Shown one piece after another: positions 1 to 64,000 of a DNA stretch of 64,000 nucleotides. Below the pieces are notes generated by a model, which was given only the letters and a program-made list of their open reading frames with translations, ran no database searches and was not told the DNA's origin. Location: positions 81,034,001-81,098,000 of the forward strand of contig OX597820.1 of assembly GCA_951406725.2 (NCBI GenBank). Reading direction: 5' to 3'. Each line of letters starts with the position of its first letter. Position 1 is the stretch's first letter. Source of the stretch: Octopus vulgaris. Taxonomy: Eukaryota. Both the position numbers and the translations under genes were made by a program.

Positions 1-815
1 AACCTTGGTTATAATCATGTCACTGTCAATCACTCAGTTAATTTCATTGATCCTATTTCACATGCTTCAAGCAATCATGTAGAGGTAATGTGGAACTGTG
101 CCAAAAAATGGAATAGAAGAGAAATTGAAACAGCAACGACATGTCTTAATAGTTGCTTAGTTGAATTCATGTGGCGATATCAATTTAATGATGATCCATT
201 CTAGAATCACTTAATTGGTATGTGAGATGTTTATAATCATCATCATCGTTTAACGTCCGTTTTCCATGCTAGCATGGGTTGGACGGTTTGAACGGGCTCT
301 GGGAAGCCAGAAGGCTGCACCAGGCTCCAGTTTGATCTGGCAGTGTTTCTACAGCTGGATGCCCTTCCTAACGCCAACCACTCCGTGAGTGTAGTGGGTG
401 CTTTTTACATGCCACCGGCACAGGTGCCAGGCGAGGCTAGCAACGGCCATGATCGGATTGGTGCTTTTTACGTGCCACCGGCACGGAAGCTAGTCAATTA
501 TAATCTATAATTTTTTTTAGATAAAATGTTTTGCTAGTATTTTAGTTTTAATTTTCATTTCTTATTAAATATATTTTGGCTGTCACGCTTAAATTTTCAT
601 TTTTTATCTTATTAAATATATTTTAGCTGTCACTATTAACACTAAATATAATCAAATAAAATTTATAATATTTTTAAGAAACGAAACTAAATCATATTTA
701 AGCCGTCATGCTTAAACGAAACGAAAGTAAATCATATTTAAAGTAAAAACGAAAGTAAATCATATTTAAGTTCTCATGCTTAAACGAAAAAGCGCCTAGC
801 TCTCCAAAACAGACC
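1..815 (+). mobile_element. 3' part of a Merlin (IS1595/ISXO2-like) DNA transposon, decayed; transposase fragment at 1-204
   Basis: Frame +1 reads NLGYNHVTVNHSVNFIDPISHASSNHVEVMWNCAKK...CLVEFMWRYQF*, matching the H-x-TVNHS..F.DP / E..W / EFMWR pattern of ISXO2-like transposases. Subterminal tandem repeats (aaacgaaagtaaatcatatttaag) at ~680-790. Right end is approximate. Confidence 0.75.
239..497 (-). mobile_element. 5'-truncated RTE LINE 3'UTR copy inserted in the Merlin element
   Basis: (CAT)n tail followed by cgtttaacgtccgttttccatgctagcatgggttggacgg. Flanked by an 8-bp direct repeat TTATAATC (231-238 and 498-505). Same sequence follows the RTE ORF end at 58275-58930. Confidence 0.85.
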
Positions 816-849
816 ACGTACAAATTCGTTCTTCACAATATCTACAGCT

Positions 850-1620
850 GCTTTCTGATATGATCTATCCCATTCTTATAAAAATGGTGGCGAAGGTAAA
901 GAATGCACACACCCAGTGGTTATAGTTACGCCGTAAAAGGGTGGTGTGCGTATTCGTTACCTCCGCCAAAATGATAATTCTGTCCAAATGCCTTAACGGC
1001 ATTTTTTTTCTCGATATTTTAATATCCATATCGAAAGAATGCCGCTTTAACATTTACTCCATAAATATTTTGTTGTCAATGCTGCCCTTTCCTGCATTAC
1101 CTGTTTCAACATAAACGTAATATCTAGAAACTATGCCGTTTTTTTAATTCCGAACAACGCCGGGTATCTCTGCCGGTAAATACATAGAACACACTCGCGC
1201 GCGTACACACGTACACCCATTAGTTTCCTCTTCCACTTCGACACGTCAAACAGAACGAACACGCACACACGTACACAGGATTGTTTATAGTTAACAGAAA
1301 AACACGTGCTCACGGAAAGTGACGAAGATAATGGCATTTCTGTGATAACTCTCAGACTGAAAATAAGTGAATGCCGGGAGTGCTTCGTCAGCGATCTGGT
1401 TGCCAGCAGAGATATTTCTTGTTTAGCTGTTTGTCACTTCGGAGTGAATACCTGTGGTAAAAGATATTCCAGACGTAATCACTCCATCTAATGAAAGGTA
1501 CTACTAGCGAACAGTGGTCCCGGTGCGTACACACGCGCAAGCTAATCGCAAGTAGTCAACCCTACGACTTTTTAACCCTAACCCTAACCTGAAACATATC
1601 TCGGATTACCATTATTGTAA
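850..1620. promoter_or_regulatory. CpG-retaining unique region, candidate promoter or first exon
   Basis: Many CpGs (e.g. ctcgcgcgcgtac, CACGTG at ~1303, ACGTCA at ~1243) in non-repetitive sequence, against strong CpG depletion downstream of ~3.7 kb. No recognisable protein. Confidence 0.35.
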
Positions 1621-2129
1621 TGTTCTTCCATTAAAAAAAATGTAGTTGTAAATCATTTGAGAGGTTTTTAGCTGTTATTTCTAACATATAAAGTGAACAC
1701 GTAAAAGCTATGAGTTCGAAATACATGATATCAACACAATTATTCCCTTCGTAATTTTACACGTGGTTTTGGGGAATAACACTTGCTTACTAGCTTAATG
1801 TAACACAAAATTAACGATTGAATTATACAGAGAAAGAAAGAGATGGAAACTAATCCACTTACTACTAATTCTAAAAACGGACCAGAATATATCAACATTT
1901 TTTTTTCCAAAAATCTATTTAACAATGTGCTTAGGATGCTGGCTTGGGAGTTAGTCGATAAACGAATAACAGAAATATTCAAAAGCTAAAGGAGACAAAA
2001 ATATATACAGGCAAGAATTTTAAAGAGAAAAAGAGTCAGAATGCCTTTGATTTGCTTCTATAAGAATGACAGAGACCAGTGATCCTTAGTCTACTAAACT
2101 TTGAAATGAAGTTGTGGCTGATAGCAAAG

Positions 2130-2306
2130 GATGGATTAAGTCTATTATATCGGCCCCAGTGCGTAACTGGTACTTAATTAATCGACCCCGAAAGGATGAA
2201 AGGCAAAGTCGACCTCGGCGAAAATTGAACTCACAACGTAACGGCAGACGAAATACCGCTCGGCATTTCGCCCGACGTGCTAACGATTCCGCCAGCTCGC
2301 CGCCTT
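2130..2306 (-). mobile_element. tRNA-derived SINE (family 1)
   Basis: Reverse complement of the SINE at 3064. A-box-like TGGCGGAATCG, B-box-like GAGTTCAATTT, central GCCTTTCATCCTTTCGGGGTCGAT motif. Confidence 0.85.
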
Positions 2307-2827
2307 AGAAGTGCAAAATATTGATGCTACCTGTAGAAATTCTAGATTATTTTCTTCAACAATGACAGAAGAGATCGACTTACTGTTTCTTGAGATTTGC
2401 GTGTTGTTTTTTCCCCCCTCTAAACGTGCACTATAGTGTTACTTTTCTAGTAATAGCACAAAACCACATATTGTAAAGGCGGATATAATTTCTATCAATC
2501 CATCTGACATTCGCGTAAAACGTTCTCTAAGACTACAACTGATACAGCCACAGCTAATCTAGCCAAATTTTCGTAAATTATTTTTTTTCTTTCATCAATT
2601 TTCTTTTGTTCTAAACAATTTAATGCAAGTAAAAATAAAGTCGGCATAGTTTCGGTTGCGAAACTTCGCCAAAGGCATGCCATAAAGTCTATACTTAAAA
2701 TATAGAAAATTATGATATTTACATGACAATGTAAATATGGAAGAATGTCCTCAAGGAGCCAGACCTGAAGTTTAATTCATGATTAGCTTCAACAGGACTT
2801 ATTTTTACAAGGCTTTCTTAACCTAAA

Positions 2828-2873
2828 ATGAAATTATAAAGAATTCAACATGTTGAATTCTTTATAATTTCAT
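2828..2873. repeat. Perfect 46-bp palindrome
   Basis: ATGAAATTATAAAGAATTCAACA|TGTTGAATTCTTTATAATTTCAT, no spacer. Confidence 0.95.
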
Positions 2874-3063
2874 CAATGTCTATACGATAATGATATTTCA
2901 GATATACTAGTTGAAATTAGAATTCAAAAGCCAGCAAAGTTTATAATAAATAGCTAGGAAGTAGTGAAGTTCTTGTTCCTACTGCTCCTGCTACGTGTTG
3001 AAGTAAAAGGAGACTATTGTCGCCTTTCTCCTGTTGGCATGGGCTGGACGGTTTGATTGAAAA

Positions 3064-3484
3064 AGGCGGCGAGCTGGCAGAAACGTTAGCACGCCGGGCG
3101 AAATGCTTAGCGGTATTTCGTCTGCCGTTACGTTGTGAGTTCAAATTCCGCCGAGGTCGACTTTACCTTTCATCCTTTCGGGGTCGATAAATTAAGTACC
3201 AGTTACGCACTGGGGTCGATGTTATCGACTTAATACCTATATCTGTCCTTGTTTGTCCCTCTATGTTTAGCCCCTTGTGGGTAATAAAGAAATAGAAATA
3301 GGTATTTCGTCTGCCGTTACGCTCTGAGTTCAAATTCCGCCGAGATCGACTTTGCCTTTCATCCTTCCGGGGTCGATAAATTAAGTACCAGTTACGCACT
3401 GGGGTCGATGTAATCGACTTAATACCTATGTCTGTCCTTGTTTGTCCCCTCTATTTTTAGCCCCTTGTGGGTAATACAGAAATA
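3064..3484 (+). mobile_element. tRNA-derived SINE (family 1), full copy plus 5'-truncated tandem copy inside one TSD
   Basis: GGCGGCGAGCTGGCAGAAACG...GAGTTCAAATTCC (A/B boxes). Second copy starts at 3301. 14-bp TSD GGTTTGATTGAAAA at 3050-3063 and 3485-3498. Confidence 0.9.
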
Positions 3485-4507
3485 GGTTTGATTGAAAACC
3501 GGTAAGCTGGGGGGATCTGTTCAGTTTGACTCACAGATTTTTTTGATTAATTTTTTGGCAATCCTTCGTTTTAACTCGACGAAACTAAAACAAACACTCA
3601 GTTGTTTCGTTTTGATTAATTTTCAATAAAAAAAAAAACGTTATATGGTCTTGGTGAATGCAAGATATTATAGGTAAAGGTCAAAGTTTGTAACCTATTA
3701 ACATCTGATGACCTTTTTACAGAATAAATTTACTTAGCATTTGCATGAACTTGTAGATCTTGACCAGGCAATCATTTTAAGTGGTCATTTGAAATATTTT
3801 GGTGAAGAATTGCAAAGTTAAAGCTGTTTGAATTTTCCATACCCTAATTTCTGCCACCAGCTGTTAGAGTGAACATGGTCAAAAAGTCCATGGTGGGCAT
3901 CTTCCATTCCATTTTTTTTTTTTTTTTTTGCTGGCGACGTCAGTTTTCTGACTTGTTAGATCCAGGGCTACATGAAAATAACCATTAAAGTAAATCACAT
4001 GACCCCCACTAGCCCATGGCCTAAGTGCTTTTAGGAGACTTCTGCACTATTATTCTGAGGTGTATATTTGTGTAAGATTATGGATATGATTTTTGTTTTA
4101 TGCATTGATTGGTGCTTTGAGAAATGAAGTTTGCTGTTGAAACAAGTAGTGTCCTTCACATATCTTTTTTTTCAATTTTTGAATTTTTTGCTTCATTATG
4201 TTGGTTGGTAGTTTATGGATGTGGTCTCTGTACAACTTAAAAGGATGCACAGTGTGATGTGTGTTCTTTGTAATTTACTGTAGGGAGATTAAGGAAGGGA
4301 GTATCAAGAGAGGGTTGGCATTGTCTATAATAGATCTGATGTAGTGTCTATATGCTATTTTTGTTTCTTTCTGTTGGTTTAATGTTGTACCTGTAGGTAA
4401 TCTTAGCATGTCTGGTTTAATCTTGCTTTTCCTAATATGTCTTTTACATATGTTGTGAATATGGTGGAAGTATTGTATGTAATATTTATAATTTTGTCTT
4501 CTGGATC

Positions 4508-4852
4508 CTGTGCCGGTGGCACATAAAAAGCACCGTCTGAACATGGTTGATGCCAGGTCCGCCTGACTGGCCCCTGTGCCTGTGGCACGTAAAGACCACC
4601 ATCTGAATGTGGCAAATGCCAGTACCCCCTGACTGGCTCTCATGCTTGTGGCACGTAAAAAGCTCTATCGAAATGTGATCGATGCAGGCCTGCCTGACTT
4701 GCTCGTGTGCACGTAAAAAGCACCCACTACACTCTCAGAGTGGTTGGCATTAGGAAGGGCATCCAGCTGTTGAAACACTGCCAGATCACTCAAACCATCC
4801 AACCCATGCCAGCATGGAAAGCAGATGTTAAATGATGATGATAATGATGATG
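4508..4852 (+). mobile_element. RTE LINE 3'UTR copy
   Basis: Several GTGCCGGTGGCAC-GTAAAAAGCACC subrepeats, then GTTGGCATTAGGAAGGGCATCCAGCTGT and a (GAT)n tail. Confidence 0.85.
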
Positions 4853-5132
4853 TGTGTGTGTGTGTATGCCTGTATGCATGTATGTGTGTGTGTGTGTGGT
4901 ATATTGTTGGATGTGATGGTTTTTGTATCAGATGCTATCTTGTGTTACTGGTGAAAAGGGAGTAGATACAAACAAATTAACTTTTATTTTAGAGCTTGGT
5001 TTCTAGGCTACTGTTGCAGGTTTGGAATAGTTGTGCAGTAGTATGTGGAGAATAGTTTGGAAGATACAAGTATAATGTTATCTGTATATGAATCTATGTA
5101 TATATCTTCAGGATATGTGGGAAGACCATGTA

Positions 5133-5695
5133 TTGGGTTGTCCGGAAAGTTTGTGCCAATTTTTAGAGGGAAGAAAAAGGTCAATAAATACTTGCCATTA
5201 CATTTTTAATCAACCAAATACGAACCATTTTGTTGCACAATGCGTCTCCATCTTTCTTTTAACTTGAAAATACCCTCTTCCCAGAATTGATGTGGTTTCA
5301 TAGCAAAGAATTCATCAAGGTATCTTTTTACGTCATCCAAGGAATTGAAATTTTTACCATTAAGACTATTCTGCAGAGACCTGAATAAGTGGAAATCCGA
5401 AGGAGCAATATCTGGTGAATATGGACGGTAGGGTAACACATCCTAGCCGAGCTGCAATTTTTGTCTGGTTCCCAAAGCATCAAGTGCCGAAAATGAACTT
5501 TCTTATCTTCCATTTTAAATGGTTACAGAATTAACACAGGTTATAGGAACATAAACCTTCTTCCACGAAAAGATAGCTTAAACTGTGCTCTAAATGGAGG
5601 TGTAGTCAAATTCTGTTTTATGGACTCAACCATGTTCCAAAATTAGTTGAATTTTAAGCTACTATAAATCGGCACAAACTTTCCGGACAACCCAA
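5133..5695 (-). mobile_element. Internally deleted mariner transposon
   Basis: ~30-bp TIRs TTGGGTTGTCCGGAAAGTTTGTGCC / GGCACAAACTTTCCGGACAACCCAA with TA on both sides. The transposase N-terminus (MEDKKVHFRHLMLWE) abuts the C-terminus (PYSPDIAPSDFHLFRSLQNSL...WRRIVQQNGSYLVD). Confidence 0.95.
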
Positions 5696-7439
5696 TACTT
5701 GTTGGTTGAAAAGTGTGGGTGTAAGGATGGAGAAAGCAAGTTTTAGAAGTGCTATATTTTTACATTATACAAGCTTAAAGACTTGACAGGTAGCTTGCTA
5801 GATTAGAGTTTGATGTTGTTTCTTAAGAAAGTGTTGATGTGTGTAAGTGGATAGTATTGAGTGGAATATAAAGCATTGTCAATAGTAGAATGGTGTATAA
5901 GGGAGGTTTATTGTTGAAATCATTATTCATCCTTTATATCATGTTCATGAGTAATATAATAGTTTAGTAGTGTGAATCCATTTTGTGAGTTTGGAGATGA
6001 TATGTCGATTAGCGCTACCAAAGATGAGCCTTACTGAAATATTTGATGGTTTGCATAGAAAAGTGATGGATCACTTAAGGTTCTTAAATTGCTATGATTT
6101 TATCCAGTTTCTGACTTGTTAGACCCAGGGCTTGTAGATGATGCTTGATGCCGTAATTCCTTCAAACCCTTGCTATTTTAAGCATATGTTTGTGATTTTG
6201 TCAGGTCCAGAGTATCTTTGAAATTTTAATTTTTCTTATTACTTTTTAGATGTTCAAGTTAAAGGAAGAAATCCATTATGATCTCAGTGCATAATTTTCA
6301 TTTTCTACTTGTGTGTGTGTGTATGTTTTGAAGGGGATAGGTTGGGATGTCTGATTTCTACAAAATATCTGATAAGAATGTTTCTGACTGTAGTGTCCTA
6401 GAACATTTTATGAGTTTTTTTTATTTCTTTTTTTTTTTTTGTATAGAGTGTGGTGTAGTCCTTGTTGATGCTTTGAAATACTCATTATAATGTCCTATTG
6501 TTTTGGGGTGGATTTATATTAACTACAAATATTTGCCAGTTTTTTATATTTGTTATTATCATATTATCATATTATTATTTGTTTAGTGTCGAGTTTTATT
6601 TCATTTGTGTGATGTCAGTCTATTATGTTTAAAGCCCATAGTTTTAATAAAGTTTGCTATTTCTATTGACATATTGAGTTTTTTCTTTTTTCGAAAGTGT
6701 TTACAATTGGTTTGTTGAAATAGTGTGTACTGCAGTAGTTATGTTGGCGCTATTAAATTTTGCAAACTTCTTTTCAGTTTCCTGATGCTATTGATTCCAA
6801 TTAGCTGTTCTGAAGTTTATAATGGTGTTTTTGTTTTGTTCATTGATGGCTTTCAGATAGTTCTCAAAGTCAATTTAAAAAACACCTTTAATTCAATCAG
6901 ATGTTAGGTCAGTAAAAGAGAGGGTTGAGAGCTTTACCAGTTTATGGTTTTATTGTGAGTCCTCTTAACTATCCTTTGATCAGTGGCACATTCTTTCTGC
7001 CTCAGGAGTTCAACATGCTCCTCTCTAATTCCCTCACTTAATTTCTTTCTTCTATTCATGCTCGCTCCTCTTTAACAGATAACTATTCTCTCTTTTTTTA
7101 AGCAGAGAGGTAGGTAAAACTTTAAAAATGTAGAGGGGGCTTGGATTGCCAAATCCAGATTGGAGTAATTGACTGAGAAAGTTTGGGACAATTTACAACC
7201 AAAACACATTCTCTGGTCAATACTCAAGATGTTACATTTTACAAATACCAGTTTTTCTGGAGAATGGTTTGATGCTGTATCCATGAAAAGATATTGATGG
7301 CTTGCTTGAATGCATCTCTACCACTCTCACTGTCAATGTATGTAATATGATACTATTGTTGTAATACCCTTGATTCCAGAAATCTTCGTAGATTATCATA
7401 TTAACTAGTTGACTTGGTTACCTCAGTGAGATAACCCTA

Positions 7440-8160
7440 TTTATAAAATGAGATCTACCCAGAGTAAATATATATTCTCAACTCTGGAGTCAGTGGATGA
7501 TGGGAAGAAACTGAATGGATTCACTTTTTGTTCTTGGTTTAAAGGTTGTGCAGAAAGTAACAAATGCAGGTTGTACAATGATAAAAATGATATATTGTTA
7601 ATGAGTGCACGAAGCTGGAACAAAAAGAACATAAAAGAAGACACAATAATGATGCAAAAATGATTCTTTGGGAGCTGTGCAGCAAGTATGGATTGGTTAC
7701 AGCAATGACATGGTATGGGCAAACTCCAAAAGGTGTAATTGAGAATGATCAGGTAAGGACATGGTGAGATGTAGTAAACCAATGTTATTATGTAATTGAA
7801 CAGTGAAAGCCAGTTATAGTGGTTGTGAATAAAGAGGAAAAAACCTGTTTAGTCATAGATATTGCATACCCTGGTGATGATAGTATATTGGAAAAAGAAT
7901 AGAAACAGGTTGGATATAATGAATTGAGGTGGGAAATAAAAAGACTGTCATTATAGAAGAAGGTGAATGTTGTACCTGTTGTTGGATCTTTGAGAACGGT
8001 AAGTACTGAACTCACAAAATGGATTGGGAAAATAAGGGTAATTGTGAAGATAGAACATCAATAGAAAAACATTGTTGCTTGGAACTGCATGAAACCTCAG
8101 TAGAATTCTTGATATCTGAGTGGAGAGTGTTTTCAGACAGCTGACATTTTATTAGATTTT
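7440..8160 (+). mobile_element. Decayed non-LTR retroelement with restriction-like endonuclease (R4/Dong-like)
   Basis: Broken frames give CRL..., KEHKRRHN, KPVIVVVNKEEKTCLVIDIAYPGDDSILEKE and KVNVVPV, typical of the zinc-knuckle/PD-D endonuclease C-terminus. Ends in (AAC)n/(AAT)n. Confidence 0.7.
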
Positions 8161-8289
8161 TCAACAAAGTTTTAAACAAGAACAACAACAACAATAGTAA
8201 TAAATACCACAAGATGATATTAGATTGCTGAGAAATAATGAGGAATACGAGTTTGTTTGCATGTTTTTTGATCATTTTCAAAGTACCTG

Positions 8290-8830
8290 AGGATTGTTTG
8301 TTTTCATGCCTTGCATTTGATTTATTTCTATTTCCAGATCTTCATATTCTGGTAGTTATACCATTTCTTTTAAAGATAAATTGTCATCTGTTGGGGCTGA
8401 TGTGTTGATTAGGAGGCATTTCTTTCTTGACAACAGTATGTGGTTGATAGACCTTGTTCTTCCAATCTGTATGTATTGACATAATCCAAAGTATGGATGC
8501 TTTGTCATTTTTATGAATTTTTTTCTGGAGTATGTCTATACCATCTCTTTTCTGTTAGCATTCTGTAGTGCTGGCACAATTTTCAGTGTATGTGGGTCCC
8601 AACGCTTTCATATTTGTGGATATATTCTTTCTTGGCCAAAAGTAGACAGCCATAGACAATACTATTTCTTGTTTTTTCTTGTTTCCTCATCAGCACATAT
8701 TCTGCAGTTACTGTAGTCTGCTTCATTATGTATTTAGTGGTTTCTGATGAAGAGGCTTCATCTTGTTCCCGTATTAAGAATCCTTCAGTCACTACTCTGA
8801 GCATAGTGTTTCCCAGCCAGTTTTTTTTTT
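8290..8830 (-). mobile_element. Decayed R4-like LINE fragment
   Basis: Minus-strand frames include TEGFLIREQD, CRIC and GCLLLAKKEYI, similar to the R4-like C-terminal domain. Confidence 0.55.
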
Positions 8831-9621
8831 TTTTTTTACTATTTCCATTCTGTACAGAGCTTATTCCATATATGTCATGAAGCTTTTCTTGTCATTGCTT
8901 TATCATGGCATTCTGTAGTCTCAGTTTTAGCATAGATTTTAGCAGCTTCACAGTTTTTTTTTTCCTTCTTAGCAGTGATCATAATACATATTCAAAATAC
9001 CCATAGGTAGGAATTATTTAGGAGTTATTTATTACAAGCATTCTTTTGTGTTTTGTCAGCTTCCTTGAAGACAGAAAACATATTTTTTGTTTATGCTTTG
9101 TAGCACTTTTCCTTTATTCTGAATTAGATATTTCTGTCATATCAACTATTCTTTTTTTTCTAAATTTCCATGATACAAATGAGAGAAAAATTACCTCTGA
9201 AATAGGATTACAGTTTCATTCTTGGATAATCTGACACCTATTTATGGAAAGGTAAACTGAAGCATAGTTTAACTTACCATAAATGTATTATGATCACATA
9301 CAAAGCAGTGATTCATAACTAAAAGCTAAAATGAAAAAGGGAAAAAAACAATAAAAACTGTAAAGCAGCTAAAATCTAAACTAAAACCGGAACTACAGAT
9401 GTCATGATAAAGCAAGGGCAAGAAAAGCTTCTGCAGGCAAATACTTGAATAAGCTGAAAAAAATGGAAGTAGACAAAAAAAAAAAAAATCAAAATTCATT
9501 CATTTGAACTCACAAACTAAACTTTAATAGCCTAATACCTTATCAATCAAGCTATTTCACATTAAGTGTTAAATAAATTTCTTCCACAAAAATTTCAGGC
9601 ATTCAAAAGATAATCAGATAG

Positions 9622-9678
9622 TATATATATTTGTATATATATGTATATATATATATATGTATATATATATGTATGTAT

Positions 9679-9729
<51 letters not shown>

Positions 9730-9740
9730 CATATATATAT
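9622..9740. repeat. (TA)n/(TATG)n microsatellite, one of many similar tracts in the window
   Basis: Direct reading. Confidence 0.95.
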
Positions 9741-10058
9741 TGTTGTGTTGTGATCCCCTTTGGTCATGAATGACCATGGGATCATGGGATTGCACCTAGA
9801 AAGTTCCCTCCGAGGCACAAATCTGGACAAGGTTGTTTACGGAAGGCCACCAGTCACCCATGCATACCAGCCTCCCTTCTCCACGCCACTGATGTTATCC
9901 AAGGGAAAGGCAAAGGCCAATACAGCTTGGCGCCAGTGACGTCACAGCTCATTTCTACAGCTGAGTGAACTGGAGGAACGTGAAATAAAGTGTCTTGCTC
10001 AAGAACACAATACGCAACCTGGTACAGGAATTGAACTCACAACTTCATGATTGTAAGC
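9740..10058 (-). mobile_element. tRNA-derived SINE (family 3)
   Basis: Minus strand has B-box GAGTTCAATTCC followed by TGTGTTCTTGAGCAAGACACTTT and a (CAA)-type tail. Confidence 0.65.
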
Positions 10059-10087
10059 ATTAGTATATCATTGTAACATTAATATAT

Positions 10088-10307
10088 CATTGTATTAGGC
10101 AAAATCTCATCAGCGGGGTAGAAAAAAATATTCCGTTAGGTTATTAGGCATTGTGTTTTTGAATCATCTTAGCTGAGATGATTTGAAAATACAACACCTA
10201 ATAACCTAACAGTATATCTTATCTACCCCTTTGATGAGATTTTGCCTAATACAATGTTTTAATTACTGTAATGAAATATTTAGGTTAAATCGAAACAGCT
10301 GTAAGAG
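10088..10307 (+). ncRNA. ~170-bp palindrome overlapping a hammerhead-like motif (10226-10307), Penelope pLTR-type
   Basis: Inverted arms 10088-10256 centred at ~10172. TTGATGAG, long stem II (GATTTTGCCTAA...TTAGGTTAAATC), then GAAAC-AGCT-GTA. Confidence 0.6.
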
Positions 10308-11119
10308 AATATGTTTGATTTTTGCAGTTAATAAATTATATTAATGCTACATCTCCATTTTCTAAATTTTCTCTTGAATGTTTATAAACCAAGATTTATA
10401 TTTAGACCAATTATGCTATGAATATTACTATTCACAAAAAATACAAGACAATGAACCAGTAATTCATTGGATATTATCCCTTAATGAAGCTACTTTAACC
10501 TATATATATATATATTGTATGCTAGCATGAATGGATATATATATATATATATATATATACATTACTGAGATATTTACAGCTCACTGCCACTCCTGTCACT
10601 AGCTTTTACTTGTTTTTCAATTCAAGTAAAGGATCTCTTATTTTATACACCTTTCAAAACATGTAACCAACAAACAATTTGTTGGTAAAGAAAAAGCAAC
10701 TGCCACTGCTAAGCACTTTCGTATATAAAAGTCCACAAGACACAAACATTCACACACACACACAGCTACATGTGTGAGGTCACTCTTGTGCTACTGGTAC
10801 CATGTAACTTAGTACAACCTGTTGTATGGTCATGTCATTGATGACTAAACTGACAACTCCACCAAGTTTGCTTGGTGAGGAGGAGGATTTGTGGAGACCC
10901 TGCAAGATGAAGAAAAATACCCATCAAAGAGCTAAGGAACTCGGAGAATCAATGCCCATCCAATATAGTCAAGGTTAGATGGTGTTCACTCGTTGTGGTG
11001 AAGACAATTTCTGAAAGAAATCTCTGAAATAAAATACATTTAGTGAAGATATGCAGCCAGCTGATACTATTCTGCACAGAGAATATTATGACATGATTAT
11101 ATTCATCTATGCAGAACTG

Positions 11120-11165
<46 letters not shown>

Positions 11166-11169
11166 CAAC

Positions 11170-11440
11170 AACAATGCAGGAAGTGCAAAAGATTGTCTTA
11201 ACTGGTATTTCATACATACTGAGAAGAGCATTGTCACAGTGTATTTTCTTTCCTTTTTCCCCCTTTTTTCTGTTACATGACTTTGTAAATGAACAATTTA
11301 GTGTGTTGATTTTAATGGCCTACTAATATATACAGTGTGTTTCTCTGACTTAGGTGTCAGGAAGACACCTGGAAAGAAATGTAAACAGAATTAAAAGAAG
11401 ATGATAATGAAAATAATAATAACAATAACAACAATAATAA
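11170..11440 (+). mobile_element. 3' end of R4-like LINE
   Basis: MQEVQKIVLTGISYILRRALS resembles the conserved R4-clade ORF terminus, followed by a UTR and an (AAT)n tail. Confidence 0.55.
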
Positions 11441-11464
11441 TATGTATGTATGTATATATATATA

Positions 11465-11828
11465 TCATCATCATCATCATCATCATCATCATTTAGCGTC
11501 CGCTTTCCATGCTAGCATGGGTTGGACGTCCAACTGGGGTCTGTGAAGCCAGAAGGCTGCATCAGGCCCATTCTGATCTGGCAGTGTTTCTACGGCTGGA
11601 TGCCCTTCCTAACGCCAACCACTCCGTGAGTGTAGTGGGTGCTTTTTACGTGCCACCCGCACAGGTGCCAGACAGAGCTGGCAAACGGCCATGAACGGAT
11701 GGTGCATTTACGTGCCACCGGCTCAGGGCCAGGCGAGGCTGGCAACGGACACGAACGGATGGTGCTTTTATGTGCCACCGGTACGGAGGCCAGTCGGGGC
11801 AGCGCTGGCAACGGCTACGATCGGATGG
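11465..11828 (-). mobile_element. RTE LINE 3'UTR copy
   Basis: (CAT)n tail, conserved body and three internal subrepeats. Confidence 0.85.
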
Positions 11829-11844
11829 TTCGCTTAACCACAGC

Positions 11845-11887
<43 letters not shown>

Positions 11888-12039
11888 GCATATATATTAA
11901 CAAACAGGTATCATTATTGATTAATGAAACTTTAAACTTGGTTAGGTTGTACTTTATGAGGGGCTACTGTGAATGCATTTTTAGCAATTCTGGAATAATT
12001 TTAAAGCAAACTATAAAGAGTTAAAGCAATTGGAACTAT

Positions 12040-12860
12040 GCAAGCATATGATTTTTCTACATTGTATACTAATCTGCATTTGAAAAGAGTGGAAAAAAGT
12101 GTACTTAGTATAATTGATAAACCTATTAGAAATGTTGGAAGATTTTTGTCAATGTGTACATAATGGTTATACATGTTTTAGTAAAAGTAGACTTAAGGAA
12201 GATGGTTAGTTTGTCACTAATAATGCATACATTACATTTGCTGGGAATATTTTTAGACAAATTAAGGGGATTCTAATGGGTAGTAATAGTAGTTCTTTGT
12301 TAATGGATTTGTATTAATCTTCATGTGAGTTCAACTTACTCATTGATGTATACGAAAAAAATAAATAATTAAATAAATAAATAAAGAAATAAAGAAGATA
12401 GCAACTCAGTAGATGTCTATAGGTATTTGGAGTATTTTGTGGGAAAAACATATCCAGTGGATCTCATAGCAACTAGATATGGTGACTCCATAAAAGAAGT
12501 TAACTATTCAGGTGTGAAACTAGATCAAGATGAGTATTAATAACAACACTGATTGTTTTAATTTCTACATTGCATCGTTGCCTTGGATGGATAGTAGAAT
12601 TTCTTTTTTGAATGGGTTATCATGTGTTTTCTAGTCAGGCCATTGGATATGGTGATCTTATAAATAAAGTTGAAATGTTTTTAAAGAGGATTAATATGTT
12701 AAAGATGCACATTGAAAACCCATGTTGCAGTAGTAAAATGTCAGTTAAATGTTTTAACTATTGCATAGGGAAATACAGTGAGATTTTGAGAAAGCATGGA
12801 ATAATGATAACGAGTTTTCTGGTGAGGGCTTCATTTGCCTTCATTGTCTGTTTGTTGCTT
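12040..12860 (+). mobile_element. Highly decayed Penelope-like reverse transcriptase fragment
   Basis: GNIFRQIKGILMGSNSS at ~12243-12295 resembles the PLE RT motif Q..G.PMG. Many stops. Confidence 0.5.
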
Positions 12861-13576
12861 CAGTAGAAATCTATGGATGTACAAACGGAGAAAACGAAAC
12901 AAATATGGACGACTTGTTCAGAAACACCTGTGAGTGGGGAACAGTTCTCAAAATTAGCCCCCAATTGTCTTCCCCTAAAATTCCTATGTCCTCAGAATCT
13001 ACATAGTCTGCGGTATATTTGTAAAGAATTTCATTAAAAAATATCCATTTTCTTGAAAGTTAAGATGAATTGAAGTGGACTCCAGTGAATTTTCAGAAAT
13101 TTTCCCAAAACTCCTCTTAACCCCCCCCCCCCCCTCACTAAATTTTGTATATTCAGAATCTACATGATATAACATATTTGTAGACAATTTCATTAAAAAA
13201 TATCCATTTTTCTGAAAGTTATGATCATCCAAAGTCGGGGAGGTGCAGAAATCAGATCTTTTCAGATCCCAGAAATCTGTAGTTATGCCTTTGAATCTTC
13301 AAAAAAGATTTCAATATAAACTTTCAGACAAAAAGGTCAAAAAGAAACAAAAAAATATTCTGTGTATCTTCTCAGCTGCAAAAGCCCTTGTATCAATGAT
13401 GGAATTTTTTTCTTACCTTTTTGCTGAATTCACAAACTGACAGATGGAAATAAAATGACCTGTTAAATTTCATCTCTGTTCATATATATATATATATATA
13501 CATGTGTGTGTGTGTGTGTTTGCATTACCAGTACCATAAATCTCTCTCTATTCTTCTATCTGTCTCCCTCTCTGTC

Positions 13577-13607
<31 letters not shown>

Positions 13608-14046
13608 CTCTCTTTCTGCTTCTTTCTCTTCCTTCACTGTTACTACCCCTTACTTCCACTCCATTTCAACTCAGTCAGTTCTTTCATCCCTCACTGTTGT
13701 CAGAGATAAGGGTCAATACTCTTAGACATACCTACACACATAAGTCTGTCTCTAGTTTATTTCTCCATAGGGAATTAAGATGGCATTGCTTTCAGTACTG
13801 ACCAGTTCTATACTACATAAATGCACGCACATGCACACACATACAAACACCACTGAATCAAAGGAAATAATCTAATCCATCTTAAGTGACATCATCCACA
13901 GAAGGGATGTAAAGATTTTTTTTATTTAAGAACTCCTTTTTAAATTGTCCTCTTTCTCTATTGGTGTACTAAACATTGTGTATAACTCTACGCATGCTTC
14001 ACCAAAATGTTACCATGCCCCACCAAAATATTACCCACGTTGAGAA

Positions 14047-17000
14047 TCACAGCCTTAGACAGAAATAATTACAGAGGTGTCAAATTGTTGGATCAAGTGA
14101 TGAAAGTTATGGAGAGGGTCATAGCCCAACTAATTAGAGAGAGAGTTAGTTTCGATGAAATGCAGTTTGGGTTTGTGTCAGGGAGAAGCACCACTGATGC
14201 TGTATTTCTGGTAAGGCAGTTGCAGGAGAAATATTTGGTCATTCCATAAATAATCTTTTTTTTACACTTCTTTTACTTTTCAAAATTAAGATAAAGTTCT
14301 TTTTTAGTCTAAAATATACTCTCCTTCATTTTCTACAATGCTCTTCCATCTTTCTTGTAGACTTGCAAGGCCTCTTTTCTAAAATTCACTTGTCTTTGAT
14401 GAAAAATACTCCTCCAGTACTGTCCTCACCTAGTCTACAGAATTCATATTTTTTCTGTCCAAATGATTTTGAAGACTGTGGAATAAATGATAATCAGATG
14501 GGTCAATGTCCAATGAATATGGTGGGTAGGGCATCGTTTCCCATTCAAACTGCTCTAGCCTTTGGAATGTCACCCTTGCTGTATGTCTGTATGTGACCAA
14601 GCATTATATTAATGGAAGAACACCTTTCGTCTTGAAACCAAAGATGGTCATTTTTCTTCTAGCGCTGACTTAAGCTGCTCAAGCTGCTTGCAGTAGATCT
14701 CCTTTGTTATCATTTGGTTTGTGTTTAAAAGTTCAAAGTGGACTAAACCTTGCATGTCCCACCAAATGTATTACAACACCTTACATGGGGTACCAGTTTT
14801 TCTCCTTTCCCTACCCATTGTCTTTGGTGCTTGACATTTTTGTAGGGAACTCATTTCTCATCTCCAGTCATTATTCAGTCCAAAAAAAAAAAGGTTTATT
14901 TGTGAGATGTGACAGCCAAGAAGAGCACATATTCATTTTCTGTACATGATTAGACTTGGAAAGTTTGTGAGGAATTCATTCACCCAATTTGCTGACTTTT
15001 CTGATGGCATGCAGGTGTCAATGAATGGTGGAATGACCAAATCCAAGCTTCTCTGCTAGTTCCTCAACAGTTATGATGAGGTTTTGTTCCACCAGGGTTT
15101 GCAGGACATCCTTGTTGAGCTCTACAGATCTTCAAGGATGAGGCTCGTCTTCTAGGCTGTAGTTTCTAGTTTTGAATTTCTGGAACCACCATTGAGACTG
15201 GCTTATGCTTATTGTCTGATCCCCATATACTGCATCAATATTCCTTGCACTTTTCATTGCGTTGTTGCCTTTATTGAACTCATAAAGCAAAATATGCCGA
15301 ATACGTCCCTTTGTCACTTCCATTATAGTTTTGAAAAAATAACTCTTAAAATCGAACTGCACTCTTCAAAACTTGCACTAAAAATAGAGACAAGGTAAAA
15401 TTACTCCCTGCTATAAATAGCAAGTTGATGCAGGTAGTTTATCTCATCCCACTCCGACTTTTAGTTCATGCAATTGAAAAGAACTGCATTATTTATGGGA
15501 TGACCCAAAACATAGCCAAAGATAAAACTCAGTACTTGGCTTTTGTTGACTTGAAGAAAGCCTTTGACTGGGTCTCCCGATCCTTTATCTGGTGATCAAT
15601 GAGGAAACAAGGGATAGATGAGTGGTTGGTGATATCTGTACAAGCCATGTACAGTGACACTTTTAGTAAGGTGAGAATTGACAATGAGTACAGTAAAGAA
15701 TTCAGGGTACAAGTAGGGGTTCATCAAAGATTAGTCCTCATCTTCATCATAGTCCTTCAGACAATAACAGAGGGATTCAAGACAGGCTGCACCTGGGAGC
15801 TCCTTTATGCTGATGACCTTGTTCTTTTAGCTGAATCACTACCAGAACTAGAGAAGAAGTTTCAGGTATGGAAGCAAAGTCTAGAATTGAAGGACCTTAG
15901 AATTAACCTAGCAAAAACTAAAGTCTTAGAGAATAGGAAGGCAGACAAATCACAAATCCCTTCAGGTAGATGGCACTGCTCGATGTGTAGAAAAGCATAG
16001 GTAGAAGCAACATAATATGTACCCAATGTAAGCTATGGATACATAAGAGGTGCAGCAATATCAGAGGAAGGTTAACAGCGGAAGATGCACAGGTACAATA
16101 AACACTGAAAATGTACAGAAAATAGACTCCATCAACTGCAAGGGGTGTAAGCTAGAGGTAATAGACAGGTTCTGTTATCTAAGTGACAAAGTTAAAAGCA
16201 GAGGTAGATGCTCTGAGAATGTAGCTGTGAGAATAAGAAAAGGCTGGGAAAAGTTCAGAGATCTCCTATCTCTGCTGGCAACAAAAGCCTCTCTCCCAGA
16301 GTGAAAGGCAGATTGTATGATGCCTGTGTGTGAACAGCAATGCCACATAGCAGTGAAGCATGGTCTGTGACAACCGAGGCCATGCGTAGGCTTGAAGGAA
16401 ATGAAGCTTTGCTGGATGTGTAATGTCAGTGCACATGTACAACAGAGTGTAAGCATCTTGAGAGGAAAGTTGGACATAAGAAGCATTAGATGTGGTATGC
16501 AAGAGAGATGACTGTGCTGGTATAGTTATGTGATGCGCATCATAAAGACAGCTGTGTAAAGAAGTGCTGATTTCTAACTGTGGAGGGAACACATGGTAGA
16601 GGTAGACTCAGGAAGACATGGGATGAGGTGGTGAAGCATGATCTTTGAACTTTGGGCCTCACAGAGGCAGTAACTAGTGACTGAGACTTTTGGCAATATG
16701 CTGTACTTGAGAAGACCTGTCAAGCCAAGTAAAATCATAGTCGTAGCCAATGCTGGGGTCATTTAACTGGCATATAAAAAGCACCTTCCAAGCGTTGGAC
16801 CACATGGAGGCAAAATGGCTGATGCTGGTGGCACATGAAAAGCTTCTTTTGAGTGTTGGGCCTCATGGAAATAATGACAAATGACCAAGACCTTGGCATG
16901 ATGTCATGCTTGATAAGACTCATCAAGCCAAGTAAAATTGCAGTTGTGACAGATACTGGTGTGATGCAAATGGCACCCATGCCAGTGGCACACAAAAGCA

Positions 17001-17062
17001 TCCATTATACTCTCAGAGCAGTTGGTGTTAGGAAAGGTATCCAGCTGTAGAAACCATGATGA
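14047..17062 (+). mobile_element. RTE LINE (RT, C-terminus and 3'UTR), interrupted by a mariner
   Basis: NYRGVKLL...QFGFVSGRSTTDAVFLVRQLQEKY | mariner | AKDKTQYLAFVDLKKAFD...GVHQ...LLYADDLVL. Multiple frameshifts; ends in the shared 3'UTR. Confidence 0.92.
14234..15508 (-). mobile_element. Near full-length decayed mariner transposon nested in the RTE LINE
   Basis: TIRs TTTGGTCATTCCATAAATAAT / ATTATTTATGGGATGACCCAA; TA at left. Transposase remnants MEVTKGRIRHILLYEFNKGNNA...WFQKFK...SLEDEP and PSDYHLFHSLQNHL...RWKSIVENEGEY. Length ~1.28 kb. Confidence 0.92.
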
Positions 17063-17099
17063 TGAATTAATACATAATTATTTAATTATGAAATTAAAA

Positions 17100-18953
17100 T
17101 ACAGAGGCTCCTACCTCTGCTGGCAACAAAGGGCCTCTGCCTCAGAGTGAAAGGCAGACTGTATGATGTCTGTGTGAGAACAGCTATGCTACATGGCAGT
17201 GAGACATGGGTTGTGACAGCTGAGGACATGCATAGGCTTGAAAGAAATGAAGCCAGTATGCTTCGCTGCTTGTGCAATGTCAGTGTGCATGTACAACAGA
17301 GTGTAAGCATCTTGAGAGAAAAGAGGCATCAGATGTGGTAGTATGCATGAGAGATGACTGTGCTTTCGGGTGCAGATAAATGGAGATCTCTACATGGAGA
17401 TGAATTCCTGCTGTGGAATTCCCCAGGGGTTGTTGCTGGGGCCAATACTTTTCCTTCTCTATATCAATGACCTGCCAGATTTTCTTGATGGAAGAGTCCT
17501 CCTATTTGCAGATGACGTCAAACTTGTCTCACCTAGAAATCAATACGACATGCTCCAATCGTCGCTGAACCAAGCTTGGAATTGGGCGGAAGAATGGGAT
17601 CTGCCCTTGAATGCCTCAAAATGCTGCCATTTGCCAATAGGTTCACCTCCAAATTCTCCCTTGACTATTGGCTTCAAACACCAACATCTTTAGATGGTCA
17701 CTGAAGAAAAGGATCTTGGCATAATGATCGATACTACTTTCAAACCAACATGTCAGTGTATAGAGGCAGCAAACAAAGCCTGAAGGAATCTTTTCCTCAT
17801 CTGCCAGTCTTTTGTCAACCTTTCAATGGATGTTTTTCGGCCTTTATATGCCACTTTAGTTTGACTCATCCTCGAATATTGCATCTGGGCCTCAAATCCC
17901 TATCTCCAGAAAGACATTCAGCACCAGGAATGGGTTCAGCACTTAGCCACCTGAATGGTTGTGGGCTTGTCTAAGCTTTACATATGAGGAATATCTCCAA
18001 TGGCTGGCATTACCTTCACTCAAATGACGGAGGATGCATGGAGATCTCACTCTGGCTTCCAACATCTTCAATGGGAATGTAAACCCACCATTTGTGGAAT
18101 TTTTCACACCTCTGCTGGATAGAGGTCTTTGCGGGCATGATCGCAAACTCTATCTCCGACACTTTTGACTTGATAGGCAGAAGGCTGCATTCTCCGTCCG
18201 TATTCTCAGTCATTCAACTGCCCACCACTCCCCTATTCAAAGAGGCTCTGGACAACTGTGGTGACTATGCATAAAACTGTATATAACAACTTTTTTTTTT
18301 TACATGGCTTAAGCAAATTGTGCTCTTCCCCTGCCAATAAATTTAAATTGATTTGATTTGATTCGATATGGATGAGGAGAGCTGCGTAAAGAAGTGCTGA
18401 TCTCTAACTGTGGAGGGAACCTGTAATAAAGGTAGACCCAGGAAAACATGGGACAAGGTGGTGACCTTTGGACATCATGGAGGCAATGACTACTGACCAA
18501 GACCTTTGGCAATATGCTCTGCTTGAGAAGACCCATCAAGTCAAGTGAAATCATAGTCATGGCCGATGCTGGAGTCATGTAACGACACGTAAAAACACCT
18601 TTCTAGTATTGGGCTTCACAGAGCTAAGGCAGCATATGCTGGTGGCACATGAAAAGCACCTTTTTTGAGTGTTGGGCCATGTGGAGGCAATGACAAATGA
18701 CCAAGATCTTTGGCATTATACCGTGCTTGAGAAGAAGACCCATCAAGCCAAATAAAACCAGTTATGGCAGATACTAGCGTCACGCAAATGGCATTCATGC
18801 CAGTGGCATGTAAAAGCACCCATTACAATATCAGAGTGGTTGGCATTAGGAAGGGCATTCAGCTGTAGAAACCATATCCAATCAGACTTGTCAGCCCTGG
18901 TCAAACCATCCAATCCAGGCCAGTATGGACAACTGTTGTTAAATGATGATGAT
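17100..18953 (+). mobile_element. Second RTE LINE 3' fragment, split by a CR1-like insertion
   Basis: KGRLYDVCVRTAMLHGSETW...RLERNEASMLR (17147-17341). Resumes at ~18367 (MDEESCVKKC...TVEGTC...GRPRKTW) and continues through the 3'UTR to (GAT)n. Confidence 0.85.
17365..18366 (+). mobile_element. 5'-truncated CR1/L2-type LINE
   Basis: GIPQGLLLGPILFLLYINDLPD...LLFADDVKL...WDLPLNASKC and EKDLGIMID. Ends AATAAA...(GATTT)n. Confidence 0.85.
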
Positions 18954-19057
18954 ATATAATGTATGTATATCATGCATTTCAATTTCTCCAGTTTTTATCT
19001 CATCTTTGCAGTTTTTCTCATTACCTTTGCACCATGTATATGTGTGTGTATATATAG

Positions 19058-19094
<37 letters not shown>

Positions 19095-19272
19095 GCAGAA
19101 AAGCTGCCTTCTGGGTGGTTTTTCCACAAGCCACATAATATTTTCATATTTGATTCCCTATTTGAGTAATTTTTCTCATATTTTGTTTGCCTTCATATAT
19201 ATTACATCTAATTTTCCTTTGTATCCTTTATTTATCTTGTAAACATAAATATTTCTTTCATTATTTTCTGAA

Positions 19273-19552
19273 GTGCCGCCCCGACTGGCCTCCGTGCCAG
19301 TGGCACGTAAAAAGTACCATCTGATTGTGGCCGTTGCCAGCCTCGTCTGGCACCTGTGCCGGTGGTACGTAAAAAGCACCCACTATACTCACGGAGTGGT
19401 TGGCGTTAGGAACAGCATCCAGCTGTAGAAACACTGCCAGATCAGACTGAGCCTGGTGCAGCCTTCTGGCTTCCCAGACCCAAGTTGAACCATCCAACCC
19501 ATGCTAGCATGGAAAGCGGATGTTAAACGATGATGATGATGATGATGATGAT
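19273..19552 (+). mobile_element. RTE LINE 3'UTR copy
   Basis: Conserved body and (GAT)n tail. Confidence 0.85.
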
Positions 19553-20104
19553 TTTATCTCTCTTTTAAACAGACTTCAAGTTAGCCCAACTACATGGTTG
19601 TTTAGCAAGCTAGAAATAGCAGGGATTATGTGGGTATATTCAAAGGGCATATCAAACAACTGTATGAATAAATTTACCTCTGATTTCTTTTTTCAAATTA
19701 TGCCAATATCTATCAAAAATTTAATTTTAATGAAAACTCTTTAACAAATTCTAGAAGTGCAGTTTTCTGCAAGTCACTAAATAATATTCCCATTTTGTGT
19801 ACTTTTTCTGATATGTTTAATTTCCCTTTGTATCCTTTATTAATCTAATACCACTCAATAAATAAATTTACAATAATTGCTAGCATTTAAAAAAACATCA
19901 AAATTTATGAAGAAATCAGGTATAACCATGTCTTAGTTGTGTAAAAGTCCTCAATTTATTTTATATATACATATCATCAGATTTTATGACAATGAACTGG
20001 AATGTAACATTTAGCATGTATTGGAAAAAATCATATTGGAAACTTTACTGCAGTTTTGAACTCATGTGACCATATAACATATTCTTTCCTCTGCATTACT
20101 TTTT

Positions 20105-20149
<45 letters not shown>

Positions 20150-20330
20150 GGCCTGTATAATCACACAATAGAATAAAGGTGGAAGGAAAACAGAGAGAGA
20201 GAGAAAGAGGGAAGGACAGCACTGCTAGGAAAGAAAATAAAAGGAATAGAGTCCAGGGAAAAGATAAAAGTTGTATATTGAACTGAAAAATTCTAATATG
20301 GAAACAAATAGCACTGCATTTATATTATAT

Positions 20331-20562
20331 TTATTTCTTTATTGCCCACAAGGGGGCTAAACATAGAGGGGACAAAGACAGACAAAGGGATTAAGTCGAT
20401 TATATCGACCCCCAGTGCATAACCGGTACTTATTTAATCAACCCTGAAAGGATGAAAGACAAAGTTGACCTCAGTGGAATTTGAACTCAGAATGTAATGG
20501 CAGATGAAATACTGCTAAGCATTTTGCCCAGTGTGCTAACAATTCTGCCAGCTTGCCACCCT
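20331..20562 (-). mobile_element. tRNA-derived SINE (family 1), CpG-decayed copy
   Basis: Colinear with 3064-3300 but with most CpG converted to TpG/CpA. Confidence 0.85.
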
Positions 20563-23500
20563 ATGTATATATATATATATTATGTATATTATATTATATG
20601 GCATGTATATTATATTATACACACTTGTGTATAACTGAATGAAATTTTTATGTAAGTGATAGTAGCACCCTCACAAGACAACGGTTTGATAAGTTTGTCT
20701 CTTTCATTTTCTCTTTTCACCTAACCTTAGAATTTACTTCCACTGTATCTATCATCTTTGTTAATTTTCTTGTTTTCTCCAACATTATCAGCAATATCCA
20801 ACTCATTGTCCACTTCACACCTGCAACTACTCTTCTCTCATCCCAAGTACACTAAATTTGCTATACCATCATCTCACTTTCTTTGGTTTCATTGTATTAT
20901 TGATTTGGATTTTGAATCTCAGTGTGGAAGAATATGATATTTCTTCCTGAATTGAGGTACCTTCAATCAGTAGTGGACCCCACACTCCATTGAGCCTAAG
21001 ACATCGATGGTGACATTGCTCTCATACTCTCTTTATGCACAAGCCAAATTCCACTCACCTACCTTCCTTCCATTGAGACTAACATTCATCTGCAGCTTCT
21101 GAATCCTATATTCTAACCCCACAACTGGTCTGGACCTACCTGCATCACCTCTCATGGCCTTCAAAATAATAGGAACCAAGGCAACCCCTAATCAGAAGCT
21201 CTACAGCATCCAGTCATAACAATCAGGTACATTTAATATCCATCCCTACATTAACAACACTACAACTGCCACAAAACCTAAAGCAGCATCACATGATCCA
21301 AATTTTCTGCTGAAAATTTCCCAACCTCATATATTGCATCATCTGCAAACTTTGTGATGTTCTTAACCTCCAAGAGCACAGTCAAAGCATACTATTACAT
21401 ATGCCTGATCAATCTGTCACTACCAGTACATTACAGGTACCTTCTGTCTGGTACCTTCAAGCACCATGGCTCCACAAAGGAAATAGAAAAAGCATTTCAT
21501 ATTCAAACTCAGAACTATGTCAGCAACAAATTTAATTGAACATTTTTCTCTTTTACACCTCCACCTCTCAGTTCAGTAACCCCATTCTTACCAGTCAGCT
21601 TTCCTCTCTCACCTAAGTTTTTCCCTGCACATCACCCATGCCTACATATTTTCTTCTTTTCTCAACTAGTTTCTCTCTCCTACTACTTCTTGTTCACATA
21701 TGAAGTTCACATTGTCTTGTGTTTACATTGTCTTGTGTTCTCAACAGTTTCTCAAACATAGATGTAAAATTCTGTTTTATTTCTCTCTTGTCATCTTTAC
21801 CCAAAAGAAGTACTCAGTCCAAAATGGTGGATTCGCTACTTCCTACAACAATTTCACTGAGTTCTTTCTGCTGCTTCATGTATGTGTGCACACACACACA
21901 CACATACACGCACATGCACACACACACATTATATACATGTCACTTGCATATAAAAATGAGACAAAAAGTACTCAATATACATTGTAGAGTTTATTAATTC
22001 ATTCAAAGCTGAGGTATTACTCTTGTTACTCTGAGTTTCTCCATTTCTTGCATGCTGCTTTAAAGAGTGTCATGGAGAAGGGTAACTTGTGACACATTGA
22101 AGACTCAGTTGAGAACAAATGAATATCTATCTATCTAACTATCTATCTATATTTCTATCTATCTATCTATCAATCTATCTACACACACACACACACACAC
22201 ACATGTATGTATGTATACACACACACATATACATGCATGCATACAGAGGATGTTTAGAAAAATTTAATGGTGTAAAATTTGTAATTTCACTGTTGAAAGT
22301 TAACAACAAATTGTTTCTAAAAATCATTTTATATATTGCCAAAAGAAAATTTCATTTGAAACTGCAAATAATTATTAATAAATGCAATCTGTTGAAATTT
22401 GTGTTAAAAATATTGAATAATTAAAGTAATTAAAAGACAATCACAAATGAAGTATTTTCAGTTGGAGAAATGTTGAATCATTTGAAAGACAAAATAGAAA
22501 AGAAAATCTGACATAGCTGCCAAAAGTGGGAAATGTTAATTATACATTCGATGCATAAATCATAGAATGGACTTATTATTATATAGTGGAATTCAGAAAA
22601 ACTGTTTCTAATGCAGTCAATTATATTGACCCCAGTATCTGACCGGGATTTATTTCACCAACCATGGAATGATAAAAGTTAATTTCAATAGGATTAGAAC
22701 TTAGAACATAAATGGACAGAAATAAAATTGCAAATCATTTTGACCATTGTTCCATTGATTCTGCCAAGTCGCTTGCTTTCTTAAAATGTGGAATGTTTTA
22801 AGAATTTGAAATGTATGTTTTTTAAAAAATAAAATTAGTTAAAATAGGTGAGACTGCATCTGTTACCTTTACAGAACATACTTTCGAGACAATTTGGTCA
22901 ATGTCCATGGCTTTCCTGTAGATCAAAAGCAGCTGTAAAAACATGGACAGTAGTGGACTGTCTGGTTGGAACAAAATTATCTGGTGAAAAAATCCAAAGA
23001 CCAAGTAGTGGTGTTAAACAGGGTGACATATTAGTTCTGTCATTCATAGGATTTTAAATGTTATTAACATTTGCTTTCTTTCAGTGCAGCAGAAAAAAAT
23101 GATTTTTGTTTCCTTTTTTTTGTATGTTTTTATCAGCTTAAGTTTGTAAAGGCTCTGGTTGTTTATCTCAAAAACAAAAATAATGAAAAGCTACTAAATG
23201 AGATGGTTATCATACATAACAAGTTTTTTTTTTTCATTCTATTAAGCTATAAATGAATCTACAAAACACTTCAGGTGATGTTTGGGGGTTTATTTATTTT
23301 TCTTAATGTTCATGTGAATAAGCAGGCTTTTGTTTTGGGTAAATACACTAGATGGAAGAATTTGCATTGAACATGTTGGAGTGTGGAGTCTGCTATGCTA
23401 ATATAACTGATTAGTGACAAAACCGCATGCACATATTTTTCACACTTGCACACAAGCACACAGATACATACACATACACATGCACACATACACACACACA

Positions 23501-23778
23501 CAAACACATACACACATCTGGGTTGTTCTACAAATGAGAGAGAGCATTCCAAACAAACTGTAAAGCATATATATTTCTACCAAGCATGTGATTCACTACT
23601 TACAGCTTATTGTTCTGCATTGTTAATTAAGAAATGAATTTAAGAGGAAACTGAGTGAGAAACTATGTGCTAGAACACAGTGGGTCACAAGCTTCATTAA
23701 ATATATACATATATATAAAAGACTATATATAGTCTCTTATTTCTCTCTTAGTTTCAGCCAGAGGCTGTGGTTATGGGT

Positions 23779-23860
<82 letters not shown>

Positions 23861-24012
23861 AATGTGTAACAAAGATGTACAGGTGTCATTTCTGACAATT
23901 CTTTGTGTTACAACATTGAAGAGTTACATCATCTCTTTTCAAAATGCAATTCATGCCATTCATTATGGCCGTTTCAAGTGGTGCCTCAATGAAATCTTAA
24001 TTTTATATACAT

Positions 24013-24047
<35 letters not shown>

Positions 24048-24178
24048 CATGTATATATATATATATATACGTACGTATATGTATATATATATATGTATAT
24101 ATATATGTATTTATATGTATGTATATTTATATGTATGTATATATATATGTATATATGTATATATATATATATATATAT

Positions 24179-24434
24179 ATGAACAATTAAATTACCCCAT
24201 CTAGAAAATTACATATAATAGAAATATTAAAATTAAAATAACAATAAAATACCAATGATTAAGTAAATTGCAAAAAAAATAATAAAAACGTATATAATTG
24301 GTATATAGTACATATATAATACGTTTTTATAATTTTATTATTTTTTTGCAATTTACTTAATCATTGGTATTTTATTCTTATTTTAATATCTCTATTATAT
24401 GTAATTTTCTAGATGGTGTAATTTAATTGTTCAT
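24179..24434. repeat. ~255-bp AT-rich imperfect palindrome between (TA)n tracts; related sequence at ~32590-32750
   Basis: ATGAACAATTAAATTACCCCATCTAGAAAATTACATATAATAG... vs ...CTATTATATGTAATTTTCTAGATGGTGTAATTTAATTGTTCAT. Confidence 0.85.
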
Positions 24435-24461
24435 TTTGAATTGATAAAATGTGATTCTTTC

Positions 24462-24515
<54 letters not shown>

Positions 24516-25161
24516 TATATTGTGTGAAATTTGATTTAGTATTTCTAAATTGAATTTTTTCCCTGTAAGTTAGGATTCATATTAGGAAGGGCATCCAGCT
24601 GTAAAAACATTTGCCAGATCAGACTGGGCCTGGTGCAGCCTCCATGGCTTACCAGATCCCAGTTGAACCGTCCAACCCATGCCATCATGGAAAGCGGACG
24701 GCTGGGTGCCATTGCCAATTTCCAACTAAGGTAATAGTTCTTCATGACTGTATGTGTTTTCATGGAAGTTTGAAAATGAGTGATATTACTTATACCACAG
24801 CGATAATTTTTTACAACTAGCACATATGTAAAAAAAAAGCGGTGCAAAAACTCACACAAACATATATGTACACAAATGGGTTAATTTATTTCCATCAGCC
24901 AAATATACTCACAAGGTTTTTATTGGCCTAAGGCTATAGCTGAAGACACTTACCCAAAGCACTCTGCAGTGAGATTGAACTTGAAACCAGGTGGCTGGAA
25001 AGCAAACTTCTTAACCAGAAAGCCATGCCTGCACACACACAAATACACATTTATATATATACACACACACACACATACTCTTTTACTTGTTTCAGTCATT
25101 TGACTGTGACCATGCTGGAGCACTGCCTTTAGTCGACCAAATCAATATATATTATATATAC

Positions 25162-25462
25162 ACATGCCCTAATGGTTAGAGCAGCAGACTCGTGGTCAAG
25201 GGATCAGGGGTTCAAATCTCAGGACAGGCAATGTGTATGTTTTTGAGCGAAAACGTCTAAGTTCCATGTGGCTCCAGCAGAAGGTAATGGTGAACTTCTA
25301 CTGACTCTTTCACCCCAACTTTCTCTTATTCTTTCCTCCTGCATCTAATAGCTCACCTGCGACGGACCAGCGTCCCATCCAGCTGGGGAACCTATATACC
25401 AATGAAACTGGGAAAGCAGCCCTTATGAGCCCAGTATGACTCGAGAAGGAACAAACAACAAC
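25162..25462 (+). mobile_element. tRNA-derived SINE (family 4)
   Basis: A-box-like CCTAATGGTTAGAGC, B-box GGTTCAAATCTC, internal CCTGCGACGGACCAGCGTCCCATCCAG, (AAC)n tail. Confidence 0.7.
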
Positions 25463-26596
25463 ATATATCATAAATATACGCACATATATACATTATATAA
25501 AGGAGTTTACATCAGGGTAACTCCAGGAAATAGGTATATACTCTGAATGCTCAAATTGGTATGCCACCAAAATTCCAGTTGAAACTGCAGTTGAAGATAT
25601 GATTTTGTAACTGCCTTTCTAAAGTGACTAGAAGTGGCTTTCTCTTGAGCTGGTAGGTATATATATTAAAGTAGAAAAGAAAAGGCAAAGAGTTTGGCAA
25701 GACTTGACAGGTACATTTAATTTAAGTATATAATAAAAGTATGAGATAATCTCTAACAGATCACAACAATTATCATTGACGGGGAATATTCTTTCACCAT
25801 TACATTTAACTATTAACTATCTCTCTCAAATGACGGGATACTTAGCCTATGGAATCCTTGCTCAGCATGATGTTCCAATAGCTGGGATATTCTAGAAACA
25901 GCTGTTAGAGACTATGTAAACCTTTTATTATACAGCTAAATTAAATGTCCTTGTCAATTCTTGCTAAACTGTTTGCCTTTTCTTTTCTACTTTAATATAT
26001 ATATTTATACACACATTCACATATGCATATAGATATACACACACACACGTGTGAGAGTGTACATACATATATGCTTCATGTATTATGTGAATGTATTTTT
26101 ATGGATAGATATATAAATCAATATATATACATACATATATGGTCAAATGCAAACTTAAATAACATGTATAGCGATGTATTTGTGAGTGTATAAAGAGATA
26201 TATATGTACACACGCACACAAATATAAAACATAAATGCACATCCATACACACACACAAACAAGAACTCTAAAGTCCACAAAATTTTGTGGAATTTTAAGA
26301 AGGCATTTTCTATGGCTTACATTAAACTGGAGGGGTGGGGGAAATGCAAAAAAAAAGCAAACAAAAAGAAATGTAAATAATATCAAGTTTAAAAAATGTA
26401 AACTAATACCTTGTTTAATGTTCATGGAAATGTGTATTTTTTTTATTTCATAAAAAGTGATTCTGATTTTGTTGAATATCTATTATAAAATAAACCATTC
26501 TTTGAAAATAAAAGATAAATAAATGCTAGAGTTATAGGATCTGATATTTTTTTTAATAATGTATTGCTGCCACTTCAGCTCACATTACCAGTAATT

Positions 26597-26844
26597 TTAA
26601 ATTATTTCTTGTTTTTTGGGTCGGAAGTAAACATATTTGGTCAACATTGAAACAATACATGGCATTTGTTTCTTTTTAGATGTGAAATCTTCATTGGTAC
26701 ATGATTCAAAGTCATAAGCCACAATGTGATTGACCAATGTTAACATGTGCATTAGCTCCATTTCTTTTCCATGGTTCTCCAAAATAATACATAGTGCCTG
26801 GATAAACCAGGAACCTTCCTCATTATTACGCCAAGAATAATAAC
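26597..26844 (-). CDS. Caspase-3/7-like effector caspase, last coding exon (small subunit)
   Basis: ttttag|GT TAT TAT TCT TGG gives (G)YYSWRNNEEGSWFIQALCIILENHGKEMELMHMLTLVNHIVAYDFESCTNEDFTSKKKQMPCIVSMLTKYVYFRPKKQEII*. SWR, GSWFI and KQMPCIVSMLTK are caspase-3/7 hallmarks. Phase 1 matches the donor at 46101. Confidence 0.96.
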
Positions 26845-27278
26845 CTAAAATTAGAAATGAACAAAAATTAAGCGTAAGTTTTTATAACTGTAAGGAATAC
26901 ATTTTAAACTGTAATTTATTTGAAATTATTTAAAAACAAATAGGCTGCATTAATTAGTGAGCAAACTTCAAATGTGACACAATAAAAAAGAAATAACTCA
27001 TTGACACAACATTAGTTCAACAAACAACAACCATAATTTTTGGAGAGTCTATATAAAAAAATTTCTTGACACAAGTAATCAAAATAGATATATTCAATGA
27101 ACCTTCCAATATTTACATGTTGTTATTTCTAGCTTTATGTACTTCACAATACACCATTCCAAAATAGATTACATGTAATTAATTTTTCTTCACTGTTTCA
27201 CTTGGCTCAATTATTATTGATGAAAACTGGATAAGTTTGGTGTAAGAATAGTGAAAAATCAAAATCAAACATTTATAT

Positions 27279-27561
27279 GATGTTGTTGTATTTAGGAATG
27301 ATCATTTTGCCAGTTTAGCCAATAAAAACACACGCACTATATATTTGGTGTTAATTTGCTTCAGCGTTATTTATTTTTTTTTACATTAATCTTAATCTTA
27401 TTTCGGCCAGAGTTCTTTCGTCATACTTCTGCGACCTCATCAGTAGTCCTTTGCTTTCTTCTTTCTTATTTGTGTGTCTCTCCTTACTAATGGTTAGCCA
27501 TTTTGTATTTTGTATTATTGGCTAAACTGGTAAAATGACCATTCCTAAATACAACAACATC
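27279..27561 (-). mobile_element. Penelope pLTR-derived element with 47-bp inverted ends and a minimal hammerhead (27405-27449, minus)
   Basis: Inverted arms 27279-27325 and 27515-27561. Minus strand GGACTA-CTGATGAG-GTC...GAC-GAAAG-AA-CTC-TGGCC. Homologous to the 3' end (55215-55370) of the Penelope-like element. Confidence 0.75.
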
Positions 27562-28581
27562 TGTTTCAACACACGATTTCACATCAAGAATCTTGCAAAA
27601 CAAATATATAAACGTAATTTATATGATGAGTTTGTAGATTGAACTGTTAATATATTTTGTAGATTGAATTGTTATTTAATATATTATACTGAAATGTAGT
27701 TTGTTGTAATTGACTGTGATAAATTATTCCAAGCTGTAAAGTATTGACGGTAGCTGTAATATGATTTGTGTGGGTGTAATGCATTGTTCTGAGCTAAATA
27801 TCTATATTGATAAAAGTGTAATTCTGTCTGTCTATATCTCAGTCTACATTTGCTCTACATAGACATATTATATCTTTTTGGAATCAAAATGATCCCAAGA
27901 TTGAAAATCTGCCCTTCATTTGGTTCTTGAACATCCAGCATTGGGATCTGATTTAAAAGCATTTGGGTTGCTATTTCTAGCAGGTAAAACAACTGTGAGA
28001 GGTACAAGAATTAGCTCCCTTAGCCTTAAGTCTTGCTATGGAATTTAGTGGTTCTTTTATCTTTTTCAGTCATCAGACTGCGGCCATGCTGGGGCACTAC
28101 CTTGAAAAATTTTAATCGAACAAATCAACACCAATTCTTTCTTTTTTATGCCTGGTATTTTTTTATTGGCCTACTTTACTGAACCGCTAAGTTATGTGAA
28201 CATAAACATTATCAAGTGGTGGTGGGGGACAAATACAGACACAGTCACAACACACACACACACCCACACATACACATCTCGTATTCAAATTTTAAAAGGA
28301 CTCCAAAAGTTTGTGAAGTTACAAGTTTTTCATTTAAACTGAATTTAAAGCAATACCATATTGGTAGGGTACCAATAAATGCTTTATTATTATTGCTCTC
28401 TTAGTTTTGGGCTACAGGCCCAATTAGCCCTCCACAAGAGCTAGATTAAAAGTCCACATGGTGTGTGGCTTTTAAGCTAGTATTGCATATGTTTAAAACG
28501 TGATCAACTGTATCAAAAGATTTGTTCTATAACAAAATGAAATTATTTATGATTTTCATATTTAGTGTTGAAATACATGTA

Positions 28582-30285
28582 TAATTCTAGCTTTCTCATT
28601 TTTGTTTCTGTTCCTGTTTTTGTTCTTGTATACATTCATTTGCCTTTCCTAGAAGCTTAATGTTTTTAGCTTAAGTCTCTGACACTTGCAGGATTTGAGT
28701 AGACTTGGAGATAAGGGGGCGAAACTACAAGGACTTTCTGGACTCCAACTGATGAGGAAATCAGCTGCGAATGATTTATGTATTTTGTTTTTGTCCTGTT
28801 TGCCATTTGACATGCTATCATCTATTTTTCAGCATGTTGTGTTTTGTTGGTTTCTGTTTGTTGCATTCTTTCTGTCCTACCTTTGATTTATCCATGCAGC
28901 ACTCCATACAACCTGTTGTTTACTTTGTTAAAAAAAGATATCCCTTGAATATTATGTATGACTCTCACTCTCTCTTCCTCACTTTCTCCCTTATTCCTTC
29001 CTTCTCTCTCTCTCTCTCTGTCTCTCTTTCTTTCTCTCTATTCCCATCCCTCTCATTCCTCAGTCCCTCTGATTTCATTTTCCCCTCTATTGTATTCCTC
29101 AATCCCTTTTCCTCCCTCCTGCTTATTCTTCAATCCTTTTGCTTTCCTTTCTCACTTACCTTCCTTGTACCTTTTTCTCTCTCTCTCTGCCTCTATCTAT
29201 CCCCCTCTCTCTCATTCTTTAGTTGCTCTGATTTCTTTCCCCTCTCTCCTATTCCTTAGTCCCTCTGTCCTCTTTAACTCCTTCCATCTCCTACCATGTG
29301 ATTGTTGTCTGGCTAAGGCACTGTCATCCTTTTTTGATGAGCCACCTTTCAAACTGGTCATGTTCATCTGTGTGTTAAGATTTTCCATTTTTCCTTTGCG
29401 CCAGCTTACTACATTCATCTGATAGTCAAAGGACCCTTTTTGTTATCTATTTATGTTGTAATTGTACAATTATTTTCCTTTTGCTGTATAGTCGAAAAGC
29501 ATTTGTTCATTGTGTATGTATAATTCTATTTCTACTGCACTTGTATTATTATTAAAAAATGAAATGGACATTGTAGTTGTGATACCTGTGCCAGTGGCAC
29601 ATTAAAAGCACCATCCGTACGTGGCCGATACCAGCGCCGCCTTGACTGGCTTCCGTGCCAGTGGTACATAAAAAGCACCCACTAAACTCACAGAGTGGTT
29701 GGCATTAGGAAGGTCATCCAGCTGTAGAAACATTGCCAGATCAGACTGGAGCCTGGTGCAGCCTTCTGGCTTCCCAGACCCTGGTCAAACCGTCCAACCC
29801 ATGCTAGCATGGAAAATGGACGTTAAATGACGATGATGATGATGATGATGATGAATGTTATGTTTGTCTGATAGTTGAAAGACTCTTTCTGTTATTTATT
29901 CATATGTATTCATATATGTACAAAAATGTTTTTACTTCTATTGTATAGCCGAAATTCTAGCTTTCTTGTTTTTGTTTCTGCTCCTGTTTTCCTTCCTGTA
30001 TACATTTATGTGCATTTCCCAGAGGCTTAATGGTTTTAGCTTAAGTCCCTGGCACCTGCTGGATTTGAGTAGTCTTGGAGATAAAAGGGCAAAACTACAA
30101 GCACGTTCCAGTCTCTGACTGATGAGGAAATCGGCTGTGGATGATCTGTGTATCTTGTTTTTGTCATGCTATCATCTATTTTTCTGCATGTTGTGTTTTG
30201 TTGGTTTCCGTTTGTTGTGTTCTTTCTGTCCTACCTTTGATTTATCCATGTGACACTCTGTACAACCCGTTGTTTACTTTGTTGG
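28582..30285 (+). repeat. Pair of ~340-bp direct repeats (28582-28935 and 29953-30285) around a CT-rich tract and an RTE UTR
   Basis: AATTCTAGCTTTCT...TTAAGTC...GGATTTGAGTAG...CTGATGAGGAAATC...CTACCTTTGATTTATCCATG occurs in both copies, offset 1370 bp. Confidence 0.85.
29560..29853 (+). mobile_element. RTE LINE 3'UTR copy
   Basis: Conserved body and (GAT)n tail. Confidence 0.85.
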
Positions 30286-31093
30286 AACAAGATTATTGGT
30301 TACAAGTAGATTTATATATAGTTAACACTTGATAATAGTTTTAAAAAAAAAGCACTTAAAGATTGGTTACAACTAGTAGGTTAAAATATGATTACTGATT
30401 AAAACAGAATGCTGCTAAAACTAGATTAATGGTAAAAACAAGATTAACACAGGATTACTTGTTAAATCAAGAAAACTGGCAAAAAAAAAGGACTACTGAT
30501 TAAAATGAGATTCATAGTGAAAGCAAGATTAATACTCAAAACAAGATAATGATTGATACAAAATTAGTGGTTAACACAGGATTACTGATTAAATCAGGAT
30601 TACTGGTTTAAAAATGGATTACTAGTTAAAGTATAATGAATTTTTATCTTGTACAGCAAATGAATCCAGAGTTATATCTTTTCAAAACATCTTTTCCAGC
30701 TGACTAACAGACTTTGGCAAACAGACTTTATTATGCAGTACTGTTACTACATATTTCTTGCTCAGAGATTTAAAACTAATTTTCTCTTTATGAGATCAGT
30801 GATTGCATATCACTGATCTCATAAAGGTTTCAGGGTTCAGTCCCACTGCGTGGCATTTTTGTAATTAGTTTTTTCAAGGCTGGTCCTTATTGTATCAGTC
30901 TCTTTCACTGAACCATTAAATCCAAGTAAAAATTATTCACCCCCTTCTTTTTTCCCTCCTATCTAACTAGATAGAAAACATATATATATATATATATATA
31001 TAAAGGGAAAGTTTACGAAAATAAACAAAAGACGAAGGCAGGTGGTATACAAACAAACAAATGTATTAGTATAGCGCTCAGGAATAGAAAAAG

Positions 31094-31131
31094 TCTTTTA
31101 CGTTTCGAGCCTACGCTCTTCGACAGAAAGA
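31094..31131 (-). ncRNA. Minimal type I hammerhead-like motif (variant core)
   Basis: Minus strand TCTTT-CTGTCGA-AGAGC-GTAG-GCTC-GAAAC-GTA-AAAGA. Stem I and stem II pair; the core has CUGUCGA instead of CUGANGA. Confidence 0.55.
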
Positions 31132-31207
31132 TACACAGAAAAAAACAAGGAGACAAACAAGGAGAGAACAAAAAATGTGTGTAGTAGCTAACGATCTATC
31201 ATGGCGT

Positions 31208-31725
31208 CATATGCTTTCGGTGCAAATAGTTTTTTATACGTCACCAATTTTACAATCCTGTAAATAATAATAATGGTATTTTCATATAAGCTTAAATCTT
31301 ATGGCTATCACTATACAATGACTAAAGAAAATAGTCTAATAAAGGGACATATAAGGCCCTCGACTGAAAAAAGAAGGCATTCCTATCTGCGTGGGAGTCG
31401 AACCCACATCCCTTTGTTAAGTTGACTAAGTGTGTTACCTTTACACCAGCGAATCAGCCTCCCTTTTCCTGTCAAATTTAAGAACTACAATAGTTCGTGT
31501 TTGTTTTTTTATATGTAAACAAACTTTCTATATGCTTTCAGTGCGAATGTTTTTTTATATGGCATTGTTTTCACAAGCCTGTAAATAATAATAATGGCAT
31601 TTTTATATAAGCTTAAAGCAATCACCATGCAATGACTAAGGAAAATAGTCTAATAAAGTGGCATATGAGCCTTCGACAGAAAAAAGAAGGCTTTCCTATC
31701 CGCGTGGGAGTCGAACTTGCACCTT
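31208..31725 (-). repeat. ~320-bp tandem duplication containing a tRNA-like Pol III head
   Basis: Unit restarts at ~31530 (tatgctttc...cctgtaaataataataatgg...). Minus strand TGGTGTAAAGGTAACAC...GTGGGTTCGACTCCCAC at ~31390-31455, but no proper acceptor or anticodon stem. Confidence 0.6.
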
Positions 31726-31729
31726 TATT

Positions 31730-32346
31730 AGATTATTATAAAATCCATTCTGTGTGTGTGTGTTTGTGTGTCTTCTCGGATCTCGGGCATCTTCCATCCG
31801 ATTGTGCTCAAATTTGATATGTAGATACCCACGGTATCAGGGCATGTATAAGTCTTGAAAAAATTACAAAAATTGATTCCAGATGAGAATGCGATCGATA
31901 AAGCTGTGGGAAATTGTTTTTTCTTTGGTTGCACAAGTGACTATATGGCGCTGATAAGAGTTGTCTCCCTTAACAAGCATGCATATTTCATACAGAGTCA
32001 ATCATTTTTCTTTCTTTTTCTTTTTCAACTACTGTTGAGTGCCAAACAAATTTGCCAAACTCAATTTAGTTACCTCCCTTGTGTTCTCCCAGTCAACAGC
32101 CTTATCATTACTGGTACTTTAAACTCTTCGGTTGCATATTTGTGTGAATAAAATCGTTTTTCTTTGGAATGGAAAAAAAAGTCTATCTTTATTTCTTCTG
32201 TTGCTGGTGTCTCAAATTTAGATTAAATCAGTGTTACTCAAAGGGGAGGCCTATGGGACGGTCGGACAAGTTCTTTTGAGAAAATTTGGTTTAAATGTTT
32301 GACAACTCAGCACTGTCCATTAGACGGGGGTGGCGTTTTGCTCGTA
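31730..32346 (+). mobile_element. Possible non-autonomous Helitron
   Basis: 5' microsatellite-containing start, CCATCCGATTGTGCTCAAATTT, and a 3' GC-rich hairpin region ending GCTCGT (CTAGT-like). No TIRs seen. Confidence 0.35.
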
Positions 32347-32844
32347 TATATATAAACATGTCTATAATAATAATTATTTGAGGGAATATTAATCCTAACT
32401 TACAGGGAAAAATTCAATTTAGAAATACTAAATCAAATTTCACACAATATAATATATATATATCATCATCATCATTTAACGTCCGTTCTCCATGCTAGCA
32501 TGGGTTGGACGGTTCGACCGGGGATCTGGGAAGCCAGAAGGCTGCACCAGGCTCCAGTCTGCCTTCTGGCTTCCCAGGTCCCCAGTCAAATATATAAATT
32601 AGAAAAAAACCACCTTTTATCAATTCAAAATGAACAATTAAATTACACCATCTAGAAAATCACATATGATAGAAATATTAAAATTTAAATAACATTAATA
32701 TACCGATGATTAAGTAAATTGCAAAAAATAATAAAAACATATATAATTGGAAGAATAACGACACGTGTTTCATGGCTATATTTAAGAAATGATTATAGTA
32801 AAAAATTAATAGTAGTAGTAAAAACATATATATATATATATATA

Positions 32845-33140
32845 TCATCATCATCATCATCATCATCATTTAACATCCGCTTTCCATGCTAGCATGGGTT
32901 GGACGGTTCAACTGGGGTCTGGGAAGCCCGAAGGCTGCACCAAGCCAGTCAGATCTGGCGGTGCTTCTACAGCTGGATGCCCTTCCTAATGCCAACCACT
33001 CCGTGAGTGTAGTGAGTGCTTTTTATGTGCCACCGACACAGCTGGTGAACGGCCATGCTCGGATGGTGCTTTTTATATGCCACCGGCACAGAGTCCAGGC
33101 AAGGCTGGCAACGGCCACGATCGGATGGTCTTTGTTACGT
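32845..33140 (-). mobile_element. RTE LINE 3'UTR copy (partial copy also at 32462-32590)
   Basis: (CAT)n tail and conserved body. Confidence 0.85.
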
Positions 33141-33169
33141 ATATATGTATGTGTGTATGTGTGTATATG

Positions 33170-33271
<102 letters not shown>

Positions 33272-34043
33272 CATGTATGCATATAATCATGTTCCATGCT
33301 TGCATGGGTTGGACAAAAATGTTTTTCAGTGCCTACTGGAATCATAATCCAGACACACCATAAATTGTGCAGACATGCTAAACACTAAGGCAATTGTCAT
33401 TTTATTCATTCTTTCACTCATTCATACATTCATACATACATACATCTTTGTGTGTGTGTGTGTAATTACACACAGTTACAGAGAAAGAGAGTGAGAAATG
33501 GTAAAGTGTAATGCATAAATGAAAATCAGAAGAATTCCTTTTTTTCTTTGTTGCAGATTGCAGAAGAGATGGAAAAAGAAAGAAAAATGTTTCAGTTACA
33601 AGCATGTGAAGTAAGTATCTTTAATGACAGGATGGGCATCTGACTGTAAAGCAATGCTTTAGTAATATTTATTCGTCTGACCTTTACTACCACTGCAAAA
33701 TAGACAATATAATGAACAAAATATCAGAATGAAAATTGTATTTTTACCATTCAGCTGGTCATTATATTTCTTGACCATCCAACACTGACATCAACAGATC
33801 AGCTGTCCTCTATTATAATGACCATCACTACTGGCATTTCAAGTTTACCAGGTCACTATGTAACTGACCACTAATAACTGATATCTACTTATTGCTAATG
33901 TATATGTAATAAACCCTTAAAGAGAGAGCCCCAGGATGACCACAGTCCAATGACTGAAACAAGAAAAGGATAAAAGATAGTCCCCCAAAACATTTAGTCA
34001 TGGGACCCCTAGGCTAATTCCTGCTTTGATAGTGAAAGTGGGC

Positions 34044-34267
34044 TTAACTCTAGCATTTAATCCAGCCATTTCTGGTCCAGATATTCTCCTGGTTTTATGT
34101 TAAAACTGAGCAGATCCAATGTCTCACACCTACCTTACAAGGTCATTCTAAACAAACAACCACATCATAGAAATTGTGAAGCTATGAGAAAATGCATGAT
34201 TAATTCAAAACAATGTGAATAAATAAGGTTTACATTTGACAAAAAAATCTGAATGTTCAAGAGTTAA
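34044..34267. mobile_element. Old TTAA-flanked MITE (piggyBac-like)
   Basis: TTAACTCTAGCATT ... AATGTTCAAGAGTTAA termini. Confidence 0.45.
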
Positions 34268-34324
34268 AGTTGTATATGTGTGGCCTATTCTATCCATATC
34301 AGATACCATAAGCATCCACATAAA

Positions 34325-37109
34325 TTTTTGGAATTGCTAGCTTTCCATACTGTGTGATTTTGGCATTGCTAGCTTTCCATACTTTGTGATTTTGGCACTG
34401 ATAGCTTTCCATACTTTGTGATTTTGGCACTGATAGCTTTCCATACTTTGTGATTTTGGCATTGCTAGCCTTCCATACTTTGTGATTGTGGCACTGCTAG
34501 CACTCCATACTTTGTGATTTTGGCACTGCTAGCTTTCCATACTTTGTGATTTTGGCACTGTTAGCTTTCCATACTTTGTGATTTTGGCACTGCTGGCTTT
34601 CCATACTTTGTGATTTTGGCACTGCTAGCTTTCCATACTTTGTGATTTTGGAATTGCTGGCTTTCCATACTTTGTGATTTTGGCACCGCTGGTTTCCATA
34701 CTTTGTGATTTTGGCACTGCTGGCCTTCCATACTTTGTGATTTTGGCACCGCTGGCCTTCCATACTTTGTGATTTTGGCAAAAATTTTCGGTAAAAAATT
34801 TTTCAAAATATTTTTGGGGAAAATTTTTTGAAAATTTTCTAAAAAGTTTTGGGGAAAATTTTAGAAAAATTTTTGGGGAAAGTTTTCGAAAAATTTTTGG
34901 GGAAAGTTTTCGGTGAAAATTTTCGAAAAATTCTGGGAGAAAATTTTCGAAATATATTTTGGTAAAATTTTCAATGAAAATTTTGGAAAATCTTTGGGGA
35001 AAATTTTCGAAAAATCACAAGCACAACGGTGCCAAAATCACAAAGTATGGAAGGCCAGTGGTGCCAAAATCACAAAGTATGGAAGGCCAGCGGTGTCAAA
35101 ATCACAAAGTATGGAAGGCCAGTGGTGCCAAAATCACAATGTATGGAAGGCCAGCGGTGCCATTATCACAAAGTATGGAAGGCCAGCAGTGCCGAAATCA
35201 CAAAGTATATAAGTGATTTTGGCACTGCTGGCCTTCCATACTTTGCGAGTTTGGCACCGCTGGCCTTCCATACTTTGCGATTTTAGCACCGCTGGCCTTC
35301 TATACTTTGTGATTTTGTCACCACTGGCCTTCTCTATTTTGTGATTTTGGCACCGCTGGACTTCCATACTATGTGATTTTGTCACCGCTGGCCTTCCATA
35401 CTTTGTGATTTTGGCACCTCTGGCTTTCCATACTTTGTGATTTTGGCACCGCTGGCTTTCCATACTTTGTGATTTTGGCACAGCTGGCTTTCCATACTTT
35501 GATTTTGGCACCGCTGGCTTTTACATACTTTGTAATTTTGGCACCGCTGGCCTTCCATACATTGTGATTTTGGCAAAAATTTTCGAAAAATTTTTGGGGA
35601 AAATTTTCGGTAAATAATTTTTCAAGAAATTTTTGGGGAAAATTTTTTGGTGACAATTTTTGAAAAAGTTTTGAGGAATATTTTCGGTGAAAATTTTCAA
35701 AAAATTTTTGGGGAAAGTTTTCGAAAAATTTTTGGGGAAAGTTTTCGGTGAAAATTTTCGAAACATACTGGGAGAAAATTTTCGAAATATATTCTGGTAA
35801 AATTTTCAGTGAAGATTTTGGAAAAATTCTTGGGGAAAATTTTCGAAAAATCACAAGCACAACGGTGCCAAAATCACTAAGTATGGATGGCCAGTGGTGC
35901 CAAAATCACAAAGTATGGAAGGCCAGCGGTGTCAAAATCACAAAGTATGGAAGGCCAGTGGTGCCAAAATCACAAAGTATGGAAGGCCAGCGGTGCCATA
36001 ATCACAAAGTATGGAAGGCCAGCAGTGCCGAAATCACAAAGTATAGAAGTGATTTTGGCACTGCTGGCCTTCTATACTTTGCGAGTTTGGCACCACTGGC
36101 CTATCATACTTTGTGATTTTGGCACCACTGGCCTTCCATACTTTGTGATTTTGGCACCGCTGGACTTCCATACTATGTGATTTTGTCACTGCTGGCCTTC
36201 CATACTGTGATTTTGGCACCTCTGGCTTTCCATACTTTGTGATTTTGGCACCGCTGGCCTTCCATACATTGTGATTTTGGCATCACTGGCTTTCCATACT
36301 TTGGCACCGCTGGCCTTTACATACTTTGTGATTTTGGCACCGCTGGCCTTCCATACATTGTGATTTTGGCAAAAATTTTTTGGTGAAAATTTTTGAAAAA
36401 GTTTTGGGGAATATTTTCGGTGAAAATTTTCGAAAAATTTTTGGGGAAAGTTTTCGGTGAAAATTTTCGAAACATTCTGGGAGAAAATTTTCGAAATATA
36501 TTTTGGTAAAATTTTCAGTGAAAATTTTGGAAAAATTCTTGGGGAAAATTTTCGAAAAATCACAAGCACAACGGTGCCAAAATCACAAAGTATGGAAGGC
36601 CAGTGGTGCCAAAATCACAAAGTATGGAAGGCCAGCGGTGCCATAATCACAAAGTATGGAAGGCCAGCAGTGCCGAAATCACAAAGTATAGAAGTGATTT
36701 TGGCACTGCTGGCCTTCCATACTTTGCGAGTTTGGCACCGCTGGCCTTCCATACTTTGCGATTTTAGCACCGCTGGCCTTCCATACTTTGCGATTTTAGC
36801 ACCGCTGGCCTTCCATACTTTGCGATTTTAGCACCGCTGGCCTTCCATACTTTGCGATTTTAGCACCGCTGGCCTTCTATACTTTGTGATTTTGTCACCG
36901 CTGGCCTTCTATACTTTGTGATTTTGGCACCGCTGGACTTCCATACTATGTGATTTTGTCACCGCTGGCCTACCATACTTTGTGATTTTGGCACCTCTGG
37001 CTTTCCATACTTTGTAATTTTGGCACCGCTGGCCTTCCATACTTTGTGATTTTGGCACCGCTGGCCTTCTATACTTTGTGATTTTGGCATCGCTATCTTC
37101 CCATACTTT
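34325..37109. repeat. 32-bp satellite in alternating inverted blocks with A/T-tract spacers (three-fold higher-order repeat)
   Basis: Monomer CCATACTTTGTGATTTTGGCACCGCTGGCCTT, period 32 (e.g. 34505 to 34537). Forward blocks 34325-34780, 35213-35575, 36049-36371, 36694-37109. Spacers 34781-35010, 35576-35846, 36372-36555. Reverse blocks 35011-35201, 35847-36037, 36556-36682. Confidence 0.97.
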
Positions 37110-38713
37110 CTGTTAGTCTCTCATTTGCAAACTTAAATCTTAAATATACATTAACTATATGAAGATATGATCTACTGGTGGTCAGTAATGTAGTGACTTT
37201 GTTTTTAAAAAGACTAATTTTAGAAAAAAAAAATTATATATATATAAGGTGTTTACATACGACCCATCCCAGTTCTATCATAAAAACCAATACTCTTTTA
37301 ATTTGTTTTACTGAATCTCATCTCATCTCACCTCACTTTTTACACTAAACCTATTTAGCAGTCTTTATGTACTCAGCTAACACTAATTGTCACAAGTATA
37401 TGTGCATAATAAGACTTTGCTCATCCATAATTTTTCCTCATTCTTTTAGCAACAAAAAGCCATACTTCAAAACAATGCTATCTCTAGTGTATACAGTTTT
37501 AGTCTGTTAGTCATATAATATTTCATTATACATTGTGTTTACTTTAATTTCCATAACCTTAGTTGTTAACTACTGCTTGCTGTCTGTTTCAGTAAATTCC
37601 TGAGAGAATTTTTCAAGTCACAATAGCTTATATCTATTTTTATTCATCACATTAAAATCGATTTGATTTATAGTATGTTCATCAGGGGAAACCCATGTAT
37701 ATGGTTTTCACACATACTGCTTCAAACAAATGTTAAATTGCCTTCCACAGTAAAGCTGATTACTCATTGTCCACTTCCATTGATAACAACTGACCTGAAT
37801 CTTCTAACTATATTTGTTACATGTATTTTAGAATTTCTCACCCTTTCATATAAAATTTTAATGGTTATAACAACATATTATCAATGACTGATCAATGTAA
37901 GGGTCAAATTTCATTTAAGAAATTTCTTTTAGATAAAAAAAACAAGAAAACTTCCAGCTGTCTTTAGAATGAATACCCCATATTTCAAATTCCAAATATG
38001 AGATCAATGTGTCTGAAAATAAAGTCATCAATTAATAACAAATGCTATGTTTGATTGACAACCTGCTGACTAACTAATTATAATTTCTAACAGAGGAAGA
38101 ATATCAGACATTTGGGGAGAGGAGAGAGGAATTAATCAATTTAATCAATTCCTGGAAAAATTTCCCATCTTGTCCAGCATTTTAATGATTCTAACACTTC
38201 TCTGATAATAATAAGACATCACTGTATAATATTCTCATAGCATTTTATCAAAATTTTGTAAACTGTTCTCTTACAGAAATATTTAAGTTTTTTTTCTTCA
38301 TCTGTTATGATTACTAATTAGGTTAATACATATTTAACAGAGATTTTAATATATAAATAAAAGATCAAGAATAATCAACTTGGCTAATTAGCAGACAACC
38401 AAGGGTTACACTGAGTAAGTGTGTGTTATTATCAAGATCTTAAGTGAGTGACAAGGTAACTGACAAAAGGCCCAGTTCACCTTAAACTGCAGAGCAGCAA
38501 CAGCAACAACAGCCTTACAAATTTTACCAAAGGTTTATTAGCCTGCAGTAGTACTGAGATCAACTCCTGTATCTCTGGAAAGAACTAACAGTACAGTTAA
38601 CCAATTCTCTAAACTTATGTTGCAATCAAATCCTCACTTTCATAGGTTGTTTGTGATGTCTAATGTATAACAATCCATTCCACACCATTGAATTCATCAT
38701 ATATATATATATA

Positions 38714-41488
38714 AGGAGATGTCTTCCTGGGGCTATAAGCTACAGTAGCATCAACCCTTAAGGGTTAGCCATATTTAGGTGGCAAATATACTTCACAATG
38801 TCATGCAGCTGCTGTTTATACCTCACTCAGAGATTTATTATTGCTGGTTTCCACTTTTTTGAGATCAGTGACTTTTCGTCACTGAAAAAAGTATATATAT
38901 ATATATATATATTTGCATTGAGAACCACTTCCCATCATCAACCGGTTTTTTTGCGCCATTTTTCGGAATTTCTGTTACCCTGCTTTGTGAGTTTGCCTTT
39001 GGCTTGTTACCTATTTTGTTGATTTGTGTTTTACATGAATTTGAACTGTTGTCCGTTGTAAGACATTAATTTTTGCCCTACGGGGTAGCAAATTATTGTG
39101 GAACTTAGTTTAAAATATTATTTGTGAAAAATTATTTTTTTACCCATTGACTGGTTGTGTATTCTCTGTAATTTTGTCATTTTTCACAAAGTGTTGAAAA
39201 AGTTATAACGGAATTCAACATTGAATCCCAAAAAGACTTTCCCAAAATGAGAAAAGGAAATGAAAATTTAAGTCAAAAGGAAAAGGCTAAACAAAGTTTT
39301 TCAGAGACAGTGGGTGGCAACGTCACAGAGCTGGAAATTAAAATGGAACAGTTGTGCAAGTTTTGCAATTTCGTTAAAAAAAGTTACGGCAATACAAGAC
39401 TGTTGCCACCCCCTGAAACACTACAGGCAATAAACGCATGCACTGTAGTGTACAAAATATACAACATAAAGGAAAAGAAAATTAAAGACACAAAAATGAG
39501 ATAATAGAGAGGTGCTTGGCACCAATATGGAATTTAATATGCTACATTAGCTGCAGAACAACAAGTGCTACTGTTGAAGCACATTTCGAAACGGCTAACA
39601 TAGCCAAAGAAGTCTCAAGAATGATGAAATAATTCTGCTACCCATGTACTTGGGCCGCAGAGCAGCAAAAGTAACAATCGACAAAATTCCAGCAGGCAAT
39701 AAAAACCTGCACCACCTCCACCCACCCTTTCAGGGACAGCGCCCTTCCAGACCAGATCTGGACTAGGGCCTCCACTCTGCCTGTCACCTCACTCCAATTC
39801 TTCTTTGTCTTGGAATCTGGTCCAAACCTTACTCCGAGCAACAGGACCATCTGACCATTGTCCCTTACCTTGATTTGTGACTATGCAAATTAGTGCAACT
39901 TCTCTTCTGCTTTTTGTGGAAGGGAAAACTGCTTGTGAGGCACTCTGTATGCTGCCAAGAACTGCTAAAGGGTGGGTTAGGGATGCCGTGGCTATTGATG
40001 TACAGGCATGCACTGAGGCTAAGGCATCTCTGGCTCAACCTGTATGGTGGTCAGGTGTGGAATTCGCTTGCAGGGCCTCCACGACCGGCCTCCTTCGAGG
40101 AATTTACACCCGATTTGATTAAAAGACAGAATATGGCCGAATGGCAAAAAGAATGCTGAAAGGCACTCACACTAATCCACAGGGTGGGCAAGGCTGGCAG
40201 CGGGAATACCACCTCTGTATTTTATAAAGGGATGGTTGAGTATAAGAGTGATGATGTCCTAAAAGAGGCTCTGGGATTCGATGAGAACCAGCTAGCCAAC
40301 CTGTTTCAAAAAACCTTCAGGCCAGGGTATTTAGACAATTACAAAGATCCCTGACCTGGAAGTGTTACAGGGATGCATTACCTGTCTGTGATAAATTGTC
40401 CAGGCATGGAATATCAGTGTCACTGGCATTCCCACGGTGCAGGCAGGATGATGAAACTGTTCTGCACTCTCTTGTACAGTGCCCAGAGATTTCAGGCTTG
40501 ATAATTTATGTAGAACACATGTGGTCGCACCTAGGAAGAGTACAGCTATCAGCTGAGTCAGTGATAAAAACTGTACAGCCAACCGGACTATCAAAGGAAG
40601 GTGAGGCATGTTTTCTGTATATGGTCACAGTAATGAAAGAGTGTGCATGGAGAACCAGAATGCAAGGAATCATGACAGGATCCTTCAACTCCAACCCTGG
40701 TTTGCTATTCTACTTCAGGTACCATCTGAAGAGCAAGATAGGGCTGGAGAGAAGATACCTGTTGCAAAGTATATATAAGAAAAGATGGAAGGATGTCGTT
40801 AGGAAGTTGGGAGTGACTGTCCCTATTTAATTCCACCCATGGTAGAAGCGAGTTGTAATTGCTGGCCTTCCGGCCATATTTTGTGAAAATAAGTTTGTGA
40901 AAATTGTTTATTTATATATATATGTGATTCATCAAATTTTAAAATATAAACTCATTTTTAATTTATATATATATATATATATGATTCATCAAATTTTTAA
41001 ATATAAACTCACTTAGTATATTTATATGTTTGTAATGTTCTGTATTGACCTTCTTTGTAATACATATTTATCATCATAATAAAAAAAAATAGTGGTTGTC
41101 ACACACTGATGATGGTAAATATACTTCATGATGTTGTGCAGCTACTGTTTATACCTTGCTCAGAAATTTATTATTGTTTGTTTCCACTTTTTTGAGATCA
41201 GTGACTTTTCATCACCAGAAAAAGTATATATATATATTTGCATTGAGAACCACTTCCTATCGACAACTGGTAGTTGTCACATGCTGATGACAAGTCAATA
41301 CCCAGAAACTCGGGTCTGTGTGTATCACGTCAGGCTGGAGATGGGAAAGATAACTTCCTTTTGAAAATACTGATAGGGCACAGAAAGCATGTCAATAGCC
41401 AGCTGGAGGAGATGTCTTCCTGGGGCTACAAGCTACAGTAGCATCAACCCTTAAGGGGTAACCATATTTAGGTGGCAAATATACTTCA

Positions 41489-41490
<2 letters not shown>
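38714..41490 (+). repeat. ~360-bp hammerhead-bearing repeat in partial tandem copies (38714-38945 and 41090-41490), split by a LINE
   Basis: TGG(C/T)AAATATACTTC recurs at 41113 and 41473. Segments are shared with 38714-38945. Hammerhead-like CACATG-CTGATGA...GAAAC-TCGG-GTC-TGTGTG at 41278-41322. Confidence 0.7.
38946..41089 (+). mobile_element. L1/Tx1-clade LINE with internal deletion and inversion
   Basis: ORF1-like start at 39247 (to ...LPMYLGRRAAKVTIDKIPA). Inverted ORF2 piece at ~39694-39863 (NWSEVTGRVEALVQIWSGRALSLKG). Then LFCFLWKG...GGLGMP and the zf-RVT-like PRCRQDDETVLHSLVQCP. Ends AATAAAAAAAAA. Confidence 0.85.
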
Positions 41491-41523
<33 letters not shown>

Positions 41524-43534
41524 TTCCTTTGCTACAAGAAATGTACACACATTACAACATCCTTAGTAAGGAAAGCTGTTGAGAATGACATCATACTGCC
41601 CATTTCTGTTTTTACAAATCAAAATGTTTCAGCTTTATATAATTTTGTATTTAATAAAACGTTTTAGAATTTTCCAGAGTAACTTTTAATATTTCATATC
41701 TTAACCCAATGTGCATAATGTAAATTGGTTTGCATAATAGTCCACCTCAGATGTTAGCTTATAACAAGTTATGTCTGTTATACTATACAATATTAATAAA
41801 ACAGCCATACTCACTTATAGGGTATTGTAGCAGATCATTGTTTAGAATCAAAACTCTGATATTTCTGCCTAGATTAGGGCATTGTTTTTGGCCATAGTAA
41901 ACACACCTGACATTAATTTCAAACAATTATATTTGTGGTGGGTATGATAAGTTGTCAGCTGCTTTCAAAGACTTGCTATTTTGTGCTAAAATGTAGGCAG
42001 AACATTCTGAAACATTCTGTTTTCATTGTTTTCTGTTTTTTCTTTTAAGAAATTAGCTTCAATTCAATCTTTTTACCAGAGATGTTTAAATGCAACCAAA
42101 GGTACTATCTCATGACAGGCCATTAAAAGACTTTTCTTTCACATCACTTTTCTGCATTTGTATCTGACATCATTCCATTTCTGTCTTACATCCACACAAT
42201 GGGAGACAACAAACACAACATATTTTGCATACATACACTTCTTATATAATCCTTCTTCTCTCTTATACTATAATAAACAATAAAGATAATATTCGTATAT
42301 ATTTCTCATATCCTCATTTATACTGAACTTTTTCTCCTAGTCATTTCAAGTTTTCTGATAGTCAACTAATGAGAATGAACACATTGAGAATATAACATTA
42401 TCTCTTTGTTATTCATCCTTAAGCATTAGTCTTATATGCAACATTTCCTTTTGCATTACATTTAGTAACATAATTATTCTCAATTATTATTGACAACTCT
42501 ATTTGGTCTCCTATCATTAATTTCTCTTCAACATTTATTCTTAGTTATAGCACAAACTCTTCTAATTATTTATATGACATATACTCTTCTAATTATTTAT
42601 ATGGTGTATACTCTTCAACCCAATTTTATACTTGCTACAAAAACATGGATGTCAAATAGACAGAATGAAGAAAAAAAATTGAATAGAAGACTTAATGCAA
42701 TACCTGATTTGCTGCCACCACCACCACCACCACTTGATCCATAGATGTCTTTAACAGAATCAGGATATTGTTGCAAAGCTTACTTTTGTATTCTAATCCT
42801 GATAAAAAGGACTTTATCATTCAATCATTGGGGTTAGCTAGAATAGGTGTAGGAGTCAATATAAATGAATTTCGGATGAGGGCCGCCAAAATGCACCTAT
42901 ATAAGAAATTATTGTTGTGGGTCAGGGTGCAATATTTGTGCTTGATTTCGATTAGTCACAATAGAACTTTTTATATGTGTAATTCCTAGTAATGTTAATT
43001 TATTTTACATGTTATGTACATGTATAAGCCCTTCCTTTAATGGTAGTTACATTGTGAATGGTTAAAAAAAGAATTATTTCATCAACCAGAATAAGAAGAA
43101 AGTTTTGATATAGAAAAATGCCAATCAAATTAATTCACAGAGATCCTTATTTTCCAAATTTAGAATTCTAAAATCCAGAAATGTATAACACACTAATGTA
43201 AGCCATCAATACTACTGTCATTTCACACATCCAACCAGCAAAATATTATGTTCAACTATTTTTATTGCATTTGTCTGAATGGTTCAGTGATTCATTCTGA
43301 GATTACTGAAGCAAGAAAGTTCAAATTAATAATAGTCAAGCAAAATAAAAGTGTTCAGGTTATTTTAAAATACAGTATCTAGGCTGAAATCAACTCCAGG
43401 TAATAAGCCATGTGCTGGATGAGCCAGGAGGTATGTATACACAAAATCAAACTAAAATACAACAGAAATATGTACAAACAAATAAGCACTGCTACAACTT
43501 TCAGCAGCAATAGTAGTAAAAAAAACATTCACAC

Positions 43535-43845
43535 AGTAAGAAGCTTGCTTCTCAACCACATGGTTCTGGGTTCAGTCCCACTGTATGACACCTTGGGCAA
43601 GTATATCCCATAAACAAACTTAATGGTTAAGTGTGTGTGCTTGTCCCCCACCACTGCTTGACAACAGGTGGTGGTGTGTTCATGTCCCCAATACTTAGCA
43701 GTTTGGCAAAAGAGACCAATAGAATAAGTACTAGGCTTCAAAAAATAATAAGTCCTGAGGTTGATTCATTTGACTAAGACCCTTCAAGGTGGTTTCCCAG
43801 CATAGCTACAGTCTGATGAGTGAAACAAGTAAAAGATAAAAGATA
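43535..43845 (+). mobile_element. CORE-like tRNA-SINE (family 2), internally deleted
   Basis: GGTTCAGTCCC B-box, ACCTTGGGCAAGT, and a 3' ...TGAAACAAGTAAAAGAT tail. Further copies at ~24880-25145, 28056-28270, 44690-44835, 46555-46848, 51400-51805, 61370-61740 and 63745-63880. Confidence 0.8.
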
Positions 43846-46100
43846 TCTAAAATAATTAAATTCTAGTTTTTTTGTCATTCATTCTTATTCATCGTTTAAT
43901 ACTGTATATGATCATCCCATACATATCATTATCATTAGCAACAGTAGCAATTAATGTCTGTTTTCATGCTGGCATGGGTTGTATGGTTTGACGGAAGTTG
44001 GTAAGGCTGGGAGTTGCACCAGGTTCCATTGTCTGTTTTGGCATGGTTTCTACAGCTAGATGTCCTTCCTAATGCCAGCCACCTTACAGAGTAGCCTAGG
44101 TGGTTTTTACATGGCACCATCATCATCAGGGTGTGGCTTTGTACCAGATGAAAGATTAAGGGTATAGAGGAACAAAGATGGGTGTCTTGCTATAGAGTAG
44201 ATACATGGATACCTCAGTTGGAAAAGAAAGGAGAGTGAGTTAGGCAATAAGATAGAGAGAGTGATTGTGGGAGAGATGATGGTGAAGATACGTTATAAAT
44301 ATAAATATATATTTCTGTATGTGTAAAGTAACAGTTTTAGAAAAAAACTATTGGCTTCATATCTAGTGTGAACTAAACATATCATCAGTTTCCCAAAACA
44401 ACTGTTCTCTGCAAAGAATGTTTTTTAAAAAACATCATCAGCATCACCCCAATCGTTTTTAATGTTCACCATTTCACACTTGCATGGATTGGATGGAATT
44501 TGTTGAGAAGGATTTTTTACAACCTGCTGCCATTCCTGTTGCCAACCCTCACCTATTTCCAAGTAAAGTAATATTCCTCCATGAACAGATATGCTTACAC
44601 AAATATTTTAAATAAAGAACAGCCATTTATAACTATCAAATGATGTTGAGGTAAAGAGATAATACCACAGGCACAGATACGCACACAAACACACACATAA
44701 GGCTTTGGTTGGCCTAGGACTATTGTAGAAGACACTTGCCCAAGGTAGTGGGACTGAACCTAGAATCACGCAGTTGGGAAACAAGCTTTTTACCAAACAG
44801 CTATGCTAGCACCTAAAAGCCATGCCTGCACCTATAGCCACTTATATGTGTGAGTGTGTGTATGTGTGTCTATGTGTGTGCTTATGTTTATGTGCATGTG
44901 TGTGTGTGTGTGTCTTTGTCTTGACATGAAGGGGATTCATAGAATGATGCTCTAACTTACAGCATAACTATTCTAGTGAACTTGTACTGCAGCCAACCTC
45001 TTTCACTGCAGACATTCAGGTGTAAGATTGTATTGATTGTAATTCTGAAGTTTGGACTTAACCTGAAATCTTTCTGATACACCAAGTTGTAAGAGTGTGA
45101 ATGACTGGCTGTATGTGATATCAGTTCAGCATTCGAGAGCATGTTATTTACCGTAATAGATTTGCATTGTCTCAAAATGCCTGAAGTAATTGTGATAAGA
45201 GTAGTTAATGCTTATACAACGAATAAAAATTGTTGATCACCAAATCAATAAAATTAATGACCATTTACTTAAGAACCAGTCATAAGTTGTTCATCTCACA
45301 TAGTTAAAACTATGTTACAGTTCTATGGCTAACATTATTAACACAATTCTCTAGCTCTATAGCTCTACCATATAGTAAAATACTTCACCGTTGTTAATTA
45401 ACAGCAGCTTTATAAAAGTAACAATTGTTTCAGAAGGATATATCGCTAGTTGTTGTTTTACTTGAAAACCAAGTCTTCAGTGATGTCCCCCACACCATGA
45501 AGTTGTAGTAGCAACTATTTATTTATCAGAGATTAATTGTTAAAGTGCTCCTGACATTTTACTAGCACTTACTTTATTAACCCAGAGAGAATTTAAGGCT
45601 GAACCAATTCAAGGAGTATTTGGACTGTGAATGGGACTGAAATGTTTTTTTGCCTGGAAGCATACTGTTTATAGCAATTTATGACATTAGAGAAGATTGT
45701 GCCATGAAGATCTGTTTGATCATGGATGGCTTAGGGTTAAACAACAACAATAGTAGCAGCAACTAATGGCTGGAATTTTAAAAGATTATATTTGATTGCT
45801 AGATTGATTAGTGATTTCAAATGTTAAATGAACATTCATTGTCTGATTTAAAAAAAAATTAATTCCTTATATAAACAAAGATATGTATAACTCAATTGCT
45901 GATTTCCTCTCCTCCTAAAATAAATTGTCTTTGAGTCCAATCAAACAAAAGTATATATTAAACATTATTTACAATTTTAGGTGCCAGGAAAACCTGGAAC
46001 TTAGGTATTAAGTAATGGATCTTTCTACTTTATCTTTCAGTCTCAGATGAATGGAGTTTATTTATGATTATGTAAAGTTAACAAAGAGACAGATATTTAC

Positions 46101-46257
46101 CTGGGGTGGTTGAATATGCAAATAGGAAATCAGCTTCAGTTGGAACTGTTCTCATAATGACATCAGCTGAAGCTACAGCATCTACACTATCGTCTTCAGT
46201 GAAAGAAGAACCATCAACTACTTCTACACCATCATCCATTTTGGTTCCTCGACATGC
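46101..46257 (-). CDS. Caspase-3/7-like exon: catalytic Cys and inter-subunit linker
   Basis: ttctag|GCA TGT CGA GGA ... ACC CCA G|gtaaat gives ACRGTKMDDGVEVVDGSSFTEDDSVDAVASADVIMRTVPTEADFLFAYSTTP(G). Completes QACRG with the upstream exon. Too short for the ORF track. Confidence 0.96.
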
Positions 46258-47129
46258 CTAGAAACAATGAAATAGAAAGTGAAAGTAAATACCAACATCT
46301 GTTTGATCTGTGCTAAAGGGAAATTAGTCAATAAAGACAAGAGGGATTCAATGTTTCTTAAAGCTACACAAAGCTGAGGTTGGGGATGATATTATTAAGT
46401 TGTCCTTGGCAAGGATGTAACAATATGAGGTGGTGTCAAAACGTTCCTGGACTAATTCTGTAATGCACCAACAGATGGCAGCACACTGTTGTATGCACAG
46501 TGAAAGCTAGCAGTGACCTTTATGAGGCAGTGTGTTGAGTGACATTGCTGTGTTTACTTATTCTATCAGTATCTTTTGTTGAACTGCTAAGTTACAGGGA
46601 TGTAAACACACCAACATTGATTGTCAAGGGATGGTGGGGGGACAAATACAGACACTCACACAAACATATATATATATATATATATACATATATACGACGG
46701 GCTTCTTTCAGTTTCCATCTACCAAATCCACTCACAAGGCTTTGATCAGCCTGAGGCTATAGAAGAAGATACTTGCCCAAGGTGCCATGCAGTGGGACTG
46801 AAACCAGAACCATGTGGTTGGGAAGTAAGCTACTTACCACACAGCACACTCCTGGGCTTCACAAATTTAAATATTCATTACATTCACTGTGGAGTATCCC
46901 ATTTTCATTTGCAAAGTCTCTCACTTTCTCTTTCAATGTTTCCATTTCAAGTTTTAATTCACTATTTGGAAACCAACAGTTTATTGTATTAATGTATACG
47001 TAATGTAAAAATATTACTGATTGAATGAACACTTTTTAAAATACCCAAATAATTTTTGTAAAAAGGTTTAAAAGTGATTTTGTTGTTATGGTTGTTTGGA
47101 ATGCTATAAGCCTTACAATAATAACTATC

Positions 47130-47876
47130 TGGACCGATTTTGGCCATTTCTTTTTTAACTTAAAAACCATGGGAGGAGCCTTTTTGGTAAAAAAAAGCAA
47201 AACAGATAGTAAATATTTTCAGAGGAAAGGTAAACAATTCAAGGGAGGTTTCGCTGTTGTTTCTAGTACAACCCAAACAACTCTCCCTTTTCACTCTCAC
47301 ATGTATTGACGTTTTTTTCAATAGTTTTTCTCCTATTCACACATTTTATGGAATGATGAAGCTGAAGTAACACATGCATGGTCCATTGGTGGATTATAGG
47401 CAACAAAATAAATTGTAATCTAAATTTTTACCCCACCTCAATCAAACGAAGCCATGTGTGTGTGTAAGAAAAATCATTTTCTGACCAAAGTATGCTATTA
47501 AAAGGAATTATCATTTGCATAACTTTCTTAAAATCACTGTGGATAAATGCCAGCAATGACCTTCTCAGGCTCTCTAATATATTAATTTCTAAACAGGAAC
47601 AATCAGGGGCAGGGAGTGGGGTTGCAAAAAATTCATATTTTCTCAAATTTTCTTTTTTTATAGCATATAAATGTATTTATGAGGAAAAAGCATTTTAAAA
47701 CATCAATACATGCAAGAGTATTAGGAGGGTCGTCTTTAGATGTACTAGAAACAACAGCCAAATCGCCCTTAAATCATTCACTTTTACCTCTGGAAATATT
47801 AACAATTTTTTTTTTTTTAATCGAAAATGCTCTTATGGTTTTGAAGTGCCATAAAAATTGGCCAAAATAGGTTCAG
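47130..47876. mobile_element. Old element with ~180-bp inverted arms (MITE/foldback-like)
   Basis: 47130-47315 is the diverged reverse complement of 47697-47876 (e.g. GCTGTTGTTTCTAGTACA / TGTACTAGAAACAACAGC). Confidence 0.7.
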
Positions 47877-48541
47877 AGTGGGTTGATGAGGGAGTAGGGT
47901 GTCAGAAAAAATTGTTTTCAAAACATTTTTTCATACGAAGATGCCCCCCCCCCCCCCCAACCCCCATCATTTCGAAGGTTGAGATTTAAAAAAAAGTGCA
48001 TGTAATAAATAGATACCTTGTGTATATAGTATATATACTATCTTATACTACAAAGCACGAATATGTATGTAGATTGTTATTATAATATTAGATAAATATA
48101 GTGCCTAACCTCTCTTCTTCCAATGATATTTTCAAGAAAGCAGCCCCCCACCTACTATGATAAATGATGGCATTATGTTGCTGAAGTTGCTTTTGTTTAT
48201 TTAACTCCATCTTAACACTGACTGAGCAAACATATTTAAGTGTAATAAATGTTATGCCACAAGAAAGAAAAGGTTTTGTCTGAAATATTAGACATCTTTT
48301 ATTAAATTATGGCATCACATTTATTCCATTGTTTGAATTCACAAACCATTTCTAGTTTCTTGAGATTCTATGACTGATGAAAGATATTCCAGCTGTGAAT
48401 ACTGACTCTTATTTCATCCATATGTTATATAAGACTGCATTACCCATTGCTGATTCTCTGCTGATTCTAGCTGGTTGACCATCCATGTACAGGCTCCCTT
48501 ATTGGCATATTTATTTCATTTTCTATTTTGCACTTTATGAA

Positions 48542-48838
48542 CAACAGCATCATTAGAGTTTTCAACTGTTCAATCATTTCCTTACTGTATTTTTGTTAGT
48601 GAGAGTGGTAAGGGAGAGTTTGTAATTTGGTAAAGAACAAATTTCACAATAGGCTTTGTGCAAAAGTAACAGCTTTTGGTTTTCTAGCCAACAGCATCAT
48701 TAGAGTTTTCAACTGTTCAATCATTTCATTACTGTATTTTTGATAGTGAGAGTGGTAAGGGAGTGTTTGTAATTTGGTACAGAACAAATTTCACAATAGG
48801 CTTTGTGTAAAAGTAACAGCTTTTGGTTTTCTAGCCAA
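48542..48838. repeat. Recent 147-bp tandem duplication
   Basis: CAACAGCATCATTAGAGTTTTC starts at 48542 and 48689; few mismatches. Confidence 0.92.
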
Positions 48839-49392
48839 TATTTATGTATTTTACTGATGTATACTGGTAGAACACACACACACTCATGCATTCATGCACA
48901 GCCACTGCTGCTGCCATCATCATCCTCATCCTCATCATTATAATCATCATTAGTTTTCATATCCGGTTGCATGACAAACTTTTCATCTTTCAATTTTCAT
49001 CTGCCAAATTTTGATCATAAGACACTGATCAGTTTAAGACTGCTAATGATGTGCAGTGGATTGAACTCAGAAACATGGTTATGATCATGTCTGTGTCCAT
49101 GTTGATTTTAATAGTTATTATTGGTTAGCCTTAGGTAAGGCCCAATCAAACAGACCAAATGCATTTCAGCTGTGACCATCTATCCTTTATTCAGACAATA
49201 TTCCAACAAGCATGGAAAATAGATGGTAAATGGTGATAATGGATCAAAAACTACATGAAATGAGTCCTGCTATTTTGAATATAGCAGTGCACTGATTTGA
49301 AGGAGATTTAACTGCAATTTTAAGCAGAATGAACAAACAGCTCCTATTTCTAATAACAGTAAAAATATAAGTTATGTAGGTGTAATACTTAC

Positions 49393-49568
49393 TTGAATAA
49401 AAAATAACTTTGGTTTTCCAACCAAACTGGGAGCTCTATCTCCTTTGAAAGGGAGTACCAGAATATTAAGTGGTACAGACCCATCTGTGGCATAAACAGC
49501 TCCTTCTCTACCATGTGAAAGAATGGCTACTCCAAAACAGTCAACATCTGAATGGTCCTTGCTGGCCA
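49393..49568 (-). CDS. Caspase-3/7-like exon: catalytic His region of the large subunit
   Basis: ttttttcaag|TG GCC ... ATT CAA|gtaagt gives [58 protein letters not shown] (LSHG and GKPKLFFIQ motifs). Confidence 0.96.
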
Positions 49569-50270
49569 CTTGAAAAAAAAAATTGTAAAATATATTTAAG
49601 TATACATTATATATATAAATATCATAAACATTTTTTTTAAGGATATCTTGATATTTCATGATTTTATTTTCATAATGCAATTTCAAGATCAGGAATGTTA
49701 TTTCTACTACCAAAATTGTGGTTTTGTCTTAGAAATGAATTCTATAATCAATAGAATCTTAAGAGCACCACTAGATGTAAATTTCACTTTACCAGGTTAG
49801 CTTGGATGCTTTCTCTAGAGCTAGTTTTGAATATAGTATTGACAGCCTAGTTAATTTCACCACTATACTTTGACTGCAGTCTCTGGTGGGGTGGCTACGT
49901 TGTTAGGCTGAGTTTGGTTTAAGTGTTTTCACTACAGACAATGCAGCAAGGGAAACAGGAAGGGAAATGAATTACTGATTATTTCATTTGGCTCCTCAGC
50001 ATCTCAACAGTACAGTTTAATGGATGAGAACACTACATTATGATTGATTAAGGGGCAGTGTAGTCAATTCAACATCGATATTAGATTGGTATTTATTTCA
50101 TAAAACTGGGTTGGATGCAAGATAAGGTTAGCTACAAGATTTGGATTCAAAAAGCAAAGATGTATGACTAAATACTATGACTGAATACTGTAAGACATTC
50201 AGTTTAACACTACCATTGCTGCTACTCTGTATGTTATTCTAAAGATATTAATGTTCCAAACAGACAATTT

Positions 50271-50688
50271 GGATCTTTTCGGTTTGAATGGCAGTTTTTT
50301 CTAGCGGTGTCATATGAATTTGTCACCCATAATTATGATCCTAGTATTGATCTATTGCATTTCAATCTGTTTTAGGGTTAGGGTTAGGGGTGGGGGGAAG
50401 GGTATCTTTTTTTCTTCACAAATATAAATAAACCCAATCTGTTTCTTAAATGAGGGACATATTCATACGGCACAGAATGTTTTTTTACCTCAATAGTGTC
50501 AGTGATTGGTTGAAATTGCAGAAATTGAAGAAAAAAAACAACAAATATCTTACAAATTATATAATTTTCTCAATAAAGCCAAGAGAAAAAGATGTTTTAT
50601 AAACACATTCTACCAGCATACGAAGTTTAAAAGTGTTTAGTTATGTGGAAATTATTTTAAAAAACTGCCATTCAAACCGAAAAGATTT
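50271..50688. mobile_element. MITE with ~30-bp TIRs and 8-bp TSD (Merlin-like)
   Basis: GGATCTTTTCGGTTTGAATGGCAGTTTTTT / AAAAAACTGCCATTCAAACCGAAAAGATTT. Flanks GACAATTT / GGCAATTT. Short internal (TTAGGG)3. Confidence 0.8.
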
Positions 50689-50984
50689 GGCAATTTATAT
50701 TTGTTAAATTATATTTCAACTTTCCTCCATACTGATTATGACTAACTTTGTTAATATGTATCACAGCAGTGATCCAACTAGATAGTTTTTACTAATACAA
50801 AATCTTTGAAACTACTGAACCATAATGGCAGTTCTACAGAGCCATTAATCCTTATGTCAGCTATTAACCACTTTTAAAAGTGAAGCAATAAGAAATAAGT
50901 AAAAGCTAAATTCTTATCTGACAAATCCTGTTATTCTGAATAAAAGATATGCTTCAAACATACATAAAATACATAAGTCTAAAC

Positions 50985-51308
50985 AATAGGTTCTCAAAAT
51001 GGACGCCCCCCCTCCCGGTGGGTGTCGAGACAGTTCAGGTGGGTGCTGGTCATAAGGGGGGGCGGTAGAGAAAAGGGAGGCGTTAGGAGGAAGGCAGTGG
51101 ATTGGGAGATGCTATGAATTTATTATAATATTATTATAGTATTGTATACAAATTATATAATATAATATTAAATATCAAATGATTCATAGTATATATAAAT
51201 TAGTAAAACATGAAATATTTATTTATACATAAAAATAGGGGTGGGGGCGCTGAGGGTATTATGTGGCCATGAGGAGGAGTGGTGGCCCAAAATGTTAGAG
51301 AACCTCTG
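50985..51308. mobile_element. hAT-Charlie-like MITE
   Basis: Termini AATAGGTTCTC / GAGAACCTCTG; 8-bp TSD GTCTAAAC / ATCTAAAC. Confidence 0.7.
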
Positions 51309-51813
51309 ATCTAAACAAACACACACACACATGCATGTGTTTGTATGTATTTATACATATATATTTGTATGTATGTATGTATGTATGTGTGTATACATAT
51401 ATATCTTTTCATCTTTTACTAGTTTCAATCATTAAACTGACGTTTTGCTGAGGCATCAGCTTGAAAAATTTTAGAACAAATTGACCCGAGTACTTATTTA
51501 TTATTATGCCTGGTACTTATTCTATCAGTCTCTTTTGGTGAACCACTAAGTTATGGGGATGTAAACACACCAACACTGGTTGTCAAGTGGGGTGGGGGTG
51601 GGGGAAACAAATACTGACACAAAGACACACACACAAATGGGCATCTTCCAGTTTTTGCCTATGAAATCCACTCACAAGGCTTTAGTCGGCCCAAGGCAAT
51701 AGTGGAAGACACAAACCCAAGGTGCAATGCAATGTAGTAGGTCTGAATCCAGAGCCATATGGTTGGGAAGCAAACTTCTTACCATACAGTCACACTTGTG
51801 CCTATATATATAT

Positions 51814-51852
<39 letters not shown>

Positions 51853-51959
51853 CACCAGAATAAGCACATAAATGTGAAACAAGGTGGAAAAATAGTACTC
51901 AAATACCAGAGGTAGAGTAATATGCTTTTTAATAAAGTATATATATATATTCGTCATGA

Positions 51960-54900
51960 ACCCCAAGTCTTTCACAAAAATACAAAAATACGTTGGAATT
52001 TAATCATGTATAACAACAACAACAATGCAAACAACAATAACTGCAGCAACAACAACAACAACACAAGCATTAATGACTGCCACAGCAACAACAACAACAA
52101 CCGTAGCAACAACAACAATACGAACAGCAGCAACAATAGCAAAAAACAAACACATGAACACAAGCAACAGATACAAATACAAAAACAGAGAAAAAATCGA
52201 ATACAACAACAACAACAATAACAGGAGGAATAGACACACAGACACACACAGATGACCGTAGGCACAAGGACACGAATAAAAGTAGGGTCATGGGGGAGAG
52301 TAAAGTTGAATGCTACAGAATTCTTGGACAGGGTTCAGTAGACTTGAACCAGAAAACACTGCTGCTAGTAGAAACATTGCAGCAACCACAACAGGAAGAA
52401 CCGTAGGGACCAACTGGCAGACATAACAAGCAACACTAATACCAACAACACATACACCGACACCAGGTACATAGCGATAATCAGAGAGATAGTAATAGTG
52501 GTAGTCGTAGTAGCAGTAGTAGTGGTGGTGATGGTGGTGGGGTTGATGATGGTTGCAGTAGTGGTAGTAGTGGTAGTGAGGAAGATAACCCTAGAAGGGC
52601 CAACAATATGAATACCCACCCCCTTGACACATATGTGACAAATCTTACAGCATGAGTTGCATTTACCCGACAATACTACCCTTTAACAAAAGGGTCTGCA
52701 TCCCTAGACATACTAGTGACCGCATGGAAGTACAATTCACTATAGCTAGGACCAAACTTAGACAGATTTTAGAACTATACACTAAGAGACAGAATAAGAC
52801 AGAGGCCCAACAACTCGGGAATATACTCGCATGTAGCCTGGTGGTATGCTTCCCCACAGATAAGTCTGGCAGGATGTCGATAGACAGCTTGCCGAACTAC
52901 ATCCAGGCAATGCAACCTCACATCGCAAATATGAAAGTAACAACTTCACAGGCACATGAGGAGAGAGAAAAGGTCCTCAATGCCCACATGATGAAATGGA
53001 CAATTGTTCTTTGACCTCAGAAACACACAGCCAACAATTTCCAAGCCTGGAACAATAATATCTCGATGCTGTATAGACTCTGCAAGGACCACAAAATAAC
53101 CACTGATCCAGCGGTGGGACCACGAACAAGACCAGTCTACAGAGTGAATATCGCTAGCAACTACAGCATCTCCTACTTCCTCTCAATAATCATACACCCC
53201 ATAATCCAGATGTCATCTAATGTTTGTGAGAGAACGGAAGATCTCCCCAACAAGATCAACAACTGTAACAAGACCTGCGACCTAGCAGGATGTATAGTGG
53301 GTATATTCCTATACCAGATGTAGATTTTGTGGTGAAGTGCGTGGAAATGATCAGCGAGGGCGAAGTGGAGTTCCGCAAAGTCAACACAGAGGAACTGGGC
53401 CTCCTACTTAGACTGACATATGACAATGAATATCTAGACAAACATGACCTTAGAAGTTTCTGCCCCAGTAGACGTTTAAGAGGTAGACCACCCACAATTA
53501 CATCTATGGCTAAGAAGACCCCTGTAGAGAGATGGAGCAGATGGACCAGAGCCATACAGACCCACCCACCCAAAACGAATATCAAGTAAAAAAAATGATC
53601 ACACATGCGCAAGGAGCTAGTATAAGAGTTACTCTCAAAGGCCACACGTTTAAGTTTAACAACAAAATATATGCCCCGGATGAGGGGGCAGCCATCAGGG
53701 TTAGTATCGCTGGTGATGTGTCCAACCTTTTAATGGTATGGTGGGACAGGAGGCTTAAAGAACACCTGACGCAGAACTCCATACTCATGAACATGTACTC
53801 TCACTATGTCAATGATATCAACATAGTGGTAAAGGCTACCCCACTAGAAAGTACTCTTGAAATAGAAACTATACAATGGAAAGCACCCAGCAAATAGCTA
53901 ACTCCACCCAGCAGAGTATTAAGGTCATGATAGACTACCCTACAAAACACACTAACCATAGACTACCAGTACTAGATATAGAACTCTGGCTGGAAACTGT
54001 GAATAATAAAACTCAAATCCTTCATTCACACTATGCCAAACCTATGGCCTCCAAATACCTGATCCACCGGAACTAAGCTATCATGGACAATGCCAAATTC
54101 AATATATTGATGGCAGACCTCATCAGAGTAATGAGAAATGTGTCCTGCATGTGTGACCCTACAGAGTTAAAGAGACACATACAACTTTGTTCACCGCATG
54201 CAGTTCTCAGCAGACAGCCATAGAGAAAGGATCAGAGTATACAAAGGAACCATGAGGAAATTTGAAACTATTGTATGTAATGATAGGAATGGGATTTGCC
54301 CACTCTATAGGAGCAAGTTGTGGAAAACTATTAAAAGGACTAAGAAGAAAATAGGGAAGACCAACTCATGGTATGATAGCCACAAATACCAGAGTGTCAT
54401 GTTCGTTGACACCACCCCTAGAGGCAAACTGGCATACCACTTTAGAAGGGCCCTAGACAAACTTAAACTAAGAATTAAGGTTGTAGAAAAGCCAGGCAAC
54501 CCTATCAAATCCCTAATCAGTAGAACCTACCCTTTTAGAAGAACCCCTTGTACTGATAGGAACTGTATTCAATGTAGATTTAGCCCACAAACTGTAAAGC
54601 TAGGAATGTAGTCTATAGTATAAGATATACAGAGGGACAGTGCAGTAACAAGACAATGATGTATGTAGGGGAGACAGCACGGCGCATAGGGGAGTGGGTA
54701 AATGAATATTAGAGAGAACTTAAGGAAGAGAAGAGCTCATCTGTTTTGTACCAGCATGCCGAGCAGGAACACGGGGTGGGGGGAGGGGCTCACTTAACAA
54801 CACAGAAGGTAAAATCTTGTCCACAGATTGAACAGACACAATGCTTAGACAAATTACGGAAGCTATACACACAACAGAAAATAAACCTAGCCTGAATAGG

Positions 54901-55368
54901 TAACTAGAATGGAACACTAGCACACACACCCCCAACACACCACAACCTATGTCAGAATAAGATCCCCATAAACTGATAATAATATGAATATAATACAATA
55001 AACAGATAAACAAAGGGAATTAAATAACTATATACATTAACAAAGTAAATTAAATTAAATACAAAAAATAGAAAGAAAAGAAAATGTAAGTAGATATAAA
55101 CAAATGAATAAAATAAATAAAAGTAAATTAAATGAACATGTATAAACAGGAGATACTGATAATGCAGACACACTCCTCACACACACACTAAACATAGACA
55201 CACACAGAAAGCAAGAAAGCAAAGGACCACTGATGAGGTCACGGAAGTGTGACAAAAGAACTCTGGCCGAAATACAATTAATATAAAATAAAGCTGAAGC
55301 AAGTGAACACCAAATATATAGTTTGTGTGTTTTTATTGGCTAAACTGGCAACATGACGATCCCCAAGC

Positions 55369-55370
<2 letters not shown>
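51960..55370 (+). mobile_element. Penelope-like retroelement (RT + GIY-YIG), frameshifted, with a hammerhead in the 3' pLTR (55224-55268)
   Basis: FKFNNKIY...GAAI...IAGDVSNLLM, HYVNDI (YVDD-like), LPVLDIELW, C..C, NVVYSI and MYVGETARR. 3' GGACCA-CTGATGAG-GTC...GAC-AAAAG-AA-CTC-TGGCC with G12 mutated. The 5' low-complexity (AAC)n part makes the 5' boundary uncertain. Confidence 0.88.
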
Positions 55371-55399
<29 letters not shown>

Positions 55400-55421
<22 letters not shown>

Positions 55422-55602
55422 GGTGGCATGTAAAAAACACCCACTACACTCGCGGAGTGGTTGGCGTTAGGAAGGGCATCCAGCCGTAGAAACACTGCCA
55501 GATCTGACTGGGCCTGATGAAGCCTTCCAGCTTCACAGACCCCAGTTGACCCGTCCAACCCATGCTAGCATGGAAAGCGGACGCTAAATGATGATGATGA
55601 TG
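55400..55602 (+). mobile_element. RTE LINE 3'UTR copy
   Basis: Conserved body and (GAT)n tail. Confidence 0.85.
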
Positions 55603-55611
55603 ATATATAGG

Positions 55612-55767
55612 CACAGGCATGGCTGTGTAGTAAGAAGCTTGCTTCTCAACCACATGCTTCTGAGTTCAGTCTCATTGTGTGGCACCTTAAGCAAGTGTCT
55701 TCTATTACAGCCTCGGGCTGACCAAAGCCTTGTGAGAGGATTTGACAAATGGAAACTGAAAGAAACC

Positions 55768-55817
<50 letters not shown>

Positions 55818-55902
55818 ATATCTATATCTATCTATCTCTATATATATATCTATATCTATCTATCTATATATCTATCTATATCTATCTTTCTATATATCTA
55901 TC

Positions 55903-55938
<36 letters not shown>

Positions 55939-56130
55939 GATATATATACATATATTTATGTGTGTATGTGTGTTGTTCCTGTAACTTAGTGGTTTGGCAA
56001 AGGGGGCTGATAGAATAAGTACTAGGCTTACAAAGAATAAGTCCAGGTGTTGATTTCTTCAACTAAAATCCTTTTAAGGTGGTGCTCCAGCATGGCAGCA
56101 GTCAAATGACTGAAACAAGTAAAAGAATAT
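55612..56130 (+). mobile_element. Full-length CORE-like tRNA-SINE (family 2) with an expanded internal microsatellite
   Basis: CAGGCATGGCTGTGTAGTAAGAAGC (A box), GAGTTCAGTCTC (B box), CACCTTAAGCAAGTGTCTT, internal (TA/TATC)n, 3' TGACTGAAACAAGTAAAAG. Confidence 0.85.
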
Positions 56131-56147
56131 AAATATATATAGTAAGA

Positions 56148-57401
56148 GAGAGAAAGAGGTAAGATGAAAAACCTTAGAAGATTTGTTTTACAAGATTTAA
56201 GGGTATATTAGAGCCATAATAAAGATATACAATTCTGTACAAAATAAGGTTTTGTTCTTTCAACATAATTGAAGTAAGGACCAGTTTTGCATTACTCATC
56301 ACACTGAGAGTTGAAAGAGATAAACAGCTAGGGAAAAAAATTATTGCTAGGGGAGATAACTGTTCACTCATTTATTTTGCAGTAAAGTGTAGGTAAATCT
56401 GTAATTTCTATTTTTTTTTGTGTTCTTTGCTTTATTCTGGCTAACCTCTTCCATTAGATGGGATAAGTCCTTTATTTTTAATATGGTTTCATATTTAATT
56501 CTGGTTTATATTTTTGGATAAATGAGGCTTCTTTAATCAGTCTTACTTGTGTTGAAGTCCAGAAAGCAAGTTGATAAAATGGGAAAATTTAAAATTGTGG
56601 TTGTAATTGTTCTGCACATTCATCAATGTGTTGACTGAGGTATATTTGGCGGCATTGTGGGAAGATATTTGTTGTCTGTGGATCATACAACTTTATCGAA
56701 TCAAATTTCCTGTTGACCCAATATAATTTTGATGGCAACCCGAGCATCTAATTACATAAATGAGGTTTTGGGAGGCGCGAGTGAACTTAGATTTGATCTT
56801 GAGTATTTGTCCTTCTCAGAAATGGAATTCCAATCCTTCCAACAGATTGGAATGTGTTCCGCACTTTATGACACTTGCGTCTGTTTTTCTAAAGAATAGT
56901 TTAGCATTGGTGAGCATTTTCATCAATGTTTTAGGCTGTTTGCTGCTCTTAGTGATTTTATGGTTACATAGAATCCTCTTAAATTTGGGGTCCCTATGGA
57001 GTATCGAAAGATTTTGGATGATGATATTGAATGTTTCTTTGTTTCTGGGGTTGAATGCAAAGATGTGTTGTTGTGTTTGGCCTTTCTTAATGTTTTAATA
57101 TTAATCGATTTTGCACGTTTTATGACTTGAGTTGGGTAGTTCATGTCCTGGAGTACATTTTTAAGCTCTTGCAATCTTAGTTCTCTGGTATTTTTTTCAG
57201 ATACTATTTCCCTAGCAATTTATCACCTTTCAACTCTCAGTGTGATGAGCAATGTGAAAACCAGTCCTTACTTTAATTATGTTGAAAGAATTCAACCTTA
57301 TTTTGTACAAAATTGTATAATATCTTTATTATCAAGGTTCTAATATACTCTTAAGTCCTGTAAAACAAATCTTCTATGTTTTTTCATCTTATCTGTTTCT
57401 C
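56148..57401 (-). mobile_element. 5'-truncated Penelope-like element with inverted pLTRs
   Basis: Inverted ~190-bp repeats 56148-56334 and 57208-57401 flank minus-strand GIY-YIG remnants (NLIYVI, NYIGSTG, EASFIQKYKPELN). Degenerate hammerhead GTGATGAGCAATGTGAAAACCAGTC in the repeat. Confidence 0.82.
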
Positions 57402-57471
57402 TACTAGTATATCTACCATGTGTGTTTCCCCACTAAAATATTTTCTACCATATAAATATATATATATATAT

Positions 57472-57815
57472 TATAATAAATTAGAGACAAAACCACTATT
57501 ATGCAAATCAAACAAAGAAAGACTTAAGCCAATACATAAAATATAAAATAATTTATATAAATTAAAATTTAACAAATGAATAACCACTACGATTGTTTCG
57601 TGTCAGCACATCTTAGACTTCATAGTTTATAACTCGCTAAGAAGGTTTAGAAACCACTTGAAGAATGTCTAAGATGTGCTGACACGAAACGATCGTAGTG
57701 GTTATTCATTTGTTAAATTTTAATTTATATGAATTATTTTATATTTTATGTATTGGCTTAAGTCTTTCTTTGTTTGATTTGCATAATAGTGGTTTTGTCT
57801 CTAATTTATTATAAT
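57472..57815 (+). ncRNA. Near-perfect ~345-bp palindrome containing a minimal type I hammerhead (57652-57703)
   Basis: ~147-bp arms around a ~48-nt spacer. AACCAC-TTGAAGA-A-TGTC...GACA-C-GAAAC-GATC-GTA-GTGGTT has stem I, stem II and a palindromic stem III; C3U variant. Confidence 0.75.
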
Positions 57816-57895
57816 ATAATATTTTATTATAAAATTGGATTCAATCTTAAATCTGATTTTCTCTTGTAAATTTGGATTTATTCCCTAATATTTAT

Positions 57896-57931
<36 letters not shown>

Positions 57932-58274
57932 ATATATAAGTAGGATTCAGTTGAATTAAGAACTTAAATTGAGGCACCTCATTAGGTCAGAATAATATAC
58001 ACACATAATATTATGTAAATATCAAACTTAGTACATAAGCACAGCCAAATGATATTCCTGCAGCGTATGTAGGCAATTAGACTCAGCTGAGTGAAGAAAT
58101 CTGCTCTTGAGCTATTCAGATATGTACATTATATTAATTATACAATCCATAATATTTACGAAGGACAGATTCTGAGATAGGTGAATAAAATATAAATGAG
58201 TAACAGTAAAGGTACAGGCATCAATCCATTATGGCAGTTTCCAACAACTTCTTTAATTGATTAATGAAATCATT

Positions 58275-58930
58275 GAAGATAAGTGTGTGAAAAAGTGCCA
58301 CACCCTAGTGCTTGAGGGAACCTGTGGAAGAGGCAGACCCAGGAAAACCTGGGACGAGGTGGTGAAGCACGACCTTCGAACTTTAGGTCTCACCGAGGAA
58401 ATGACTAGAGACTGAGACCTTTGGAAGTATGCTGTGCATGAGAAGACCCGGCAGGACAAGTGAGACCATAACCCATGGCCTCTACCTGGGATATAGCCAG
58501 TCCACTTATGCATACCTTTCCTTCTTAGGACACAAAACTCTACTTGTGAAGACCTGTTGAGGCAAGTGAAAATCAAAATCAAAATCGATCAACATCAATG
58601 GAAATTGCAGCTGTGACACCAGTGCCAGTGGTACATAAAAAGCACCATCCAAATGTGGCCATTGCCAGCGCCGCCCCGACTGGCCTCATGCCGGTGGCAT
58701 GTAAAAAGCACCATCCGATTGTGGCTGTTGCCAGCCTCACCTGGCACCTGTGCCGGTGGCATGTAAAAGCACCCACTACATTCACGGAGTGGTTGGCGTT
58801 AGGAAGAGCATCCAGCCGTAGAAACATTGCCAGATCAGACTGGGCCTGGTGCAGCCTTCTGGCTTCCCAGACTCCAGTTGAACCATCCAACCCATGCTAG
58901 CATGGAAAGCGGACGCTAAACGATGATGAT
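58275..58930 (+). mobile_element. RTE LINE 3' end linking the ORF C-terminus to the abundant (GAT)n-tailed repeat
   Basis: EGTCGRGRPRKTWDEVVKHDLRTLGLTEEMTRD...EKTRQDK*, then the UTR with subrepeats and CATGGAAAGCGGACGCTAAACGATGATGAT. Confidence 0.9.
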
Positions 58931-59164
58931 TGCATCATTATAAAGAAACTGTTTCCGTCAGATGAATTTATGAACTTCAAAATAAAAGACATTCCAAATG
59001 ATTTAACAGTTTAAAATCCATACAGTAAAATATTTACAGTGATTCTGCTACTATTCCAGTAGACAGGAAAAAAAATAAAATAAAACCCATGCTAGCATGG
59101 AAAACGGACGCTAAACGATGATGATGATGATGATATATATATATATATATATATATGGATCATA

Positions 59165-59566
59165 GGGTGACCTGCTGTACTTGAGGAGACCTACTGAGTC
59201 AAGTACATCAACATCAAAACAAAAATCAAATGGAAATAGTAGTTGTGATACCCGTGCCAGTGGCATGTAAAAAACACCATCCAAACGTGGCCGATGCCAG
59301 TGCCATCTTGACTGGCATCGATGCCGGTGGCACGTAAAAAGCACCAACTGATCATGGCCATTGATAGCCTTCTCTGGCCCCTGTGCTGGTGGTACGTAAA
59401 AAGCAACCACTACACTCATGGAGTGGTTGGCGTAGGAAGGGCATCCAGCTGTTGAAACACTGCCAGATCAGACTGGAGCCTGGTGCCACCTCCTGGCTTC
59501 CCAGACCCCAGTTGAACCATCAAACCCATGCTAGCATGGAAACGGACGATAAACGATGATGATGAT
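59165..59566 (+). mobile_element. RTE LINE 3'UTR copy
   Basis: Conserved body and (GAT)n tail. Confidence 0.85.
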
Positions 59567-59710
59567 AGTGAAGCCATGTGGCTTAGTGGTTAGGATATTC
59601 AGCCCATGATTGTAAGGACCACTTGCACGTTAATTTCACAAGCAGGCTTTTCTGTTGATCGTATCAACTGATCAGCTGGGACTTTCATTGTTGTAACTGA
59701 CGGAGTAATC

Positions 59711-59757
<47 letters not shown>

Positions 59758-59789
59758 TAATTAAGGGTTTAGCTACAAGTTGCTTCACC

Positions 59790-60035
59790 ACATACCGAAA
59801 ATCTTTACTATCAATGATCTCCTGATATCTGTTACCACAGGAATGAATTAATTTCTTGCAAAATGATGGAGTAATATTGTTCCATTCGTTTTTCAATAAT
59901 TTCAAGAGTTCATCTTGGTTCTTTGGATTTCTCCTTTGCACCCTATCTCCAATAATCTTCGAAACGTTTTCTATAGGGTTTAGCATCTGTTGATCTGGAT
60001 GACTTAAAATGAGCCACGATTCATTACACAACACT
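59790..60035 (-). mobile_element. Tc1-like transposase C-terminal fragment
   Basis: LNPIENVSKIIGDRVQRRNPKNQDELLKLLKNEWNNITPSFCKKLIHSC matches the Tc1 LNPIEN..W motif region. Confidence 0.8.
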
Positions 60036-60199
60036 TCTAGACCTTCCTACAGTAGTTGCTATCACAGAATTTGACTTGCCCTCTTGGTGAAGGCACACAA
60101 TCCTTTGTTTCTCATCACAGGACACTGGTCATCTCTCGCAAGCTGCTATGTAGACAGTTGAGTGTTCCAATAATGTAAGATCATAAGAAGTAACTGTTA

Positions 60200-61122
60200 A
60201 CTCATTAACAGTCCACTGTCCATACTGATTTGAGTTGGATGGTTTGAACAGGACTGGCAAGCTCAGAGGCTGCACCAGACTCTAGTCTGATTTGGCATGG
60301 TTTCTACAGTGGAATGTCCTTTCTAATGCCAACCACTCTGAGAGTGTAATGTGTGTTTTTACGTGCCACCGGCATAGGTGCCAGTTTGTGTGACACTAAT
60401 ATCAACCACGAGTATGATCTCACTTGATGGATTGCCTTCTCAAGCACCTACCACATACAAAAACTTTTCTTTTTTTACCTTCCTTTGATATTGCTGCACC
60501 TATTATGTATCCATAGCTTACACTGGATACATCTGATGCAATTTCTACCTATGCCTTTTCTACACATCGAGCAGGGCTATCTACCAGAGAGCATTTGTGA
60601 TGTGTCTGCCTTCCTACTTATTAACACTTTGGTTTTGCTAGGTTGACTCTATGGCCTTCTATTCTAGACCTTGCTTCCACACCTGAAACTTCTCTAGTTC
60701 TGATAGTGATTCAACTATTAGAGCAAGGTCATCAGCATAGAGGAGCTCCCAGGGACAGCATGTCTTAAATTTCTGTTATTGCCTGGAAGACTATGAAGAA
60801 GAAGAGGGATTTGAGGACCAATCCTTGGTGAACCTCAGCTTGGACCCAGAATTCTTCACTATACTCATTGCCGACCCTCACCTTACTGACAGCATCCCTG
60901 TACATGACTTGTACAGCTCTCATCAACCACTCATCTTTCCCTAGTTTCCACACTGACTACCAGATAATGGATAAGAGATCCTGTCAGTGGCTTTCTCCAT
61001 GTCAACGAAAGCAAAGTACAGAGGCTTATCTTTGGCTAGGAATTTCTTCTGCAGCTGCCTTACCAGGAATATAGCATCAGTGGTGCTTCTCCCTGGCACA
61101 AACCCAAACTGCATCTCATCTG
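60200..61122 (-). mobile_element. RTE LINE fragment (RT and 3'UTR)
   Basis: Reverse-complement homologue of 14150-16060 (DEMQFGFVPGRSTTDAIFLVRQLQ; DEWLMRAVQVMYRDAVSKVRVGNEYSEEF). Confidence 0.88.
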
Positions 61123-61365
61123 ACCTGAGCCCTCGGAAAGATGAATTGTTTCAATTGTTGCGTGAAAAGTAGGCAGAAATTCCACAAGAGACAATCACAA
61201 AGCTCATCAGTTCAATGCCAAAAAGAGTTTCTGAATTAAAAATTGCAAAGGGAATGTTTACTAAATACTGAAGTATGTAGTCCTACCTATCGATCACATT
61301 TCAATTGTTTGCTTTGCGTATTAAATAAAAGATTTTGAAAATTAAAGGTGTCTATTTACTTTCTG
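61123..61365 (+). mobile_element. Tc1-like transposon 3' end
   Basis: KDELFQLLREK*AEIPQETITKLISSMPKRVSELKIAKGMFTKY* matches the Tc1 C-terminal SMP.R...KG..TKY motif. Confidence 0.75.
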
Positions 61366-64000
61366 CATGTCTATATGTATGTTTGTGTGTCTGTGTCTGT
61401 GCCCCCTCCATTGCTTGGAACTGGTGTGTTCACGTGGTTCAGCAAAAGAGAAGGATAGAATAAGTACTAGGCTTAGAAAGAATAGGTCTTGGGGTCAATT
61501 TGACTAAATGTTGTGCTCCAGCATGGCCACAGTAAAATAACTGAAACAAGTAAAAGAATCTATATATATATATATGATTGGCTTTTTTCAGTTTCCATCT
61601 ACCAAATCCTCTCAAAAGACTTTAGTTGGCCTGTGGTTATAGTAGAAGACACTTGCCCAAGGTACTGCCCTGTGGGACTGAACTCAAAATCATGTGGTTG
61701 GGAAGCAAGCTTCTTACCACACAGCCACTCCTGCACCTACACATATATGTATACATACACAGATACATACATACATACATATATATATGTGTGTGTATAT
61801 TTATATATATATATATACATGTGACTAGAATGTTAAAAAACTCTTACACTGCTAGAAGTGAGAGCTAAAGCACTCTAATCCTGTAGTTAATGCACATAAA
61901 TGAAAACATATACACTAACAGGGACCATAAGTGTTTGGGAAAATTCTGATCAAGAATTGTTAATACTGATGTCAGCCCGCTTGATTGTTTGACTTTTCCA
62001 GATCTGCTTCACTATTAGTATTTATCTTTCCATCATCCAAGCTATCGGATGATTTAGCAATTTGCTAATGTGTATATTTAATATTAATATAAACAGCTGT
62101 TTACAATGTTTCACCAGAAAGGAAGATTATAAATATCACTATAAATGTGACTAGGGTGTTAGGAAACACCTACATTGCTAGAAATAATAACCAAAGTGGT
62201 CTAATGCTGTAGTTAAAGCACATGAGTGTAAACATATATGCTAATAGAGATCATACACATACATTGGGTGTGTGTGTGATCAATAACGTTTATAACACTA
62301 GCACGGCTACTAATTGATATTTGGATTTATTCCTACATATGCACCATAGGGGCTTAACAACAAGTGGTTTTTACACTATTTTGCATATAGTCATGGACTG
62401 GTGATTCAGTTCATCTCCAATTCAGTCCAGGTACATGATGTTGATAAACCACAAAAATGGCAAAACATCAAGGTCCATTGCTCCTGAATGGAATTAGGGG
62501 TAAGTTGTCTTACCTGTCTATGACTTTCAGTTGTTTTAACATTCAGCACTTTAGGGGACTCATCCCCACCATTCTAAACCACAGTATACCGGCGAATAAG
62601 CAAAACACACAAACTGTGTAAGTGTGGTCAATAATGTTTACAACACCAGTACTGCTTCTAATTCATATTTGAATATACATATAATATATATAGATGCTTG
62701 TGTGTGTATGTATATGTGTGTTTGTGCAGACAATTCCCAGATGGTATAATGGCAGGTCTAATTATTTGTAAAGTCTTTTAATAGAATTAGATTCCTTTTG
62801 TTAAGCTTTAATTCCTATTTGAGCTAGGTTTTGGTTTGCATTTCCTTGACTGATTCACTAACCCAAAAGACATCTAATATCTTATAAAATCATGTTTCAC
62901 TGTGTTCATTCCCCTCCTCCACCATTCTTGCATATCTGTTATCTATATCATACAGAATAAATCCAATTCCAGCCAATGGTTTTGCAAAGTTTTGTAACAT
63001 TTTCATTGATATTGCTTTTGGAAATGTTTTTGTTTTACCTATTTCTTAATGTTTTTACCAGAATATACGACATTCATTGAAGACTAAGAAATAACCAAAA
63101 ATGTTGTTTATCAAAGATTGAAATGGGATTTTTGCTTGTACCGGTTGATTGCTAAAGGTATAATGGCTATCATACACATAATTTCCACAGAGAGTTTACA
63201 TACGTAAATATCAATTCCTTCAATCTCCATATTATTCCAAAATTGAAATCTGTCAGTAAACTTCTTTGTTTCTTTCTGTAGCACATTGCTTATATACATA
63301 CATACATACATATATACACACACACACACAAACACACACACAAACACACACACATATATATATATGCATTTGTATCCATATGTGTGTCTACGTGATTACA
63401 TGTATGTATTAAAAGAAAGGACCAAAGGTCCTTCCTGAGTAATAGGTCGTAAGGCCAGTTTCCTTGGATTCTGTAGCATATATTTATTTTGTGTGTGTAT
63501 GCATGTGTGTGCGTGCATGCGTGCGCATGCCTATGTATGGATATATTCATATGTATATGCTAACTCTCACCTGCTTCCAAGCAAGGTAATATTTTCTCAT
63601 ACCAAGATATGTTTTCCGAAGCGACTGAAACTGAGTGACACTGCTTGTATGATGACGACATACATTTGCAACTCTAGGGTGATGTCAAGACAAGATGGTA
63701 CACACACATGCAAACACGCGCACACACATACATATGATGAGCTTTTTTCAGTGCCTCTCTATTATATTTACTTGCAAGGGTTTGATTAGCCTGGGGCTGT
63801 GGTAGAAAACACCAGCTGAAGGTGGCATGTAGTAGAACTGAGCCCAAAACAAGCAGTGGAAAGTTATTTAAGACATGAAACAAGGATTCTGGAAAAGAAT
63901 GCTGAACATTTGAAATAATTTGTGACCATTTAAACTGTTACCATGAAAAAACAAATATTTGAGAGCAATTAAAAAAAAGGCAGAAAAGGAGAAAACTACA

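Follow-up and report, generated by a model that had tools for sequence, protein, structure and literature searches.

The last intron of a caspase gene of Octopus vulgaris harbors an array in which blocks of a 32-bp repeat alternate in orientation and are separated by A/T-tract spacers. How did such an array come about, and do the RNA hairpins that it would form have a role of their own? The original prediction, made from the window (the whole stretch of 64,000 nucleotides analyzed here, C7:81034001-81098000), saw in the array either an undescribed Foldback-type element or an hpRNA-like source of double-stranded RNA. We searched a genome of 2.8 Gb in 227 contigs for relatives of the array and of the DNA around it.

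Scanning for monomers with a 32-mer of the window, we resolved the array into F13-(241 S)-R6-(11)-F11-(282 S)-R6-(11)-F10-(195 S)-R4-(11)-F13, where F and R are forward and reversed blocks with their numbers of monomers, S is the spacer and the numbers in brackets are lengths. The F-S-R-F-S-R-F-S-R-F order that had been proposed is thus correct, and so are the positions of the three 11-nt loops and the offsets of 836 and 645 bp between successive hairpin loops. The host intron and the parts of this cassette are as follows.

26845-46100, minus strand: host, the last intron of the caspase gene (PF00656 exons, splice sites)
34322-34779, plus strand: F1, 32-bp VNTR, its outer monomers of the ASAP-intron type described below (monomer scan)
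34780-35009, plus strand: S1, G-rich strand of the A/T-tract spacer, opposite to the family's usual F-to-S polarity
35010-35201, minus strand: R1, reversed monomers (monomer scan)
35202-35212, no strand: loop 1, sequence AAAGTATATAA
35213-35574, plus strand: F2 (monomer scan)
35575-35845, plus strand: S2
35846-36037, minus strand: R2 (monomer scan)
36038-36048, no strand: loop 2, sequence AAAGTATAGAA
36049-36370, plus strand: F3 (monomer scan)
36371-36554, plus strand: S3
36555-36682, minus strand: R3 (monomer scan)
36683-36693, no strand: loop 3, same sequence as loop 2
36694-37109, plus strand: F4, the last monomer of the ASAP type (monomer scan)

The R-to-F turns are indeed palindromes, but their earlier description as near-perfect was generous: the arms pair at 156/175, 148/175 and 102/111 positions at the three turns (89, 85 and 92%). 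Strong duplexes are nevertheless predicted for the minus-strand RNA, with -295 kcal/mol for one R-to-F turn (z -35, 0 of 100 shuffles as good) and -321 kcal/mol for one F-S-R unit (z -21, 0 of 20 shuffles as good). By folding prediction, the array thus has the long intramolecular duplex that is a trait of hpRNAs and, provided that the intron is transcribed, it would give rise to long double-stranded RNA, as had been expected. The arms are made of short tandem repeats, which is a trait of Foldback elements, and the open reading frames across the array are read-throughs of the repeat.

The host gene is identified by three Pfam Peptidase_C14 (PF00656) exons on the minus strand. Its last intron, which runs from a donor at 46100 to an acceptor at 26845, is 19,256 bp long and encloses the array, in agreement with the 19-kb intron originally described. 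Five further inverted pairs (67-267 bp, 69-94%) lie in the same intron, and the hairpin cassette is the tightest, yet not the sole, duplex there.

The array lies within a larger repeated element, at about 32844-37223, which was absent from the earlier account. Outside the cassette, this element consists of the following parts.

32844-33140, minus strand: 3' end, including the (GAT)n tail, of an RTE-like LINE that encodes RT; it forms the constant 3' end of the element
33141-33285, no strand: (TA)n/(TG)n microsatellite between the LINE tail and the ASAP piece
33286-34321, plus strand: captured intron-exon-intron piece of ASAP (Arf-GAP, BAR domain), antisense to the element and to the caspase
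33557-33610, plus strand: 54-nt ASAP exon with AG/GT ends (ASAP3 alignment, weak alone)
37110-37223, plus strand: remaining ASAP intron, 37223 being the ragged, putatively 5', end of the window copy

The left flank of the array (33480-34345) was found in 20 places over at least 750 bp at 92-100%, the window included, and in 4 more in part; these counts are a lower bound, obtained by scoring the best 40 of 5096 candidates. The right flank (37100-37223) matched 18 places. We fetched 17 relatives (L068-L084), one of which (L073, C4:161.36 Mb) is the parent locus. It retains five ASAP exons in order, the ASAP piece is flanked by upstream and downstream exons, and its homology to the window starts at 33141. 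Three of the five exon frames gave weak matches to BAR_3. The best PDB matches of the neighboring exons were to ASAP3 (E 5e-9 and 3e-5), and between those two the 54-nt exon of the window aligns to ASAP3 (9jih_A, 177-195), a match that is weak when taken alone (E 0.56). The ASAP intron of the parent carries a plain array of 27 monomers, all of one type. The outer F blocks of the cassette are a 32-bp VNTR that comes from an ASAP intron.

A single uninterrupted array of 7-51 monomers next to the same left flank is present in 16 of the 17 fetched relatives, the parent included, and 13 of these 16 also have the right flank. Spacer and reversed blocks take the place of the plain array in L083, and inverted partial copies of the element are found in L069, where it is a second copy, and in L030. 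The parent differs from all 18 other sequences compared by 3.2-4.6%, and the window from the other copies by 1.3-2.9%; the tree is star-like with few supported forks. The contig depth of the ASAP piece relative to the unique flank, which is not to be read as a copy number, was about 17, 18 and 10x in sequencing runs X1, X2 and X6, respectively.

The two ends of the element behave differently. Of 17 non-parent copies, 16 have a common (ATC)n left end (15 by pattern, L082 by eye), L070 being the one without it, and the outer flanks beyond this tail differ among copies, except in the trio L077/L080/L081. Read on the minus strand, the tail is a LINE 3' UTR followed by (GAT)n of variable length. 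In L024 it matches the DNA directly behind the RT C-terminus at 84.9% along 291 nt (E 7e-95), and in L080 it is found some 600 nt past the RT sequence; an RT remnant in the window matched RVT_1 with an E-value of 8.6e-7, just under the cut-off. From its C-terminal motif and from the length of its UTR, we take the donor of the tail to be a putative RTE. The right ends, on the other hand, are ragged: they fall inside the array in L075, L079 and L082, and elsewhere at the same point as in the window or at about +79, +108, +164, +381, +391, +757 and +2075, so that they are staggered over more than 2 kb, with sibling copies continuing rightward into the next ASAP exon. A tail end that stays fixed while the far ends are ragged is what target-primed reverse transcription produces. 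The antisense orientation of ASAP within the element would account for the retained introns. No clear TSD was seen in the 10 element copies examined, several of which sit between (TA)n tracts; in a control on tail copies generally, 3 of 53 had one against a shuffle mean of 1.3 and maximum of 4, so the test has little power.

With its fixed LINE-type 3' end, variable 5' truncation and VNTR of variable length, the carrier looks like a composite retroposon of SVA-like design whose copies are truncated at the 5' end. PMC9115989 describes RTE-2_OV, an RTE of octopus whose UTRs are about 600 nt long, and the UTR of the tail donor resembles it in ending about 600 nt behind the ORF. Microsatellite-like tails at the ends of RTE-related retroposons are reported in PMC6007223; such a tail and the LINE 3' end are shared by our element with 5' transductions and RTE-tailed SINEs, from which it differs in its intron-exon body with a minisatellite, no Pol III head and no clear TSD being seen. 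SVA, LAVA, PVA and FVA, described as hominoid-specific in PMC4432496, are according to the same source non-autonomous composites in which a piece of a host gene and a retroelement part are combined with a central VNTR that varies in length; their copies are 5'-truncated, their VNTR changes at the DNA level and they are likely mobilized in trans by a LINE. The octopus element is like them in these respects, its own mobilization in trans being putative. Unlike them, it has no sequence relation to the SVA family, no hexamer/Alu-like head and no poly(A) but ends in a LINE 3' UTR with (GAT)n; its host exons are antisense and unspliced, and there are only a few tens of copies. Its unit is a 32-mer as opposed to the 39-40-bp VNTR of primates and its body is ASAP-derived, which sets it apart from SVA, LAVA and PVA proper. 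The open literature searched yielded no description of the 32-bp repeat or of the composite element. Hence, the LINE-tailed composite retroposon carrying ASAP exons is apparently a small, undescribed family.

The ASAP fragment could instead have been dispersed by a DNA route, such as Helitron/Helentron capture or a microsatellite-anchored duplication, with the LINE tail as a passenger. The kept introns would fit such a route, as would the lack of a clear TSD in all 10 copies of the low-power test and a head-to-tail run of about 7-kb units on C1. Helentron-borne satellite-like arrays are also common in the oyster (PMC7492417), and the Cg_HINE arrays described there resemble the present case in being short tandem arrays scattered in a mollusc genome within larger mobile units. 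However, the constant end of our element falls exactly at a (GAT)n tail of variable length, the opposite end is ragged, and the antisense orientation accounts for the introns. HINEs, moreover, have two conserved flanking modules, left and right, with subTIR, IR and 3' palindrome, whereas the right end of the element is not conserved; a comparison of flanks found no conserved flanking-module pair around either the satellite family or the ASAP element and no common outer flanks at unlinked satellite loci. We therefore consider a DNA route distinctly improbable.

The repeat of the array also belongs to a dispersed family, as had been anticipated. A 27-mer of the monomer has 303 exact matches in the genome, compared to 0 for the reversed control, and a query spanning the junction gave 546 matches genome-wide, with the best 40 of 284 candidates scored. 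We sampled this family in 42 fetched 10-kb loci (L021-L047 and L053-L067) containing 889 monomers; the loci were chosen from monomer matches, the first query contained a turn, and the sample includes some local duplicates and three loci related to the ASAP element. Both orientations are present in 19 of the 42 loci and a tight R-to-F turn in 7, with several different loops. The loci of this family interleave monomer blocks with the A/T spacer and, in some cases, with a third unit of about 150-200 bp. The spacer strand that follows an F block is mostly the C-rich one, whereas after the three F blocks of the window it is the G-rich one, and hence each unit of the cassette contains two inversion junctions. 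Head-to-head turns outnumber tail-to-tail turns by 8 sites to 1 when exact patterns are counted, which corresponds to about 5 loci against 1, not independent of each other. Rfam returned 48 matches on three satellite loci, all below the gathering score and none a hammerhead, and no match at the gathering score on positions 32000-38000 of the window.

FB elements have the same inverted tandem-repeat arm design as Tetris. Foldback elements are described as having long terminal inverted repeats and 8-10-bp TSDs (PMC4079207), and the cassette, with inverted arms of short tandem repeats around a middle region, recalls the modular outer domains of Tetris presented in that work, and those of FB. One could then regard it as a tandem insertion of a Foldback/Mutator-type non-autonomous DNA transposon with the structure F-S-R, and two family loci, L024 and L031, are indeed large inverted structures. 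Against this, both ends of the cassette are F blocks that belong to the ASAP VNTR and run on into the ASAP intron, in place of terminal inverted repeats. Among the outer flanks compared, unlinked satellite loci have no common terminus, and among 27 family loci, 1 shares at least 7 nt and none at least 8 nt as a TSD, which is at the level of chance (shuffle mean 1.33). Finally, three diagnostic sequences of the cassette (loop junction, spacer-R junction and private F motif) have exactly 3 exact matches each in the 2.8 Gb, all of them in this array, so the cassette did not spread as a unit. The original prediction had proposed to check whether the F-S-R architecture recurs with TSDs; the diagnostic sequences are confined to this array, TSDs in the family are at chance level, and the Foldback interpretation has become highly implausible.

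It is exceedingly unlikely that the cassette is an assembly artefact arising from fold-back reads. Chimeric fold-back reads give exact reverse complements, whereas the arms differ by 8-15% and the units differ from each other by substitutions and indels. Similar turns exist at 7 other loci, and run X2, which may share its origin with the source of the assembly, has a 1585-nt contig that reads through the right junction of the element. In favor of an artefact, none of the contigs listed for independent runs, beyond which there are 590 further records, spans a loop together with 31 letters of flank to either side, and the loop junctions themselves rest on the assembly; 20 of the runs listed contain part of the stretch, none of them half or more, and none is listed as RNA. 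Runs X14 and X19, which we guess to be RNA, contain contigs of the monomer family with no cover over a loop and are not informative either way; RNA-seq is known to be depleted in the arms of hairpins (PMC10317233).

The composition of the array bears on its origin. Monomers of the parent type occupy both outer ends and another type the inside. As five plain-array siblings also score as the non-parent type throughout ('g' at the single diagnostic position), foreign DNA can be firmly recognized by the spacer but not by the monomer type. Spacer DNA adjoins further copies of the element as well, namely L021 (with an alternating array of its own), L083, L059/L091 and the tandem on C1, and hence the VNTR recombines repeatedly with the satellite family. 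Over 16 turns at 8 loci, monomers in mirror positions are no closer to each other than off-register pairs, the first mirror pair in the window (1-2 differences) being the exception. The arms are therefore not fresh snap-back copies. This comparison rules out a simple in situ snap-back or tandem inversion duplication, and the head-to-head join is either an old fold or a link between two different runs of monomers.

A comparison of the three units shows that units 2 and 3 are the closest (S2-S3 97.3%, R2-R3 100%, same loop), whereas S1 and S2 are 93% and R1 and R2 97.9% identical, and unit 1 matches the others at about 93-94% in the spacer and 98-99% in R. The F blocks of the three units are 92-95% alike. 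This ranking suggests two duplication steps. The divergence between units (3-7% in the spacers, 5-8% in the F blocks) exceeds that between sibling elements (1.3-2.9%). We also looked for an ADAR imprint in the DNA, as a retrocopied hyper-edited hairpin would leave, and saw no sign of it: A>G in the sense strand accounts for only 1 of the 29 distinct monomer changes.

In our preferred reading, the array is an inverted triplication private to one copy of a composite retroposon that has a LINE tail and carries ASAP exons. We estimate at about 60% the probability that the cassette is a locus-specific rearrangement in the VNTR of an ASAP fragment spread by LINE RT, with the inverted patch tripled by DNA recombination after insertion. 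The series of events would begin with the plain 27-monomer array of the ASAP intron, a piece of which is fused to the LINE 3' end, with the fusion seen at 20 or more sites. An unspliced antisense-ASAP transcript ending in (GAT)n would have been copied by target-primed reverse transcription, and one copy of the fused element would have landed in the caspase intron. The spacer and reversed blocks in the window array, absent from the parent, belong to the dispersed satellite family; the shared 32-mer may have allowed a template switch to a satellite locus and back during repair or replication, leaving an inversion junction at the self-complementary A/T spacer and a second one, head-to-head, with the 11-nt loop. 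The S-R-F unit would then have been copied twice by unequal exchange, units 2 and 3 last. Such template switching at the DNA level followed by unequal exchange, as reported for inverted triplications (PMC4689423) and for VNTR change in SVA and LAVA (PMC4432496), is the route that we favor by analogy. The cassette shares with inverted triplications/ODIRA and FoSTeS-MMBIR events, as they are described in PMC4689423, the direct-inverted-direct order, two recurring inversion junctions and tandem re-amplification; it differs in that it is sub-kilobase, its arms are not mirror copies and its spacer comes from another locus.

The alternative that the inversions were made during reverse transcription, by template jumps on satellite RNA or twin-priming-like joins, or that an older triplicated cassette arrived ready-made, seems doubtful to us. 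Arms that are not mirror copies are what is expected when two different stretches are joined, the excess of head-to-head turns (few and not independent) points the same way, inverted partial copies of the element exist (L069, L030), and the units are more divergent than the siblings. However, the RT would have had to switch at least twice and come back to the strand on which it began, three copies that differ by 0-8% with indels do not correspond to one RT pass, the editing imprint is absent, and the junctions occur in no sibling. Concerning the locus-specific rearrangement, two observations should be mentioned: a donor with the exact junctions was not found in the assembly, and the divergence of the units relative to the siblings also fits an older ready-made cassette.

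With regard to function, caspase pre-mRNA is predicted to fold into duplexes of 110-180 bp; these would incidentally be substrates of ADAR and have no selected role. Young repeats are the chief ADAR targets across animals according to PMC9989829. A more specific role would be that of an hpRNA-like locus, whatever its origin, whose siRNAs dampen the element family, the satellite or ASAP RNA, or which tunes the splicing of the caspase. The strong predicted duplexes speak for it, and young Drosophila hpRNAs are reported to arise from TE or gene fragments (PMC10317233); like these, the cassette is a long imperfect inverted repeat, young, repeat-derived and in a presumably transcribed region. A splicing effect is also possible, as an SVA in an intron of human CASP8 is associated with failed splicing (PMC4754045). 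On the other hand, hpRNAs are defined by Dicer-dependent siRNAs (PMC10317233). The cassette is intronic and its RNA would be nuclear. It is young and private, similar hairpins occur at unrelated loci, Rfam gives no match, and the same intron contains the 5 other inverted pairs. Since the hairpins are lacking in the parent and in 15 of 16 other fetched copies, the hpRNA interpretation is not favored, and we regard such a role as very unlikely. Given the youth of the cassette, its privacy and its absence from siblings, we favor the view that its predicted double-stranded RNA is a by-product, and the hairpins themselves look like repeat turnover. The tie to an apoptosis gene, too, looks incidental, the caspase intron being one landing site among 20 or more.

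A bolder proposal combines several of these elements. An SVA-like composite would have arisen independently outside primates on an RTE LINE, its VNTR would serve as a landing pad and repeatedly recruit inverted satellite patches, and the endo-siRNAs or heavily edited double-stranded RNA of the hairpin copy in the caspase intron would silence the master of the element or affect ASAP or caspase RNA. We rate it as a long shot; if true, a retroposon family would make its own hpRNA brake. Of greater use than the hairpins is the carrier. This young family, which has 20 or more copies, moves exons that are intact, together with a minisatellite, behind a LINE tail and converges on the design of SVA/PVA elements. 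The parent and the plain siblings form a before-and-after series for the birth of a long intronic double-stranded RNA, and comparing the hairpin copy with its plain siblings makes editing, dicing and splicing disturbance by new hairpins testable.

One sub-lineage of the ASAP element (the multi-copy ASAP piece with its 32-bp VNTR and LINE 3' end) departs from ASAP at +258 and continues into 1.8 kb of other sequence (locus L072, 6184-8015). This stretch is 96% like an unrelated locus on contig C13 (L088, 5631-7429) and represents a second captured segment. As for the first capture, the ASAP intron of the parent gene (L073) carries a short, old remnant of the element's LINE tail at about 3730-3770, exactly at the start of the captured ASAP piece. 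It is possible that this remnant served as the priming site.

The window contains two further features, the first of which lies inside the caspase intron that hosts the cassette:

40285-40830, remnant of a LINE, zf-RVT match (E 2.9e-6)
52628-54611, + strand, run of ORF fragments (ORF scan)

A Pfam search of the + strand ORF fragments gave no matches; we presume that they resemble a decayed Penelope-like RT/endonuclease.

Rearranged copies of the ASAP element were found at other loci. The copy at L021 (2957-6900; C12, 10.79 Mb) is a second one that bears its own alternating inverted array, here fourfold, in which the loop differs from that of the window cassette and the orientation is opposite; its far flank is shared with another relative, L082. 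The copy at L069 (2625-3260) has an inverted partial duplicate, and that at L030 (4597-5400) combines an internal inversion with a deletion. Separately, the two outer flanks of the satellite block at L065 (4042-5630) match each other in inverted orientation over 32 nt.

The monomer/spacer satellite family is a three-part complex satellite, because a third unit of ~150-200 bp alternates with the spacer in six of its loci (L040, L042, L043, L044, L045 and L061) and in a tandem run on C1. Three loci carrying this unit gave no Rfam match at the gathering score. The C1 run (20,012,000-20,061,999; L048-L052) consists of ~7-kb units arranged head-to-tail. In each of them, the left part of the ASAP element and its array occur together with satellite made of spacer and third unit, and with further repeats.
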